Part shown: piece by piece, positions 1-64,000 of the stretch
How the letters are laid out: each line of letters starts with the position of its first letter
Position numbering within the stretch: the first letter of the stretch is position 1
Assembly: GCA_002269645.1 (NCBI GenBank)
Contig: NIVC01002896.1
Coordinates: 1-64,000, forward strand
Direction: 5' to 3'
Origin: Macrostomum lignano
Taxonomy: Eukaryota
Length of the DNA stretch: 64,000 nucleotides
Program-made: the position numbers and the translations under genes
Notes under the pieces: generated by a model
Told to the model about the DNA's origin: nothing
What the model saw: only the letters and a program-made list of their open reading frames with translations
The model's database searches: none

Positions 1-1190
1 TGCTCTGCCACGCTTGCTCTGCCATCCTGCTTTCCCCTGCTCTGCCATCGCTTTCCCTGCTCTGGATCCTGCTTGCCCCTGCTCTGCCATCCTGCTTTTC
101 CCCCTGCTCTGCCATCCTGCTCTGCCACCCTGCTTTCCGCTGCTCTGCCATCCTGCTTTCCCCTGCTCTGCCACCCTGCTTTTCCCCTCCTCTGCCATCC
201 TGCTCTGCCACCCTGCTTTCCCTTGCTCTGCCATCCTGCTCTGCCACCCTGCTTTCCCTCTGCTCTGCCACGCTGCTCTGCCATCCTGCTTTCCCCTGCT
301 CTGCCCCCCTGCTTTTCCCCTCCTCTGCCATCCTGCTCTGCCACCCTGCTCTTCCGCTCCTCTGCATCCTGCTCTGCCACCCTGCTTTCCCCTGCTCTGC
401 CATCCTGCTCTGCCACGCTGCTCTGCCACCCTGCTTTTTCCCCTCCTCTGCCATCCTGCTCTGCCCCACCTGCTTTCCCTCTGCTCTGCCATCCTGCTCT
501 GCTAGGCTGCTCTGCCATCCTGCTTTCCCTGCTCTGCCATCCTGCTCTGCCACCTCCTGCTTTTCCCCTCCTCTGCCATCCTGCTCTGCCGCTGCTCTGC
601 CACCCTTCTCTGGCACACTGCTCTATTCCCTGCTTTCCGTCCGTGTTCTGCCATCCTGCTCTGCCCCACTGCTCTGCCCACTGCTCTGCGTCTTGCTCTG
701 CCCCCTGCTCTCCCACCTGCCTCTCCCACCCTGCTCTGCCACCATGCTCTGCCACCATGCTCTGCCACCATGCTCTCCCACCCTGCTCTGCCACCATGCT
801 CTGCCACCCTGCTCTGCCACCATGCTCTCCCACCCTGCTCTGCCACCATGCTCTGCCCCTGCTCTACCTCTTGCTCTGCCACCTTGTTCTGCCCCTGCTT
901 GGTCCCTGCTCTGCCACGCTGCTCTGCCACCATGCTCTGCCCCTGCTCTGCCCCCTGCTCTCCCACCCTGCTCTGCCACCATGCTCTGCCCCCCTGCTCT
1001 GCCCCCTGCTCTACCCCTTGCTCTGCCACCTTGTTCTGCCCCCTGCTTGGCTCCCTGCTCTGGCACGCTGCTCTGCCATCCTGCTCTGGCACGCTGCTCT
1101 GCCATCTTGCTCTGCCACCCTTCTCTGCCACGCTGCTCTATTCCCTGCTGTCTGCCTTACCCTGCCCCTCTTCTCTTCTTGCCCCCTCCC
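1..1190. repeat. Degenerate C/T-rich minisatellite, core CTGCTCTGCCA(C/T)C, runs off the window start
   Basis: Dozens of CTGCTCTGCC units with variable linkers; the ORFs here are repeat translations. Confidence 0.95.
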
Positions 1191-1220
1191 GCTAAAGTAG
1201 TCTCGTAATAATACTAAATA

Positions 1221-1640
1221 GTGCAGCTTATTGAAAACATACTCGTATTTATTCTTCAGAGAAAACTACCGGTGGAGCCCAGCTGCTGTACGATTGGCAC
1301 CTTTGCTATGGTCTCTGGCGCGGTTCGCCACGGAGTTCGCCCACAAAAGCTATCCAAGCACGAGCTTCTTACCAGTTTATGTGCACATCGAGTTTATATA
1401 TAGTTGGTACGTACCGCCACCGTGAGCGCTGAAGCGCTGACATCAGGTGTAAACTCCACGGCCGGGACTGCCGCTGTCTCCGCTTAAGCAGCCGCCTCGA
1501 ACAACAATGCAGTCGGTGCAAAGCGTACCATACCCTTCAGCAATTCGGTGGTCGTATCAAAGTTAGCTCAGGATGGAACGGTCGTTGAAAGTATTTTGTA
1601 TTGAACTCTCAGCAAATGGAAACTCGTATCATTGACAGTT
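1221..1640 (+). pseudogene. Possible decayed hAT transposase fragment
   Basis: FAMVSGAVRHGV...LCAHRV resembles the hAT DGAxxMxGxxxGV...HCxAHxL block; downstream YPSAIRWSYQS resembles the hAT TRW motif. Stops and frameshifts present. Judged by eye. Confidence 0.35.
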
Positions 1641-1851
1641 CGGTTTAGCTCTATTTTCAGTCAAATTTTTAACTTTGTTAAACTGTAACTCTTACTCTTG
1701 TTCTACTTTAAGCCATAACTTGTAAGCTTGCTCATGTATTGACTGCATGCCCATATACATGCAGTAGTACTTCCAATCACCGTTAGTGAGGTTTCACAAG
1801 TCACCAATAGCCGCAACAGAAAAGCCATGCACTGACAAGCCATATCTAATT

Positions 1852-2657
1852 TTGGCAGAGGTGGGGAGGGCGGGAGAAGGTGGCAGCAGAGAGCGGGAGT
1901 GTGGCGCCGGAGAGCGGGAAGGTGGCGGTAGAGAACGGGAAGGTGGCGGTAGAGAGCGGGAAGGTGGTGGCATTGAGCGGGAAGGTGGCGGCGGAGAGCG
2001 GGAAGGTGGCGGTAGAGGGCGGGAAGGTGGCGGTAGAGAACGGGAAGGTGGCGGTAGAGAGCGGGAAGGTGGTGGTAGAGAGCGGGAAGGTGGTGGTAGA
2101 GAGCGGGAAGGTGGTGGTAGAGAACGGGAAGGTGGCAGTAGAGGGCGGGAAGGTGGCGGTAGAGAGCGGGAAGGTGGTGGTAGAGAACGGGAAGGTGGCA
2201 GTAGAGAGCGGGAAGGTGGCAGTAGAGGGCGGGAAGGTGGCGGTAGAGAGCGGGAAGGTGGCGCCGGAGAGCGGGAAGGTGGCGGTAGAGAGCGGGAAGG
2301 TGGCAGTAGAGGGCGGGAAGGTGGTGGTAGAGAACGGGAAGGTGGCAGTAGAGAGCGGGAAGGTGGCAGTAGAGGGCGGGAAGGTGGCGGTAGAGAGCGG
2401 AAGGTGGCGCCGGAGAGCGGGAAGGTGGTGGCATTGAGCGGGAAGGTGGCGGTAGAGAGCGGGAAGGTGGCGCCGGAGAGCGGGAAGGTGGTGGTAGAGA
2501 ACGGGAAGGTGGCAGTAGCTCGTAGAGAGCGGGAAGGTGGCAGTAGAGGGCGGGAAGGTGGTGGTAGAGAGCGGGAAGGTGGTGGTAGAGAACAGGAAGG
2601 CTGCGGTGGAGAGCGGAAAAGTGGCGCCGGAGAGCGGGAAGGTGGCGCCAGAGTGGG
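1852..2657. repeat. 21-nt purine-rich minisatellite (GAGAGCGGGAAGGTGGCGGTA)
   Basis: About 38 tandem units; translates as REREGGG / ESGKVAV. Confidence 0.95.
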
Positions 2658-3699
2658 GAAAGGTCTGACCAAACGTCTGTCTTATCGCTCTAACAATGTG
2701 GCTGAGTTTGCAATACCTGCATTTTTATATTTTAGTTACAATAAAGCATAAATTGGCTTGTAGGTATTCTCTTCGTGAACTCTCGTTTTTGCGACTGTTG
2801 CTAAGTCTTGTGGAAATTTTGTTAAATTGGATTCTCTGAGTTCTTTACTTTATTTTTTTCAAAGTGCCTCATTGTGCCAGTTTTTAGCATAGCAAGACAA
2901 AGAAAACATGTACGAGCGTACATCTATCTTCAGATGTTTCTTCGGATGTTAGAAAATGGATCGAAATTCGGGAGGGACTATTATCAATAGCTTATTCGTA
3001 CAAAACTTTATCACGCCCAGCGCTATGCAATCATTGAAAGATAAGGTGAAATGTTTTAGTGTACTTTATAGGTGCCAATGCAAGTGCGTAGAGAGAAGGG
3101 ATCGTTAGGACTGGGAGTCACCAATGAAAGTACAGGATCTATTCTGAATGGTTTGAATGTAATTGCTTACATGTAGAAGTGCACACAACGGACGTCCGCA
3201 TGCAACTCCTGTCGTTCCTTGCATTTATTTGTACATTCATTCGACATTGTCTAGATATTTCGCTGTCCTCAGTTCTTTGCAAGACTAATTGATCCTATAT
3301 AAGGAAGCTTTATGCACTGCACGTGTGCTAGCTACATATAGTGGCTGCCTTTCAAGGACGCGAACTCAGCGACTAGTGCAAAATGTATTGTACAATACAA
3401 TACGTGCATTAATTACACCTACAATAAAGCACAGTGCACGTACATACTGTAGGTTTTGATAGGCTCGATGCGGCTCTTATAGCATCATTTACATGTACAT
3501 GTACATCTGCATCCATGAGCATTAGGGTACATTGACACTACATGAAACATGCAGACTCACTGACTGAGCTGGCCTGATCCATGTGTTCGATTGGTCTACT
3601 CTACATTACATGTACACGCGCACACGTCCTTTGAGACTATCGTAGCGTTGCATCAATGAGCATCTGAGGCATTTACTTGACTTTAGCTGGGGGCTCAGT

Positions 3700-4080
3700 G
3701 GGTCTGGGGGCGTTAACCTCCAGGGATTTTTCCCTGGAGGTTAACGATGCCTGGCAAAACAGTCATATGACCCAAAGGGCCATGTTCACCGCCCTGATGA
3801 CCCTGCGGTTGGGTCCAAGCAGGGCCCTGCATAGGGCGGACCGCCGCGCCGGATTGCCGGCAGTCGGGGGCGTTTGCCCACCTCTCCCTGCTTTGAAGCC
3901 ACCCACTAGTTGATCCGAGTGGTGACAACAGCAATAGGGGTGGGGGCCACGGCCAGCAGATGACCAGTAAAAAAACCGGCCGAGCCAGCCTTGGCCAGGC
4001 GATCGGCCAGCTCGTTGCCGGTTTTGAATTTGAGCGGAGGGCAGAGCGTGGACGGAATTCCGTTCGAGAGGGTCAGCAGG
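3700..4080 (-). mobile_element. Decayed non-LTR retrotransposon RNase H and downstream region
   Basis: Minus strand 4019-3989 reads GNELADRLAK (RNase H C-terminal motif), then frameshifted RERWANAPDCRQS and LLGPNRRVIRAVNMAL, resembling the post-RNase H region of I/R1-type LINEs. GC-rich island in AT-rich DNA. Confidence 0.65.
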
Positions 4081-5689
4081 CCTCTTGCTGCTTCCAGGTC
4101 TCACAGGCTGAGGTCGCCATGCGGCCGGAGGATCCCTTTCTGAAGGCGAACTGCTTCTGGATGGGGCACCTGCGACAAGCAGACGGCGGGTGATTTTCAT
4201 TGCCGCCCCTCTGACAAAGTCCAGGAAGGTGTTCATGCCAGCGAAGGGCGTAGATGGAGTCGCGCTCATGATATAGCTCGACAAGCGCGGCCTTGCACCC
4301 TGTTGAGAGCATCAAGAACCCCTTTCACCACTATAGGTCACTGTTCCAAATGAAGCCGGTGAATAAGATAGTCGGTCTCACAATGACAGTACGTGCAAGT
4401 CCACCAGAGGCGGCGGGGTGAGGCCCCAGTAGCGCCGAAAGCTCTGCGGATGTGCGCGAGAGTCTCAAGAGCTTTGCGGGCTTTGGTTTGGACGTGTGGA
4501 GTCCAGCATCTGAGGCATGGCTCCAGTACAGTACGACTAGTTTATACAGTCAGTATACGCGTACACTGCTTGATACATGTGCATAAACTTGAATTTATGC
4601 ACGTATACATGTATACACAAAAAGCATGTCAAATACATGTCTTGTGTGTGCATGGCTTTTGTTTTATGGGTATTGGTGACTTGTGGAACCTCACATAACT
4701 GTGATCTACGTACTACGTACATTACTACGTACTGCACGTATATATTTGCATCAATATATTGATGCACATATGCACATCCACATATGCATATATGGTACAG
4801 TACATAAGCTATGAATAGAAATTACATGTACAGCATATACATGTACATGTAGTCAAGTGACTTGACTATATCTGCATGTACAAGTGATTACACATTGATC
4901 CCAGTAAAAACAATCAATCAAGGATGGACCTTGATGGACAAGGATGTGGAACTCCACATTGGAGACTCGATCTAAGCTGTGAACTGTGTTACGAGTATAT
5001 TGATGCAACCCGGTCGTGCAAAGAGCGCGCACCGATTCCCAGGATCCGGTGCTGAAAAGCACTATACTGGGCAAGCCTCGTTCCCTATACATACATGTAG
5101 TCGTACTGCAAATAAAGCTACAAGTACATGTACAAGTTGGCGAGTTCCGCACAAGATCGTGACATGCAGTTAGTACGAGTACTGTTGTGTCAATATGCCT
5201 CAGATGCAACGATACCATCAGTCTCAAAAGTATACATGTACATGTAGAACCATCACACATGGTTCAGGTCAGCTCAGTCTGTCTGCATGTTTTATGTAGT
5301 CGTCAATGTACCCTAACGCTCATGGATGCAGATCTATATAATTCTAGAGCGACATCAAGTCGATTAACACCTACATGTGTAATGTTTTTATTCCTGTATA
5401 TTGGACTATGACAAATATTTTGCTGGGTAAAGGTATCGCTTTAATGTACGTTCGCTCTTTTTATAAAAAAGCGAGCACTGCCTCCACGGGGCCTTCGTTG
5501 AGTTTTACACAGCCAAATACCGTGCGTTACACACCTTCATGTACATTTAAATGCTTTATTGTAGTAATCAAGGACTACTAGACTATATGTATATTCCAAT
5601 GGTCCTTGGGTGCAACTGTGTCAGGTATTTACCCAGATGCCTCAAACGCTCAATCGGAGACGCTATTCCGTAGCTATCGACCCGCGCGA

Positions 5690-6200
5690 TGCAATCAATG
5701 ACCACTGGAACCGTGGTGAGCTCCACTTCTACACTGACGGTTCTAAGCAGTCAGTCAACACCGGCGTCCGGCTTGCATGGTGTTTCCTGAACGCGAGTGT
5801 CATCGCAACCTACGCTCAGTTTCTGGGGTCAACTCGTGTTTTCCAAAATAAAGTTATTGCCATCATGCAGCTCTTGCATGACGGAGCTTCTCACCATGAA
5901 TGTAAAATGGTAAAAACATTTTCCAATTCGGACAGCCAAGCTGCCTAGCTTGCACGCCATGTGGCTGCAGCATCAACTCTGCTAGTCTTCGACTGTATCA
6001 AAATCCTTAACATGTTGGGCTCTAAAAACAAAATTATCCTCAAGTGGTAGCCGGGGCATGTGAGGATTCGAGGAAATGAGCTGACTGACATTCTTGCATT
6101 GCAAAAGTTGGCGCCTCCGGCTCCTCTCTCGGGCCCGAACCCCTTTGTACTCTCTCAAGTCACGACTGCTTCTCCAGGCACCAGTACCTGCAGGGCAATA
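5690..6200 (+). mobile_element. Decayed non-LTR retrotransposon RNase H domain
   Basis: FYTDGSK, VFQN(AE), SDSQAA and W*PGHVRIRGNELTD motifs in order, with stops. Confidence 0.8.
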
Positions 6201-7408
6201 ACCACCGCCATCTGCAACTCCGGAGACGCAACTTCGCGCATTCATGAGAGCCAGACTCAGTTACCTTTGGCCACACACATCAATTATCAAAGCGCGCAAA
6301 CCTAAAAATCTTAATTAAGTTCATGCGCTACCTCCAGGCCACCCGCAGGGCTGAACTCTCCTTCCAGAGAGCAACATAGCTGATGGCGACACTGGGGGAC
6401 CTCCCTAGTCCCTAGTCGCCAACCCTTCGTTCATAGCGACGCGTCGGCCGTTCAGGGATTAGCGGAATGGGGGCCCGTGCCTTCCCACTGTGTCCCACTT
6501 CGCGCTACAACAATTCATGAGATGCAGAACTTTTAATGCTCTAAAACTCACAAAAGCTTAATAATTGCACAGTGAAACTTATAAGAATTAGACAACAATC
6601 CAATTGCAATTATTAAAACAAAAAAATCAGATCATTTTTCATTTTTTTGTGTATTGTGCAATATAACAAAATAGTATAGCTAAGGGCTGTTACGGAGTGC
6701 TACAATGTATAATAGTACGCGCAAGTATGTCGGTGCACCGAGTAGGAGCTCCGAAAGTTCCGGGAGAACAACATCGGCTGCAGATACTGTGGCGCACGTA
6801 TTACGCTTAATAAATCGCTCAAAACCAAGTGGTCATTGCGCTGTACAAACATTTTCGCAATCACAGGACAAAAATATACAAATTTTCGACGCAAAATTAA
6901 AATAAACCATTAAACGATATGTTCTAATAAAACTCAAACAAACAGAAAAGCTAAGAGCTGATGGCGCTGCACCAGACCAAAAAAACATGAAGCAAAAAGT
7001 AAAATAAAACGCGATCTCGCTTTAACGTTCGTTGGTTTTGGGGAAAATCTCTCGGATATCCACTAATCCAGACAGCACCTCAGGAGCATTCCATATACTC
7101 GTACTAAAAATGGTCTTATCTAAAACCGGCATTTGTCTATGCTATACCTGTGACCGCCTGGCTGACTTTGCACTGAATCAAATGTCTTTTGGGCCATAGA
7201 AATTCTCAGGTGGCTACAACCACACAACCAGAACTGGAGGCTAGAGCCCATTGTTGACAGACGCTCGGGTGCGATGTGTAGAAGTCATTGACTGTTTAAA
7301 AAAGATGGAGTCGAATTTTTAAAAAACAGAAAATGCTAAAAGTTTGGCTCAAATAAAGAGCGGGCGAAGACAAAAGTGATGGGACCATAGAAACAGTTTA
7401 TCAACTAG

Positions 7409-7668
7409 CAGGGATCGGCAAACTTTTTTACCTTAAGGGCCAGACAGAAAATCCATATATGCATGCAGCTCATGGCTGCGGGCCAGATGAGAGTGGAAAG
7501 GAAAGGGAATAAAAGATAAGAGAGATGAGAAGAGAGGAGAGAGGAGAGAGGGGAGAAGACAGCTGAGAAGAGACACACAAACCTTGAGCAGGCCGGATTG
7601 CTATTGTGAAGTTTAGAGCGGCTTCGAGGGCCGCATATGGCCTGCGGGCCGAAGTCTGTCGACCCCTG
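7409..7668. mobile_element. hAT/Charlie-type non-autonomous element (MITE), 260 bp
   Basis: Imperfect TIRs CAGGGATCGGCAAACTT and revcomp CAGGGGTCGACAGACTT; subterminal GGCCTGCGGGCCG. No clean 8-bp TSD (TCAACTAG vs AACTTACG). Confidence 0.65.
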
Positions 7669-8792
7669 AACTTACGAATTTGGCTAATTTGGGTCTAACG
7701 AATGCTTCTCGGGTTGTCTGCTTTGGTAAAAAAGTCACCAACAGGTTGGTAATATAATTAAAAACAAAGGAAAGTAAAACACACAGCAGGAGCACTATAT
7801 ACATGCAGCTATAGTTGTGAACCAGAGAACTCTCCTAATCTCTCTTTTAAAAATTCAATTCAACGCAGCTCAAATAACTGTGCTCTTTTCAATTTCAAAG
7901 CCAATGATGACTTTCCTAGCCTCTTGGCCAGGTAAAATCATCTTTCCTGCCTGCCTTTCGAGTAAAGAAGAGAGAAAATGAGATTTTTGTCAAAAAATAT
8001 CAATCGGGCATGAACAGAACTCTGCGCAGGAAGCGGCATGCAAGGGAGGCGCAACAACTAATAACGAATATCTCATTGCTGACGTGAAGATAGAATGTAC
8101 AGAAGATGACGGGTGCCAATGTACATACAGATGATGTTCAATACCTGCAGAGGAAATCGCCAAAAAGCTAAGTTAATTAGAACACAGTACCTCTCATTGC
8201 TAGTTTCACCAAAAACTTACACTGGCTGCTTTTCAAAGCGTGATGGGAATGCCGCGAAGGGCCGTCCAGACTGCTTGTAAAGCAAAAACAATTTCGATAA
8301 TTTTTGTCAGCGAAATTATTGCTAATACTTATACGTACTCCAACTAAACTGATCTGCCGAATTGAGCTGAATGTTTATGCCATAAAATAACAGGGTTTTC
8401 AATTTCTCCTTACAGAGGATACTTAAAAACAGTACAGTAGAGAGGTTCACCGATTTTGCATGTTGAAACCAATTGACCATGTTACTTCACTTGTAGGGCC
8501 AAATTACAGCATCGATAATAACAAAAGGACTGCTGGTAGATCGACAACTTGTCAGAAAAATTGCAGTAAAACAAAAATGCTCGCACAAAAAACACGAAAA
8601 TCCTGCGTAACCTTCCAGCTCGGTTGTGACGCCATAACTCACGAGGTTGTGACGCACTCATCTCATGCGATTGGAATCCCCAATCCTTTAGTAATGCTAT
8701 GCAGAATTAACCCTTTGAAGTCAACCCTCTGTTCAAGCTCTAAAAGTCCGTCTTAGCTGTCTTCACAGTCCGCACAACTCAGCTCAACTCGC

Positions 8793-9024
8793 TCACTGCG
8801 AAATGGTGACAACTTCGCGCCCGGAGCCCCGGACCAGCAGTACCCGCTCCAGGCCCTCGGTCAGGGCTTCCAGGTACTCCATGTAGTGAAAGTCGCGCGT
8901 CGGATCCGGCACCGCGTTGGGCCCCGGCATGTTGAGCACAACTAGAGAGGCGCCTGCCGATTTCTTCTTGAGAATCTCGTTCAGCTGCACGGCGCTGTGC
9001 ATGCGGCGGAGAATCTGCGTGTCC
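8793..9024 (-). CDS. kcc: KCC last coding exon
   Basis: TTCCTCCAG acceptor; [12 protein letters not shown]...VVTISQ-stop. Confidence 0.95.
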
Positions 9025-12000
9025 CTGGAGGAATATTCGATGGAAATGTTCAGTGCTTCTTGCTGGTGATTGATTGGTTTTGTTGCAAACTGTTGTTGAT
9101 CGCTGCTTTTTTAAGAAAAAGTCAGGTGCAGAGAGTACTGTACTCACGCTCACAGAGGGTGTACAGCGGTCCTGACCTTCTAATCGCCAGGCGTGTACAC
9201 TCAGCATTAGAGTTTGGCCCTCATAGCTGTGATTAAGTTGACGCAACATTGCCATTCTTCTCCTATTATTTCGCCCTAGAGCAGAGTGAGACGCACCTGT
9301 AGAGAGAATTTCTACTCCCCATCAGAGAAACCACTAGTTTAATTTTCAAACGAAATTTGCCATCCATTTGTAATGAGCGATCAGCAGAAAATCCAGAGAT
9401 TTCAGGAATGGAGCCCCATAAGGTAGTAAAATTCCTAACCAACTCAACAACAGAATGCTCAATCGTCTATGGCATGCGATGCCGAATAAAAATGCTAAGT
9501 AGCCTACTGTTCTTGCGAAAGAAGTTAGTAGAAACATCAGCAAATCGTTGTTGTAGATAAATTCTCAAGTAATTTTTAGTAAGTTACAATAGAAATGCGT
9601 ATTTAAAAAGCAACAAAGATGTGCTGAACTTTGAAAAAATATGTAACATGTACTCTTCCTTTCTTCACCCAGAAAGAGTAGCTTAAGCCCAATTATTTCT
9701 TTCTCCCAATTTCATGGGGAAAAGCGAACGACTGAACATTGAGTCTACAATTTTCGATAAATAAGCCTCCGAAATGCAATCTGCAAATTGAAATTTGACT
9801 GTCAATTCCAGTCGGTTTGGTTCCGGAGTTTCACCTCAGGTTCATTTCCAGACACCTGGAGTTGACTATCGATCCAAAAGTAGTTTTGCTGAGTAAAGCC
9901 CTCGTGGACTTTTGTTGTACTAACAGAACAGAACGGTTCAGGACTTTTATCTCTGGAATAAAAGAGCGATGAGATACCGCTCTACCGTGGTCCCCTAAAC
10001 AGGGTGTACAAAACAACGTCAACTAACGATCAATCTTTCCTAAGCGTAAGACGTGATCAATCGTAGGCTTAGTAACTAAATTTGGAATATATAATAGACT
10101 AGACTATCTGTTAGATAGACCAAAATATTAGAGCAACTACAAAAATGAAGGCATTTTCAGTGTATATTCTTATATTACACCCTTAGTTGCTTCGGCCTAT
10201 ACTCCTAGATCCATACAAAATGAATTTGAGATGACGATTCACCGTTGTACTCAACTAATTGGATCTATTTTTCACCAGAATCGGGTGACATTCATATGAC
10301 ATTCTAATCATTGATTGCACTTTTGTGGCCTTGCAATCATGGGAAGGCTGGATAAGAAGTGCTGCATATTGGGCCTATGGCTATAAATCGATTGATCCAA
10401 TATCTGCTCAATGAGCGATGAAAATTCAACAGATTCTAACTATAAATAGTCATAGATAGCTTTTAATTGAAGCTCGAAAGCTCAAATATAATTATAACAG
10501 GGACTTGGGCCTAATAATACCAACCTTCTGTACCTAGCGATTCGGTAGTTGTTCACATGCGGTCCGCGAAGCCTCTCTCACAACAGCTCAAGGTAATGTC
10601 TCTTCTCAGCTCTCTCTTCTCATCTCTCATATCTCTTTCCTGCTCACTCTTCTCTATTCCCTCTCCTGTCCTCTCTCATCCTGCCCGCAGCCATGAGGTA
10701 AGATTCTTTACCTGGCCCTGTGAGGTAAAACCATTTTCCGATCCCTAGAACAACAAATCGATTAGAGTAAAGAAACGGCTGCACTCGTGCGGCTCGCGAC
10801 CGCGCAGCGATGGGAACTGATTGCGGCCCAGGGGATGGGCGCGATCGAGAGCAAATGGGATTTTATGAGAAATGGGATCGTTGGATAGGAAATTACATGC
10901 TTCGCCTGGACAGGTTCAGAGAGGGAAGGTTGGAAAACTGACGGCATTTGGGAATTCAAACTCGCAACGTCCGGTGTTGCGTATGATCATGGATTGTTAT
11001 CTGGGGTTTGGATTTGGATTTTGGGATTGGGATCTGGGGTTGGGATCTGGATTCTGGGATTGGGATCTGGGGTTGGGATCTGGGAGCTGGGATTGGGATT
11101 TGGGGTTGGGATTGGAATCTGGGATTTGGATCTGGGGTTGGGATCTGGGAGCTGGGATTGGGATCTGGGGTTGGGATCTGGGAGCTGGGATCAGGATCTG
11201 GGAGCTGGGATTGGGATCTGGGAGCTGGGATTGGGATCTGGGATTGGGATCTGGGAGCTGGGATTGGGATCTGGGAGCTGGGATTGGGATCTGGGGTTGG
11301 GATCTGGGATCTGGGATTGGGATCTGGGAGCTGGGATTGGGATCTGGGATTTGGGATTGGGATCTGAGATAGGGATCTGGGATTGGGATCTGGGATTGGG
11401 ATCTGGGATAGGGATCTGATATGTAAGAGTTCAAGTCCTGATTTAGCAGAACTGGCCAAAGAGAAAAAGCTCAGAGCCCCCACACGGGCGGTGCGACTAT
11501 ATTTATTTATAATATACGATCGTTGCCGATATTAAGCATTGAGCAATGAATATGGAATAGAAATGCGACCAGACTATGTACGCTGAGCCACGCGCGGGAA
11601 GCGGAGAACGGAGGCGGTCGCCAACTAGTTGAATAAAGTGCATCGGAATATCTGGGAATCCGGGATTGGGATCTAGGACTGGGATCTGGGGCAGGGATCT
11701 GAGGCCTATTGTGTTCCCAAAAGCGCAAGCGCTCACCTATATTACAAATTTAGGTAAAAACCCACTCCCCCCAGTCTGTTTAGAGACTTATTCCCATTCA
11801 ATACTCCCCTGCAAAGAAGAGTGTTCCCTCTCGTCTAGCTACACCAAAGGCTTCATGCCTTCGCCCTCATAGACATAAGTCTTCTTCTTTCGCTTTTCTT
11901 CCTGTTCTGTCACTTGCTACTCCTATTTTTACCTCGCCTGACCTAGCCGTCCAGCCACTTTCCCAGCTGTCACGTGTGGGCGCCCTCATCTACGCGATTT

Positions 12001-15000
12001 GCCGGAGGGGCGAGGGCGAGAGCAGAAGGAATTTCGCCGGCTCGGGCTCTGGGAAGGCAGCTAGGGGGGATCTGAACTCTCGCGTTGGGGCGCGTGCGCG
12101 CAAGTCCCATTTTCTAGGGGGAGGGGGTGGTTGGATGGGCTTTGAGCATCCATAGCTCCGCCACCTACTTCTTATTTTTTCCAACCGAGTGGCCTCTCCG
12201 CAATCCTCGAGCAGGAAAAAAGATGCCCTTGAACCTAGTTCTAACTCACTCGGCTGGTTGTCGTCAAAAACTGGAGGGCAGCTTGTAGAAGGGGAGAGGA
12301 AGACTTTTAGTCCTGTCGGCCTGAAAAATCCCAACTGATAGAAATTAGTAACGCACGAGAACGACTGGCCCTGAAAATAGGTCAGATGTACGCCTATACT
12401 CTGTTTTAGACCATGGTGTTGCTTAAACTGGCGAGATATCACTAATCTCAAATAAGCGACTCTCTATCTGGTTAGCCTCCCCTCGGACACGCAAACTCTG
12501 TGCTCTTCTCTCTGTTTCTACCTGTCACCTGCCAATATTCGACACTCACAGAGCTGGTTCCTGGCGGGCAGCGTTCGCACTGAAGGTGTACTGATTCTCC
12601 ATCTCGGCACTCAGGTCGCCGTTCGTGTGCCCTGATGTGGCGGTCGTGCCGCCAGCCGCCGTCTCGGCTGCCGTCTTCATGTCGCGAAGATTGTCAACGA
12701 ACACCTGCGGATCCGCCAGTCCCTGCGAATCGGTCTGGGACAGCACCTCGCAACGGTTCGTCATGCTCAGAGTTCGATTGGCGGTGTAGGCGCTCATAAT
12801 GGCGGTCTGCAGTTCCACCACCTCGACGTCCGCCTCCATGCGCAGCTGGCTGATGTACGAGCACATGAAGGTGCGCATTTCCACGGAGTTGTCGCTAGTC
12901 TGGGCCACGGTGAACACACGGAGGCGACACTTGCTCCAGAACTTGTTGCGTTTCAGTAAGTGAGCCAGTAGAAGAAGCAGTCCTCCGTCGTGAACAATCC
13001 ACCACAGATCGATGGTACCGGTCTGCTTCTGGTCCGGGAACTTCGTCGGGAAGTTGTCGACGTTCTTGGGCACGAGGACGGCTTTTCCGCAGACGGCGCT
13101 AACCCGGATAACAGCCATGAACTTGTCGTAAGCTTCGGCATGGTGCCCTACGGAAGGGTCGGCAAGGAATGACCTCGTATTAGGGAGACGTAGACCTGAT
13201 CACAGCTCATACCTCACCCCATAGCTGTCTGGCTTGCATTCCTTTCACAATCAGTTTAACACAGTCACACTTAGACACATACTGAGACACAAAGACCGCA
13301 TTTGCGGATGTGATATTGAGAATTAAAAAAATACTTTTTGATGTATGCGTAGCGAGAAAAATTTTTTTGGTTCCGAAAAAATAGAATTGCACCAAAAACA
13401 TAGGATGAACTATGGGCTTCCCATGAATTTTTAAGTAGTTGCAAAGGCGAGTTCTATACATAGCGGTTCGCTGCGATAATTCAGTAAATTCACGAAAGTC
13501 AGAGTTATTGTTAAAATCAGATTAAATCCGAAGCCTATTCCTAGCAGTTAGAGAACACTCCGTCAATCGTTTAATGTCGCTCAATTTACTCAGAGATTGG
13601 GATCTGGGAGACTAAAAACCCTGCCTCAAGCTCACAGAAATTCATAAGCAGCGCTACAAATATTGGCTAAGCAAAAACCGACCTCGTCACCTGTGAATAA
13701 GATTTTTAGTAGGGGTTATTATTCGTGGACAGTTGACGGTTGATACGTTTTAAATCACGTTTTAAGTCGACGGGAGCCTGCATGGCAGCTGACTGGAGCA
13801 GAGCGGAATGGAATCTGACACCAATCCACGCTTGGGACTGCGGGCTGGGCGGCACAGCTGGGAGGGAGGCAGAGGTAGGAAATTGCATTCGGAATGCTCG
13901 TGGGAGCATGGTGATTAGGCAGGCGGAGATCTCCTCAAACGAAAGAGAGAGAGGAGAGGTAGAGAGAGAGGGAGAGAGAAAGTGCTTGTACTACAAGACA
14001 GGGTATTTTCTTCTCCAACGTCGGGCAAAATTGAATTTCTTCTTACGGCGGCGAGGAAGAACCGGATGGAAGAGGTTTTGGAGATTCGCCTGACGTGCGA
14101 GATAAGTTTCTCTACTGGATCTCAGCTGTTGGCTTGGCATAATGTCGCAAAGCCAACCAGCTTATCATTTACGACAGGGTGGTCATCAGAGCCAGCAATG
14201 AAAACATAGGAAACGTCAGTGCGGGAGACAGAATGCGTCAGTACGGAGGACAGAACGCATCAGCACGGAGGACAGAATGCGTCAGTACGGAGGACAGAAT
14301 GCGTCAGCACGGAGGACAGAATGCGTCAGTACAGAGGACAGAATGCGTCAGCACGGAGGACAGAATGCGTTAGTACGGAGGACAGAATGCGTCAGTACGG
14401 AGGACAGAATGCGTCAGCACAGAGGACAGAATTCGTCAGCATGGAGGACAGAATGCGTCAGCACGGAGGACAGAATGCGTCAGCACGGAGGACAGAATGC
14501 GTCAGTACGGAGGACAGAATGCGTCAGCACGGAGGACAGAATGCGTTAGCTCAGAGGACAGAATGCGTCAGCACGGAGGACAGAATGCGTTAGCTCAGAG
14601 GACAGAATGCGTCAGCACGGAGGACAGAATGCGTTAGTACGGAGGACAGAATGCGTCAGTACGGAGGACAGAATGCGTCAGCACAGAGGACAGAATGCGT
14701 CAGCACGGAGGACAGAATGCGTTAGCTCAGAGGACAGAATGCGTCAGCACGGAGGACAGAATGCGTTAGCTCAGAGGACAGAATGCGTCAGTACGGAGGA
14801 CAACTCAGTACGGAGGACAGAATGCGTCAGTACGGAGGACAGAATGCGTCAGCACGGAGGACAGAATGCGTCAGCACGGAGGACAGAATGCGTCAACATG
14901 GAGGACAGAATGCGTCAACATGGAGGACAGAATGCGTCAACATGGAGGACAGAATGCGTCAACATGGAGGACAGAATGCGTCAACATGGAGGACAGAATG

Positions 15001-18000
15001 CGTCAACATGGAGGACAGAATGCGTCAACATGGAGGACAGAATGCGTCAGCACGGAGGGGGATCGGGCAATCCAGGTTCAGTGCTCACCAGACGACCAGG
15101 CGGTGGGGAATGACATCATGACGCAGTTGTGCTCCAGGCCTCCTAGGCCGGCGCTCTGCACCAGGTGCTCGATTCCCTGAACCACATCCTGGGAAACGAT
15201 CATCTTGACAATGCCTTTCACCCGTTTAGCCTTCATCACGGAGCGCAGAGCGGCCTTGGCATCGTCCAGGTCAGCGTAATGATCGTAGACCATGCCCTGG
15301 ATGACAGAGCCAACGATGGTGAGGCCGCGGCCAGCCTTCAGCTGCGACAGAAGATCCAGCAGACAGACGTGCTTCGGCTTCAAGTTGTCCCCGGCCTCCA
15401 GCAGCACAAGTAGCTGGGGCCGCCAGTTCTTAGCGTGAGGCGGCTTCTCGTCAACAGACAGCAGGGCTTTCTTGGCCGCCGACAACTGCAGGCCGTTGGT
15501 GGCGTCGCCCCACTCAATGGTGGCGCCCTTCCACTGCACGTAGAAGTAGATGGCCACAGCGATGAACATTGCCAGGATAGCGAAGTACCAGCTGGACATG
15601 AACATCAGGCCCAGGCAGAACAGGAAGCCCAGGCTTGAGGTTGTCCAGTGGTAATACCGGAAGCTGGGCCGCCAGCTGGGCTCGCTCAGCAGGCTGTTCA
15701 AACAGGTGGCCATGTTGACGAAGCCGTAGCACATGAGAAAGAACTGGGATATCAGCGGCGTCAGTGCGTCGATGTCGGCGATCAGGACTCCGGCGGCGCA
15801 CATCGACAGCGTGAGGAGCTGGGCTCGGAATGGCTCGCCGCGAGCGGTGGTGACCTTGAAGGGCGCCAGCAAGCCAATGACGCTGTCGGCAGCGATAGCC
15901 TGGAACAGGCGGGGAGCACCTGCGGGAAATTTGGGATGCGGATTGCAAGCGACAGAGTGCGGGATCTGCTTTTGCTGTCGATTTTCGATCCCTGTAGATC
16001 TCCCCTATAATTCACTCTTCTTCTTCCGCCTCTAACTCCCTCCTCTTGCGCCCTCTAATCCTCTTCCGCCTTCTCCCTCCTCTTGCGCCCTCTAATCCTC
16101 TTCCGCTCTCTCCCTCCTCTTCCGCCCTCTCCCTCCTCTTGCGCCCTCTCCTTCCGCTTCCGCCTTCTCCCTCCTCTTCCGCCTTCTCCCTCCTCTTCCG
16201 CCTTCTCCTTCCTCTTCCGCCTTCTCCCTCCTCTTCCGCCCTCTCCCTCCTCTTCCGCCTTCTCCCTCCTCCTCCGCCCTCTCCCTCCTCTTCCGCCTTC
16301 TCCCTCCTCTTCCGCCTTCTCCTTCCTCTTCCGCCTTCTCCCTCCTCTTCCGCCCTCTCCCTCCTCTTCCGCCTTCTCCTTCCTCTTCCGCCCTCTCCCT
16401 CCTCTTCCGCCTTCTCCTTCATCTTCCGCCCCTCCCTCCTCTTCCACTCTCTCCTTCCTCTTCCGCCCTCTCCTTCATCTTCCGCCTTCTCCTTCCTCTT
16501 CCGCCCTCTCCCTCCTCTTCCGCCCTCTCCCTCCTCTTCCGCCCTCTCCCTCCTCTTCCGCCCTCTCCCTCCTCTTCCGCCCTCTCCTTCATCTTCCGCC
16601 CTGTCCTTCATCTTCCGCCCTCTCCTTCATCTTCCGCCCTCTCCTTCATCTTCCGCCCTCTCCTTCATCTTCCGCCCTCTCCTTCATCTTCCGCCCTCTC
16701 CTTCATCTTCCGCCCTCTCCTTCATCTTCCGCCCTCTCCTTCATCTTCCGCCCTCTCCTTCATCTTCCGCCCTCTCCTTCATCTTCCGCCCTCTCCCTCC
16801 TCTTCCGCCCTCTCCCTCCTCTTCCGCCCTCTCCCTCCTCTTCCGCCCCTCCCTCCTCTTCCGCCCTCTCCTTCATCTTCCGCCCTCTCCTTCATCTTCC
16901 GCCCTCTCCTTCATCTTCCGCCCTCTCCTTCATCTTCCGCCCTCTCCTTCATCTTCCGCCCTCTCCCTCCTCTTGCGCCCTCTCCTTCCGCTTCCGCCTT
17001 CTAAATCTCACCAGTAAGGCTCTGCAAGCCGGCTCCAACAGTGGACAGGCAGGAGCCAATCAAAATGAGCCACTCGGTTGGCCAGGCCATCAACGCTGCC
17101 ACCAATTTGCCGTCCAGACTGACGCCAAATCTGAAATTTTACACGGGGTAACAGCGGATCTTAGCACTGCATACAGTGAAAAACTGCCCCGGTTAAAAAC
17201 AGTTCAAACTCACTTGTCGCGAAGAAGGCGGCCGTCAACGTTAGCGGCAAATAGCAGGGTTGAGGCGATGTCTGGCGTGGGGATTGTCGCGCAATTGCGT
17301 TGCTTTGATTCAAGGAAAATAGTTTCTCTTTAAAGTACCTACGAAAGAGAAAGAGCATAAACGTTCTTTAGAGTGCCTCTGCCTTTAGAGTGCTCTTCAA
17401 TACAGAGTGACTCTCCATTCAAATTGTGGCCCTCCATTCAAAGTGACCCTCCATTTAGAGTGACCCTCTGTTCAGAGTGGCCCTCCATTCAGAGTAACCC
17501 TCCATTCAGAGTGACGCTCCATTCAGAGTGACGCTCCATTTATAGTGACCCTCCATGCAGAGTGACCCTCTGTTCAGAGTGACCCTGTATTCAGAGTGAC
17601 CCTCCATGCAGAGTGACCCTCTGTTCAGAGTGACCCTCTGTTCAGAGTGACCCTCTGTTCAGAGTGACCCTGTATTCAGAGTGACCCTCTATTCAGAGTG
17701 ACCCTCTATTCAGAGTGACCCTCCATTTAGAGTGACCCTCCATGCAGAGTGACCCTCTATTCAGAGTGACCCTCTGTTCAGAGTGACCCTGTATTCAGAG
17801 TGACCCTCCATACAGAGTGACCCTCTTTTTAGAGTGACCCTCTGTTCAGAGTGACCCTGTATTCAGAGTGACCCTGTATTCAGAGTGACCCTCTATTCAG
17901 AGTGACCCTCCATTTAGAGTGACCCTCCACTCAGAGTGACCCTCAATTCAGAGTGACCCTCCATTCAGAGTGACCCTCCATTCAGAGTGACCCTCCATTC

Positions 18001-21000
18001 AGAGTGACCCTCAATTCAGAGTGACCCTCCATTCAGAGTGACCCTCCATTCAGAGTGACCCTCCAAACCGAGTGACCCTCAATTCAGAGTGACCCTCCAT
18101 TCAGAGTGACCCTCCATTCAGAGTGACCCTTAATTCAGAGTGACCCTCCATTCAGAGTGACCCTCCATTCAGAGTGACCCTCCATTCAGAGTGACCCTCC
18201 ATTCAGAGTGACCCTTCATTCAGAGTGACCCTCTATTCAGAGTGACCCTCTGTTCAGAGTGACCCTCTATTCAGAGTGACCCTCCATGCAGAGTGACCCT
18301 CCATGCAGAGTGACCCTCTATTCAGAGTGACCCTCCATTCAGACCCAGGCTCCGCAAAGGATACAGACAGCAGAGGTGACCAGCACGGCGCCTACGGTGC
18401 CCCGCGGAATGGAAATGTGCGGCTTAGCCAAGTCGCCGCTCCTGTTGGAGCCGGCCATGATGCCCGTGACGCTGGGAAAGTAGATCCCGATCAGCATGAT
18501 CAGCGAGGTGCTAATATCCGCCATCGACGGCTCCTCGCCCCGGGCCTTGTCGCCCAGCTCCGGCGGATTGGAGTCGTACAGGTAGCCAGCGTCGGTGTAA
18601 TGCGACGGCAAGAAGTTCTTGACGAAGACGCCGCTGGCGATGCCGGGAATGCCGGGGAACGCGGACGCTTCGTTGCGCATGAAATACTGGCAGGCTTCCG
18701 AGTCCGTCTGGTTTTGGCAGTAGAGCCGGTAGATCGGCCCGCTGGGGTCTTTAGTGCACTGCATGGTGCCATTCTCCATCAGGTCTTTGGTGCGCAGCAG
18801 CCGGCTGCCCAGGGCGCACATCCTCGGGCTGCTGCTGTCGTTGGACACGAAGAAGCCGATGGTCAGGCTGAGGATTGAGATGAGCACGCAGGCAAGCGAG
18901 ATGGGCGCCACCTTGGACACGAAGCGAATGCCGATCATCACGCAGATGCCCATCAGTGCCAGCAGTATCAGGCCGTAGATTCTTGCGTTGTTGAAGAAGT
19001 CTTCAAAGAGGGCCGCTTGAGGCACAATGTACTTCTGCAGAAGCAGGGTTTAGCGATGTTGTTGTTGTCGGCGATATGTACATCAGTCACGTGATTTGTG
19101 CCTTTACTTAGCAACTACGCTCGTAAAAGGCTTTTTAATTAGCGATGGCCCTCTCCTACATCTGTTTTCTACCCCTCTACTTCTCTACTTCTGCCTCTCT
19201 ACTTCTCTGCCTTCCTGTCTGTCTCTCTACTTCTCTCCATTCCTGTCTGTCTCTCTACTTCTCTCCCTTCCTGTCTGTCTCTCTATTTCTCTCCCTTCCT
19301 GTCTGTCTCTCTACTTCTCTCCCTTCTTGTCTGCCTCTCTACTTCTCTGCCTTCCTGTCTGTCTCTCTACTTCTCTCCCTTCCTGTCTGTCTCTCTACTT
19401 CTCTCCCTTCCTGTCTGCCCCTCTACTTCTCTCCCTTCCTGTCTGCCTCTCTACTTCTCTGTCTCCCTCTCTCTCTCTCTCTATTTCTCTTCCAGCCAGG
19501 ATCTTTTATTAGGGGCGGGGTCCGTATTTTTGGAGTGGACACCACCAGCGTCTGGGGCAGCAGCAATACGGTTGCCACCTACTTTTGCCAGCCGATAACG
19601 GGCCTTTCTTTCCCTGCGTGACAGCGTAAAGTTGGCGGCTGAGAGGTTATCTTATCTTCTTCAACTTCTCTGACTCTACTTCTCCTACTCTACTTCTTCC
19701 ACTCAACCTCTCACAATCTACTTCAACTCTACTTGAAGTCGATTCTTCTCCTACTCGATTTCTCGTAGTCTACTTCTCATTCACTACTCCTCTCGTTTCC
19801 TGTCTCCCTCTCTCCCTCCCTTCTCCCTCCCTGCTTCCCTGTCTACTTATCAGCCAGTCTCCCCGGTACTCCTCCCAGCAGCAAAGCAATTCCCCCAACT
19901 CACGATGGCAATCTCGATCGCGCCCACAACGTACATAGCGGCAGCCACTGTGTTGGCCAAATAGAACAGAACGCCAACAGCGGAGCCGAACTCAGGGCCG
20001 AGCGAGCGCGATATCATGAAATAGGAGCCGCCGGCTGGAACCCGGCCATTCGTGGCGATGGCGGACATGGAGATGGCAGTCAGCAGAGTGCAGGTGCAGC
20101 ATGCCAGCACGATCATGAGGGTCTGGAAGCCGCCAGCGACGCCGACAATCCAGCCGAGTCTGATGAACAGCAGCACGCCGAAGATGTTCTGAATGCAGGG
20201 AAAGAACACGCCCAGGATGGTGCCGAGGTTCGCGGCTTTCTGCTCCTCGCCGTGCGCCTCTCCACTAGTCGGGTTGATGCCGGCGCGGTACTGGATGAGC
20301 TGGGTGAGCACCGAGGCCACCCGAGGCCTGCCGGTGTACTCCTCCTGCAGGGCGGACGTGTCTGTCTCAGTATGCGTCTTAGTGTGTCTCAGTATGTGTC
20401 TTAGTGTGTCTCAGTGTGTTTTTGTGTCTCTCAGTATGTGTCTTAGTGTGTCTCAGTATATGTCTTAGTGTGTCTCAGTTTGTGTCTTAGTGTGTGTCAG
20501 GATGTGTCTTAGTGTGTCTCAGGATGTGTCTTATGTGTCTCAGTATGTGTCTTAGTGTGTCTCAGGATGTGTCTTAATGTGTCTCAGGATGTGTCTTAAT
20601 GTGTCTCAGTATGTGTCTTATTGTGTCTCAGTATGTGTCTTAGTGTGTCTCAGTATGTGTCTTAGTGTGTCTCAGGATGTGTCTTTGTGTGTCTCAGGAT
20701 GTGTCTTAATGTGTCTCAATATGTGTCTTAGTGTGTCTCAGGATGTGTCTTAATGTGTCTCAGGATGTGTCTTAATGTGTCTCAGTATGTGTCTTATTGT
20801 GTCTCAGTATGTGTCTTAGTGTGTCTCAGTATGTGCCTTAGTGTGTCTCAGGATGTGTCTTTGTGTGTCTCAGTTTGTGTCTTAGTCTGTCTCAGGATGT
20901 GTCTTATTGTGTCTCAGTATGTGTCTTAGTGTGTCTCAGTATGTGCCTTAGTGTGTCTCAGGATGTGTCTTTGTGTGTCTCAGTTACTGCCTTAGTGTCT

Positions 21001-23721
21001 CTCAGTATGTGTCTTATTGTGTCTCAGTATGCGTCTTAGTGTGTCTCAGTATGTGCCTTAGTGTGTCTCAGTATGTGTCTTAGTGTGTCTCAGTATGTGC
21101 CTTAGTGTGTCTCAGTATGTGTCTTAGTGTGTCTCAGTATGTGCCTTAGTGTGTCTCAGGATGTGTCTTTGTGTGTCTCAGTTTGTGTCTTAGTCTGTCT
21201 CAGGATGTGTCTTAATGTGTCTCAGTATGCGTCTTAGTGTGTCTCAGTATGTGTCTTAGTGTGTCTCAGTTACTGCCTTAGTGTCTCTCAGTATGTGTCT
21301 TATTGTGTCTCAGTATGTGTCTTAGTGTGTCTCAGTATGTGCCTTAGTGTGTCTCAGTATGTGCCTTAGTGTGTCTCAGTATGTGTCTTAGTGTGTCTCA
21401 GTATGTGCCTTAGTGTGTCTCAGTATGTGCCTTAGTGTGTCTCAGTATGTGCCTTAGTGTCTCTCAGTATGTGTCTTAGTGTGTCTCTCAGATGTGTCTT
21501 AGTGTCTCTCAGTTTGTGTCTTAGTGTGTCTCTCAGATGTGTCTTAGTGTCTCTCTGTGTCTTAGTGTGTCTCGGTATGTGTCTTAGTTTATTTTATTGT
21601 GTCTTCGTGTATCTCCGCATGCATCTTAGTGTGGCTCAGATCTTTCCAAAACGCGCCTTTATTTATCTCCTGAGCTTCTGACTGCTACAGGTGTATTTTA
21701 ATCGCACGCCTTCAAAGTAGGAACATTTTTCCAGCCCCGAAAATGGAATTGGAATTTCCTCACTGGACCCCCTGAAGATTAATTAGTTCCGATGGCCGAA
21801 CAGAGATGGACTCAGCCGAACGGAACGAACTCAAACACCGGTAAACACAGTTCACAAGAGCAGAAAAACTCGAAATCTCGAAGCGCACGCCAAGTCAAAG
21901 CGCTCAGGATCTGGATACAGATTTCCCGCCTGATTCGCTTTCGAACTATTCGAGAGCATCCGTATAAATCGGATTCGATCTGTGTGAGAAAAATTGTGAG
22001 CTGACGGCGGGGGGCTTTTTGTGAGCACTCTCTTGCTCTCTCAAACAGGAATAGCCAAACAGCCTGCGATTCTCATTAAACAGAACGGAAGGAAGAGCGA
22101 TCTCAGAGGCCAAGGCTCAGACATTTGCTCAACAAGGCTCACAGCGAGCGGATTAAGTCAGATGCTGCTGACGGGACAAAGTTTTTGACACTCAGAGGGA
22201 TTAAAGAAAACCCGCTGCCCAGAGGCGACCTCCGTTGGACTTTTTGTTCGTTCCAGAATTTTGTCTGCAAGTAGCTCTGTTGCCTTTTTGCTCACTATGA
22301 CTCCCTATGACTCAGTATGACCCTCACTATGACTCTTAGTATGACTCTCAGTATGACTCTTAGTATGACTCTTAGTATGACTCTTAGTATGACTCTCACT
22401 ATGACTCTTAGTATGACTCTTATTATGACTCTCAGTATGACTCTCAGAATGTCTCTCAATATAACCCTCACTATGACCCCCACTATGACTCTCGGTATGA
22501 CTCTCAGAATGTCTCCCACTATGACTCTCACAATGACCCTCGCTATGACTCCCACTATGACTCTCAATATGACTCTCAGAATGTCTCTCACTATGACCCT
22601 CACTATGACTCTCAGTATGACTCTCCCTTTCTCTCCAATTGATAGTATGAGCGACACTATGACTCTCTATATAACCCCCAGCAACAGTCCATGAGAAACG
22701 CATGGACCGGCCATCCTCTCCGGCAACAGCTTTTCTCATCGAACCAGCCTCTAAAATTAATGAGGTTCCGTCCCGATTCATACCGCCGTCCTTTTAGTCG
22801 CATTTGTTCCCCAAATTTCGAATGTTTTTTTGCCTCGAGCGGACACACTTAATCGCTGTATTAGTTAGACGAAGACGCTTGGAGGATACTAGCTGGGACC
22901 TCCTCGTGGGCTACTCGAGCGTAAGGAACACTCGTCCGCTCATTTTTTGCCGACTGCGTCACTAAATTGAGCCGATTGCCCCCCCCCTCCCGAATTTCTT
23001 TGATGACCGAAGGATTGGGATCTGTGCGGAAGGAATCGCCGAGCAAGTAGGGGAAGTCAAATCGCTGAAGAGCTTGATTGAGAGCTGTCAGAGTGGCTAC
23101 ACTCTCTAGCCGCCGTGAATTGATGCTAAACGAGACCCAAGGGATGCCAACGATGAGAGGGGACTTCGCACGCAGATCCGGAAACCCGGAAAATTTTTGA
23201 CGGCCTCTCAAATCTCACGCTGTGGACTTTCAATCATTTGCCGCACGCACATTGAAGTTGGAGCTGCGGCGATCGAGTGTTTTGTCATTCCTTAGTCAGA
23301 CAAATCGAATTGACCTACACTCGCTTATCAAACCATGCAACACCCACAGGGCTACAGTGTGTTATCCTTACCACCTTTACAATGAAAGCTGCCACTAAAT
23401 ATGGCCGCTGTTTAAGGCAAGGCGCGAAGTTTCAGGTGTTGGGCACAAGGAGATTTTGAGGGACCTGGGTAGGCGAATTTGTTGTGCCAGATTTCTGGGT
23501 AGAAGCGTGGGATTCAGGTGAAAAGGGGAAGCTGGCACTGTTCAACACGCAAAAGCAGAGAATTTTAAAAAGCCATTACAGGCTTCCTTAATGCTATTTT
23601 CCTTTCTACACCTGGGGTACATTTCAAAGGCGACATTGAGTGCAGAAGACACATTCTCACCCTGTACAGGTCCAGGTCGTCCAGGTCTTCGTTCAACGCC
23701 TCGCCCTCCTTATGGTGGTGC

Positions 23722-23755
<34 letters not shown>

Positions 23756-26700
23756 TGCCATCTTCAGCTGTAGTGTGGCAAAGGGAGATTTGAAGAGGAT
23801 GATGTTTTTAAGGCACTGGAGAGCTGAGCTGCATTGCAAGTTGCTAGTTCCAGGAGCTTTGCAATCAAAACATTAGCAGTACCAGTCAGTGCGGCCTACA
23901 TCGAGAGAGATAGTAATAATAGTAATAATAATAATAATTGATTTCACCTGCCCTATTGCGCGGCGCATCTGAAGGCCCAAGGATTCAGGGGTCACCACAC
24001 ACACCCTCAATTACCCCAGCTAATGCTGGCACCCATTTTACAGCTGGGTGAACTGAAGCAATGCAGAGCTAAGTGGCTTGCTCAAGGACACAAACTGTTC
24101 CGAGTGGGTAGGGAATCGAACCCCCGGCCTTTCAAGTCGCGAGTCCAACGCTCTAACCACTAGGCTGCAACCCCAATGATTAGTTATGTAGTTCTATATT
24201 TTTCTGGAAGCCAATAAATCGAGTGCACAAAAATGCATTGGGTACCCCTGCGATGATGGAGTGCAGATGCTGAACTTGAGCAGGCTTACCAGCAAATTAT
24301 TACGAGATTATTACATCGTAAGCCTATAGCCTGCCTGGTAGACTTACGGAAGGCAATTTTGGGGTGGCGCAAGATACGAAAGTCTCGTACGGTCAAGGAC
24401 AGGGAGAAAAAATGAGATGCTCCGAGTATGAGAAGTCGGGCAAGCATAGACACTAATGATGGGACTGACCAGCGGACCTTGGCTGCTAACACCGCGTAAG
24501 CCTCGGTCTTAGCCAGCGGCCTGGGTACGGGAGGGTAAGGGCTTAGGAAAATTGAGAGAAGGAGAATATGGGGAATACTTTCCGAGTCTTCCGGACTTCC
24601 GGACTTCCGGGCTTCTTCCGGACGTCTTCGGAAGGGGAATACTTTCGTATCCTGGGGCCAACGCTTTTTTCTCCCGCGATGCTAGTCAAATGAATTAATC
24701 AATGAGGTGGACAAAAACTGGACTGAGTAAGCACAGAGGAGCCAATTATTTATTTGGGAAGAAATATCATCGTGGCTTTGACGCTACCTGGCTGCCTGGT
24801 GCTTGGACAGGTACGTGAGCGAGAATTGATTTACCTTTGTGAGCTCCTCAGAGTCGAACAGGGAAAAGTGAGACTGAGGCCCTGACCACGCAACCATTGT
24901 AGGAGTAGCGTGGATTTGAAATTGGCTTTTTTTAGTCACTCACATCGGCTGCGAAGAGTGTGCGAAAGAGCTACAAGGATGCTGCTCTTTCTCCGATGCG
25001 GAATCGGCTGCACATGCTGCTGCTGCCCGGTCTCTGGAGAAGCCTCTATATCTGGCGTCTGGTCCGACATGCGATCCATGTCGTTTAGGGAGCGGAGAGC
25101 TAGCGATAGCGATCCCCAGCGTTGGAGTCGGGGAGAGAGTCGCTGCGGTAGAGGGACACGACAGGTTTAGTAGAAGACTACTCTAAACCTGTCGCTATTT
25201 ATCTACGCGTCTCCTGCAGCCGGTTGCTGGTTGGCTGGGCCACCTCTCAGCCTCTTCCTCTCCTGCCCTGCAGCACCGCCCTCTGCTCCTTCAGACCCAA
25301 GGCCCCTCGGTCTCCAAAGAAGTCCACCCCCTCTCCTGCATCCCATCCAGCTCCATCCCCAATAACCCTCTCCCTCCTTTTCCTCCCTGCCATCCTACTG
25401 GCAAACTGCAAACTGTCGCCTATTTTGACTGCAACCGAGCCGGACCAATCGGCGCAGCGCAGAAGAAAGTTTCCCCGTCTGGACAACTGAGAAGGGAGGG
25501 GCGCAGAGATGATGGAGAAAGTGGAGAAGCTGGGGTAAGTCCAAAGCCTAAAGCTTGGCTGTGTATGCAGCATTTTATGCCACTAATTCGTAGATTCCAC
25601 TGGCCTCGACGAGCTTACATGCTCACGCTCAGTCAACAGGCTCTGAGCAAGGGCGTCGCCACTGGGGGGACAGGGGGGACATGCCATGCGCTTGGTCCCC
25701 CGCCCCTCCTGGTGACCCGTTATGGAAATCAATAATTTTGCTTCAGGGCCCCGAAATGAGTGCCTGCGGCGCCAAAATGAGTGCCTGCGGCGCCAGAATG
25801 AGTGCCTGCGGCGCCAAAATGAGTGCTTGCTTGAGGCGCCAAAATGAGTGACTGCGGCGCCAAAATGAGTGCCTGCGGCGCCAGAATGAGTGCCTGCGGC
25901 GCCAAAATGAGTGCTTGCTTGAGGCGCAAAAATGAGTGACTGCGGCGCCAAAATGAGTGCCCGCGGCGCCAAATGAGCGCTGACAACACCGATTCTGAAA
26001 ATACATGTACATCTACATGTAGAATTTTTGGCTTTATCCCCCCACCATAAAATCCATGGCGATGCCCCTGGCTCTGAGTATCCGGTGGCAAACCAAGACT
26101 TAGCACCGAGCAGGGGGACGCCACCCCTTGCAGAAGAAGTCCTGACGGCGGGGGTGACCCAGCAGGGCATGAGAAAGTTGTAGGCTTAGCAGAAGGCGAC
26201 ACGCGAGGAAGCGGGTGCGCAAATAAGGAGGGATCGGTGGCTGCAGGGGGAGGGGGCGTAGGGGCCGCAGCAGACCAGCAGAAAAAAAAGAAGAAGAAGA
26301 GGCTTGGAAAGCGGCTGCCGGATAAAACTTGGGCGGCCAGTTTAGTCCGGATTTCTAGCGGCGGCTCGGTAAAAACACGCACCCCACAGCATCCCGGAAA
26401 GCTGCGCCGCTTCATCAGCGCGGGGAATTAGCTCCCACTAAACGAGGGGCTTGAGGTGGGGCTGCTCGGTCGCCACTGATGCAATTAGGGGAGGGGGGCT
26501 GGTCTGCTTGAAGCTCTCAATTCGCGGCTAAATTTGAGCTGCCAAGGCTTGGCATGAAGCTTTGCTCAAACTTGGGCGGTATGAGTCCGAATCTTGGCCG
26601 GCTGTAGTTCAATTACTGGGGAGGGCCCTTGGACAGCCCCGCCCGTTTTTGGTCGCGAATCTTCTGCCTCAGCCGCCACAGACGGCGGGCATCCTGGAGG

Positions 26701-29122
26701 AGGTGCTCAGCGACCGGAGAAAATGAACCGCTGCAAGGGGAGCTGGGGTTCGACTCAGCCGTGTAACCAAATAGACGGGCGAAGTGTCAGTCCTCATCAA
26801 AGAAATTGGTTTGGCTGCACGAACTTAGACTCTGAGAGCCAGAGTGACTGAGAGCCAGAGTGACTGAGAGCCAGAGTGACTGAGAGCCAGAGTGACTGAG
26901 AGCCAGAGTGACTGAGAGCCAGAGTGACTGAGAGCCAGAGTGACTGAGAGCCAGAGTGACTGAGAGCCAGAGTGACTGAGAGCCAGAGTGACTGAGAGCC
27001 AGAGTGACTGAGAGCCAGAGTGACTGAGAGCCAGAGTGACTGAGAGCCAGAGTGACTGAGAGCCAGAGTGACTGAGAGCCAGAGTGACTGAGAGCCAGAG
27101 TGACTGAGAGCCAGAGTGACTGAGAGCCAGAGTGACTGAGAGCAAGAGTGACTGAGAGCCAGAGTGACTGAGAGCCAGAGTGACTGAGAGCCAGAGTGAC
27201 TGAGAGCCAGAGTGACTGAGAGCCAGAGTGACTGAGAGCCAGAGTGACTGAGAGCCAGAGTGACTGAGAGCCAGAGTGACTGAGAGCCAGAGTGACTGAG
27301 AGCCAGAGTGACTGAGAGCCAGAGTGACTGAGAGCCAGAGTGACTGAGAGCCAGAGTGACTGAGAGCCAGAGTGACTGAGAGCCAGAGTGACTCGTACAA
27401 GAACTGACAGGTGACTGCTAAAGACAGGAGGTCATAAAGAATGCAACGAGCAGTTGTTGAAGCAGACTCAACAGAAAGGAAGCGAACTCAAGAAATTCGG
27501 AGCGGAAGCAGACGGAGAAAGGCAGGGAACCAGTTCGATCAAGCCCGGCCCCCTGTGCAAACTGGTTTTACACCTGATTTTGTTAAAAAATAGAAATTCA
27601 CACTCCGCCACTGCAGAGAGTGCAACTTTTCCGCCTACTGCAGTAGTCAGTCAGATCAGAGCCCCAAAAGTTCTCCTCAGATGCTGTCTCTTGGAGGCTT
27701 GGCACACAGGATGGGACACAGGGAATGAGAAATGAGACATGGACGCCTGTCGATATGATTTATTCTCTCGCTGTCCCTCTCTCTCGCAGCGGCGCTGACA
27801 GATGAAGCTCCTCATACAGCCTCCGGCAGCGAGAACAGCGAGAGCAGAAAAAGGGATATTGATGCAAAAGAGGAGAGGCAAGCAAGAAGAAGAAAGCTAA
27901 AACTTATTCCCCAGAATTTCTGGAAGATGACAGCAGGGGATCCGGCGATTCCCGAGACCGGATTTGGGGGGCCTGCAGAAATCCCCGGATCTGGACGAAA
28001 GGGCTCGTGAAAATGATCCCCACATCACGCACTACGCCTCCCGGAGTCAGCAAGCGATGATCAGTTGAGAGTTATTGCCAGCTGCTCGGCGCCGCCCGAC
28101 ACAGAAAGAGAGATCTGAGAACATTTCACCTTCACGTGTCACATGAATTTTTCACTGACCGACTGCGGAGGAAGGCAGTGGAGAGGACTGGTTCCAGCCG
28201 GAATTGGGTGGGTCGAGCGGAGCATTACAGCCTATCTCCCAGCCTATCGCCCGGGCACTGTGGGATCAGCTTTTTTGAGCAATGTGAATTGAGCAATACT
28301 AGCGTCCACCATCATTGCTGAGGTCCAGATTGCCATGGGATGGAATTAGTTGATGAGATGGAGGCCGTTAGCGGGGCATCCAGTTACTGATCCTTCTATA
28401 GTTGATTGCGTAATTAAATAACTGACTGACTGACTGACTGACTGACTGACTGACTGACTGACTGACTGACTGACTGACTGACTGACTGACTGACTGACTG
28501 ACTGACTGACTGACTGACTGACTGACTGACTGACTGACTGACTGACTGACTGACTGACTGACTGACTGACTGACTGACTGACTGACTGACTGACTGACTG
28601 ACTGACTGACTGACTGACTGACTGACTGACTGACTGACTGACGCGAGAGAAAATTTTTCCCGGGCGATTTCTCGATCGAGTCTGATAATAAAAATCGACC
28701 GATCTGTGCTTATCTATTCGGAGTTCATAAATCGCATGCAGGCATGCTTTGTTTGTATGCCTATAAATGCATGTGTACATAGTTTTTTAATGTTTTTAGA
28801 GCCGACTTGTTTCTGCACCTCATTTTGCTCTGCTGTCATTGTGTGGGAGGAATTTTTAGCGTTTGCCAAGCTCAGCACTTCCACTGGGGAAGTTATATCT
28901 GTTCTCCCAAGAGCATAGGGAAAATCCCTTGGGGGAGGGCAGGCGTGGGGGAGCGGAGAGAAGGCCACCCGGCAGTGTACACTGACAGCAACACAACTCA
29001 CCGCAGGTCTTGTCCGGGACGGGCGACAACGAAATCCCGGTCTCCTTGGCCGGCTCCGAGTTTGCCGCGGCCGACCCGGTCGGCACTCCTTCTACCACAA
29101 ATCGGCTGATGTCGGTTGCCAT
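8793..29122 (-). CDS. kcc: K-Cl cotransporter (SLC12A4-7/KCC family), 1058 aa, spliced
   Basis: join(29122-29002, 23767-23661, 20344-19904, 19034-18365, 17271-17214, 17130-17012, 15919-15089, 13147-12550, 9024-8793) = 3177 nt, all GT-AG and phase-consistent. Motifs: [73 protein letters not shown]...[20 protein letters not shown]. Confidence 0.93.
9125..9240 (-). mobile_element. SINE family 2, partial copy
   Basis: Shares GGGCCAA...GAGTGTACA...CCGCTGTACACCCT.TGTGAGCGTG with the copies at 32.4, 43.1 and 59.8 kb. Confidence 0.7.
10995..11420. repeat. G-rich 6-7 nt repeat (GGGATT / GGGATCT / GGGGTT / GGGAGCT)
   Basis: Dense GGG tracts with 3-4 nt loops in the last KCC intron. Confidence 0.95.
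12550..13147 (-). CDS. kcc: KCC coding exon 8 (C-terminal cytoplasmic domain)
   Basis: CCGTAG acceptor, GTGAGT donor; [23 protein letters not shown]. Confidence 0.95.
14215..15057. repeat. 22-nt intronic minisatellite (GGAGGACAGAATGCGTCAGCAC)
   Basis: About 37 units ending about 30 nt from the donor at 15088. Confidence 0.95.
15089..15919 (-). CDS. kcc: KCC coding exon 7 (last TM helices, start of C-domain)
   Basis: APRLFQAIA...[10 protein letters not shown]...[10 protein letters not shown]...KNWRPQLL. Confidence 0.95.
16015..17000. repeat. 19-nt polypyrimidine minisatellite (CCGCCCTCTCC(T/C)TC(A/C)TCTT)
   Basis: Fills most of the intron 15920-17011. Confidence 0.95.
17012..17130 (-). CDS. 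kcc: KCC coding exon 6 (not in the ORF track)
   Basis: [40 protein letters not shown]; TTTCAG acceptor, GTGAGA donor. Confidence 0.92.
17214..17271 (-). CDS. kcc: KCC coding exon 5, 58 nt (not in the ORF track)
   Basis: (Y)[18 protein letters not shown](K); phases match both neighbours. Confidence 0.9.
17380..18342. repeat. 17-nt intronic minisatellite (TTCAGAGTGACCCTCCA)
   Basis: About 55 units, ending about 20 nt from the exon-4 donor. Confidence 0.95.
18365..19034 (-). CDS. kcc: KCC coding exon 4 (large extracellular loop with Cys residues)
   Basis: [10 protein letters not shown]...NNARIYG...[17 protein letters not shown]. Confidence 0.95.
19170..19480. repeat. 28-nt C/T-rich intronic minisatellite
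   Basis: CTCTCTACTTCTCTCCCTTCCTGTCTGT units. Confidence 0.9.
19904..20344 (-). CDS. kcc: KCC coding exon 3 (first TM helices)
   Basis: [13 protein letters not shown]...[18 protein letters not shown]...SRSLGPEFG. Confidence 0.95.
20360..21590. repeat. 22-nt intronic minisatellite (AGTATGTGTCTTAGTGTGTCTC)
   Basis: About 55 units starting about 15 nt from the acceptor. Confidence 0.95.
22290..22670. repeat. 12-nt repeat (TATGACTCTCAG)
   Basis: About 30 degenerate units. Confidence 0.9.
23661..23767 (-). CDS. kcc: KCC coding exon 2 with poly-Gly tract
   Basis: EDGS(G)11[20 protein letters not shown] joins EEY to give LDLYREEY, matching KCC LALFEEE. CTACAG acceptor, GTGAGA donor. Confidence 0.85.
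23912..24174 (-). mobile_element. tRNA-derived SINE family 1 (CORE-like body, ATT tail)
   Basis: A box TAGTGGTTAGAGC, B box GGTTCGATTCC, body GTGTCCTTGAGCAAGCCACTTAGC...CAGCTGTAAAATGGG, (ATT)n tail. Confidence 0.85.
24944..25079 (-). CDS. kcc: Candidate alternative first coding exon of KCC
   Basis: [45 protein letters not shown] plus phase-1 GTGAGT donor, compatible with exon 2; strong acceptor at 25143-25144. Confidence 0.6.
25648..26070. mobile_element. hAT-type MITE, 423 bp, with internal 21-nt tandem repeat
   Basis: 14-bp TIRs CAAGGGCGTCGCCA / TGGCGATGCCCCTG; perfect 8-bp TSD GCTCTGAG at 25640-25647 and 26071-26078. Confidence 0.9.
26829..27393. repeat. Near-perfect 16-nt minisatellite (TGAGAGCCAGAGTGAC)
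   Basis: About 35 copies with one visible substitution. Confidence 0.97.
28419..28641. repeat. (TGAC)n microsatellite
   Basis: About 55 perfect copies. Confidence 0.98.
29002..29122 (-). CDS. kcc: KCC first coding exon
   Basis: [14 protein letters not shown]...DKTC with RFxV SPAK/OSR1 docking motif; GTGAGT donor phase 1; TTTTTTTCAG acceptor 32 nt upstream of ATG. Confidence 0.75.
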
Positions 29123-29128
29123 GGCAAC
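29115..29128. promoter_or_regulatory. Perfect palindromic RFX X-box GTTGCCATGGCAAC over the KCC start codon
   Basis: Exact 14-bp palindrome; inverted CCAAT pair at 29143-29155. Function untested. Confidence 0.4.
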
Positions 29129-29879
29129 GACAGATTCGATATGCCAATAATTGGCTGAAAAAAATGTATTGATACTCGGTAAGTTGTTAAGCAGCGAGAG
29201 GAAGGGTTGGAGAAAGGGTCAATATATAGGCACACGGGGAGGGGGGCTGAGCCCCTATCGCGGCTACGTATTATATAGAAGCCATAAGTGTGCCAACTGG
29301 CGGCGGGTGTGCTATTGGAAAGCTGACGGATAGTGCTGGAAGTTGAGCAGGAGGGAGAGAGAGGTGGACCAGTCTCTCAGACCAATAGGCGAGCTGCTCA
29401 GCACTGAGGTCGTGGGCGTGGGGTGGCTTATAGCTGGCTGTTCAGTGGGAAACGTCTTCCCCTAAGGATTGGAGAGGGGGAAGTCAAGGGGAGCGACAGA
29501 ATCGAGCGAGAGAAACCGGATCAATCCAGATGAATAAAACAAGTTATCGAACCGAACCTGTGGAGCGGAGAGGCGGCGGCAAGTCAAGGGGGGTTGCGGG
29601 CGAAAGGGATGAAGGGCAATTATAAAAGGCAGATATATTAATGCCAACGAATCCGGCTTCACTCGGATAGTTATTGAGACCAGGAGGTGGGGGCATCATT
29701 TCATTTCATTCTTTTGATCATCTGTGCCCGACTGATTGTACAATGAAATAAGAAGCTTGCACTGAACAGGTTTACTGAATAATATTCCATAATCCTGTTG
29801 GATTAACGATATGAGAAGTTGGAAGAAAGCTGCAAAGTTAAATTTAAATCAGCAGGAATGAAAACTTACCACGAATTGA

Positions 29880-30495
29880 GGCCAACCGGAAGCTCATCGG
29901 ATCGACCGGAAGCTCATCAGATCAACTGGAAGCTCCTAAAATCAACCGGAAACTCATCGGATAAACCGGAAGCTCCTAAAATCAACCGGAAACTCATCGG
30001 ATTAACCGGAAGCTCCTAAAATCAACCGGAAACTCATCGGATCGACCGGAAGCTCATCAGATCAACCGGAAGCTCATCAAATCAACCGGAAGCTCGTCAA
30101 ATCAACCGGAAGCTCATCAGATCAACTGGAAGCTCCTAAAATCAACCGGAAGCTCATAAAATCAACCGGAAGCTCATGAAATCAACTGAAAGTTCATAAA
30201 ATAAACTGGAAGCTCATAAAATCAACCGGAAGCTCATGAAATCAACCGGAAGCTCATGAAATCAACTGGAAGTTCATAAAATAAACCGGAAGCTCATAAA
30301 ATCAACCGGAAGCTCATAAAATCAACCGGAAGCTCATCAAATCAACCGGAAGCTCATAAAATCAACTGGAAGTTCATAAAATAAACCGGAAGCTCATAAA
30401 ATCAACCGGAAGCTCATCAAATCAACCGGAAGCTCATCAAATCAACCGGAAGCTCATAAAATCAACCGGAAGCTCATCGGATCAACCAGAAGCTC
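29880..30495. repeat. 20-nt minisatellite (AAATCAACCGGAAGCTCATA)
   Basis: About 28 units upstream of KCC. Confidence 0.95.
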
Positions 30496-30859
30496 ATCAG
30501 AACAGCAGGAACCTACAACCCGGAAAGTGAATCAAACGTCCGACAAAGCAAATATAAAGAACTTATAATTTCTTAAAATAAAAATCGAACTCAAACCTTT
30601 GACTTCGACCTTTTTATGAAGGCTTTATTTCGCTGTCTATTTGTTATTTGTAAAGAACAAGGATTCTTTCCAGATGTCCCCCATCGGGGGCGAAGATTGC
30701 TAGTTAAAAGCTATAAAGGTGATAATTATTATTATGCCTGAGTGAGGTCGCAATATATCAGAATTAGTGACTCACAATCAATTGTACCTGCCTCATTTGC
30801 ACCTAGCCTGTGAGTAGAGATGTCCAGCTGCGCCGGGTGCAATATGGAATCAAAGCTTG

Positions 30860-32026
30860 TGTGTTTGCGCTAGTTCTTTCCGTGTCTGAAGCAAAGTTCT
30901 CGTGTCTGACGCAAAGTTCTCGTGTCTGAAGCAAAGTTCTTTCCGTGTCTGACGCAAAGTTCTTTCCGTGTCTGACGCAAAGTTCTTTCCGTGTCTGACG
31001 CAAAGTTCTCGTGTCTGACGCAAAGTTCTCGTGTCTGACGCAAAGTTCTTTCCGTGTCTGACGCAAAGTTCTTTCCGTGTCTGACGCAAAGTTCTCGTGT
31101 CTGACGCAAAGTTCTCGTGTCTGACGCAAAGTTCTCGTGTCTGACGCAAAGTTCTTTCCGTGTCTGACGCAAAGTTCTTGTGTCTGACGCAAAGTTCTTT
31201 CCGTGTCTGACGCAAAATTCTTGTGTCTGACGCAAAGTTCTTTCCGTGTCTGACGCAAAGTTCTCGTGTCTGACGCAAAGTTCTTTCCGTGTCTGACGCA
31301 AAGTTCTCGTGTCTGACGCAAAGTTCTCGTGTCTGACGCAAAGTTCTCGTGTCTGACGCAAAGTTCTCGTGTCTGACGCAAAGTTCTCGTGTCTGACGCA
31401 AAGTTCTTTCCGTGTCTGACGCAAAGTTCTTTCCGTGTCTGACGCAAAATTCTTGTGTCTGACGCAAAGTTCTCGTGTCTGACGCAAAGTTCTCGTGTCT
31501 GACGCAAAGTTCTCGTGTCTGACGCAAAGTTCTTTCCGTGTCTGACGCAAAATTCTTTCCGTGTCTGACGCAAAGTTCTCGTGTCTGACGCAAAGTTCTT
31601 TCCGTGTCTGACACAAAGTTCTTTCCGTGTCTGACGCAAAGTTCTTGTGTCTGACGCAAAGTTCTTTCCGTGTCTGACGCAAAATTCTTGTGTCTGACGC
31701 AAAGTTCTTTCCGTGTCTGATGCAAAGTTCTCGTGTCTGACGCAAAGTTCTCGTGTCTGACGCAAAGTTCTCGTGTCTGACGCAAAGTTCTCGTGTCTGA
31801 CGCAAAGTTCTCGTGTCTGACGCAAAGTTCTTTCCGTGTCTGACGCAAAGTTCTTTCCGTGTCTGACGCAAAATTCTTGTGTCTGACGCAAAGTTCTCGT
31901 GTCTGACGCAAAGTTCTCGTGTCTGACGCAAAGTTCTCGTGTCTGACGCAAAGTTCTCGTGTCTGACGCAAAGTTCTCGTGTCTGACGCAAAGTTTTTTC
32001 CGTGTCTGACGCAAATTTCTCGTGTC
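30860..32026. repeat. 18/22-nt minisatellite (GTGTCTGACGCAAAGTTCT[C/TTCC])
   Basis: About 55 units of two interspersed lengths. Confidence 0.95.
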
Positions 32027-32394
32027 TTATTAAATCTCTTAAAAACTGACTCCCCGTCAAGAATTTAAACTTTTACTGCTCCACTTTACCTTGGAGTTCA
32101 GCTCAAGTATCCATTTTATTGTAATCATTCGCATTGGAAGATAATTATCCGAAAATTGCAAAATATCTGACGCAAAATTATGCGTATTAGATCAAGAGAT
32201 TGCTAGCAGAAAGGCTTCTGGGGCTGCTTAGGACACGGTTTAGGGCTCCGGTGACCTAACAATTAGGGCTAGGGTTATACCTAAGGCTAAGTCGTTTTAT
32301 GGATCATCTCCTTTCGATCGATACAGATCTCTAGTTTCCGGAACACCTGATCTATGGATGAGAGGCCGTTCGAATCAAATCTAAATCAACAGCT

Positions 32395-32560
32395 GATTGA
32401 CTCCTGAACACACACAAGCACGACAATACTGTACTCAGGCACGCATTCATACACACGCTCACACAGGGTGTACAGCGGCCCTGACTGTCTAATCCTCAGG
32501 CATGTACACTCTCTGTGCCTTGGGGGTTGGCCCTCATTGGTCAACCGCGGAGCTGCTCTG
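32395..32560 (-). mobile_element. SINE family 2, partial copy
   Basis: GAGGGCCAACCCCCAAGGCACAGAGAGTGTACATGCC...GGGCCGCTGTACACCCTGTGTGAGCGTGTGTA. Confidence 0.75.
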
Positions 32561-33139
32561 TCCACTTTGTTAAAAGTACACGCAACAGCAGCCACAGCGA
32601 GACTTCTTAGAAAATGTTTGCGGTTGTTGTCGGATTCTGCTGCGTAAAACTTTCGGAAAGGAAAAACTAAATTAAAGTGATAGTGAGAGCTGACATTTGA
32701 CGAGGTACTTGAATGTCTCTTAGTTGCCAACAAGGACTATTAGACTAGTTAGGACTAGGCTAGGACTACTCTGTAACGAAGTGTTCCTAGGGTCCTTGGT
32801 TGCCAAGTCATTAGCAGAATTTATTCAAAATTAAAGTCGCTTTCTTGGCGCAAGAATCTTGATTGCTGCGCGGGCTCGGGGACTTCCTATCGGACCCGAT
32901 GTGCCTTGATAATTCCTCAACCCACCGATTGGAAAGTGGAATTAGCCGGTCCTATCGGAATTGCGTCCGAACCCCCACTTGCGTGCATCCCCTGCGCACT
33001 TTTGTGAAGCCAGTTCACCGAGTCCAGATATGGGCAGAGACTTAAATTTAGGTTTTATAAACCTGCGCATATGAATCCATAATGTATTCGTATTCATGGG
33101 CTGGGTTAATATCGATTCGATTTCCTTCGCCTGTGAGAT

Positions 33140-34450
33140 AGATTAGCAATCCATTCTATTCCTTCATCCGTGATGGGGCTATAGATTAGCAATCCATTCT
33201 ATTCCTTCATCAGTGATGGCTATAGATTAGCAATCCATTCTATTCCTTCATCATTGATGGGGCTATAGATTAGCAATCCATTCTATTCCTTCATCCGTGA
33301 TTGGGCTATAGATTAGCAATCCATTCTATTCCTTCATCAGTGATGGCTATAGATTAGCAATCCATTCTATTCCTTCATCATTGATGGGGCTGTAGATTAG
33401 CAATCCATTCTATTCCTTCATCAGTGATGGCTATAGATTAGCAATCCATTCTATTCCTTCATCCCTGATGGCTATAGATTAGCAATCCATTCTATTCCTT
33501 CATCCGTGATGGCTATAGATTAGCAATCCATTCTATTCCTTCATCAGTGATGGCTATAGATTAGCAATCCATTCTATTCCTTCATCATTGATGGGGCTAT
33601 AGATTAGCAATCCATTCTATTCCTTCATCAGTGATGGCTATAGATTAGCAATCCATTCTATTCCTTCATCCCTGATGGCTATAGATTAGCAATCCATTCT
33701 ATTCCTTCATCCCTGATGGCTATAGATTAGCAATCCATTCTATTCCTTCATCAGTGATGGGGCTATAGATTAGCAATCCATTATATTCCTTCATCAGTGA
33801 TGGCTATAGATTAGCAATCCATTCTATTCCTTCATCAGTGATGGCTATAGATTTGCAATCCATTCTATTCCTTCATCCGTGATGGGGCTATAGATTAGCA
33901 ATCCATTCTATTCCTTCATCAGTGATTGCTATAGATTAGCAATCCATTCTATTCCTTCATCCCTGATGGCTATAGATTAGCAATCCATTCTATTCCTTCA
34001 TCCCTGATGGCTATAGATTAGCAATCCATTCTATTCCTTCATCAGTGATGGCTATAGATTAGCAATCCATTCTATTCCTTCATCAGTGATGGCTATAGAT
34101 TAGCAATCCATTCTATTCCTTCATCAGTGATGGCTATAGATTAGCAATCCATTCTATTCCTTCATCCCTGATGGCTATAGATTAGCAATCCATTCTATTC
34201 CTTCATCCCTGATGGCTATAGATTAGCAATCCATTCTATTCCTTCATCATTGATGGCTATAGATTAGCAATCCATTCTATTCCTTCATCCCTGATGGCTA
34301 TAGATTAGCAATCCATTCTATTCCTTCATCCCTGATGGCTATAGATTAGCAATCCATTCTATTCCTTCATCATTGATGGCTATAGATTAGCAATCCATTC
34401 TATTCCTTCATCAGTGATGGCTATAGATTAGCAATCCATTCTATTCCCTA
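33140..34450. repeat. 37-40 nt minisatellite (GATGGCTATAGATTAGCAATCCATTCTATTCCTTCATC+nnn)
   Basis: About 33 units; the same unit recurs at 37110-37335. Confidence 0.95.
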
Positions 34451-35131
34451 TTCCACGTTGGGTTATGATGTATATAGACCTCAGCAACGCTTATTAAATA
34501 TTTCTAGAATGGAAAGGACAGTCGCTGTACCCGGTCTAAATGTGCTTAGCAATAATTTAAATGTTAGGGAGGGCAGATGCACTGGGAAACTTTATTCTGT
34601 ATAAAAATATGCGTTGTTTTACGGTCTGCATTCAGTCGGTGTTTGGCAGCTGCGCAGCTGGCGAATATTTGGATTAATATCAGGGAACAGCAGAGTCACT
34701 TATGGCTGGGGATTAAGCTGAATTGCTCCGATTAATGGACAACAAGTAAATTGGGGTTTATTCTGGAGAGGATAATGCATTTGGTATTTCGAAGTGCCAT
34801 GCGGAAGTTGCTGCAGTTACAGTGGCTGCTATGCAACCGGTCCAATTTTCTGTAGCATTCTTTGCTAGAACTATATATATATATATATGAAGTTAAGCAG
34901 ATATGGTCGCGGTTAGTACGTACCTAAACAAGCTGTTTGTCTATCAGTTAGAAGCAACCACCGTGGGTGCAAGACCATGGACAACTAGTATGCTTTGTCT
35001 CTAGCGAAACCAAGCCAAATTGAGCGCACATTGAGGCTGTCCATGAGTGAGACTGGAAGTTGTTTTCTGTGAGATATGGTAATATGATATTGCATGGGCC
35101 TGAAATATAAGGGTTAGTCTGTGTGCTAAAG

Positions 35132-35434
35132 AGGGGGGGGGGCTAGTGGTAAGAGCATCGGACTCACGACTGAAAGGTCGGGGGTTCGATTCTTGACCCA
35201 CTCAGAATAATTTTGTTTCCTTGAGCAAGACGTAACTCTGCTTTGCTTCAGTTCGCCCAGGGGGTGCCAGCATTAGCGGTGGTAATTGAGGGTGTGTGGC
35301 GACCCCCCAGTCCTTGGACTGAACAGCCGTACGCAGCCTTCAGATGCGCCGCGCAATAGCTGCGGCTGAGCTGTCGGTTGCACATCTGCCCATTAGGGCA
35401 AGTGTAATCAATTATTCTCACTATTCTTATTATT
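35132..35434 (+). mobile_element. tRNA-derived SINE family 1 copy
   Basis: TAGTGGTAAGAGC, GGTTCGATTCT, CCTTGAGCAAGAC, CTTCAGATGCGCCGCGCAATAG, ATT-type tail. Confidence 0.85.
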
Positions 35435-35744
35435 GCTACCAGTGCTACAATGCAAGACACAACGGAGATTTTGCTAGCAGAGTCAAGGAATAAGGTATAA
35501 CTATTTACACTCGTTGATCAGCTCAGGTGAGCACCGCAAAAGTCAAGCCAAACCGTTAGAGGCAACCAATAAAGTTGCTCTTTTATATTTAAAATCTCAG
35601 CTAGCAACTGCAATAAAAGGAGCTTTACAATGGTGGCCAAGAATCTTGGGCCATTGGATTTGCATAGTAACAAAGATACAGTGGGTGTAGTTTTCATGGG
35701 ACATGTACTGAGTATTGCAATACACACTCGCAATGGAAGAACAT

Positions 35745-35900
35745 TGCACACAACTGTACTCTATGCAGACATATTGACACAGAACATGCACACAACTGTA
35801 CTCTATGCAGACATATTGACACAGAACATGCACACAACTGTACTCTATGCAGACATATTGACACAGAACATACACACAACTGTACTCTATGCAGACATAT
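35745..35900. repeat. 42-nt tandem repeat, about 3.5 copies
   Basis: CACACAACTGTACTCTATGCAGACATATTGACACAGAACATG. Confidence 0.85.
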
Positions 35901-36108
35901 TTGCGACACACCAGCGTCTTGCTATACAGCAAGGATGACAAAAGCAGTCGGCAGATCAATGAGCAGCCTTGGCTTTCTGAACCAGTAAATGCGACACTGA
36001 TTGTATATCACAGCACTACTGACCCTTGGGAGCCTATAAAAGTACAAGCACATATATTATCTCTCTTGACTGCCTTTGTGTGAAACGAATGTAAATATAG
36101 CTACTAAC

Positions 36109-36111
<3 letters not shown>

Positions 36112-36193
<82 letters not shown>
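36112..36193. repeat. (GA)n microsatellite
   Basis: Direct reading. Confidence 0.97.
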
Positions 36194-36195
<2 letters not shown>

Positions 36196-36473
36196 CAATA
36201 AACGGGAAAACAACGACATTCACAATCCCGTCGGGAGATAATACGGAACCCAACAGACTGCTAAGACTGGAGAGCAAAAAAACGTAAATAATGTTTTTAA
36301 CGACGGGATTTGGGGCCGAAAACAGGTCGGAAATCATTCTCAAACCCAGGGGTGGCGAGGAGGGGGCTAAGCAGGGAAGCAAGCTAAGCAAGCTTGGAAT
36401 TTGCACAACGATCAAGCACAGATCCTTGTCTGCGCTGCACTTTAAGAATCCAGCTTTCCAATTGGGAGCTCAT

Positions 36474-36697
<224 letters not shown>

Positions 36698-37109
36698 ACC
36701 AAATTTTTTTGGCACAACTATGGTGTAACTATTTCTAAAGTATTTTTTGTTTAAGCAACTCTCGCAGACAACCAGAAGGTAGTAATTTCAGGTAATGCTA
36801 TTTCATTCCTTCATAGTTTATTTAAAGCGGTTTATTGTTGAATCAGACGTAGGCCACAGAAGGCCTGTGAGCATGAGTTGGGTGCCCGCGCCTGAATAGC
36901 TGTAGCAAGACAAAGGCGGGGGATGCGGAGTCCGCCTCAGTTTTGAGCAGCAGAACAATGGAAACTCAAGTCCCCTGACTGCAGGCAGGAAAATCACCTG
37001 AACGCAGTCAGGGCCCCGCAGCAATGCCAATTTTATCTGGATAAGTGGACCAGCAGCAAAAGCTGCTGACTGAAAGTACATTTTTCAGTTAGAACTGCAT
37101 TGCTTATGG

Positions 37110-37335
37110 CCGAGATTAGCAATCCATTCTATGCCTTCATCTGCGATGGAGCTATAGATTAGCAATCCATTCTATTCCTTCATCATTGATGGCTATAGAT
37201 TAGCAATCCATTCTATTCCTTCATCCCTGATGGAGCTATAGATTAGCAATCCATTCTATTCCTTCATCCGCGATGGCTATAGATTAGCAATCCATTCTAT
37301 TCCTTCATCCGCGATGGCTATAGATCAGCAATCCA
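37110..37335. repeat. Short second array of the 33.1-34.4 kb unit
   Basis: About 5-6 units, same orientation. Confidence 0.9.
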
Positions 37336-37994
37336 GTCTGTGTTTATATATTCATCAATTAATTTACCCTCTAATTAGTGCTAAATTATCAATTAATGTT
37401 GTTAATTCGACTCCTAAATCGAAATTATACAGAATGCAAAATTATTAGTAGAACTACAATGACAGCTCAATTAAATTTTTCCTAGGACGGCTTCCTTGCT
37501 TATTTTCAGTCCATTTAGCAGTAGAAAATCTTCTGCAATAGAATTTTCAGAGTTCAAGGGCACGGCAAACACTCAGCTAGAAGTCCCTGGCAACCAAGAC
37601 AGTGAGAAGGAAGCAGAAAAAACAGTGAACTGCAATTAGCTGCTGATAAAGAACTGCTCAAGTTGAAATTTGATAAAAAAAACTGTTCTTCCTGCGGACT
37701 TTCATAGTCAGGATGAGACCAGCGAGTTCAAACACGCTTATAGACTGCGATTTGTTTGGCAACTTCTGTTTTTTTACAGATGAACATTAAGTGCTAAGAA
37801 AATCACTTTCCCCAATTCTCAGCAGCAGCTTTTCCTAGTCAAACTTGTTTGCTCCAAAGATGCACAGCTGGGAAGCGGAAAGTTTGGTTGCTTTGAATTA
37901 TTCAGGGTTGGTCAGACAGGAGCGGAACTTGGCGGAAAAGGCTGATCGATTTCAGAGAGATGACTTCAAGGGACGAAAAGGAAGTTAAGAGGGA

Positions 37995-38705
37995 GTAGAA
38001 AAGGGCGGATTCCGACAGGAGAGAGAATCGAGAAGGGGCGGATCCTGAGAGGAGAGAGAATCGAGACGGGGCGGATCCTGAGAGGAGAGAGAATCGAGAA
38101 GGGGCGGATCCTGAGAGGAGAGAGAATCGAGACGGGGCGGATCCTGAGAGGAAAGAGAATCGAGACGGGGCGGATCCTGAGAGGAAAGAGAATCGAGACG
38201 GGGTGGATCCTGAGAGGAGAGAGAATCGAGACGGGGTGGATCCTGAGAGGAGAGAGAATCGAGACGGGGCGGATCCTGAGAGGAGAGAGAATCGGGAAGG
38301 GGCGGATCCTGAGAGGAGAGAGAATCGGGAAGGGGCGGATCCTGAGAGGAGAGAGAATCGAGACGGGGCGGATCCTGAGAGGAAAGAGAATCGAGACGGG
38401 GTGGATCCTGAGAGGAGAGAGAATCGGGAAGGGGCGGATCCTGGGAGGAGAGAGAATCGGGAAGGGGCGGATCCTGAGAGGAGAGAGAATCGGGAAGGGG
38501 CGGATCCTGAGAGGAGAGAGAATCGGGAAGGGGCGGATCCTGAGAGGAGAGAGAATCGAGACGGGGCGGATCCTGAGAGGAGAGAGAATCGGGAAGGGGC
38601 GGATTCTGAGAGGAGAGAGAATTGGGAAGGGGCGGATCCTGAGAGGAGAGAGAATCGGGAAGGGGTGGATCCTGAGAGTAGAGAGGATTATGAAGGGGCG
38701 GATCC
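37995..38705. repeat. 33-nt minisatellite (GGGGCGGATCCTGAGAGGAGAGAGAATCGAGAC)
   Basis: About 21 units. Confidence 0.95.
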
Positions 38706-39319
38706 TTTGCCAGACTGTAAAAGTGTCCTCTATGCTGAAGAGTCTGTTGCAGAGCCCAACGAAAGAAAGCCAATATAAGTCTAACCCGACTACAACTGAG
38801 GCAGACAAGTTTACAACCGAAGCAATTTCTCAACACTCAGACAGGGTAATTACTGCTGCACAAGACAACACCGCTGGCAGGGGGTGGCAGTCAATTAGAA
38901 CTCAGTCAATTATTTACATAGAAGCCGCATGGTGCAGCACCGCAACTGTACTTTTGTACAGCAAGGAGTACTATTATTTACTTTGGGAAAAGGAGACGGA
39001 GCCTTGAGACGTTGCGCTTTCGCTTGCTGCATGACCGTTAATTTCATTTTCCATCTCCGGCTGGCTAACCATGACTTCAACTGACTGCTAGCTGGGATAA
39101 GTATACGAGTATGAGGGCAAACCGTAAATTCCAGCCGTTTGGGTGGCGCTATAGCGGGGGTTCTCAACTGATGCGGAAGTTAAAAAGGGAGGCGAGCAGA
39201 GATAGATGGAGAGGGGCGGATAGAGGTGCGGATTCTACGAAGGGGGGCTTGAAGAGGAGCGGGCTCTAGCAGAAGAGGATATTTGAGAAGGGATGGATAT
39301 TTAATAAGGGTGAATCAGG

Positions 39320-39945
39320 AAAGGGCGGATCCTGATAAGATACACTTAAGGGGAGCGGATCCTGAGAGGAGACACTTAGGGAGGGGCGGATCCTGAAGGG
39401 GGAGACACTCAGGGAAGGGATCCTGAGAGTAGGCACTTAGGGAGGGGCGGATCCTGAGAGGAGACACTTAGGGAGGGGCGGATCCTGAAGGGGGAGACAC
39501 TCAGGGAAGGGATCCTGAGAGTAGGCACTTAGGGAGGGGCGGATCCTGAGAGGAAGCACTTAGGGAGGGGCAGATCCCGATAGGAGACACTTACGGAGGG
39601 GCGGATCCTGAGAGGAGGCACTTAGGGAGGGGCGGATCCTGAGAGGAGACACTTAGGGAGGGGCGGATCCTGAAGGGGGAGACACTTAGGGAAGAGGCGG
39701 ATCCTGAGAGGAGGCACTTAGGGAGGGGCGGATCCTGAGAGGAGACACTTAGGGAGGGGCAGATCCCGATAGGAGACACTTAGGGAGGGGCGGATCCTGA
39801 GAGGAGACACTTAGGGAAGAGGCGGATCCTGAGAGGAGGCACTTAGGGAGGGGCGGATCCTGAGAAGAGGCACTTAGGGAGGGGCGGATCCTGAGAGGAG
39901 GCACTTAGGGAGGGGTGGATCCTGAGAGGAGACACTTATAGGCAG
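39320..39945. repeat. 31-nt minisatellite (GGGGCGGATCCTGAGAGGAGACACTTAGGGA)
   Basis: About 20 units; first 20 nt identical to the 33-nt unit. Confidence 0.95.
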
Positions 39946-40469
39946 GAGTGGATCTTGAGAGTTAAGGAGTGGACCTTAGTTTGAATTACAACCTAGAATT
40001 GGCAATGTTATATATTTAACAAGACCTTGTCGGTCTTTCAGTCCGCTAGCATCGGAGCCAATTAAACGTTGAAGATGCAGCTTGGAAACGGCAGCTGTGG
40101 ATTCTTGGGGATGAGTTTTAGTATGTAGGATTGAATTAGCCAAGTTAGAATGAAGCCGCTATCCAGCGATGCGTGACGAATCGGCCTCCGCCACTGCAGA
40201 GCTACAGTGTGGAGATCGACGAAAGTGTGTTGTGGAGATGAAGTGCAAGACTGCTTGTCAACTGCATGAAATTCAGACTTAACTTGTGTCTTGCTAAAAA
40301 GTGCTCAGGTGCTTTAAAAAGAACAATTCCCTTAGTGTAGAAGTTCTCCTGTCCTCTCTACACTTTGATTTAATAATGAAACGAAAGAAAAGTCAAGAAT
40401 GCGAACATAAATTAGCTGAGTCACGCCGGACAGTGTACGTTATATGTTGCTTTGGAACATTTTACATTC

Positions 40470-40745
40470 TGCATTTTATTACTTTTTTAATTACACCTGA
40501 CCAGATGTGCAACGGACAGCTCAGCCGCAGCTATTGCGCGGCGCATCTGAAGGCTGCGTACGGCGGCTCAGTCTATAAGGATACCCTCAATTTCTGTAAC
40601 CCCTTTAGCTGGGTGAACTGAAGCGATGCTGCGTTTAGTGTCTTGCTCAAGGACACAACAATTGTTCCAGAGTGGGTCGAGCGTCGAACCCCCGACATTT
40701 TAATTTCAGTTGTGAATCCAATGCTCTCTAACCATTAGACTACAA
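40470..40745 (-). mobile_element. tRNA-derived SINE family 1 copy (more decayed)
   Basis: Same body and 3' block as the 24.0 and 35.2 kb copies. Confidence 0.8.
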
Positions 40746-42482
40746 TCAACTAGCTGCTACAAACTGTAGCTCGCATGCATGATGCCGAATCCAGAAGCTG
40801 GGTTTTATTGCATTTGATGTGCAAGAATTGTCAATACAAAAGTCGAATATAGCGCAGTCACGAATGAACCTTTTAGATTTATTCAGGTAGTCGCCTGAAC
40901 GTTAAAACTCAAAGTTCTCTTATACAGAATTTCTAGACGCTGGGTTATGTCAGCTATTTTTTCTTACATTTATACCCAGCGACGATTGAAAAAACAGTGA
41001 AAGACAAACAACCTACTTCACTTTATCTAGGATACATTTAAAAATAATATTTAACCTAATTGAGATAAGGTACTACAAATGCAAGACTTTTAAATTGGTA
41101 GCTATTCTATATTTTTCAAGCGTTACTTTTTGTTTGTCTACTGTCATGCGGAAATTAAGAATTATTTGAATTGCACTGTCCAATATAAAATGCCCAGCTT
41201 CAAATTTCGCCCAAGCCCAAGGGTGCTAGCAAGTTGCTATAGCTTAAGACAAATTTCTCACAACGCCGAAAATCCTTGAAAAGTCCTCAAGACCAAAATA
41301 TCAGATCCTTGAGAAGGGCATTGCAAAGATTTTCGGCGTTGCATCATATGAGGGATGCTTCAGTCTTTTATAATCTAGACTAGACTATCTCATGATGAAG
41401 ATGCATTTTAATAAAAAAATTTTAGAAATTTACCTACAGATACTATACGGTTATGATATAGTGTTATTTGATTTTACAAAATTAATTTATGTAATTAACA
41501 GGATCCTTATGCTTGATTTATAATTGATTTATAATTGTTTTAAATCAATATTTTAGACAATTCAGGGAAAGGTAGTTAGGTTTAGGTAGAAGTAAAATGT
41601 TTTGAATTTTATGGAATATCTACTTTCTTTTGAAAACAAAATAGCTCACTTAGTCTTATAGCAACCCAATATGTAACAAGTATAATTTAAAATAAATCTT
41701 TACTTCTAATCTATTTTTTTTTGCAAAAAATATCAATATACAACTTATATATTAGCCTGGCATGATAAAATAGGCTAGGTTTTCTGGTTAAGAAGAAATG
41801 GAAATTATTATTATTAAGCATAGGCCCTATAAATGATTTAAATATATTGATTTAAAATGATTTAAAACTAAAAGCATTTTATTCATCTGTAAGGCTAAGG
41901 ATGCCTAGGCTTTATAATAAATCAGTGCCATTATGCTTATATTCAATTTATATTACCATACATAAGGACCTTGTATGATAGCCATTGTCAAACTGCAATC
42001 CTTTATTTCTATATTTTAATTTCTATAATTAAGGTCCATTTTTATATATATTAATAAAGAAAAATTACATGATTAAAATATTTTATAAAATAAAATAATT
42101 AATCATATTTTAATGATTTTGACTTCCATTTTTTTATTTTACTAGAAACTATAAAATACTACCATTAGATGATTTTATAGGGCAAAATTTGATGAAAAAT
42201 TGAAGATTTTCCACTTTGCTTTTCAGTTAGTTGCAAGGCCAGTGCAAGTCCAGAGGTTGTATTCTTATATCTAAAGCTGAGTGGACTGATTAACTGGCCA
42301 GGTTTAATGCATATCTCCTCCTAGTATATATATTTATTGTCATATCGCCATATTGCCGTCATATTGCCATAGTATATATAAATGTATATAGAAGTATAAC
42401 ACAGAATATATCTGTTAGTCAAATCACGCATAGTTTATCTATGATCCAATGCTTATACAGGTACTTAATCTCAATTGCAGCC

Positions 42483-42920
42483 ATGCCAAGCTCGCCGCAC
42501 ACCCAGACAGTGCAGCTGCAGCTGGAGAAAGTGCCCGAGCGGGACAGCCACGGCCAGCGGGTCATGGTGAAGGACTCGGCCGGCGGCCTGGCGCCCAAGC
42601 TGCTCACTGGATTCCGCTTCGCTGGCGGCATCGACCAGGACCGGCAGTACTGCCCCTACGGCTATCCAGACTGTGGCATCTATGTCACCCACGTGTACAG
42701 CGGCAGTCCGGCGGAGAAGGCCGGCCTGCGGGTGCACGACAAGATCCTGCAGGTGAATGGCAACAATCTGGCCTTCTTGGGCCACGCCCAGGTTGCCGCG
42801 CTACTCAACCGGGAGACCCAGCTGAGCCTGTTGGTGCACCGCGGCTTCCAGAGATTCACCACGCAGTTGAGCGACTCGCTGGGTTCGGAGGCCAGGGTCT
42901 CCGCCTCGGTGCTGCTTTGA
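42483..42920 (+). CDS. TAX1BP3: Single-PDZ protein, TIP-1/TAX1BP3-like, 145 aa, intronless CDS
   Basis: GFRFAGGIDQD...GIYVTHV...GSPAEKAGLRVHDKILQVNG matches the TIP-1 signature GFSIGGGIDQD. TTGCAG acceptor 2 nt before ATG. Confidence 0.82.
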   Translation: MPSSPHTQTVQLQLEKVPERDSHGQRVMVKDSAGGLAPKLLTGFRFAGGIDQDRQYCPYGYPDCGIYVTHVYSGSPAEKAGLRVHDKILQVNGNNLAFLGHAQVAALLNRETQLSLLVHRGFQRFTTQLSDSLGSEARVSASVLL

Positions 42921-43049
42921 GTTGAGAAGTGTAGACTTTTTAGAAACTCAAATCTTGTTCACTCACCATGATCATTTGGGAATTTAGTATGCCGGAGATT
43001 AAAGGGTTGCAAGCCCTGAGTGGGTTGGAGCATTCTACCAAGTTAAGCA

Positions 43050-43300
43050 GAGTTGGCCGCGGTTAGGCTGCTAGCTTCTGAATCTCGTGACGCGACCCCT
43101 GGTTCGATTCCCGTGCGCAAACACATTCATTTGGGGCTGGTGTGCGCGAATGTTGGCAGGGGGGGGGTTGTCGTGCGAGTCACAGCCATGAGGGCCAACC
43201 CCCAAGGCACACAGAGTGTACATGCCTGACGATTGGAAAGTCAGGCCCGCTGTACACCCTGTGTGAGCGTGTGTACGAGTGCTCAGAAGTCAGCAGAATG
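43050..43300 (+). mobile_element. tRNA-derived SINE family 2, near full-length copy
   Basis: tRNA-like head with B box GGTTCGATTCCC, then CATTCATTTGGGGCT and the conserved family body. Confidence 0.75.
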
Positions 43301-44394
43301 GACATAACTGCCGGCAGCGCTGGTTGTGGGACGATGTCCTCAGTCCTCCTGCATATATTGATCTTCATCCTTCAAGGCAGCTGGGCTTCAGTACACTGCT
43401 ATTTCAAAAGCAGATCCAAATGTTTGCACATTCCATATTTAATCCGCGCTTGTGTTCCGAATGGCTCGAAGGTTTTAATTCTATACTTGTGTACTTGTTA
43501 CTATTCGAATGCTACTAGAAGCAAAAATAGTTTTAAGCTTGCTTGCCAGTCTCTCAAGTTCGGATATGCGCCAGTCTAGACACAATGGTTTCTGTAGCAT
43601 AGGTTATTTCATTGATTCAAAACTTTACTATGCTACTTAAAGTAATACATACGAGATAGCACTCTCCGCTCTCCACATAGTTTCTATGAAAAATAAATTT
43701 TGCTTTTTTATTAATCGTTTTTATCCCATTGGCTGTGCCGCTTATACTTTAAAACTGCAGCATACATGTAACTAACAAAATGATTATAATTATTAGGATA
43801 ATAAATGCTTGTGATGCTTATTGTAGCAGGCCGTAATCTCAAAAAAGTGAATTTTTGTCCATTTTGTCTATCATTATAAATAATAAATAAATATTTACAC
43901 GATATAATAAATCGTAACAAATTCTTAGCTGTTTTTTTCAAATTTGAAATTGAGTTCAGCCCAACCAAACTGGCTTTTTGTGATTTTGTTTAACGGTGTA
44001 ACTATTGCTTGTTTTTTTATACCACAACGCCACAACGCCTCGTCATCTGAAAAGCATTAAGGTGGTAATTGGTTATGTACCCATCATATTTGATAATTAA
44101 AATAAAAGAGCAGTGTCAAACGCTCTGAAAATAGTTTTATTGAATTTGTTGAGTTAAAATGCCATGAATGAGTCATGAAAATGCATTTTTTGTATTATTA
44201 CTCAGATAGCAGTAAACAGAACAGGAAACAAACAACCAACGTGCAAAATTCTGTGATGAGTCACTTGACTCTCAACTTCTAAAATAGCTCGTAGGAGCGA
44301 AGTGCGCAATCCCGATCTTTTGTTATTTCGGAAATGGAATTCTTGATTTTACCGAGATGGCCAATTTTTTATTTCAATGGAGATGGCTACCATT

Positions 44395-44850
44395 TCATTT
44401 CTAGGAAATGACTAATCTTTGATTTCTAGGAAATGGCTGCTCTTTGATTTCTAGGAAATGACAACGCCTTGATTTCTAGGAAATGACTACCCTTTGATTT
44501 CTAGGAAATGGCTGCCCTTTGATTTCTAGGAAATGACTGCCCTTTGATTTCTAGGAAATAGCTGCTCTTTGATTTCTAGGAAAGGACAACGCCTTTATTT
44601 CTAGGAAATGACTACCCTTTGATTTCTAGGAAATGACAACGCTTTGATTTCTAGGAAATGTCTACCCCTTAATTTCTAGGAAATGACTTCCTTGATTTCT
44701 AGGAAATGACTTCCTTGATTTCTAGAAAATGACTACCCTTTGATTTCTAGGAAATGACTGCCCTTTGATTTCTAGGAAATGACAACCCTTTGATTTCTAG
44801 GAAATGCCTACCCCTTGATTTCTAGGAAATGACTACCCTTTGATTCTTGG
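44395..44850. repeat. About 25-nt minisatellite with pseudo-palindrome ATTTCTAGGAAAT
   Basis: About 18 units just 3' of the RECQ1 stop. Confidence 0.93.
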
Positions 44851-44905
44851 ACTACTCCCAAGTTTATTTTCGGTAAAAAGGTATCCCACGATCTGGCGAA
44901 GATGA

Positions 44906-45292
44906 CTAGACAAAATCATCATCATCATGATCAGGATCGCGCTGATCATCGTTATCATCAGCATCAGCCGTCAGATCAATAGACTCGACAGCTGCCTGTC
45001 TTTGTCGGCGTTTCTTCGCCGCGGGCTGCCCGTTGGATGCCTCACTGGATGCAGCGCCGTCGCCGTCCCTGGCCGGCAGCGGACAGATCAGGTCGCCCCG
45101 GCCGAGCCGCCGAGCCCCCCAGGCCAGGTAGGGCACCGTGGCGAACGGAGTAAAATGAAAGTCCTCGGTCAGGTAGCCGCGAAGCAGCAGTTCGGCCAGG
45201 CCGGCCTCCACTGCCTGGCGGAGCGGCGCGCCGGGCGGCAGGGCGGAGCGGGTGCGGGCGCCCAGACGGCCGGAGGACAGCGAATCGGCCAC
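44906..45292 (-). CDS. RECQL: RECQ1 last exon
   Basis: TGCCAG acceptor; VADSL...[14 protein letters not shown]...acidic tail. Confidence 0.88.
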   Translation of the reverse strand: MADSLSSGRLGARTRSALPPGAPLRQAVEAGLAELLLRGYLTEDFHFTPFATVPYLAWGARRLGRGDLICPLPARDGDGAASSEASNGQPAAKKRRQRQAAVESIDLTADADDNDDQRDPDHDDDDFV

Positions 45293-46192
45293 CTGGCAGT
45301 GCGGGGGCGGTGGTGAACCCATGGCGGCAATTGCAATCAGCATTCTGCGTGGCTGCCAGCCACGTACATTCTCAGCGGCGCTGGATAAATGTACATTAAC
45401 GGCTGCACTGTTCTACTATGCCTTAAGTGGCCCATCTAGTCATTTCAGTACGAGTACCTGTGGATCGTGAGTGAAAATCAATCGGAGCTCCAATAATTCA
45501 CTCTGCTACGATAGGGTAGCAGCTCTATACCACTTGTACATACTTTCATACTGAGCGAACCAACCTTCATCGCAGTCAGCCGTTTATTGCCCCCAGCCTC
45601 GGCCAGCAGGTCGGCCATCAGCTGGGCCAGCTGGGCCAGATCCCACGGCTGGGCGGGCGGTGCCGGGCCGCGGCACCAGTCGCACATGGCCTGACAGGCG
45701 ACTGGCTCAACAACCGGCTGCATCGATTCGCTTGACGGCGCCTCCGCCTCAGCCTCCAGGTGCCTGGCCAGCAGGCGCCGACGGCAGTCCCTGGCCGTGC
45801 AGTAGCGCAGCATCTCGTACAGCTTAGCCAGGCCGGTCCGCTCGGCGAACACGATCGGACTGAGGCGGAACACGTCCGCCAGCCGATAGAACAGCAGGCA
45901 CTGGGCTGGCTGACCGTCCCGGCCGGCCCGCCCAGACTCCTGATAGTAGGTTTCCGGGCTCTTGCTCAGCGTGTGGTGAATCACAAACCGAACGTCTGGC
46001 TGTTCCAACGGGTGGGGGCGGATGATGGAAGGGTTGCTTGACTGGCTGACGCAATATGATTGAAAGGCTCTGGGATTTCACAAGCATACATTTAAGATCT
46101 AGACGGTAGACAGAAGACAACCGGACACTAAGGCGGACAGACAGACAGAGACAGGCAGACAGACAGGCAGACAGACAGACAGACAGACAGAA

Positions 46193-46241
<49 letters not shown>

Positions 46242-49200
46242 TACCTTATCGATGCCCATCCCAAAAGCCATGGTGGCCACCACCACGCGAACCCGGCCAG
46301 CCACCCAGTCGGTGTGGGCGGCTGCGCGCAGCCGGGAGTCCAGGCTGGCGTGGTAGCAGGCGGCGGGCAGGCGGGCGCGCTGCCGCAGGTGGTCGGTGAG
46401 CTGCTCGGCCTCGCGCTGGGTGCAGCAGTACACAATGCCCGACTGGCCTGCGAACTCGCCGCGAATCAGTTCGGCAACTGCCTGCAGCGGGGTGCGGGGA
46501 CTGGCTGGATTAGCTACTGAGATGGCTGGATTAGCTACTGAGATGGCTGGATTAGCTACTGAGATGGCTGGATTAGCTACTGAGATGGCCAGATTAGCTA
46601 CTGAGATGACCGGATTAGCTACTGAGACGGCCGGATTAGCTACTGAGATGACCGGATTAGCTACTGAGACGGCTGGATTAGCTACTGAGATGGCTGGTTA
46701 GCTATTTAGATGACCGGATTAGCTACTGAGACGGCCGGATTAGCTACTGAGATGGCCGGGTTAGCTACTGAGATGGCTAATTAGCTACTGAGATGGCGGG
46801 ATTAGCTACTGAGATGGCTGGTTAGCTATTTAGATGACCGGATTAGCTACTGAGACGGCCGGATTAGCTACTGAGATGACCGGATTAGCTACTGAGACGG
46901 CTGGATTAGCTACTGAGATGGCTGGTTAGCTATTTAGATGACCGGATTAGCTACTGAGACGGCTGGATTAGCTACTGAGATGGCTGGTTAGCTACTGAGA
47001 TGGCTGGTTAGCTACTGAGATGGCTGGTTAGCTACTGAGATGGCTGGTTAGCTATTTAGATGACCGGATTAGCTACTGAGACGGCCGGATTATCTACTGA
47101 GATGGCTGGATTAGCTACAGAGATGGCCGGATTAGCTACTGAGATGGCTGGTTAGCTATTTAGATGACCGGATTAGCTACTGAGACGGCCGGATTAGCTA
47201 CTGAGATGGCCGGATTAGCTATTTAGATGACCGGATTAGCTACTAAGACGGCCGGATTAGCTACTGAGACGGCCGGATTAGCTACTGAGATGGCTGGTTA
47301 GCTATTTAGATGACCGGATTAGCTACTGAGACGGCCGGATTAGCTACTGAGATGGCCGGATTAGCTACTGAGATGGCTGGATTAGCTATTTAGATGACTG
47401 GATTAGCTACTGAGATGGCTGGTTAGCTATTTAGATGACCGGATTAGCTACTGAGACGGCCGGATTAGCTACTGGGGTGCCCGCATTAGCCACTGGGATA
47501 AAAGGCAAATACCCACCTGCATAGAGTCAGCAGGCTTGGGCAGCACTCTGTAGAGCAGGTTGGGACGGTCGAAGCCGCCCCTGAGCAGCAGGCAGTCGCT
47601 GCTCAAGCCGAGCATGTCGCGAACATCGGCCAGCACCCTGTCGGAGGCGGTGGCGGTCAAGCCGATGGTCGGCACGCCGGGAAACTGGCGCCTCAGCACG
47701 CCGAGAAATTTGTAATCCGGCCGGAAGTCGTGACCCCACTGGCTGCAGCAGTGCACCTCGTCAATAGCCACTCGGGACAGCTGGCCGGCCGAGTGCAGCT
47801 TCTCAAGGCCGGCCATCAGGCGGCGGCTTTTGGCCAGCCGCTCTGGGGTGGCGTACAGAAGCTTCAACCGGCCGGCAGCCGCCTCATCCAGGGCGCGCTT
47901 CGTGTCCGACTAAGGAGATGGAATGGGGGAACAGGTGGGTACGCTGAGATGGGAGACGGGAACAGGGATCAAAGGGGATAATCAGATGGGATCAGGGATC
48001 ACAGGGGATAATCAGATGGGATCAGGGATCACAGGATATAGTCAGATGGGATTTGGGATCACAGGGGATAATCAGATGGGATCAGGAATCACAGGGGATA
48101 ATCAGATGGGATCAGGGATCACAGGGGATAATCAGATGGGATCAGGGATCACAGGAAATAATCAGATGGAATCAGGGATCAGGGATCACGGGGGATAATC
48201 AGATGGGATCTGGGATTACAGGGGATAATCAGATGGGATCAGGGATCACAGGGAATAATCAGATGGGATCAGGGATCACAGGGGATATCAGATGGGATCA
48301 GGGATCACAGGGGATAATCAGATGGGATCAGGGATCACAGGGGATAATCAGATGGGATCAGGAATCACAGGGGATAATCAGATGGGATCAGGGATCACAG
48401 GAAATAATCAGATGGAATCAGGGATCAGGGATCACGGGGGATAATCAGATGGGATCTGGGATTACAGGGGATAATCAGATGGGATCAGGGATCACAGGGA
48501 ATAATCAGATGGGATCAGGGATCACAGGGGATATCAGATGGGATCAGGGATCACAGAGGATCATCAGATGGGATCAGGGATCACAGGGGACAAATCAGAT
48601 GGGATCAGGGATCACAGGGGATCATCAGATGGGATCAGGGATCACAGGGGACAAATCAGATGGGATCAGGGATCACAGGGGATCATCAGATGGGATCAGG
48701 GATCACAGGGGACAAATCAGATGGGATCAGGGATCGCAGGTAATAATCAGATGGGATCTGGGATCACAGGGGATAATCAGATGGGATCAGGGATCACAGG
48801 GGATATCAGATGGGATCAGGGATCACAGGGGATCATCAGATGGGATCAGGGATCACAGGGGACAAATCAGATGGGATCAGGGATCACAGGGGATCATCAG
48901 ATGGGATCAGGGATCACGGGACAAATCAGATGGGATCAGGGATCGCAGGTAATAATCAGATGGGATCTGGGATCAACAGGGGATAATCAGATTGGATCTG
49001 GGATCACAGGGGATAATCAGATGGGATCTGGGATCACAGGGGATCATCATTCTGACCTGAGCGCAGCCAGCGCTGAGCTGTACAGCAGGCACTCCGATCC
49101 GGTCCAGCGCCATGACCTGGTCCTCCATCAGCGACACCAGCGGGGACACGCACAGAGTCAGCCCCCTGCTGAGCAGAGCCGGCAGCTGATAGCAGAGACT

Positions 49201-49572
49201 CTTGCCAGCTCCCGTGGGCATCACCAGCAGGCAGTCCCGTCCGGACATGGTGGCGTTGACCGCCCGCAGCTGCAGTGGCCGGAACTCGGACAGGCCGAAC
49301 CGGTCGCGCAGCAGCTGGCCGGCCTCGGCTGACCAGGCGAAGCCGCCGGCGCTGTCGAACTCGTCCGGCCGAGGCGCCGGCGCCGCGTTGGCGCCAGCGG
49401 CTGCTTCGGCCCTGTCGCGGCGTCGCAGAATAGCGGCTCGCCTGTCACTAATGCGAGCTTTCAATTCCTTCAGTCGGCGAATGTCGGCGCTGAGGCGGGC
49501 GAGCTCGGCGTCCAGCTGCTCGAGCTCGGTTGCCTCGTCCGGGACGGCCTGATGCGGCTGCGGCTGCTGGGC
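44906..49572 (-). CDS. RECQL: RecQ1 ATP-dependent DNA helicase; no genomic start codon found
   Basis: join(49572-49057, 47909-47517, 46481-46245, 45999-45565, 45292-44906) = 1968 nt, all phase 0. Motifs: [48 protein letters not shown], Zn site CRR...CQAMCDWC, winged-helix hairpin [14 protein letters not shown]. Confidence 0.92.
45565..45999 (-). CDS. RECQL: RECQ1 exon 4
   Basis: PDVRFVIHH...[10 protein letters not shown]...Zn-binding. An alternative donor at 45544 is possible. Confidence 0.9.
46135..46238. repeat. (GACA)n intronic microsatellite
   Basis: Begins directly after the GTAAGA donor. Confidence 0.95.
46245..46481 (-). CDS. RECQL: RECQ1 exon 3
   Basis: SGIVYC...YHA...[14 protein letters not shown]. 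Confidence 0.93.
46500..47475. repeat. 21-nt intronic minisatellite (GAGATGGCTGGATTAGCTACT)
   Basis: Fills nearly the whole intron. Confidence 0.95.
47517..47909 (-). CDS. RECQL: RECQ1 exon 2
   Basis: KLLYATPER...[18 protein letters not shown]...LTATA. Confidence 0.95.
47940..49050. repeat. 29-30 nt intronic minisatellite (CAGATGGGATCAGGGATCACAGGGGATAAT)
   Basis: Fills nearly the whole intron; includes block duplications. Confidence 0.95.
49057..49572 (-). CDS. RECQL: RECQ1 exon 1 (opens at an acceptor, no ATG)
   Basis: TATTCCAG|GCC CAG CAG...[12 protein letters not shown]...[11 protein letters not shown]...[15 protein letters not shown]. Confidence 0.9.
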
Positions 49573-49604
49573 CTGGAATAGCAGCGGGAATGCCGGGAGG
49601 CGGT

Positions 49605-49820
49605 TTACAAGCTCGAAACTTCACAAGCTCAACTCAAACTTTACAAGATCGAGGCTTCATGAACTCAAAACTTTACAAGCTCGAGGCTTCATGAACTCAA
49701 AACTTTACAAGCTCGAGGCTTCATGAACTCAAAACTTTACAAGCTCGAGGCTTCATGAACTCAAAACTTTACAAGCTCGAGGCTTCATGAACTCAAAACT
49801 TCACAAGCTCGAGGCTTCAG
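49605..49820. repeat. 32-nt tandem repeat (TTACAAGCTCGAGGCTTCATGAACTCAAAACT)
   Basis: About 6 units just upstream of the RECQ1 acceptor. Confidence 0.92.
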
Positions 49821-50149
49821 AAGCTAAAGTCGTCTATTACCCTTCTAGCAGTCACGTGACTTAACTAATACTTAGTCCATATTTTATTCTAAGCATTTGC
49901 TTCAAAAAAAATTGTACAAGAAAACGAAAATTATTAACTAGCTCAAATTTCTATTGTCAATCAGTGAATTTATTGAGTGATAAAAGCCAGAGCCACGACT
50001 GGCTGCTAGCAGAGCGAATGAAAACAGTGAACTGTCAATTAGTGCGTTTCATTCTACTACAACTATCTTAGCATTGTGACCACAGGGATTTTCAATCCTT
50101 GACAATTTATTACTATCAAATGAAACTAACAAGTATATCTGGGAGAGAA

Positions 50150-50685
50150 TGACCGCCCACAGATGGACTGGGGAGGGGTGACAGCCCACAGATGGACTAG
50201 GGGAGGGGTGACTGCCCTCAGATGGACTAGGGGAGGGGTGACCGCCCACAGATGGACTAGGGGAGGGGTGACTGCCCTCAGATGGACTAGGGGAGGGGTG
50301 ACTGCCCTCAGATGGACTAGGGGAGGGGTGACTGCCCTCAGATGGACTAGGGGAGGGGTGACCGCCCACAGATGGACTGGGGAGGGGTGACAGCCCACAG
50401 ATGGACTGGGGAGGGGTGACAGCCCACAGATGGACTAGGGGAGGGGTGACTGCCCTCAGATGGACTGGGGGAGGGGTGACTGCCCTCAGATGGACTAGGG
50501 GAGGGGGTGACAGCCCACAGATGGACTGGGGGAGGGGTGACAGCCCTCAGATGGACTAGGGGAGGGGTGACAGCCCTCAGATGGACTAGGGGAGGGGTGA
50601 CTGCCCTCAGATGGACTGGGGAGGGGTGACTGCCCTCAGATGGACTGGGGAGGGGTGACAGCCCACAGATGGACTGGGGGAGGAC
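50150..50685. repeat. 30-nt G-rich minisatellite (CAGATGGACTAGGGGAGGGGTGACTGCCCT)
   Basis: About 18 units. Confidence 0.93.
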
Positions 50686-51224
50686 AGCACAAGGATGAAA
50701 TCGACTCTTGCTGAAAATTATGCACGAAAATACTGGAGTTCGAGTTAACAGGGCAGTAAAAAACGTGAGTAGTAGAACATGCATCTGAGCAGAATTTTCA
50801 TATAAAATTAGTCGCAAATACATTACATGTATGCAATTACAAAACCATGGTTTTACAGTGCAATCAACAAAGCGCAATAAATCTTTAAAAAACGCATGCA
50901 AATCTAATCACCGTAACTAGGCAAGAGCAGTTACAATAATTATATACTACTCAGTAAATACTCGAGTAGCACTCTGAATACACTTATCAATCATTGCATC
51001 ATCAAATCAATAATTTATAACTAAAGTTTGGCCGCCAAAATGGAAGCCTTGATATAAATTTCAATTGCTATCAAACAGAAGATGCATATACACTACTAAG
51101 ACTGGTATATACTACTTTTCTAATTGACTGGAAAAAATTATTTAGAGGCACATTGTTCAGTTCAGTTTACATATATCTGGCATTCTTAGCATTAGCCTAG
51201 TAGCTCTTAACATTATTAGCTAAG

Positions 51225-51615
51225 GTCATTTATAGATAGTTTAAGGTCACTAGTTGAGGTCATAGCCAAAGGTCACTAGTGGAGGTCATATAGATAGTCT
51301 AAGGCCATTAGCTCAGGTCATATAGATAGCCTAGGGTCATTAGCTCAGGTCACATAGATAGTCTAAGGTCACTAGCTCAGGTCATATAGATAAGTCTAAG
51401 GTCACTAGCTCAGGTCATATAGATAAGTCTAAGGTCACTAGCTCAGGTCATATAGATAAGTCTAAGGTCACTAGCTCAGGTCATATAGATAAGTCTAAGG
51501 TCACTAGCTCAGGTCATATAGATAAGTCTAAGGTCACTAGCTCAGGTCATATAGATAGTCTAAGGTCACTAGATCAGGTCATGTAGATAGCCTAAGGTCA
51601 ACTAGCTCAGGTTAT
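51225..51615. repeat. 32-33 nt minisatellite (AGGTCATATAGATAAGTCTAAGGTCACTAGCTC)
   Basis: About 11 units downstream of the CCDC22 stop. Confidence 0.93.
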
Positions 51616-51747
51616 GCATTGTCTTCAAAGCCCCTTCATTGCTGCTCATGCCAGAAAACTCAAACACAAGAACTCAAATGAAATCACATGTTAGAGTAGG
51701 CAGGCACAACATATCGGCACCATAAAGAACAGCCAGTTGCCCCAACT

Positions 51748-52052
51748 CTATCCAGACGCGGCAGCAGCAGCGGCAGCCGCCTTCAAAGCTTTGTTAGCCC
51801 GTTTCAATTCGGCCAAATCTGCCGCCAGCTTGTCGGCGTTCTCCTCCATCCGGCGTCGACGCTCCACAAGGATGTGATCTTCCAGGTCGATGGTCTCCTT
51901 CTGCAGAGTCGATTTGTCCTCTTCACAGCGCAGAACGGCGTCGCAGTGCTGGTGCAGGCCGGCTAGCAGTTTGTACAGCCGCTTGCCAGTGGGATCAGAA
52001 GCTCCAGAGAATACGGCCTCGTCCGCCACGCGATAGGTGCGGTCCAGTTTGC
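51748..52052 (-). CDS. CCDC22: CCDC22 exon 3
   Basis: GKLDRTYRVADEAVF...YKLLAGLHQHC. Confidence 0.92.
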
Positions 52053-55000
52053 CTGTTTTGATTGGGAATTGAATTTTTTATCCCCTGATAGTGTAGCGAT
52101 TTTTGTCCCCTGTGACTACGGATTTTAATCCCCTGTGACTGTAGGGATCTTATTCCCCAAGTGACTGTAGGGATTTTTATCCCGATGTGACTGTAAGGAT
52201 TTTTATTCCGTGACTGTAGGGATTTTTATCCTCAGTGACTGTAGGGATTTTATCTTTTTTATCCCCAGTGACTGTAAGGATTTTTATCCCCTGTGACTAT
52301 AGGGATTTTTATCCCCTGTGACTATAGGAATTTTTATCCCCTGTGACTATAGGGATTTTTATCCCCTGTGATTATAGGGATTTTCATTTCGTGACTGTGG
52401 CCATTTTTATCCCGGCCCTGTGACTGTAGGGATTTTATCTTTTTTATCCCCAGTGACTGTAAGGACTTTTATCCCCTGTGACTATAGGGATTTTCATCCC
52501 CTGTGACTATAGGGATTTTCATTTCGTGACTGTGGCCATTTTTATCCCGGCCCTGTGACTGTAGGCATTTTCATCCCGTGACTGTAGGGATTTTAATCCT
52601 CTGAGACTGTAGGGATTTTAATCCCCTGAGACTGTAGGGATTTGCATCCCCTGAGACTGTAGGGATTTTCATTCCCTGAGATTGTAGGGATTTTAATCCC
52701 CTGAGACTGGAGCAATTTTCATCCCCTGTGACTATAGGGATTTTCAACCCTGGGATTCTGGGGATTCACCATTGTTATCCCTTGTTAATGCTTCGATTTT
52801 TATCCAATGTGACTGCAGGGATTTATATCCCCTGGAATTCTTGGGATTTACCAATTTTATCCCACCGGAATCCTGGGATTTTTGTAATTTTTTTGGATGA
52901 TTAGGATAATTGTCCCTTAGAGAATATTAGGACTTTCTAATAGAATAGGCTACTTCTTTATCCCATATTCCTTGAAAGAATCAAATTCGACAACCTCCCC
53001 CATCTCCAGCACCAACCAGTGAGCCGGTTAATCTCCTTCTGCGCCGCCCGCAGTTCGTCGCTAATCCGGCCCAGCTCGGCTCGCTGCTTCTTCAAATTGG
53101 CGGCAAAATCAAGCAGGCCGCGGGTCAGCTCCCGCCTGCGCGTCAGGCTCGGGTCGCCCTCGGCCAGGTGGCGGGCCAGCCGGTCGGCCGCCCGCTGCAG
53201 CAGCTCCCGTTCGGCCTCGCGGGCGCGCAGATCCTCCCGGCAGGCGGCCAAGTCGGCGCGGGATTCGCGCAGCTCGTCGAGGCGGCCGGCCAGCACGGAG
53301 CTGCGCGCGTCCAGCTCGGCTTGGAGGGCGCGGCGCTCCGCCTCCATGGCGGCCCGGCGCTCCGCCCACTGCTCGGACTGGCGGGCCAGCTTGGCCTCTT
53401 GAGCAGCCTGGAGCAGTGGCAGGGTTGGCACACAGAATAAACAGTTAAGCTTAAGGAGAATTTCGAATTCGGGATCTGTGCAAAGGAATATCGCATTCGC
53501 ATTGAAGCGAGTTGTCAGGGGCAATCCCCAGGAATTCTCTTAGACCGCCTTAAAATCCTCAGATGACTTGTTGTAAATAGTTTTCCGGCGAAATTCCTTC
53601 TATAATTCCCCCTGACATAGGATTCGTTTTGGTATTCCCCTTGTGATACCCTTTGACATTCATCTTTATGATTCCTACTCAAAGTTTTCCCTGACATGTG
53701 CTTTACTCTAGGATCTATCTGTAGGAATTCCCCTCAGGATTCACCCTGACATGTGCTTCACTATAGGATCCATCCGTAGGAATTCCCTCAGGATTCCCCC
53801 TGACATGTGCTTCACTATAGGATCTATCCGTAGGAATTCCCCTCAGGATTCCCCCTGACACGTGCTTCACTCTAGGATCTATCCGTAGGAATTCCCCCCA
53901 GGATTCCCCCTGACACGTGCTTCACTCTAGGATCTATCCGTAGGAATTCCTCTCAGGATTCTCCCTGACATGTGCTTCACTCTAGAATCTATCCGTAGGA
54001 ATTCCCTCAGGATTCCCCCTGACACGTGCTTCACTCTAGGATCTATCCGTAGGAATTCCTCTCAGGATTCTCTCTGACATGTGCCTCTGCATGAATCTTC
54101 CACTGAAGTACCTGCTGAAGTTAGCCTCACTAAAATCCCCCCCCGAAATTTCCCATAGGTCATAGGGAAGAAGAGGCAAGTGGCAAATCACCTGAGCCTC
54201 CTCCAGCCTGTCCGCCTCCCCAGCGGCCAGCAGCTCTGCCGCTCTCAGCCGGGTCTGAGCCTCCTGCCGCTCCCGCTGCTCCCACGCGTCGGCGGCGGCC
54301 TGCGCCTCGGCAGTTTGAGCGTCCAACTTGGCGGCCCGGCGCTCCGCTTTGCCCGTCGCCTTGGCAACCGCTTCAAGCTCGGCGCGCAGCCGTTCGAGAT
54401 CTTCCCGAGCCCGAGCTGCTCGCGCTTCGGCAGACTCGGTGGCCTCCGTCTCCGCAGATTTGAGCAGCTGCTGGTGCTCGTCGTTTGCGGACTTTTTCCG
54501 CGTCGGCTTCGGCGGCTTTGGCGGCGGCGGAGGTCGACGCCCGCCGGCAGCCTGTTTGACGGCGTCGGCAACAGCCTGGCGAAGCGAGCGCGGCAGCAAC
54601 TCGACGTCGACGCCGACACCACCGGACTCCGTGTCGGCTGTCGATGGTCTGGCGCCAATGGCGGCCTCCTCCTCGCGCCGCTCGGCCAGCAGCAGCGAAG
54701 CCGTCCATGACAGCAGCGAGGGGCCCGGCGCTGCCGAGGCCGCCCAACAGCCCGGCCGGCCGGCCGGACCGCAGAAAAACGGCAGGCCGCGCTGGAACTG
54801 CCGCACAGATGGCGGAATTTCAGAACCGGCCGCGGCCGGAGCGGCCCGGTTTGGCACGCACGGATAGACGGTGCGGAACCCGCAGGGGCCGCCGCCGCCG
54901 CCCTCAAAGCACAGGCCGCCCTGGCGGAGGGCGAGGCCGTCCGGCCTGCAGCAGGCGGGCAGCCAAGGCGCGGCCAGCTGGGCCCGGCACCTGGCCGCGA

Positions 55001-55391
55001 TCAGCCGGTCCAGCAGCTGCTGCCCAGACGCCCCAGTCAGGGCGTCCTTCAATTCCCCAGCCTCGTCCTTCGGCAGGCGCTCAACTAGGAACACCAGCAG
55101 CGAGCGGGCGTCTCGTTCGCTGGGGTACAGCAGGCTCTGATAGCCCAGCTCGCCTCTGTAGCCCAGGCCTCGGACAGCCTCGGCCAGCTGCTGTCCGATC
55201 CGGTAGCGAATGTTCATGCCGTCAGGCAGGGTGATGGAGAATGACTCGTCTGGTTGCATTAGTCGCAGGCAGCGGCCCACAGCTTCCACCATCATCTCGG
55301 CAGTGAGCTGGCCAATTGAGGTCACCTTCGGGTCCCAGTCGCAGCCAATGGAGACCAGCTGGCGAATAACGTTTCTGTCCACTTCCTCCAT
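51748..55391 (-). CDS. CCDC22: Coiled-coil domain-containing protein 22 (CCC/Commander subunit), 631 aa
   Basis: join(55391-54192, 53407-53017, 52052-51748) = 1896 nt. MEEVDR...LGYRGELGYQSLLYPSE...LLVFLVERLP; QKEINRLTGKLDRTYRVADEAVF. Confidence 0.93.
52075..52890. repeat. About 25-nt intronic minisatellite (GGGATTTTTATCCCCTGTGACTGTA)
   Basis: Degenerate units fill the intron. Confidence 0.9.
53017..53407 (-). CDS. CCDC22: CCDC22 exon 2
   Basis: Coiled coil; phases match both neighbours. Confidence 0.9.
53690..54085. repeat. About 55-nt intronic tandem repeat
   Basis: CCTGACA(C/T)GTGCTTCACTCTAGGATCTATCCGTAGGAATTCCCCTCAGGATTCCC, about 7 units. Confidence 0.92.
54192..55391 (-). CDS. CCDC22: CCDC22 exon 1
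   Basis: N-terminal CH-like domain; CAG|GTGATT donor. Confidence 0.93.
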
Positions 55392-56230
55392 TGGGTGGGA
55401 TGCTAACTGACTGTAATGGGGGATTGTTGCAATAAAAATGAATGTGTTTCAATAATACAACCAATTAAGCCTTGATAATTAGTCCTAGTTGTATTGAAAT
55501 TAAGTATCTAGACACCAAATTTAATGTGTTCCTAGTCATCATTCTTTCAGTTTGGATTTTAAGTGTGAAAAAATATGAAAAATTCCATTGCATCCTCATC
55601 AACCTAATCTTGATCCTTATCTTCATACATGCGCAACCCCCCCCCCAATTTACACTGGCCATGCAACTTATGTTAAATATTAGGAGTAACTATGACTGTA
55701 TTTATATCTATTTTAGCTAGGCCCTTGCCAGCCAGTCATTGGCAGGGTGTTGCGCATGTATGCCTCACCTTACCATTCTATTTCCGTTTGCATCAATCTC
55801 CACTTCATTAGATGTACCATCATTGATCATAAATTATCTGTATCAAATATTCATTGTCAATCATACTATTCCTTTGTCTTATATTCAAAGTTAAACATTC
55901 TGATGCAAGATTTAAAAAGATCCCATGCAATGTAAGAAACTTTAACAGAAATTAGTGCAGTATAATAAACTAGTTGTTGGCCCAATTATGTTTATATTAC
56001 AACACTCTTTGTAAAGATAATAAGAAAAATGAGTCCTAAGATTTGGGACCACAAATCCCAAGACTGGAAATCCCAGATTCCCAGGATTTGGGCCCAATCC
56101 TGAGATTTCAAGATCCTAGGATCCTAGGATTGCAATCCCTAGATATGGTTTAGAGAAGAGATAGATTAGGTTATAAAGTTTTAAATTGTTATTGAGCAAC
56201 ATAGAGCTACAGCTATTAATATTAAAGTTA

Positions 56231-57237
56231 TGGAAGTGCTTATCCCCACAGTACTATGCTGATAATTCCAATTTTATCCACACAGATCTGTGTTGATAAT
56301 TTCTAGCTTATTCCCACGGCAGCTTATTTAAATAGTTGCCACCATTCAATCAAGTCTATACACCTTGTCAATAATTCCAATTTTATTCACACAGATCCAT
56401 GTCAATAACCCATAATTTTATAGCTTATCTTACCCCCATGGCAGCTTATTTGATTATTTGAATAGAGAACCTTAAAATGAATATTCAAAAACCATCTATT
56501 TGTTTTCACTGTTTTACAAATCTTCGAAATAAACTACTAAATACTGAATAGTATCGAGCACTTTGTTAAAAAATTTCATCATTAAAAGGGTTAACCTACT
56601 AACTAATTGCTTCTTTGTATATGCCATGTGGCACAAAAATTTCTTTATAGGCCTAGTTTTCTACTTAGAATTAGATGGCAAATGCTAGATAGTAGTTTGT
56701 TATGAAAGTTGCTAATTAAATTGATAAATAGTTGACATTGGTTTTGTCAATATTTATTGAATGCCATTGATTCACTAATTATCATGCTTAATTTCTTATT
56801 TAGGCATTAATTTTAAAGACTAGCTTAGCTGCCAGCTTCACTTAGAACAACTGAATGACCCTCTAAGATCAAGGCAAACAAGACTTGCAAAATTCAAAAT
56901 TCAAAATGTAATAATAACGATAATAATACTAATAATATTGACAATATCGATTTTGGATGGAGAGTTAGCAAGATGTAAAAATAACACTGTCACACTGTGG
57001 TTTCAATGGAAAGTCGCAAAGATTGAAATAACAATTAGGCCTACTTTAAGCTACGCCTTATACGTTACAATAAAAATACTAATATGTAGCAACATTTAAC
57101 GTCAGTACACAAAACTAAACACAAACAACTGCACAATCTTAGCCGTGGGATAAGATGGAAATTATCGACACGGATCCGTGTGGATAAAATTGGAATTATC
57201 GAATATCGGCACGGGACCGTGGGGATAAGCACTTCCA
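56231..57237. mobile_element. About 1-kb foldback/MITE-like element with about 90-bp imperfect terminal inverted repeats
   Basis: 56231-56320 pairs with the revcomp of 57142-57237 (TGGAAGTGCTTATCCCCAC...GATAATTCCAATTTTATCCACAC). No TSD seen. Confidence 0.55.
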
Positions 57238-57712
57238 AAAATTATAGCCACTGCGAAAACATTCTGATATCAAACGACGAAGATTGTGTCCTAACTACTA
57301 TTTCCGCTCGTTCGACGTTCACATGACTTATCTTTCCTTCACAATTTATTAGGCCTATTTTTACTGCTATCAAGTTTGCAGACAACTAGCTAGCAGTTTC
57401 GTGGATTGAATAATTTTAAATAAAGTTACCTGCTTAAACAAAACAATATCCCAAAAACTTTTAAAATCGTTTAAGAGATAATTTACTGTCATATTATGTA
57501 GAATAAAAATAACTATTATTGTTAAATTGGTTTGTTTAGAAATTTTTACTCTAATTTTTTTCATTTACTTAAAATTTATTAGGCTTGAAATACTTTTTAA
57601 TGTTAAACATACGTCTAAGTAGAAGTTCCTGTTCTTTATCTTAAATTCTTTGAATATTATAGGTAAACGGCTGAACTATCTTCTACCCCATAGAGCTTAA
57701 TCACGGGCAAAA

Positions 57713-60700
57713 ATGTCAAAACTATGGAACGAGAATCTGTGGGTGCGTACAATTAATGTTTCGTTTCTATTTCTATAAATCATTGAGGCTTCCTTTGACT
57801 TCGTTTGTCTACTAAAAATATTACAAATTCCTTTTCTGGCTTTGCTCGACAACTCTAAAGGCAAGGCTAGAAGAGCAATATTGAGTAGTTAAGAAGTTAC
57901 AAGAAAATAGTAATTAACATGAAAAGTTACTTTTTAATTTTAGTGGTGTTGAATTTTCGCTATAACTTTTTACCATTACTCTTCCAAGCTAATCGATGTG
58001 AATAGTTTTAATTTATCCTCTTAATTGTTCCCATTTCAGGATACATTTAATCCTCACGTTTACAACTTCAACAAATTTAACTTCGAATTCTTAAAGACTT
58101 TCACTGAGTTTTTAAAGCGCCGCTGCAAGATAGAGGAAACCTACTGCAAAGAGCTTCGGTAAGAATAAAACACGCTTGTCCATGAGTTAAAATAACGGTT
58201 TTTACTACTTGATGTGGCGATGATGTAGCATGTATTCAACCGATATTCCACCGTTGTCACTATTTATTATTTCCTCCCGCAAACGCTGATTGCAATATAT
58301 AAATTTCAGAAAGCTTTGCTGCGATTGTCGTCCAAAAGACTACAACTCCAACTCAAAGGAATATGCTAGGTAAGTGTTTGCTCCTTGCTTTGCAGAGTTT
58401 ATAGGTGCTTGCCGTCGGGAGAACAAGGTGGCGCGGATGTTCTTTTGAGTTTGTCTGAGTTTAGGGATTGAGTATGAGAATACTGGGAATTAGATTCAAG
58501 AGCGCAATCCAAGGTAACCTAACAGGTTCTAATCCCCACTGCAAGTCTAACACGTATGTATCAATCGTCAGGTTTTCAGTCCAGGCTGCCTTTGACTCAG
58601 CTCTAGGAGAGCTGATCTCAATGGCGGATCAGCGCAACGATCTGCTGATTCAAAAGCTACGCGACACTCGGCACCAGCTACAGAAGGAGCTGACGGAGCT
58701 GCGCGATTCGGCCGCTAAAGCAGAGCGCCGCATCGCCGAGAAGAGCCGCGACCTCGAGACTAGCCGAAAAAAGGTGACGACCGCGCGCTCCCAGTACCAT
58801 CGGGCGCATGCCGACCAGGCCAAAGCGACCACTCCTGAGGCGCAGGAGCAGCGACGGCAGCAGTGCGCTGCCAAACGCACAGTCTACGAAGGTACGAACA
58901 CATTTAACTTGAACTTAACACATTTGACTATCTTCTAGCAGTCTGCGCTCCATCCCCGTTGGGAGGCTACATGGAAAGGAATATTTTTTAATAAACCACC
59001 TGTTGCTTTTGACCTTGCAGAGCCACTATTGGAAATACCATTTAAGAAAAAGGTATTTAAAGCAGAAAAGCATTTTCCCTGAATGCCAGCTACATGTATC
59101 TAGCCTAAGGTATCAGCATCTCCTTTGAGCTTTGGCTCAAAGCATTTGAGCAGCCCCCATAAGCCACAGCATTTGAGTCTTGACATGTCAGAAATCCCCC
59201 CAAAACCGCAACTTATTTATACATTTGAAGATCCTCTGTTTAAAGCGCAGATGGCTTCCGAACGCATAAATAGAAATCTAATTGTTCCAAACACTCAAAA
59301 CGATTTAATCAATCATAGATTTTTTCTCGTAGTATCATTAATCAACCAAACATTTTAAAAGCATGCACGTTTCTAGAGCAATCCCTGTCAGCCCTTTTAC
59401 ATAGAACCGTCGACATGCGCGCTATTGTATGAAGAGCAAGAGATTTAGAAAAACTTTTAAGAAATAAGTGTGCGACAGCTCAACCGGAATTCATTAATGA
59501 GATCCAAACAGTGAAGCAAAAACACTAAGTAATTTTCCTAGCTATTTTGCTACAAAATGCTCAGTGCTAGTTTATCATTATCATACTTTATCATACGATC
59601 GTAAAACCCAACACTTGCTTCATTCGAGTATCAGACCATTCTTATATTTCTTTATATTAGAAGCAAGGGGCTGTGTGCACCATGGCGCACTTGAAGCGAC
59701 ATTGTTACACAACCGGCGAGAGGTATTACTGCCCCTTCCGACGACTCCCCTGTACACAGTCATACGCACAGGCTCACACTCACACAGGATTGTACAGCGG
59801 CCCTAACTTTATTTATCGTTAGGCATTTGCACTTCACTGTGCCTTGGGAGTTGGATGTCAAGGGCGTTAATTGCACGAGCAGAGCCAAGCCGAGATTCCA
59901 ATTTAGCCCCAAATCAATGTGACCTGGTCTGGGCCGCTGGGCTACGGCCACCCAGTATAAGCCCCTCTTATTTATCCAGACTTTTAGTGTAGCTACATTA
60001 AGTCTTTTCTAATATTTATGCTTTTTTTACACAGGAGCCCTCGGTGAATTCAACGAACTGCAGCGGCAGTACTACCACTCCGATCTACTCGAGCAGCTCA
60101 ACCGATTGGAGATGCTCCAGCGCAATTTTTGCACCGTCAGCCGCAACGCCATGGTGGATTGCGCCGATGCCGAGACCGCCACCCTGGCTGAGCAGACTCG
60201 CTCCGCCACCGGCATGTCGGCCTCGGTTAATCGCATCGATGCTGAGGCGGATGCTGCGACGTTTGTTCGCATCACAGCCAGCGACGAGCCCTTGCCAAAC
60301 GACATGGTCCTGGAGGAACCGGCCACTGCAGCCGCTGGGACTCTGACCCGGCCGGTTGTAACGGTGAGAGAAACCAACATCGTCTTTAAAGACCGATTGT
60401 TACATTTAGATATCCAACAAATTTTACTAATGCGTCTCTATTTTTTACTATTGCGCAGTATCGTACAGTACTGTCAGGTGTAGCCTCCAGACCAAACCAG
60501 CTACAACATTTCGGACCTGTCGAATACAAATGCCGAGACATCCCATCTTTAGGCTCTCTGTCGGGGAATTCCTATGGCAGTCTGACTGGTCCCAGCATTA
60601 CTTTGGGCTCCATTCTTAGAGCTTTTCAGTCGTTTCTCCTTCGTTTAGACTCAAGCAAATGGCTTCCTAAGGCAACAAGTTAAATGTTACACGAACTGTC

Positions 60701-62518
60701 AGAAGCTGATTCTCTCTTATACTTTTTATAACATGATTAAAACGTCACTCAGGATCGAATCGGTAGCAAAAATTCAGCTGCTCCAAATCTAGCGTACTTC
60801 TACTTTGCTATGCTAAATTCATGGGTATCTGTTATAGTAGCTTGCCCCAATCGATCCAATACATGCATTGAACCAATGTTACGCCAGGCCTCAAAGTCGC
60901 TGCCTGCTGCAGGAGCTTCCAACGCTGCTCCGACGGGAAACCCGACCGATGCTGGCGATTCCGTTGACGGAGCTGAGAAGCTGAAGAGGAAAATGTAACG
61001 CTACACTATTGCATTTTACTGTTGCGAGTGTATAATTTTTAATAGACTTCTGCTTCCATTAGTATACATTTTTCATTAATTTCTCCACAGAACCGGCCTA
61101 AAGACTCTTTTTGAGGCTTACAAAGCAAATCCAAGTCTTGGGGACGCTTCAGTTGTGGAATCCGAGCTGCGTCAGGCCATGAGCGCGTCTGACCAGATCG
61201 GTGGTACGCTTATTAATCGACGGCAGCCCTTCCGTGACGAATTCGAAACCAATGAATTTGATGTCGACGCTGTCTACAGCACCGTTGACGAAAACGAGGA
61301 AAATCCGGTTGTAATACGGAACGGTAAATTATGCTTGGTTGTTGCTCCAGATGCCACTGTTGGCTAAGGGTAGATGCACTGCTGATATTGATACCGGATG
61401 CACTGACGTTAATCCCAAATGTACTGCTGATGTTGATATTGGATGCACTGACGTTAATCCCAAATGCATTATTGATGCTGACCCCGGATGCACTGACGTT
61501 AATCCCAAATGTACTGCTGATGTTGATACTGGATGCACTGACGTTAATCCCAAATGCATTATTGATGCTGACCCGGATGCACTGACGTTAATCCCAAATG
61601 TACTGCTGATGTTGATATTGGATGCACTGACGTTAATCCCAAATGCATTATTGATGCTGACCCGGATGCACTGACGTTAATCCCAAATGTACTGCTGATG
61701 TTGATACTGGATGCACTGACGTTAATCCCAAATGCATTATTGATGCTGACCCCGGATGCACTGACGTTAATCCCAAATGTACTGCTGATGTTGATACCGG
61801 ATGCACTGACGTTAATCCCAAATGCACTATTGATGCTGACCCCGGATGCACTGACGTTAATCCCAAATGTACTGCTGATGTTGATACTGGATGCACTGAC
61901 GTTAATCCCAAATGCATTATTGATGCTGATCCCGGATGCACTGATATTAATCCCGTACGCAATGCAGATGTTGATCCTGGGTGCACTGAGCTAGATCCCG
62001 GATTACATGGCCTGATATAGCTTTAATATAGCCAACTATATTAAAGCTGTATCAGTTCGTTATGTGATTTAATCTCAAAATACATCGTAGTTTCTAATTG
62101 ACAAAAAATTGCAGACGCGAATAAAGCTGCCATACATGTAAGCTATGAAGCTCATGCTGCTATGTCACCTCCTGAGACTCCTGCGAGACCACCTCTTCCG
62201 GCGCCTGATGAGAGCCCGGCGCCTGATGAGAACCCTGCGCCTGATGAGAACCCTGCGCCTGCAACAGCTGATCCAGGACGTCCTATGTCCATTGCGCCAG
62301 CAGTAGATGAGCCACCGGAGCCGGCCTATGACACAATTGTCTCGCTGCTTTACGACTTCAAAGACGACGCCCAGTCCAGCGTCCTGTCAGTGACAGCTGG
62401 CGAGCAGGTCCTACTGCTCAGATGGGACGATGAATGGTCTCTAGTGTCTCGACTGGACAAGTCCGAGTCTGGCTACGTGCCAACCGCTTATATCTCTTCG
62501 GAGACGCCTTCGGAATAG
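57713..62518 (+). CDS. Cip4: F-BAR / HR1 / SH3 protein of the CIP4-FBP17-TOCA1 family, 533 aa
   Basis: join(57713-57742, 58040-58158, 58310-58369, 58572-58891, 60035-60363, 60888-60994, 61091-61323, 62115-62518) = 1602 nt, phase-consistent. MSKLWNENLW-DTF (cf. MSWGTELWDQF); RRCKIEETYCKELR; FNELQRQYY; YKANPSLGD; SH3 LYDF...W...GYVPTAYI. Subfamily assignment judged by eye. Confidence 0.8.
58572..58891 (+). CDS. Cip4: F-BAR gene exon 4
   Basis: FSVQAAFDSALGELISMADQR... Confidence 0.85.
59735..59955 (-). mobile_element. tRNA-derived SINE family 2 copy (intronic)
   Basis: Head GGTGGCCGTAGCCCAGCGG, CACATTGATTTGGGGCT, CCCAAGGCACAG...GGGCCGCTGTACA. Confidence 0.65.
60035..60363 (+). CDS. Cip4: F-BAR gene exon 5
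   Basis: ALGEFNELQRQYYHSDL...IDAEADAATFV. Confidence 0.85.
61370..61995. repeat. Higher-order tandem repeat of alternating 44-45 nt A/B subunits
   Basis: GGATGCACTGACGTTAATCCCAAATG followed alternately by TACTGCTGATGTTGATACT or CATTATTGATGCTGACCC(C). Confidence 0.93.
62115..62518 (+). CDS. Cip4: F-BAR gene last exon (Pro-rich linker + SH3)
   Basis: TTGCAG acceptor in frame; PAPDEN repeats; SH3; TAG stop. Confidence 0.85.
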
Positions 62519-63639
62519 AATGAAATCGAAATAATGGAGACTGCAGGACATCGGAGATCAATAATGTTGTTTAATCATTGACCGTCATTAAATCTTGTTT
62601 CGAATTCACGAGCTCTGTAAAATTTTCGGTTAAAATATGATAGATTGAGAAGTAAAGAACCAGACGGGAATTTAAAGTCAGTCCTGGAAGCAGTTGACCC
62701 TAAGTTAGAAGGGAAGCAGCTACACACACGCACACAGGTGTGTTACGTCTGCCCCGATTTTTCCTTATCGTCAGGCTCAACGTGTCTTCTCCATGCCTTC
62801 ATCAAATTGCCGATTTCCTTCCAAATTAACGTGGCTAAGAATAGTTGCGAGGGTGTGTTGGAATCTTTGATCACTTGATTGTCATTTCCGATAGAGTTTG
62901 CTTAGGACGCAGTGTTCCTGATTAACGAACGGCACATTCACCAATACAAAAATCATATTTTTATAGATCGTACTAAGCAGAATATTAAGTTATTTTCAGC
63001 TCTTGAGCATTCTGTTTTTGGTTGTTCTTTCATGATTCGTGACGCCATTTTTAGCGACTTGTTAATATTCCAGAGCAGTGCATCCTTGTGCACCATTGTG
63101 ATATATACATCTAACTGTCCTTTTGACACTATATACTTTAGAGTTGTGCTCTTCACATAGGCTCATAGTTTTTTAATCCTAATTATAACAGATATTTTTG
63201 CGTGTTTTATCTTTTTACATTCATTTTTAGCAGTATCGCTGATCAGCATAACGCATAAGCATAACGCAGCTCACTAAGTTTGAACGTGTGTCTTCTTTGT
63301 TGTACGAGTGACTAAACTTTTGTTATATACCCTCGTAGATACTCAAGCATCGATTTATTACCGAGTTCGCTTTTTTAAAAATAAAATTTGCCTCCATTTT
63401 AAAAGCTTGCTGTAATTTATCAATCAGAAAATTGTCGAAATGCATTTGTTTCATTTGGCCGAGCATTGAAGTAGGGTGGTCAGCGAAAATGGTTCTCCTA
63501 CCTACAATGTCCCTATCCACGTGTCCTGTAAGGCTGGACTTTGGCCTAATTACAATCTTCAAAAAGGGCCAAAATCGTAGCGGACCCAAAGACTATGCGT
63601 GAAAAGTGGCCGCAAGTTTTCGCGACCTAAATGCTGTTT

Positions 63640-64000
63640 ACCTTAGTTATTCATGCCTGCTCGGTATGCATGTGGCTTCTTTTATCAGAAACAGAATACA
63701 AGTCTCAACGGGTGACAGACTGCAACACGATGGCCCCGCTGTCCATCCGATCCGACCATCGCCTGCTTTTCTGCAACCTTCGCACCCGGGACCCGCTCTA
63801 CAAGCCTCCCAAGCGACCCCCACGCCGCTACTACAGGGCACTGTGAGACTCCAGTACCCGCGGCAAGTTTGTCTAGGCGTTCGCCGCCGCACTGGGAGAG
63901 TCCGCGAGCACCGGCAACTATTCTGAAATAAGCGCGGCAGTGGCGACAGCCTCTAGCAAGACGCTGCCACTGATGCAACCTGCAGTCTGTAGTCTCCCGG
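63640..64000 (+). mobile_element. Decayed non-LTR retrotransposon AP-endonuclease C-terminus, running off the window
   Basis: FIRNR...VTDCNTM...RSDHRLLFCNL matches the APE terminal SDH motif; stops follow. Confidence 0.6.

Follow-up and report, generated by a model that had tools for sequence, protein, structure and literature searches.

The RECQ1 gene of Macrostomum lignano lacks a genomic start codon and probably takes its initiator AUG from the spliced leader

We analysed a stretch of 64,000 nucleotides of Macrostomum lignano DNA (contig NIVC01002896.1; hereafter the window) and found a minus-strand RECQ1 gene whose coding frame opens at a putative splice acceptor and lacks a genomic start codon. 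Judging from the sequence, we consider it probable (about 0.86) that the spliced leader (SL) is joined at position 49572 and that RECQ1 translation starts on the SL AUG. We infer trans-splicing at exactly 49572 from the sequence together with the boundaries of public annotations. RECQ1 pre-mRNA would be trans-spliced to the SL after TTCCAG, with the exon starting at 49572, and fusion of the 35-nt SL, which ends in AUG, to GCC CAG CAG would create AUG-GCC-CAG..., the beginning of a 656-codon open reading frame (ORF) with G at +4. A scanning ribosome would initiate at the SL AUG and produce full-length RECQ1, and trans-splicing would also take out the outron with its ATG-bearing tandem repeats.

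The gene comprises five phase-0 exons between 49572 and 44906, which encode 655 codons plus a stop and are separated by junctions that are all phase 0 and all GT-AG:

49057-49572, minus strand: RECQ1 exon 1, 172 codons, phase 0, beginning AQQPQPHQ..., with the FRPLQ motif and Walker A.
47517-47909, minus strand: RECQ1 exon 2, donor CAG/GTGGGT.
46245-46481, minus strand: RECQ1 exon 3, donor AAG/GTAAGA.
45565-45999, minus strand: RECQ1 exon 4, donor AAG/GTTGGT.
44906-45292, minus strand: RECQ1 exon 5, carrying the stop codon TAG at 44908-44906.

From 49572 the frame is open for all 172 codons of exon 1, up to the donor CAG/GTCAGA at 49057. A search of protein collections showed that UniProt A0A1I8H5J3 (Macrostomum lignano) is 100% identical to the exon 1 product, and the next matches, at 41-50% identity, were proteins from across animals named ATP-dependent DNA helicase Q1. 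The predicted protein contains the Pfam domains DEAD (PF00270), Helicase_C (PF00271) and RecQ_Zn_bind (PF16124), and its best solved structures are those of human RECQ1 (2v1x, 4u7d). On the basis of the identity to A0A1I8H5J3, the helicase Q1 top matches and the Pfam domains, we identify the gene as RECQ1 of M. lignano. The UniProt isoform A0A1I8H5J3 retains intron 4 (45565 donor), and within exon 2 (47909 acceptor) two internal alternative acceptors, GCAQ/RALDE and GCAQ/AAAGRL, are represented in A0A1I8H8M9 and A0A1I8H1K5.

The RECQ1 frame is closed a short distance 5' of the acceptor, and its first genomic ATG lies well inside the coding sequence:

49621-49623, minus strand: in-frame TGA closing the RECQ1 frame, 48 nt (16 codons) 5' of the acceptor; the same stop is present in a paralogous locus (L001, below).
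49246-49248, minus strand: first in-frame genomic ATG, RECQ1 codon 109, 3' of the conserved FRPLQ and just before Walker A.

There is no ATG between the in-frame TGA (49623-49621) and the acceptor. By itself, the absence of ATG from exon 1 is not statistically significant and carries little weight: when mononucleotides were shuffled, the first 324 nt were free of ATG with a probability of about 0.1, and when the codon order was shuffled, with one of about 0.5. The weight rests on coding sequence 5' of the first genomic ATG that the alignments indicate is conserved and essential. Sequences of human RECQ1 crystal structures align from query residue 72-78 on, across F-x-WS...FRPLQ, and RECQ1 residues ~16-50, a candidate coiled-coil region, align with the N termini of orthologues. 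In a full HMMER scan, residues 10-22 aligned onto residues 3-13 of many orthologues, so exon 1 extends slightly more N-terminal than the Met1 of most of them. The alignment to one orthologue (P0128) is collinear and starts with M. lignano residue 19 on its residue 21. Because FRPLQ, F-x-WS and the N-terminal region all align to RECQ1 structures or orthologues, coding must begin 5' of Met109. With the SL Met included, the distance from Met1 to FRPxQ would be 97 residues, compared with an orthologue median of 87 (range 78-154, n=41). As far as these alignments can tell, no N-terminal coding exon of RECQ1 is missing; the initiator codon alone is.

These results agree in the main with the first-pass annotation of this DNA, which had described a phase-0 frame of 656 codons including the stop that starts from GCC CAG CAG, as in our own model of 655 amino acids plus stop. 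It had called the product close to full RECQ1 length; counted from the SL Met, the N-terminal length is typical of orthologues. The first in-frame ATG, which it had placed deep in the helicase core, is codon 109, after FRPLQ. It had also put an in-frame stop about 60 nt upstream; the stop is there, and the distance is really 48 nt.

The junction at which the frame opens has the features of an M. lignano trans-splice acceptor:

49573-49605, minus strand: putative SL trans-splice acceptor, a pyrimidine-rich tract plus TTCCAG (49578-49573).

Its AG occupies 49574-49573 in the context ...ctgctaTTCCAG/GCC, also given as ...cgctgctattccag/GCC CAG CAG and, more widely on the minus strand, as ...gtaaaccgcctcccggcattcccgctgctattccag/GCC CAG CAG CCG CAG CCG CAT..., and 49572 is the first exon base. 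The pyrimidine fraction (0.7) is similar to that of the cis acceptors of RECQ1, and TTCCAG matches [T/C]TNCAG, the top trans-acceptor motif published for this species, in which about 30% of genes are SL trans-spliced (PMC8629364). M. lignano has a single SL of 35 nt, CGGTCTCTTACTGCGAAGACTCAATTTATTGCATG, whose 3' end, ...TTATTGCATG, is ATG (PMC8629364). In M. cliftonense and M. hystrix the SL is conserved, including the ATG at its end, which their genome paper describes as a start codon for translation (PMC10468722). Since the 3' part of the SL is CTCAATTTATTGCATG, the predicted SL-RECQ1 junction reads ...TTATTGCATG/GCCCAGCAGCCGCAGCCGCAT. A search of the window for the SL itself, with up to 3 mismatches allowed, gave 0 matches, and no SL RNA gene or Rfam family was found there.

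Joining the published SL to the exons gave the 656-codon ORF, MAQQPQ..., with ...UUGC-AUG-GCC-CAG... at the fusion and no stop between. Two points of the first-pass annotation can be answered: it had left the 3' end of the species' SL to be checked, and the published SL does end in ATG; and its proposal that SL-AUG plus GCC would read M-A-Q-Q-P in frame, with G at +4, is what the joined sequence gives. The SL has no second ATG; downstream of the SL AUG, whichever frame is read, another ATG is not reached for 327 nt. A scanning ribosome would therefore be expected to start at the SL AUG, as it is the first AUG of the predicted mature mRNA and the sole one within its initial 360 nt. With U at -3, its context is weak.

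Upstream of the acceptor, the same-strand neighbour is CCDC22, identified by the Pfam domain CCDC22_CC in the window and by CCDC22_N and CCDC22_CC in the paralogous locus. The region between the two genes contains the following features:

51748-51750, minus strand: stop codon TAG of CCDC22, the same-strand upstream gene; the 2175-nt intergenic/outron region extends up to it.
49631-49819, minus strand: outron tandem repeat, 32 bp x 5.9, in which an ATG in every unit opens an ORF of 8-11 codons.
49870-49880, minus strand: pseudo micro-exon ATG GAC TAA/GT with an in-frame stop inside; ATGGACTAAGT is identical in L001.

Because each of the 5-6 units of the 32-bp outron repeat holds a short ORF opened by ATG, unspliced RNA would be a poor template for RECQ1. 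The two genes lie 2175 nt apart (49573-51747, minus strand), or 1056 nt when three TRF arrays are subtracted. This is just above the repeat-adjusted operon threshold of 1 kb in M. lignano (PMC8629364), and CCDC22 and RECQ1 may form a two-gene operon. Tandem arrays with units of 21-33 bp fill most introns and intergenic DNA of the window (47954-49049, 47000-47499, 50150-50683, 51217-51612 and 52075-52744), and RECQ1 intron 1 is nearly all a 30-bp x 36 array; this abundance is consistent with the repeat-rich M. lignano genome of the literature. Exons in the window are 60-70% GC.

A second copy of the locus is present in GenBank NIVC01000527.1 (positions 277065-294264; L001), which is about 93% identical to the window through the intergenic region. 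It shares the RECQ1 acceptor, the in-frame stop and the ATG-less structure, and its acceptor region is identical apart from one substitution 21 nt 5' of the junction. That a paralogous locus with this level of identity has the same structure makes an assembly error unlikely. The two RECQ1 copies differ at the C terminus, because the window reads ...DDDDFV followed by TAG (44906-44908) and L001 (11150-11200) has TAT there and continues for 14 more residues (YSSSPDRGKPFYRK).

Public annotations place the 5' end of RECQ1 at or next to this acceptor. A0A1I8H5J3 starts AQQPQ, without Met, exactly at the acceptor. It clusters with GenBank PAA81491.1 ("hypothetical protein BOX15_Mlig020302g1, partial"), derived from NIVC01000527.1, which carries a partial flag and opens with QQPQ, 3 nt past the acceptor; the start at 3 nt rather than 0 nt is probably a coordinate offset. 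The GenBank annotation comes from the Mlig_RNA_3_7 transcriptome, in which TBONE cut units at SL-read peaks and TransDecoder called ORFs (PMC5730564). A transcript that starts at an acceptor and has an ORF open to its first base is what trimming of an SL would produce, and this offers indirect experimental support for trans-splicing here. In L001 the CDS annotated for CCDC22 is open at its 5' end too: it begins 2 nt downstream of a TTACAG acceptor, and the real ATG follows 18 nt later (MEEVDRNVIRQL).

Queries of protein collections with the N terminus or with exons 1-2, and a HMMER scan across all 1.84 billion representatives, found no transcript-derived 5' fragments of M. lignano RECQ1; the N-terminal query also missed the 100%-identical P0001, which we attribute to a word-index limit and not to biology. 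Nor did these searches find a close Macrostomum orthologue of RECQ1, the best non-self match being 53% identical. The supplementary tables of PMC5816591, PMC5730564 and PMC5173321 that could be searched have no entry for RECQL/RECQ1; one table with a TRANSSPLICED column has RECQL5 only. A literature search returned no paper naming the M. lignano RECQ1 gene and no match for 'Mlig020302'.

The initiator codon could in principle be supplied by cis-splicing, from a 5' micro-exon with an in-frame ATG that lies within or beyond the 2.2 kb upstream and is joined at 49572. We went through the 2175 nt for each ATG that runs stop-free and in frame to a phase-0 GT; the listing covers GT donors that follow an in-frame ATG. 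Two kinds of candidate emerged: ATGAAGCCTCGAGCTTGTAAA/GTTTTG, which recurs in each 32-bp repeat unit (49660-49788) and would add MKPRACK, and ATG/GTGCCG at 51723. Micro-exons are difficult to rule out by sequence alone. However, all candidate donors have at most 3/7 consensus matches and none fits the M. lignano donor consensus GT[G/A]AG (PMC8629364), whereas the four real donors of RECQ1 score 5-6/7. Among these candidates, the 2175 nt up to the CCDC22 stop thus yielded no ATG micro-exon whose donor could be used, and the paralogue gave the same result, so the statement of the first-pass annotation that there was no convincing one stands for both loci, each with candidates of at most 3/7. A0A1I8H5J3 and PAA81491.1 are moreover both 5'-open at the acceptor without such an exon, and the orthologue alignments leave no N-terminal coding sequence unaccounted for. 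We regard a cis-spliced micro-exon as very improbable. The first-pass annotation had also worried that a sequencing error might hide an ATG at ATG GAC TAA/GT (49880-49870). We rejected this candidate: the acceptor, the stop and ATGGACTAAGT are all the same in the paralogous locus, and the TAA, being identical there, is genuine rather than a sequencing error.

Joining of the SL at a different acceptor is, in our estimate, less probable still. An AG in phase 0 lies 3' of the in-frame TGA at GAG/CTT, with an exon start at 49611, and its use would retain the SL AUG as initiator and lengthen the protein by 13 residues; 0.2-1.4% of Macrostomum genes have multiple SL sites (PMC10468722). Yet TTCGAG departs from [T/C]TNCAG and lacks a pyrimidine tract, neither annotation begins more than 3 nt from 49572, and 49572 is where the GC content and the homology start. 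We give the lowest probability of all to the remaining readings, that translation starts at Met109 or at a non-AUG codon, or that this copy is a non-functional pseudogene. Met109 is the first in-frame genomic ATG, but a start there would lose the candidate coiled coil and FRPLQ, both of which align to RECQ1 structures or orthologues. M. lignano does have redundant paralogous copies (PMC8629364), a point in favour of these readings; against them, the 655-codon ORF is intact, both copies retain the structure, and exon 1 of the window and of L001 differ at 8 of 516 nt, 5 of the differences being synonymous, whereas the flanks are about 7% divergent. The preferred reading remains that the SL is joined at 49572 and provides the AUG.

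Other genes in the window have genomic start codons near putative acceptors. CCDC22 (minus strand) has a TTACAG/ acceptor, with its AG at 55412-55411, and 19 nt further 3' comes a start codon of its own, the ATG at 55391-55389; an SL AUG joined there would be out of frame in the window copy and would open a long overlapping upstream ORF (uORF). In L001 (460-490) a 1-nt insertion (TCCAG vs TCAG in the window) would make the SL AUG read M-S-S-stop, so the two CCDC22 copies would differ in SL-AUG interference with the real start. A PDZ-domain gene (plus strand, 42474-42485; Pfam PDZ; a 145-aa single-exon CDS in L001) has TTGCAG/ with an ATG 2 nt downstream at 42483-42485, and the SL AUG would lie 5 nt upstream of it, out of frame. 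For a coiled-coil and SH3 gene (plus strand, 58465-62515), we guess from the motif that trans-splicing may occur at a TTTCAG/ acceptor (AG 58578-58579), in which case a uORF of 9 codons would begin with the SL AUG and end before the genomic ATG at 58621-58623. The window also contains a multi-exon gene for an SLC12 cation-chloride cotransporter (8796-20410, minus strand; Pfam AA_permease and SLC12).

The base that would follow the SL AUG (+4) is G at RECQ1 (49572) and T, C and T at 55410, 42481 and 58580, in neighbours with their own ATG, a comparison that is anecdotal at n=4. The first-pass annotation had named the dependence on trans-splicing a possible control point. Because RECQ1 translation would depend entirely on SL addition, one could imagine that regulated trans-splicing, or tuning of SL-AUG recognition through the +4 base, serves as an on/off translational switch in neoblasts for a helicase of genome maintenance; we treat this as a speculation that is highly unlikely to hold.

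For annotation, our analysis implies that M. lignano CDSs that are 5'-partial at trans-acceptors, PAA81491.1 and A0A1I8H5J3 among them, probably need no more than the SL AUG to be complete and are not truncated models. For the design of transgenes or knock-ins, it implies that a genomic RECQ1 fragment to which the SL is not added would not express RECQ1.

Every flatworm SL reported so far has AUG at its 3' end, and Cheng et al. 2006 are cited in PMC12582326 and PMC5832876 as having shown that this AUG is usable as the initiator Met. In Schistosoma mansoni, as summarized in PMC9851317, 28% of trans-spliced transcripts have an in-frame SL AUG, and more than 40 cDNAs depend on it. RECQ1 is thus a further example of a mechanism established in flatworms since 2006 rather than a discovery, and for that reason it opens no new biological question. 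The SL-AUG mRNAs of S. mansoni (Cheng, Cohen, Ndegwa & Davis 2006, J Biol Chem 281:733; cited in PMC9851317, PMC12582326 and PMC5832876) resemble the proposed RECQ1 mRNA in that the SL ends in AUG, the acceptor lies at the first codon of the ORF with the SL AUG in frame, and no genomic AUG stands 5' of essential coding sequence. The present case differs from those mRNAs in concerning a free-living macrostomorph and RECQ1, for which SL-AUG initiation is deduced. With the SL genes of Mlig_3_7 and TBONE (PMC5730564; PMC8629364), RECQ1 would share the single 35-nt SL, and has in common with them a [T/C]TNCAG acceptor, a repeat-rich outron and a same-strand upstream gene with which it may form an operon; those two papers do not discuss SL-AUG-dependent genes, and RECQ1 stands in GenBank as a 5'-partial CDS only. 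The slORFs of nematodes, trypanosomes and Oikopleura (slORFfinder, PMC9851317) likewise receive their start codon from the leader. They are mostly new or alternative ORFs that begin at near-cognate codons, whereas in RECQ1 the codon contributed by the leader would be a canonical AUG, and the ORF that receives it is the conserved main one.
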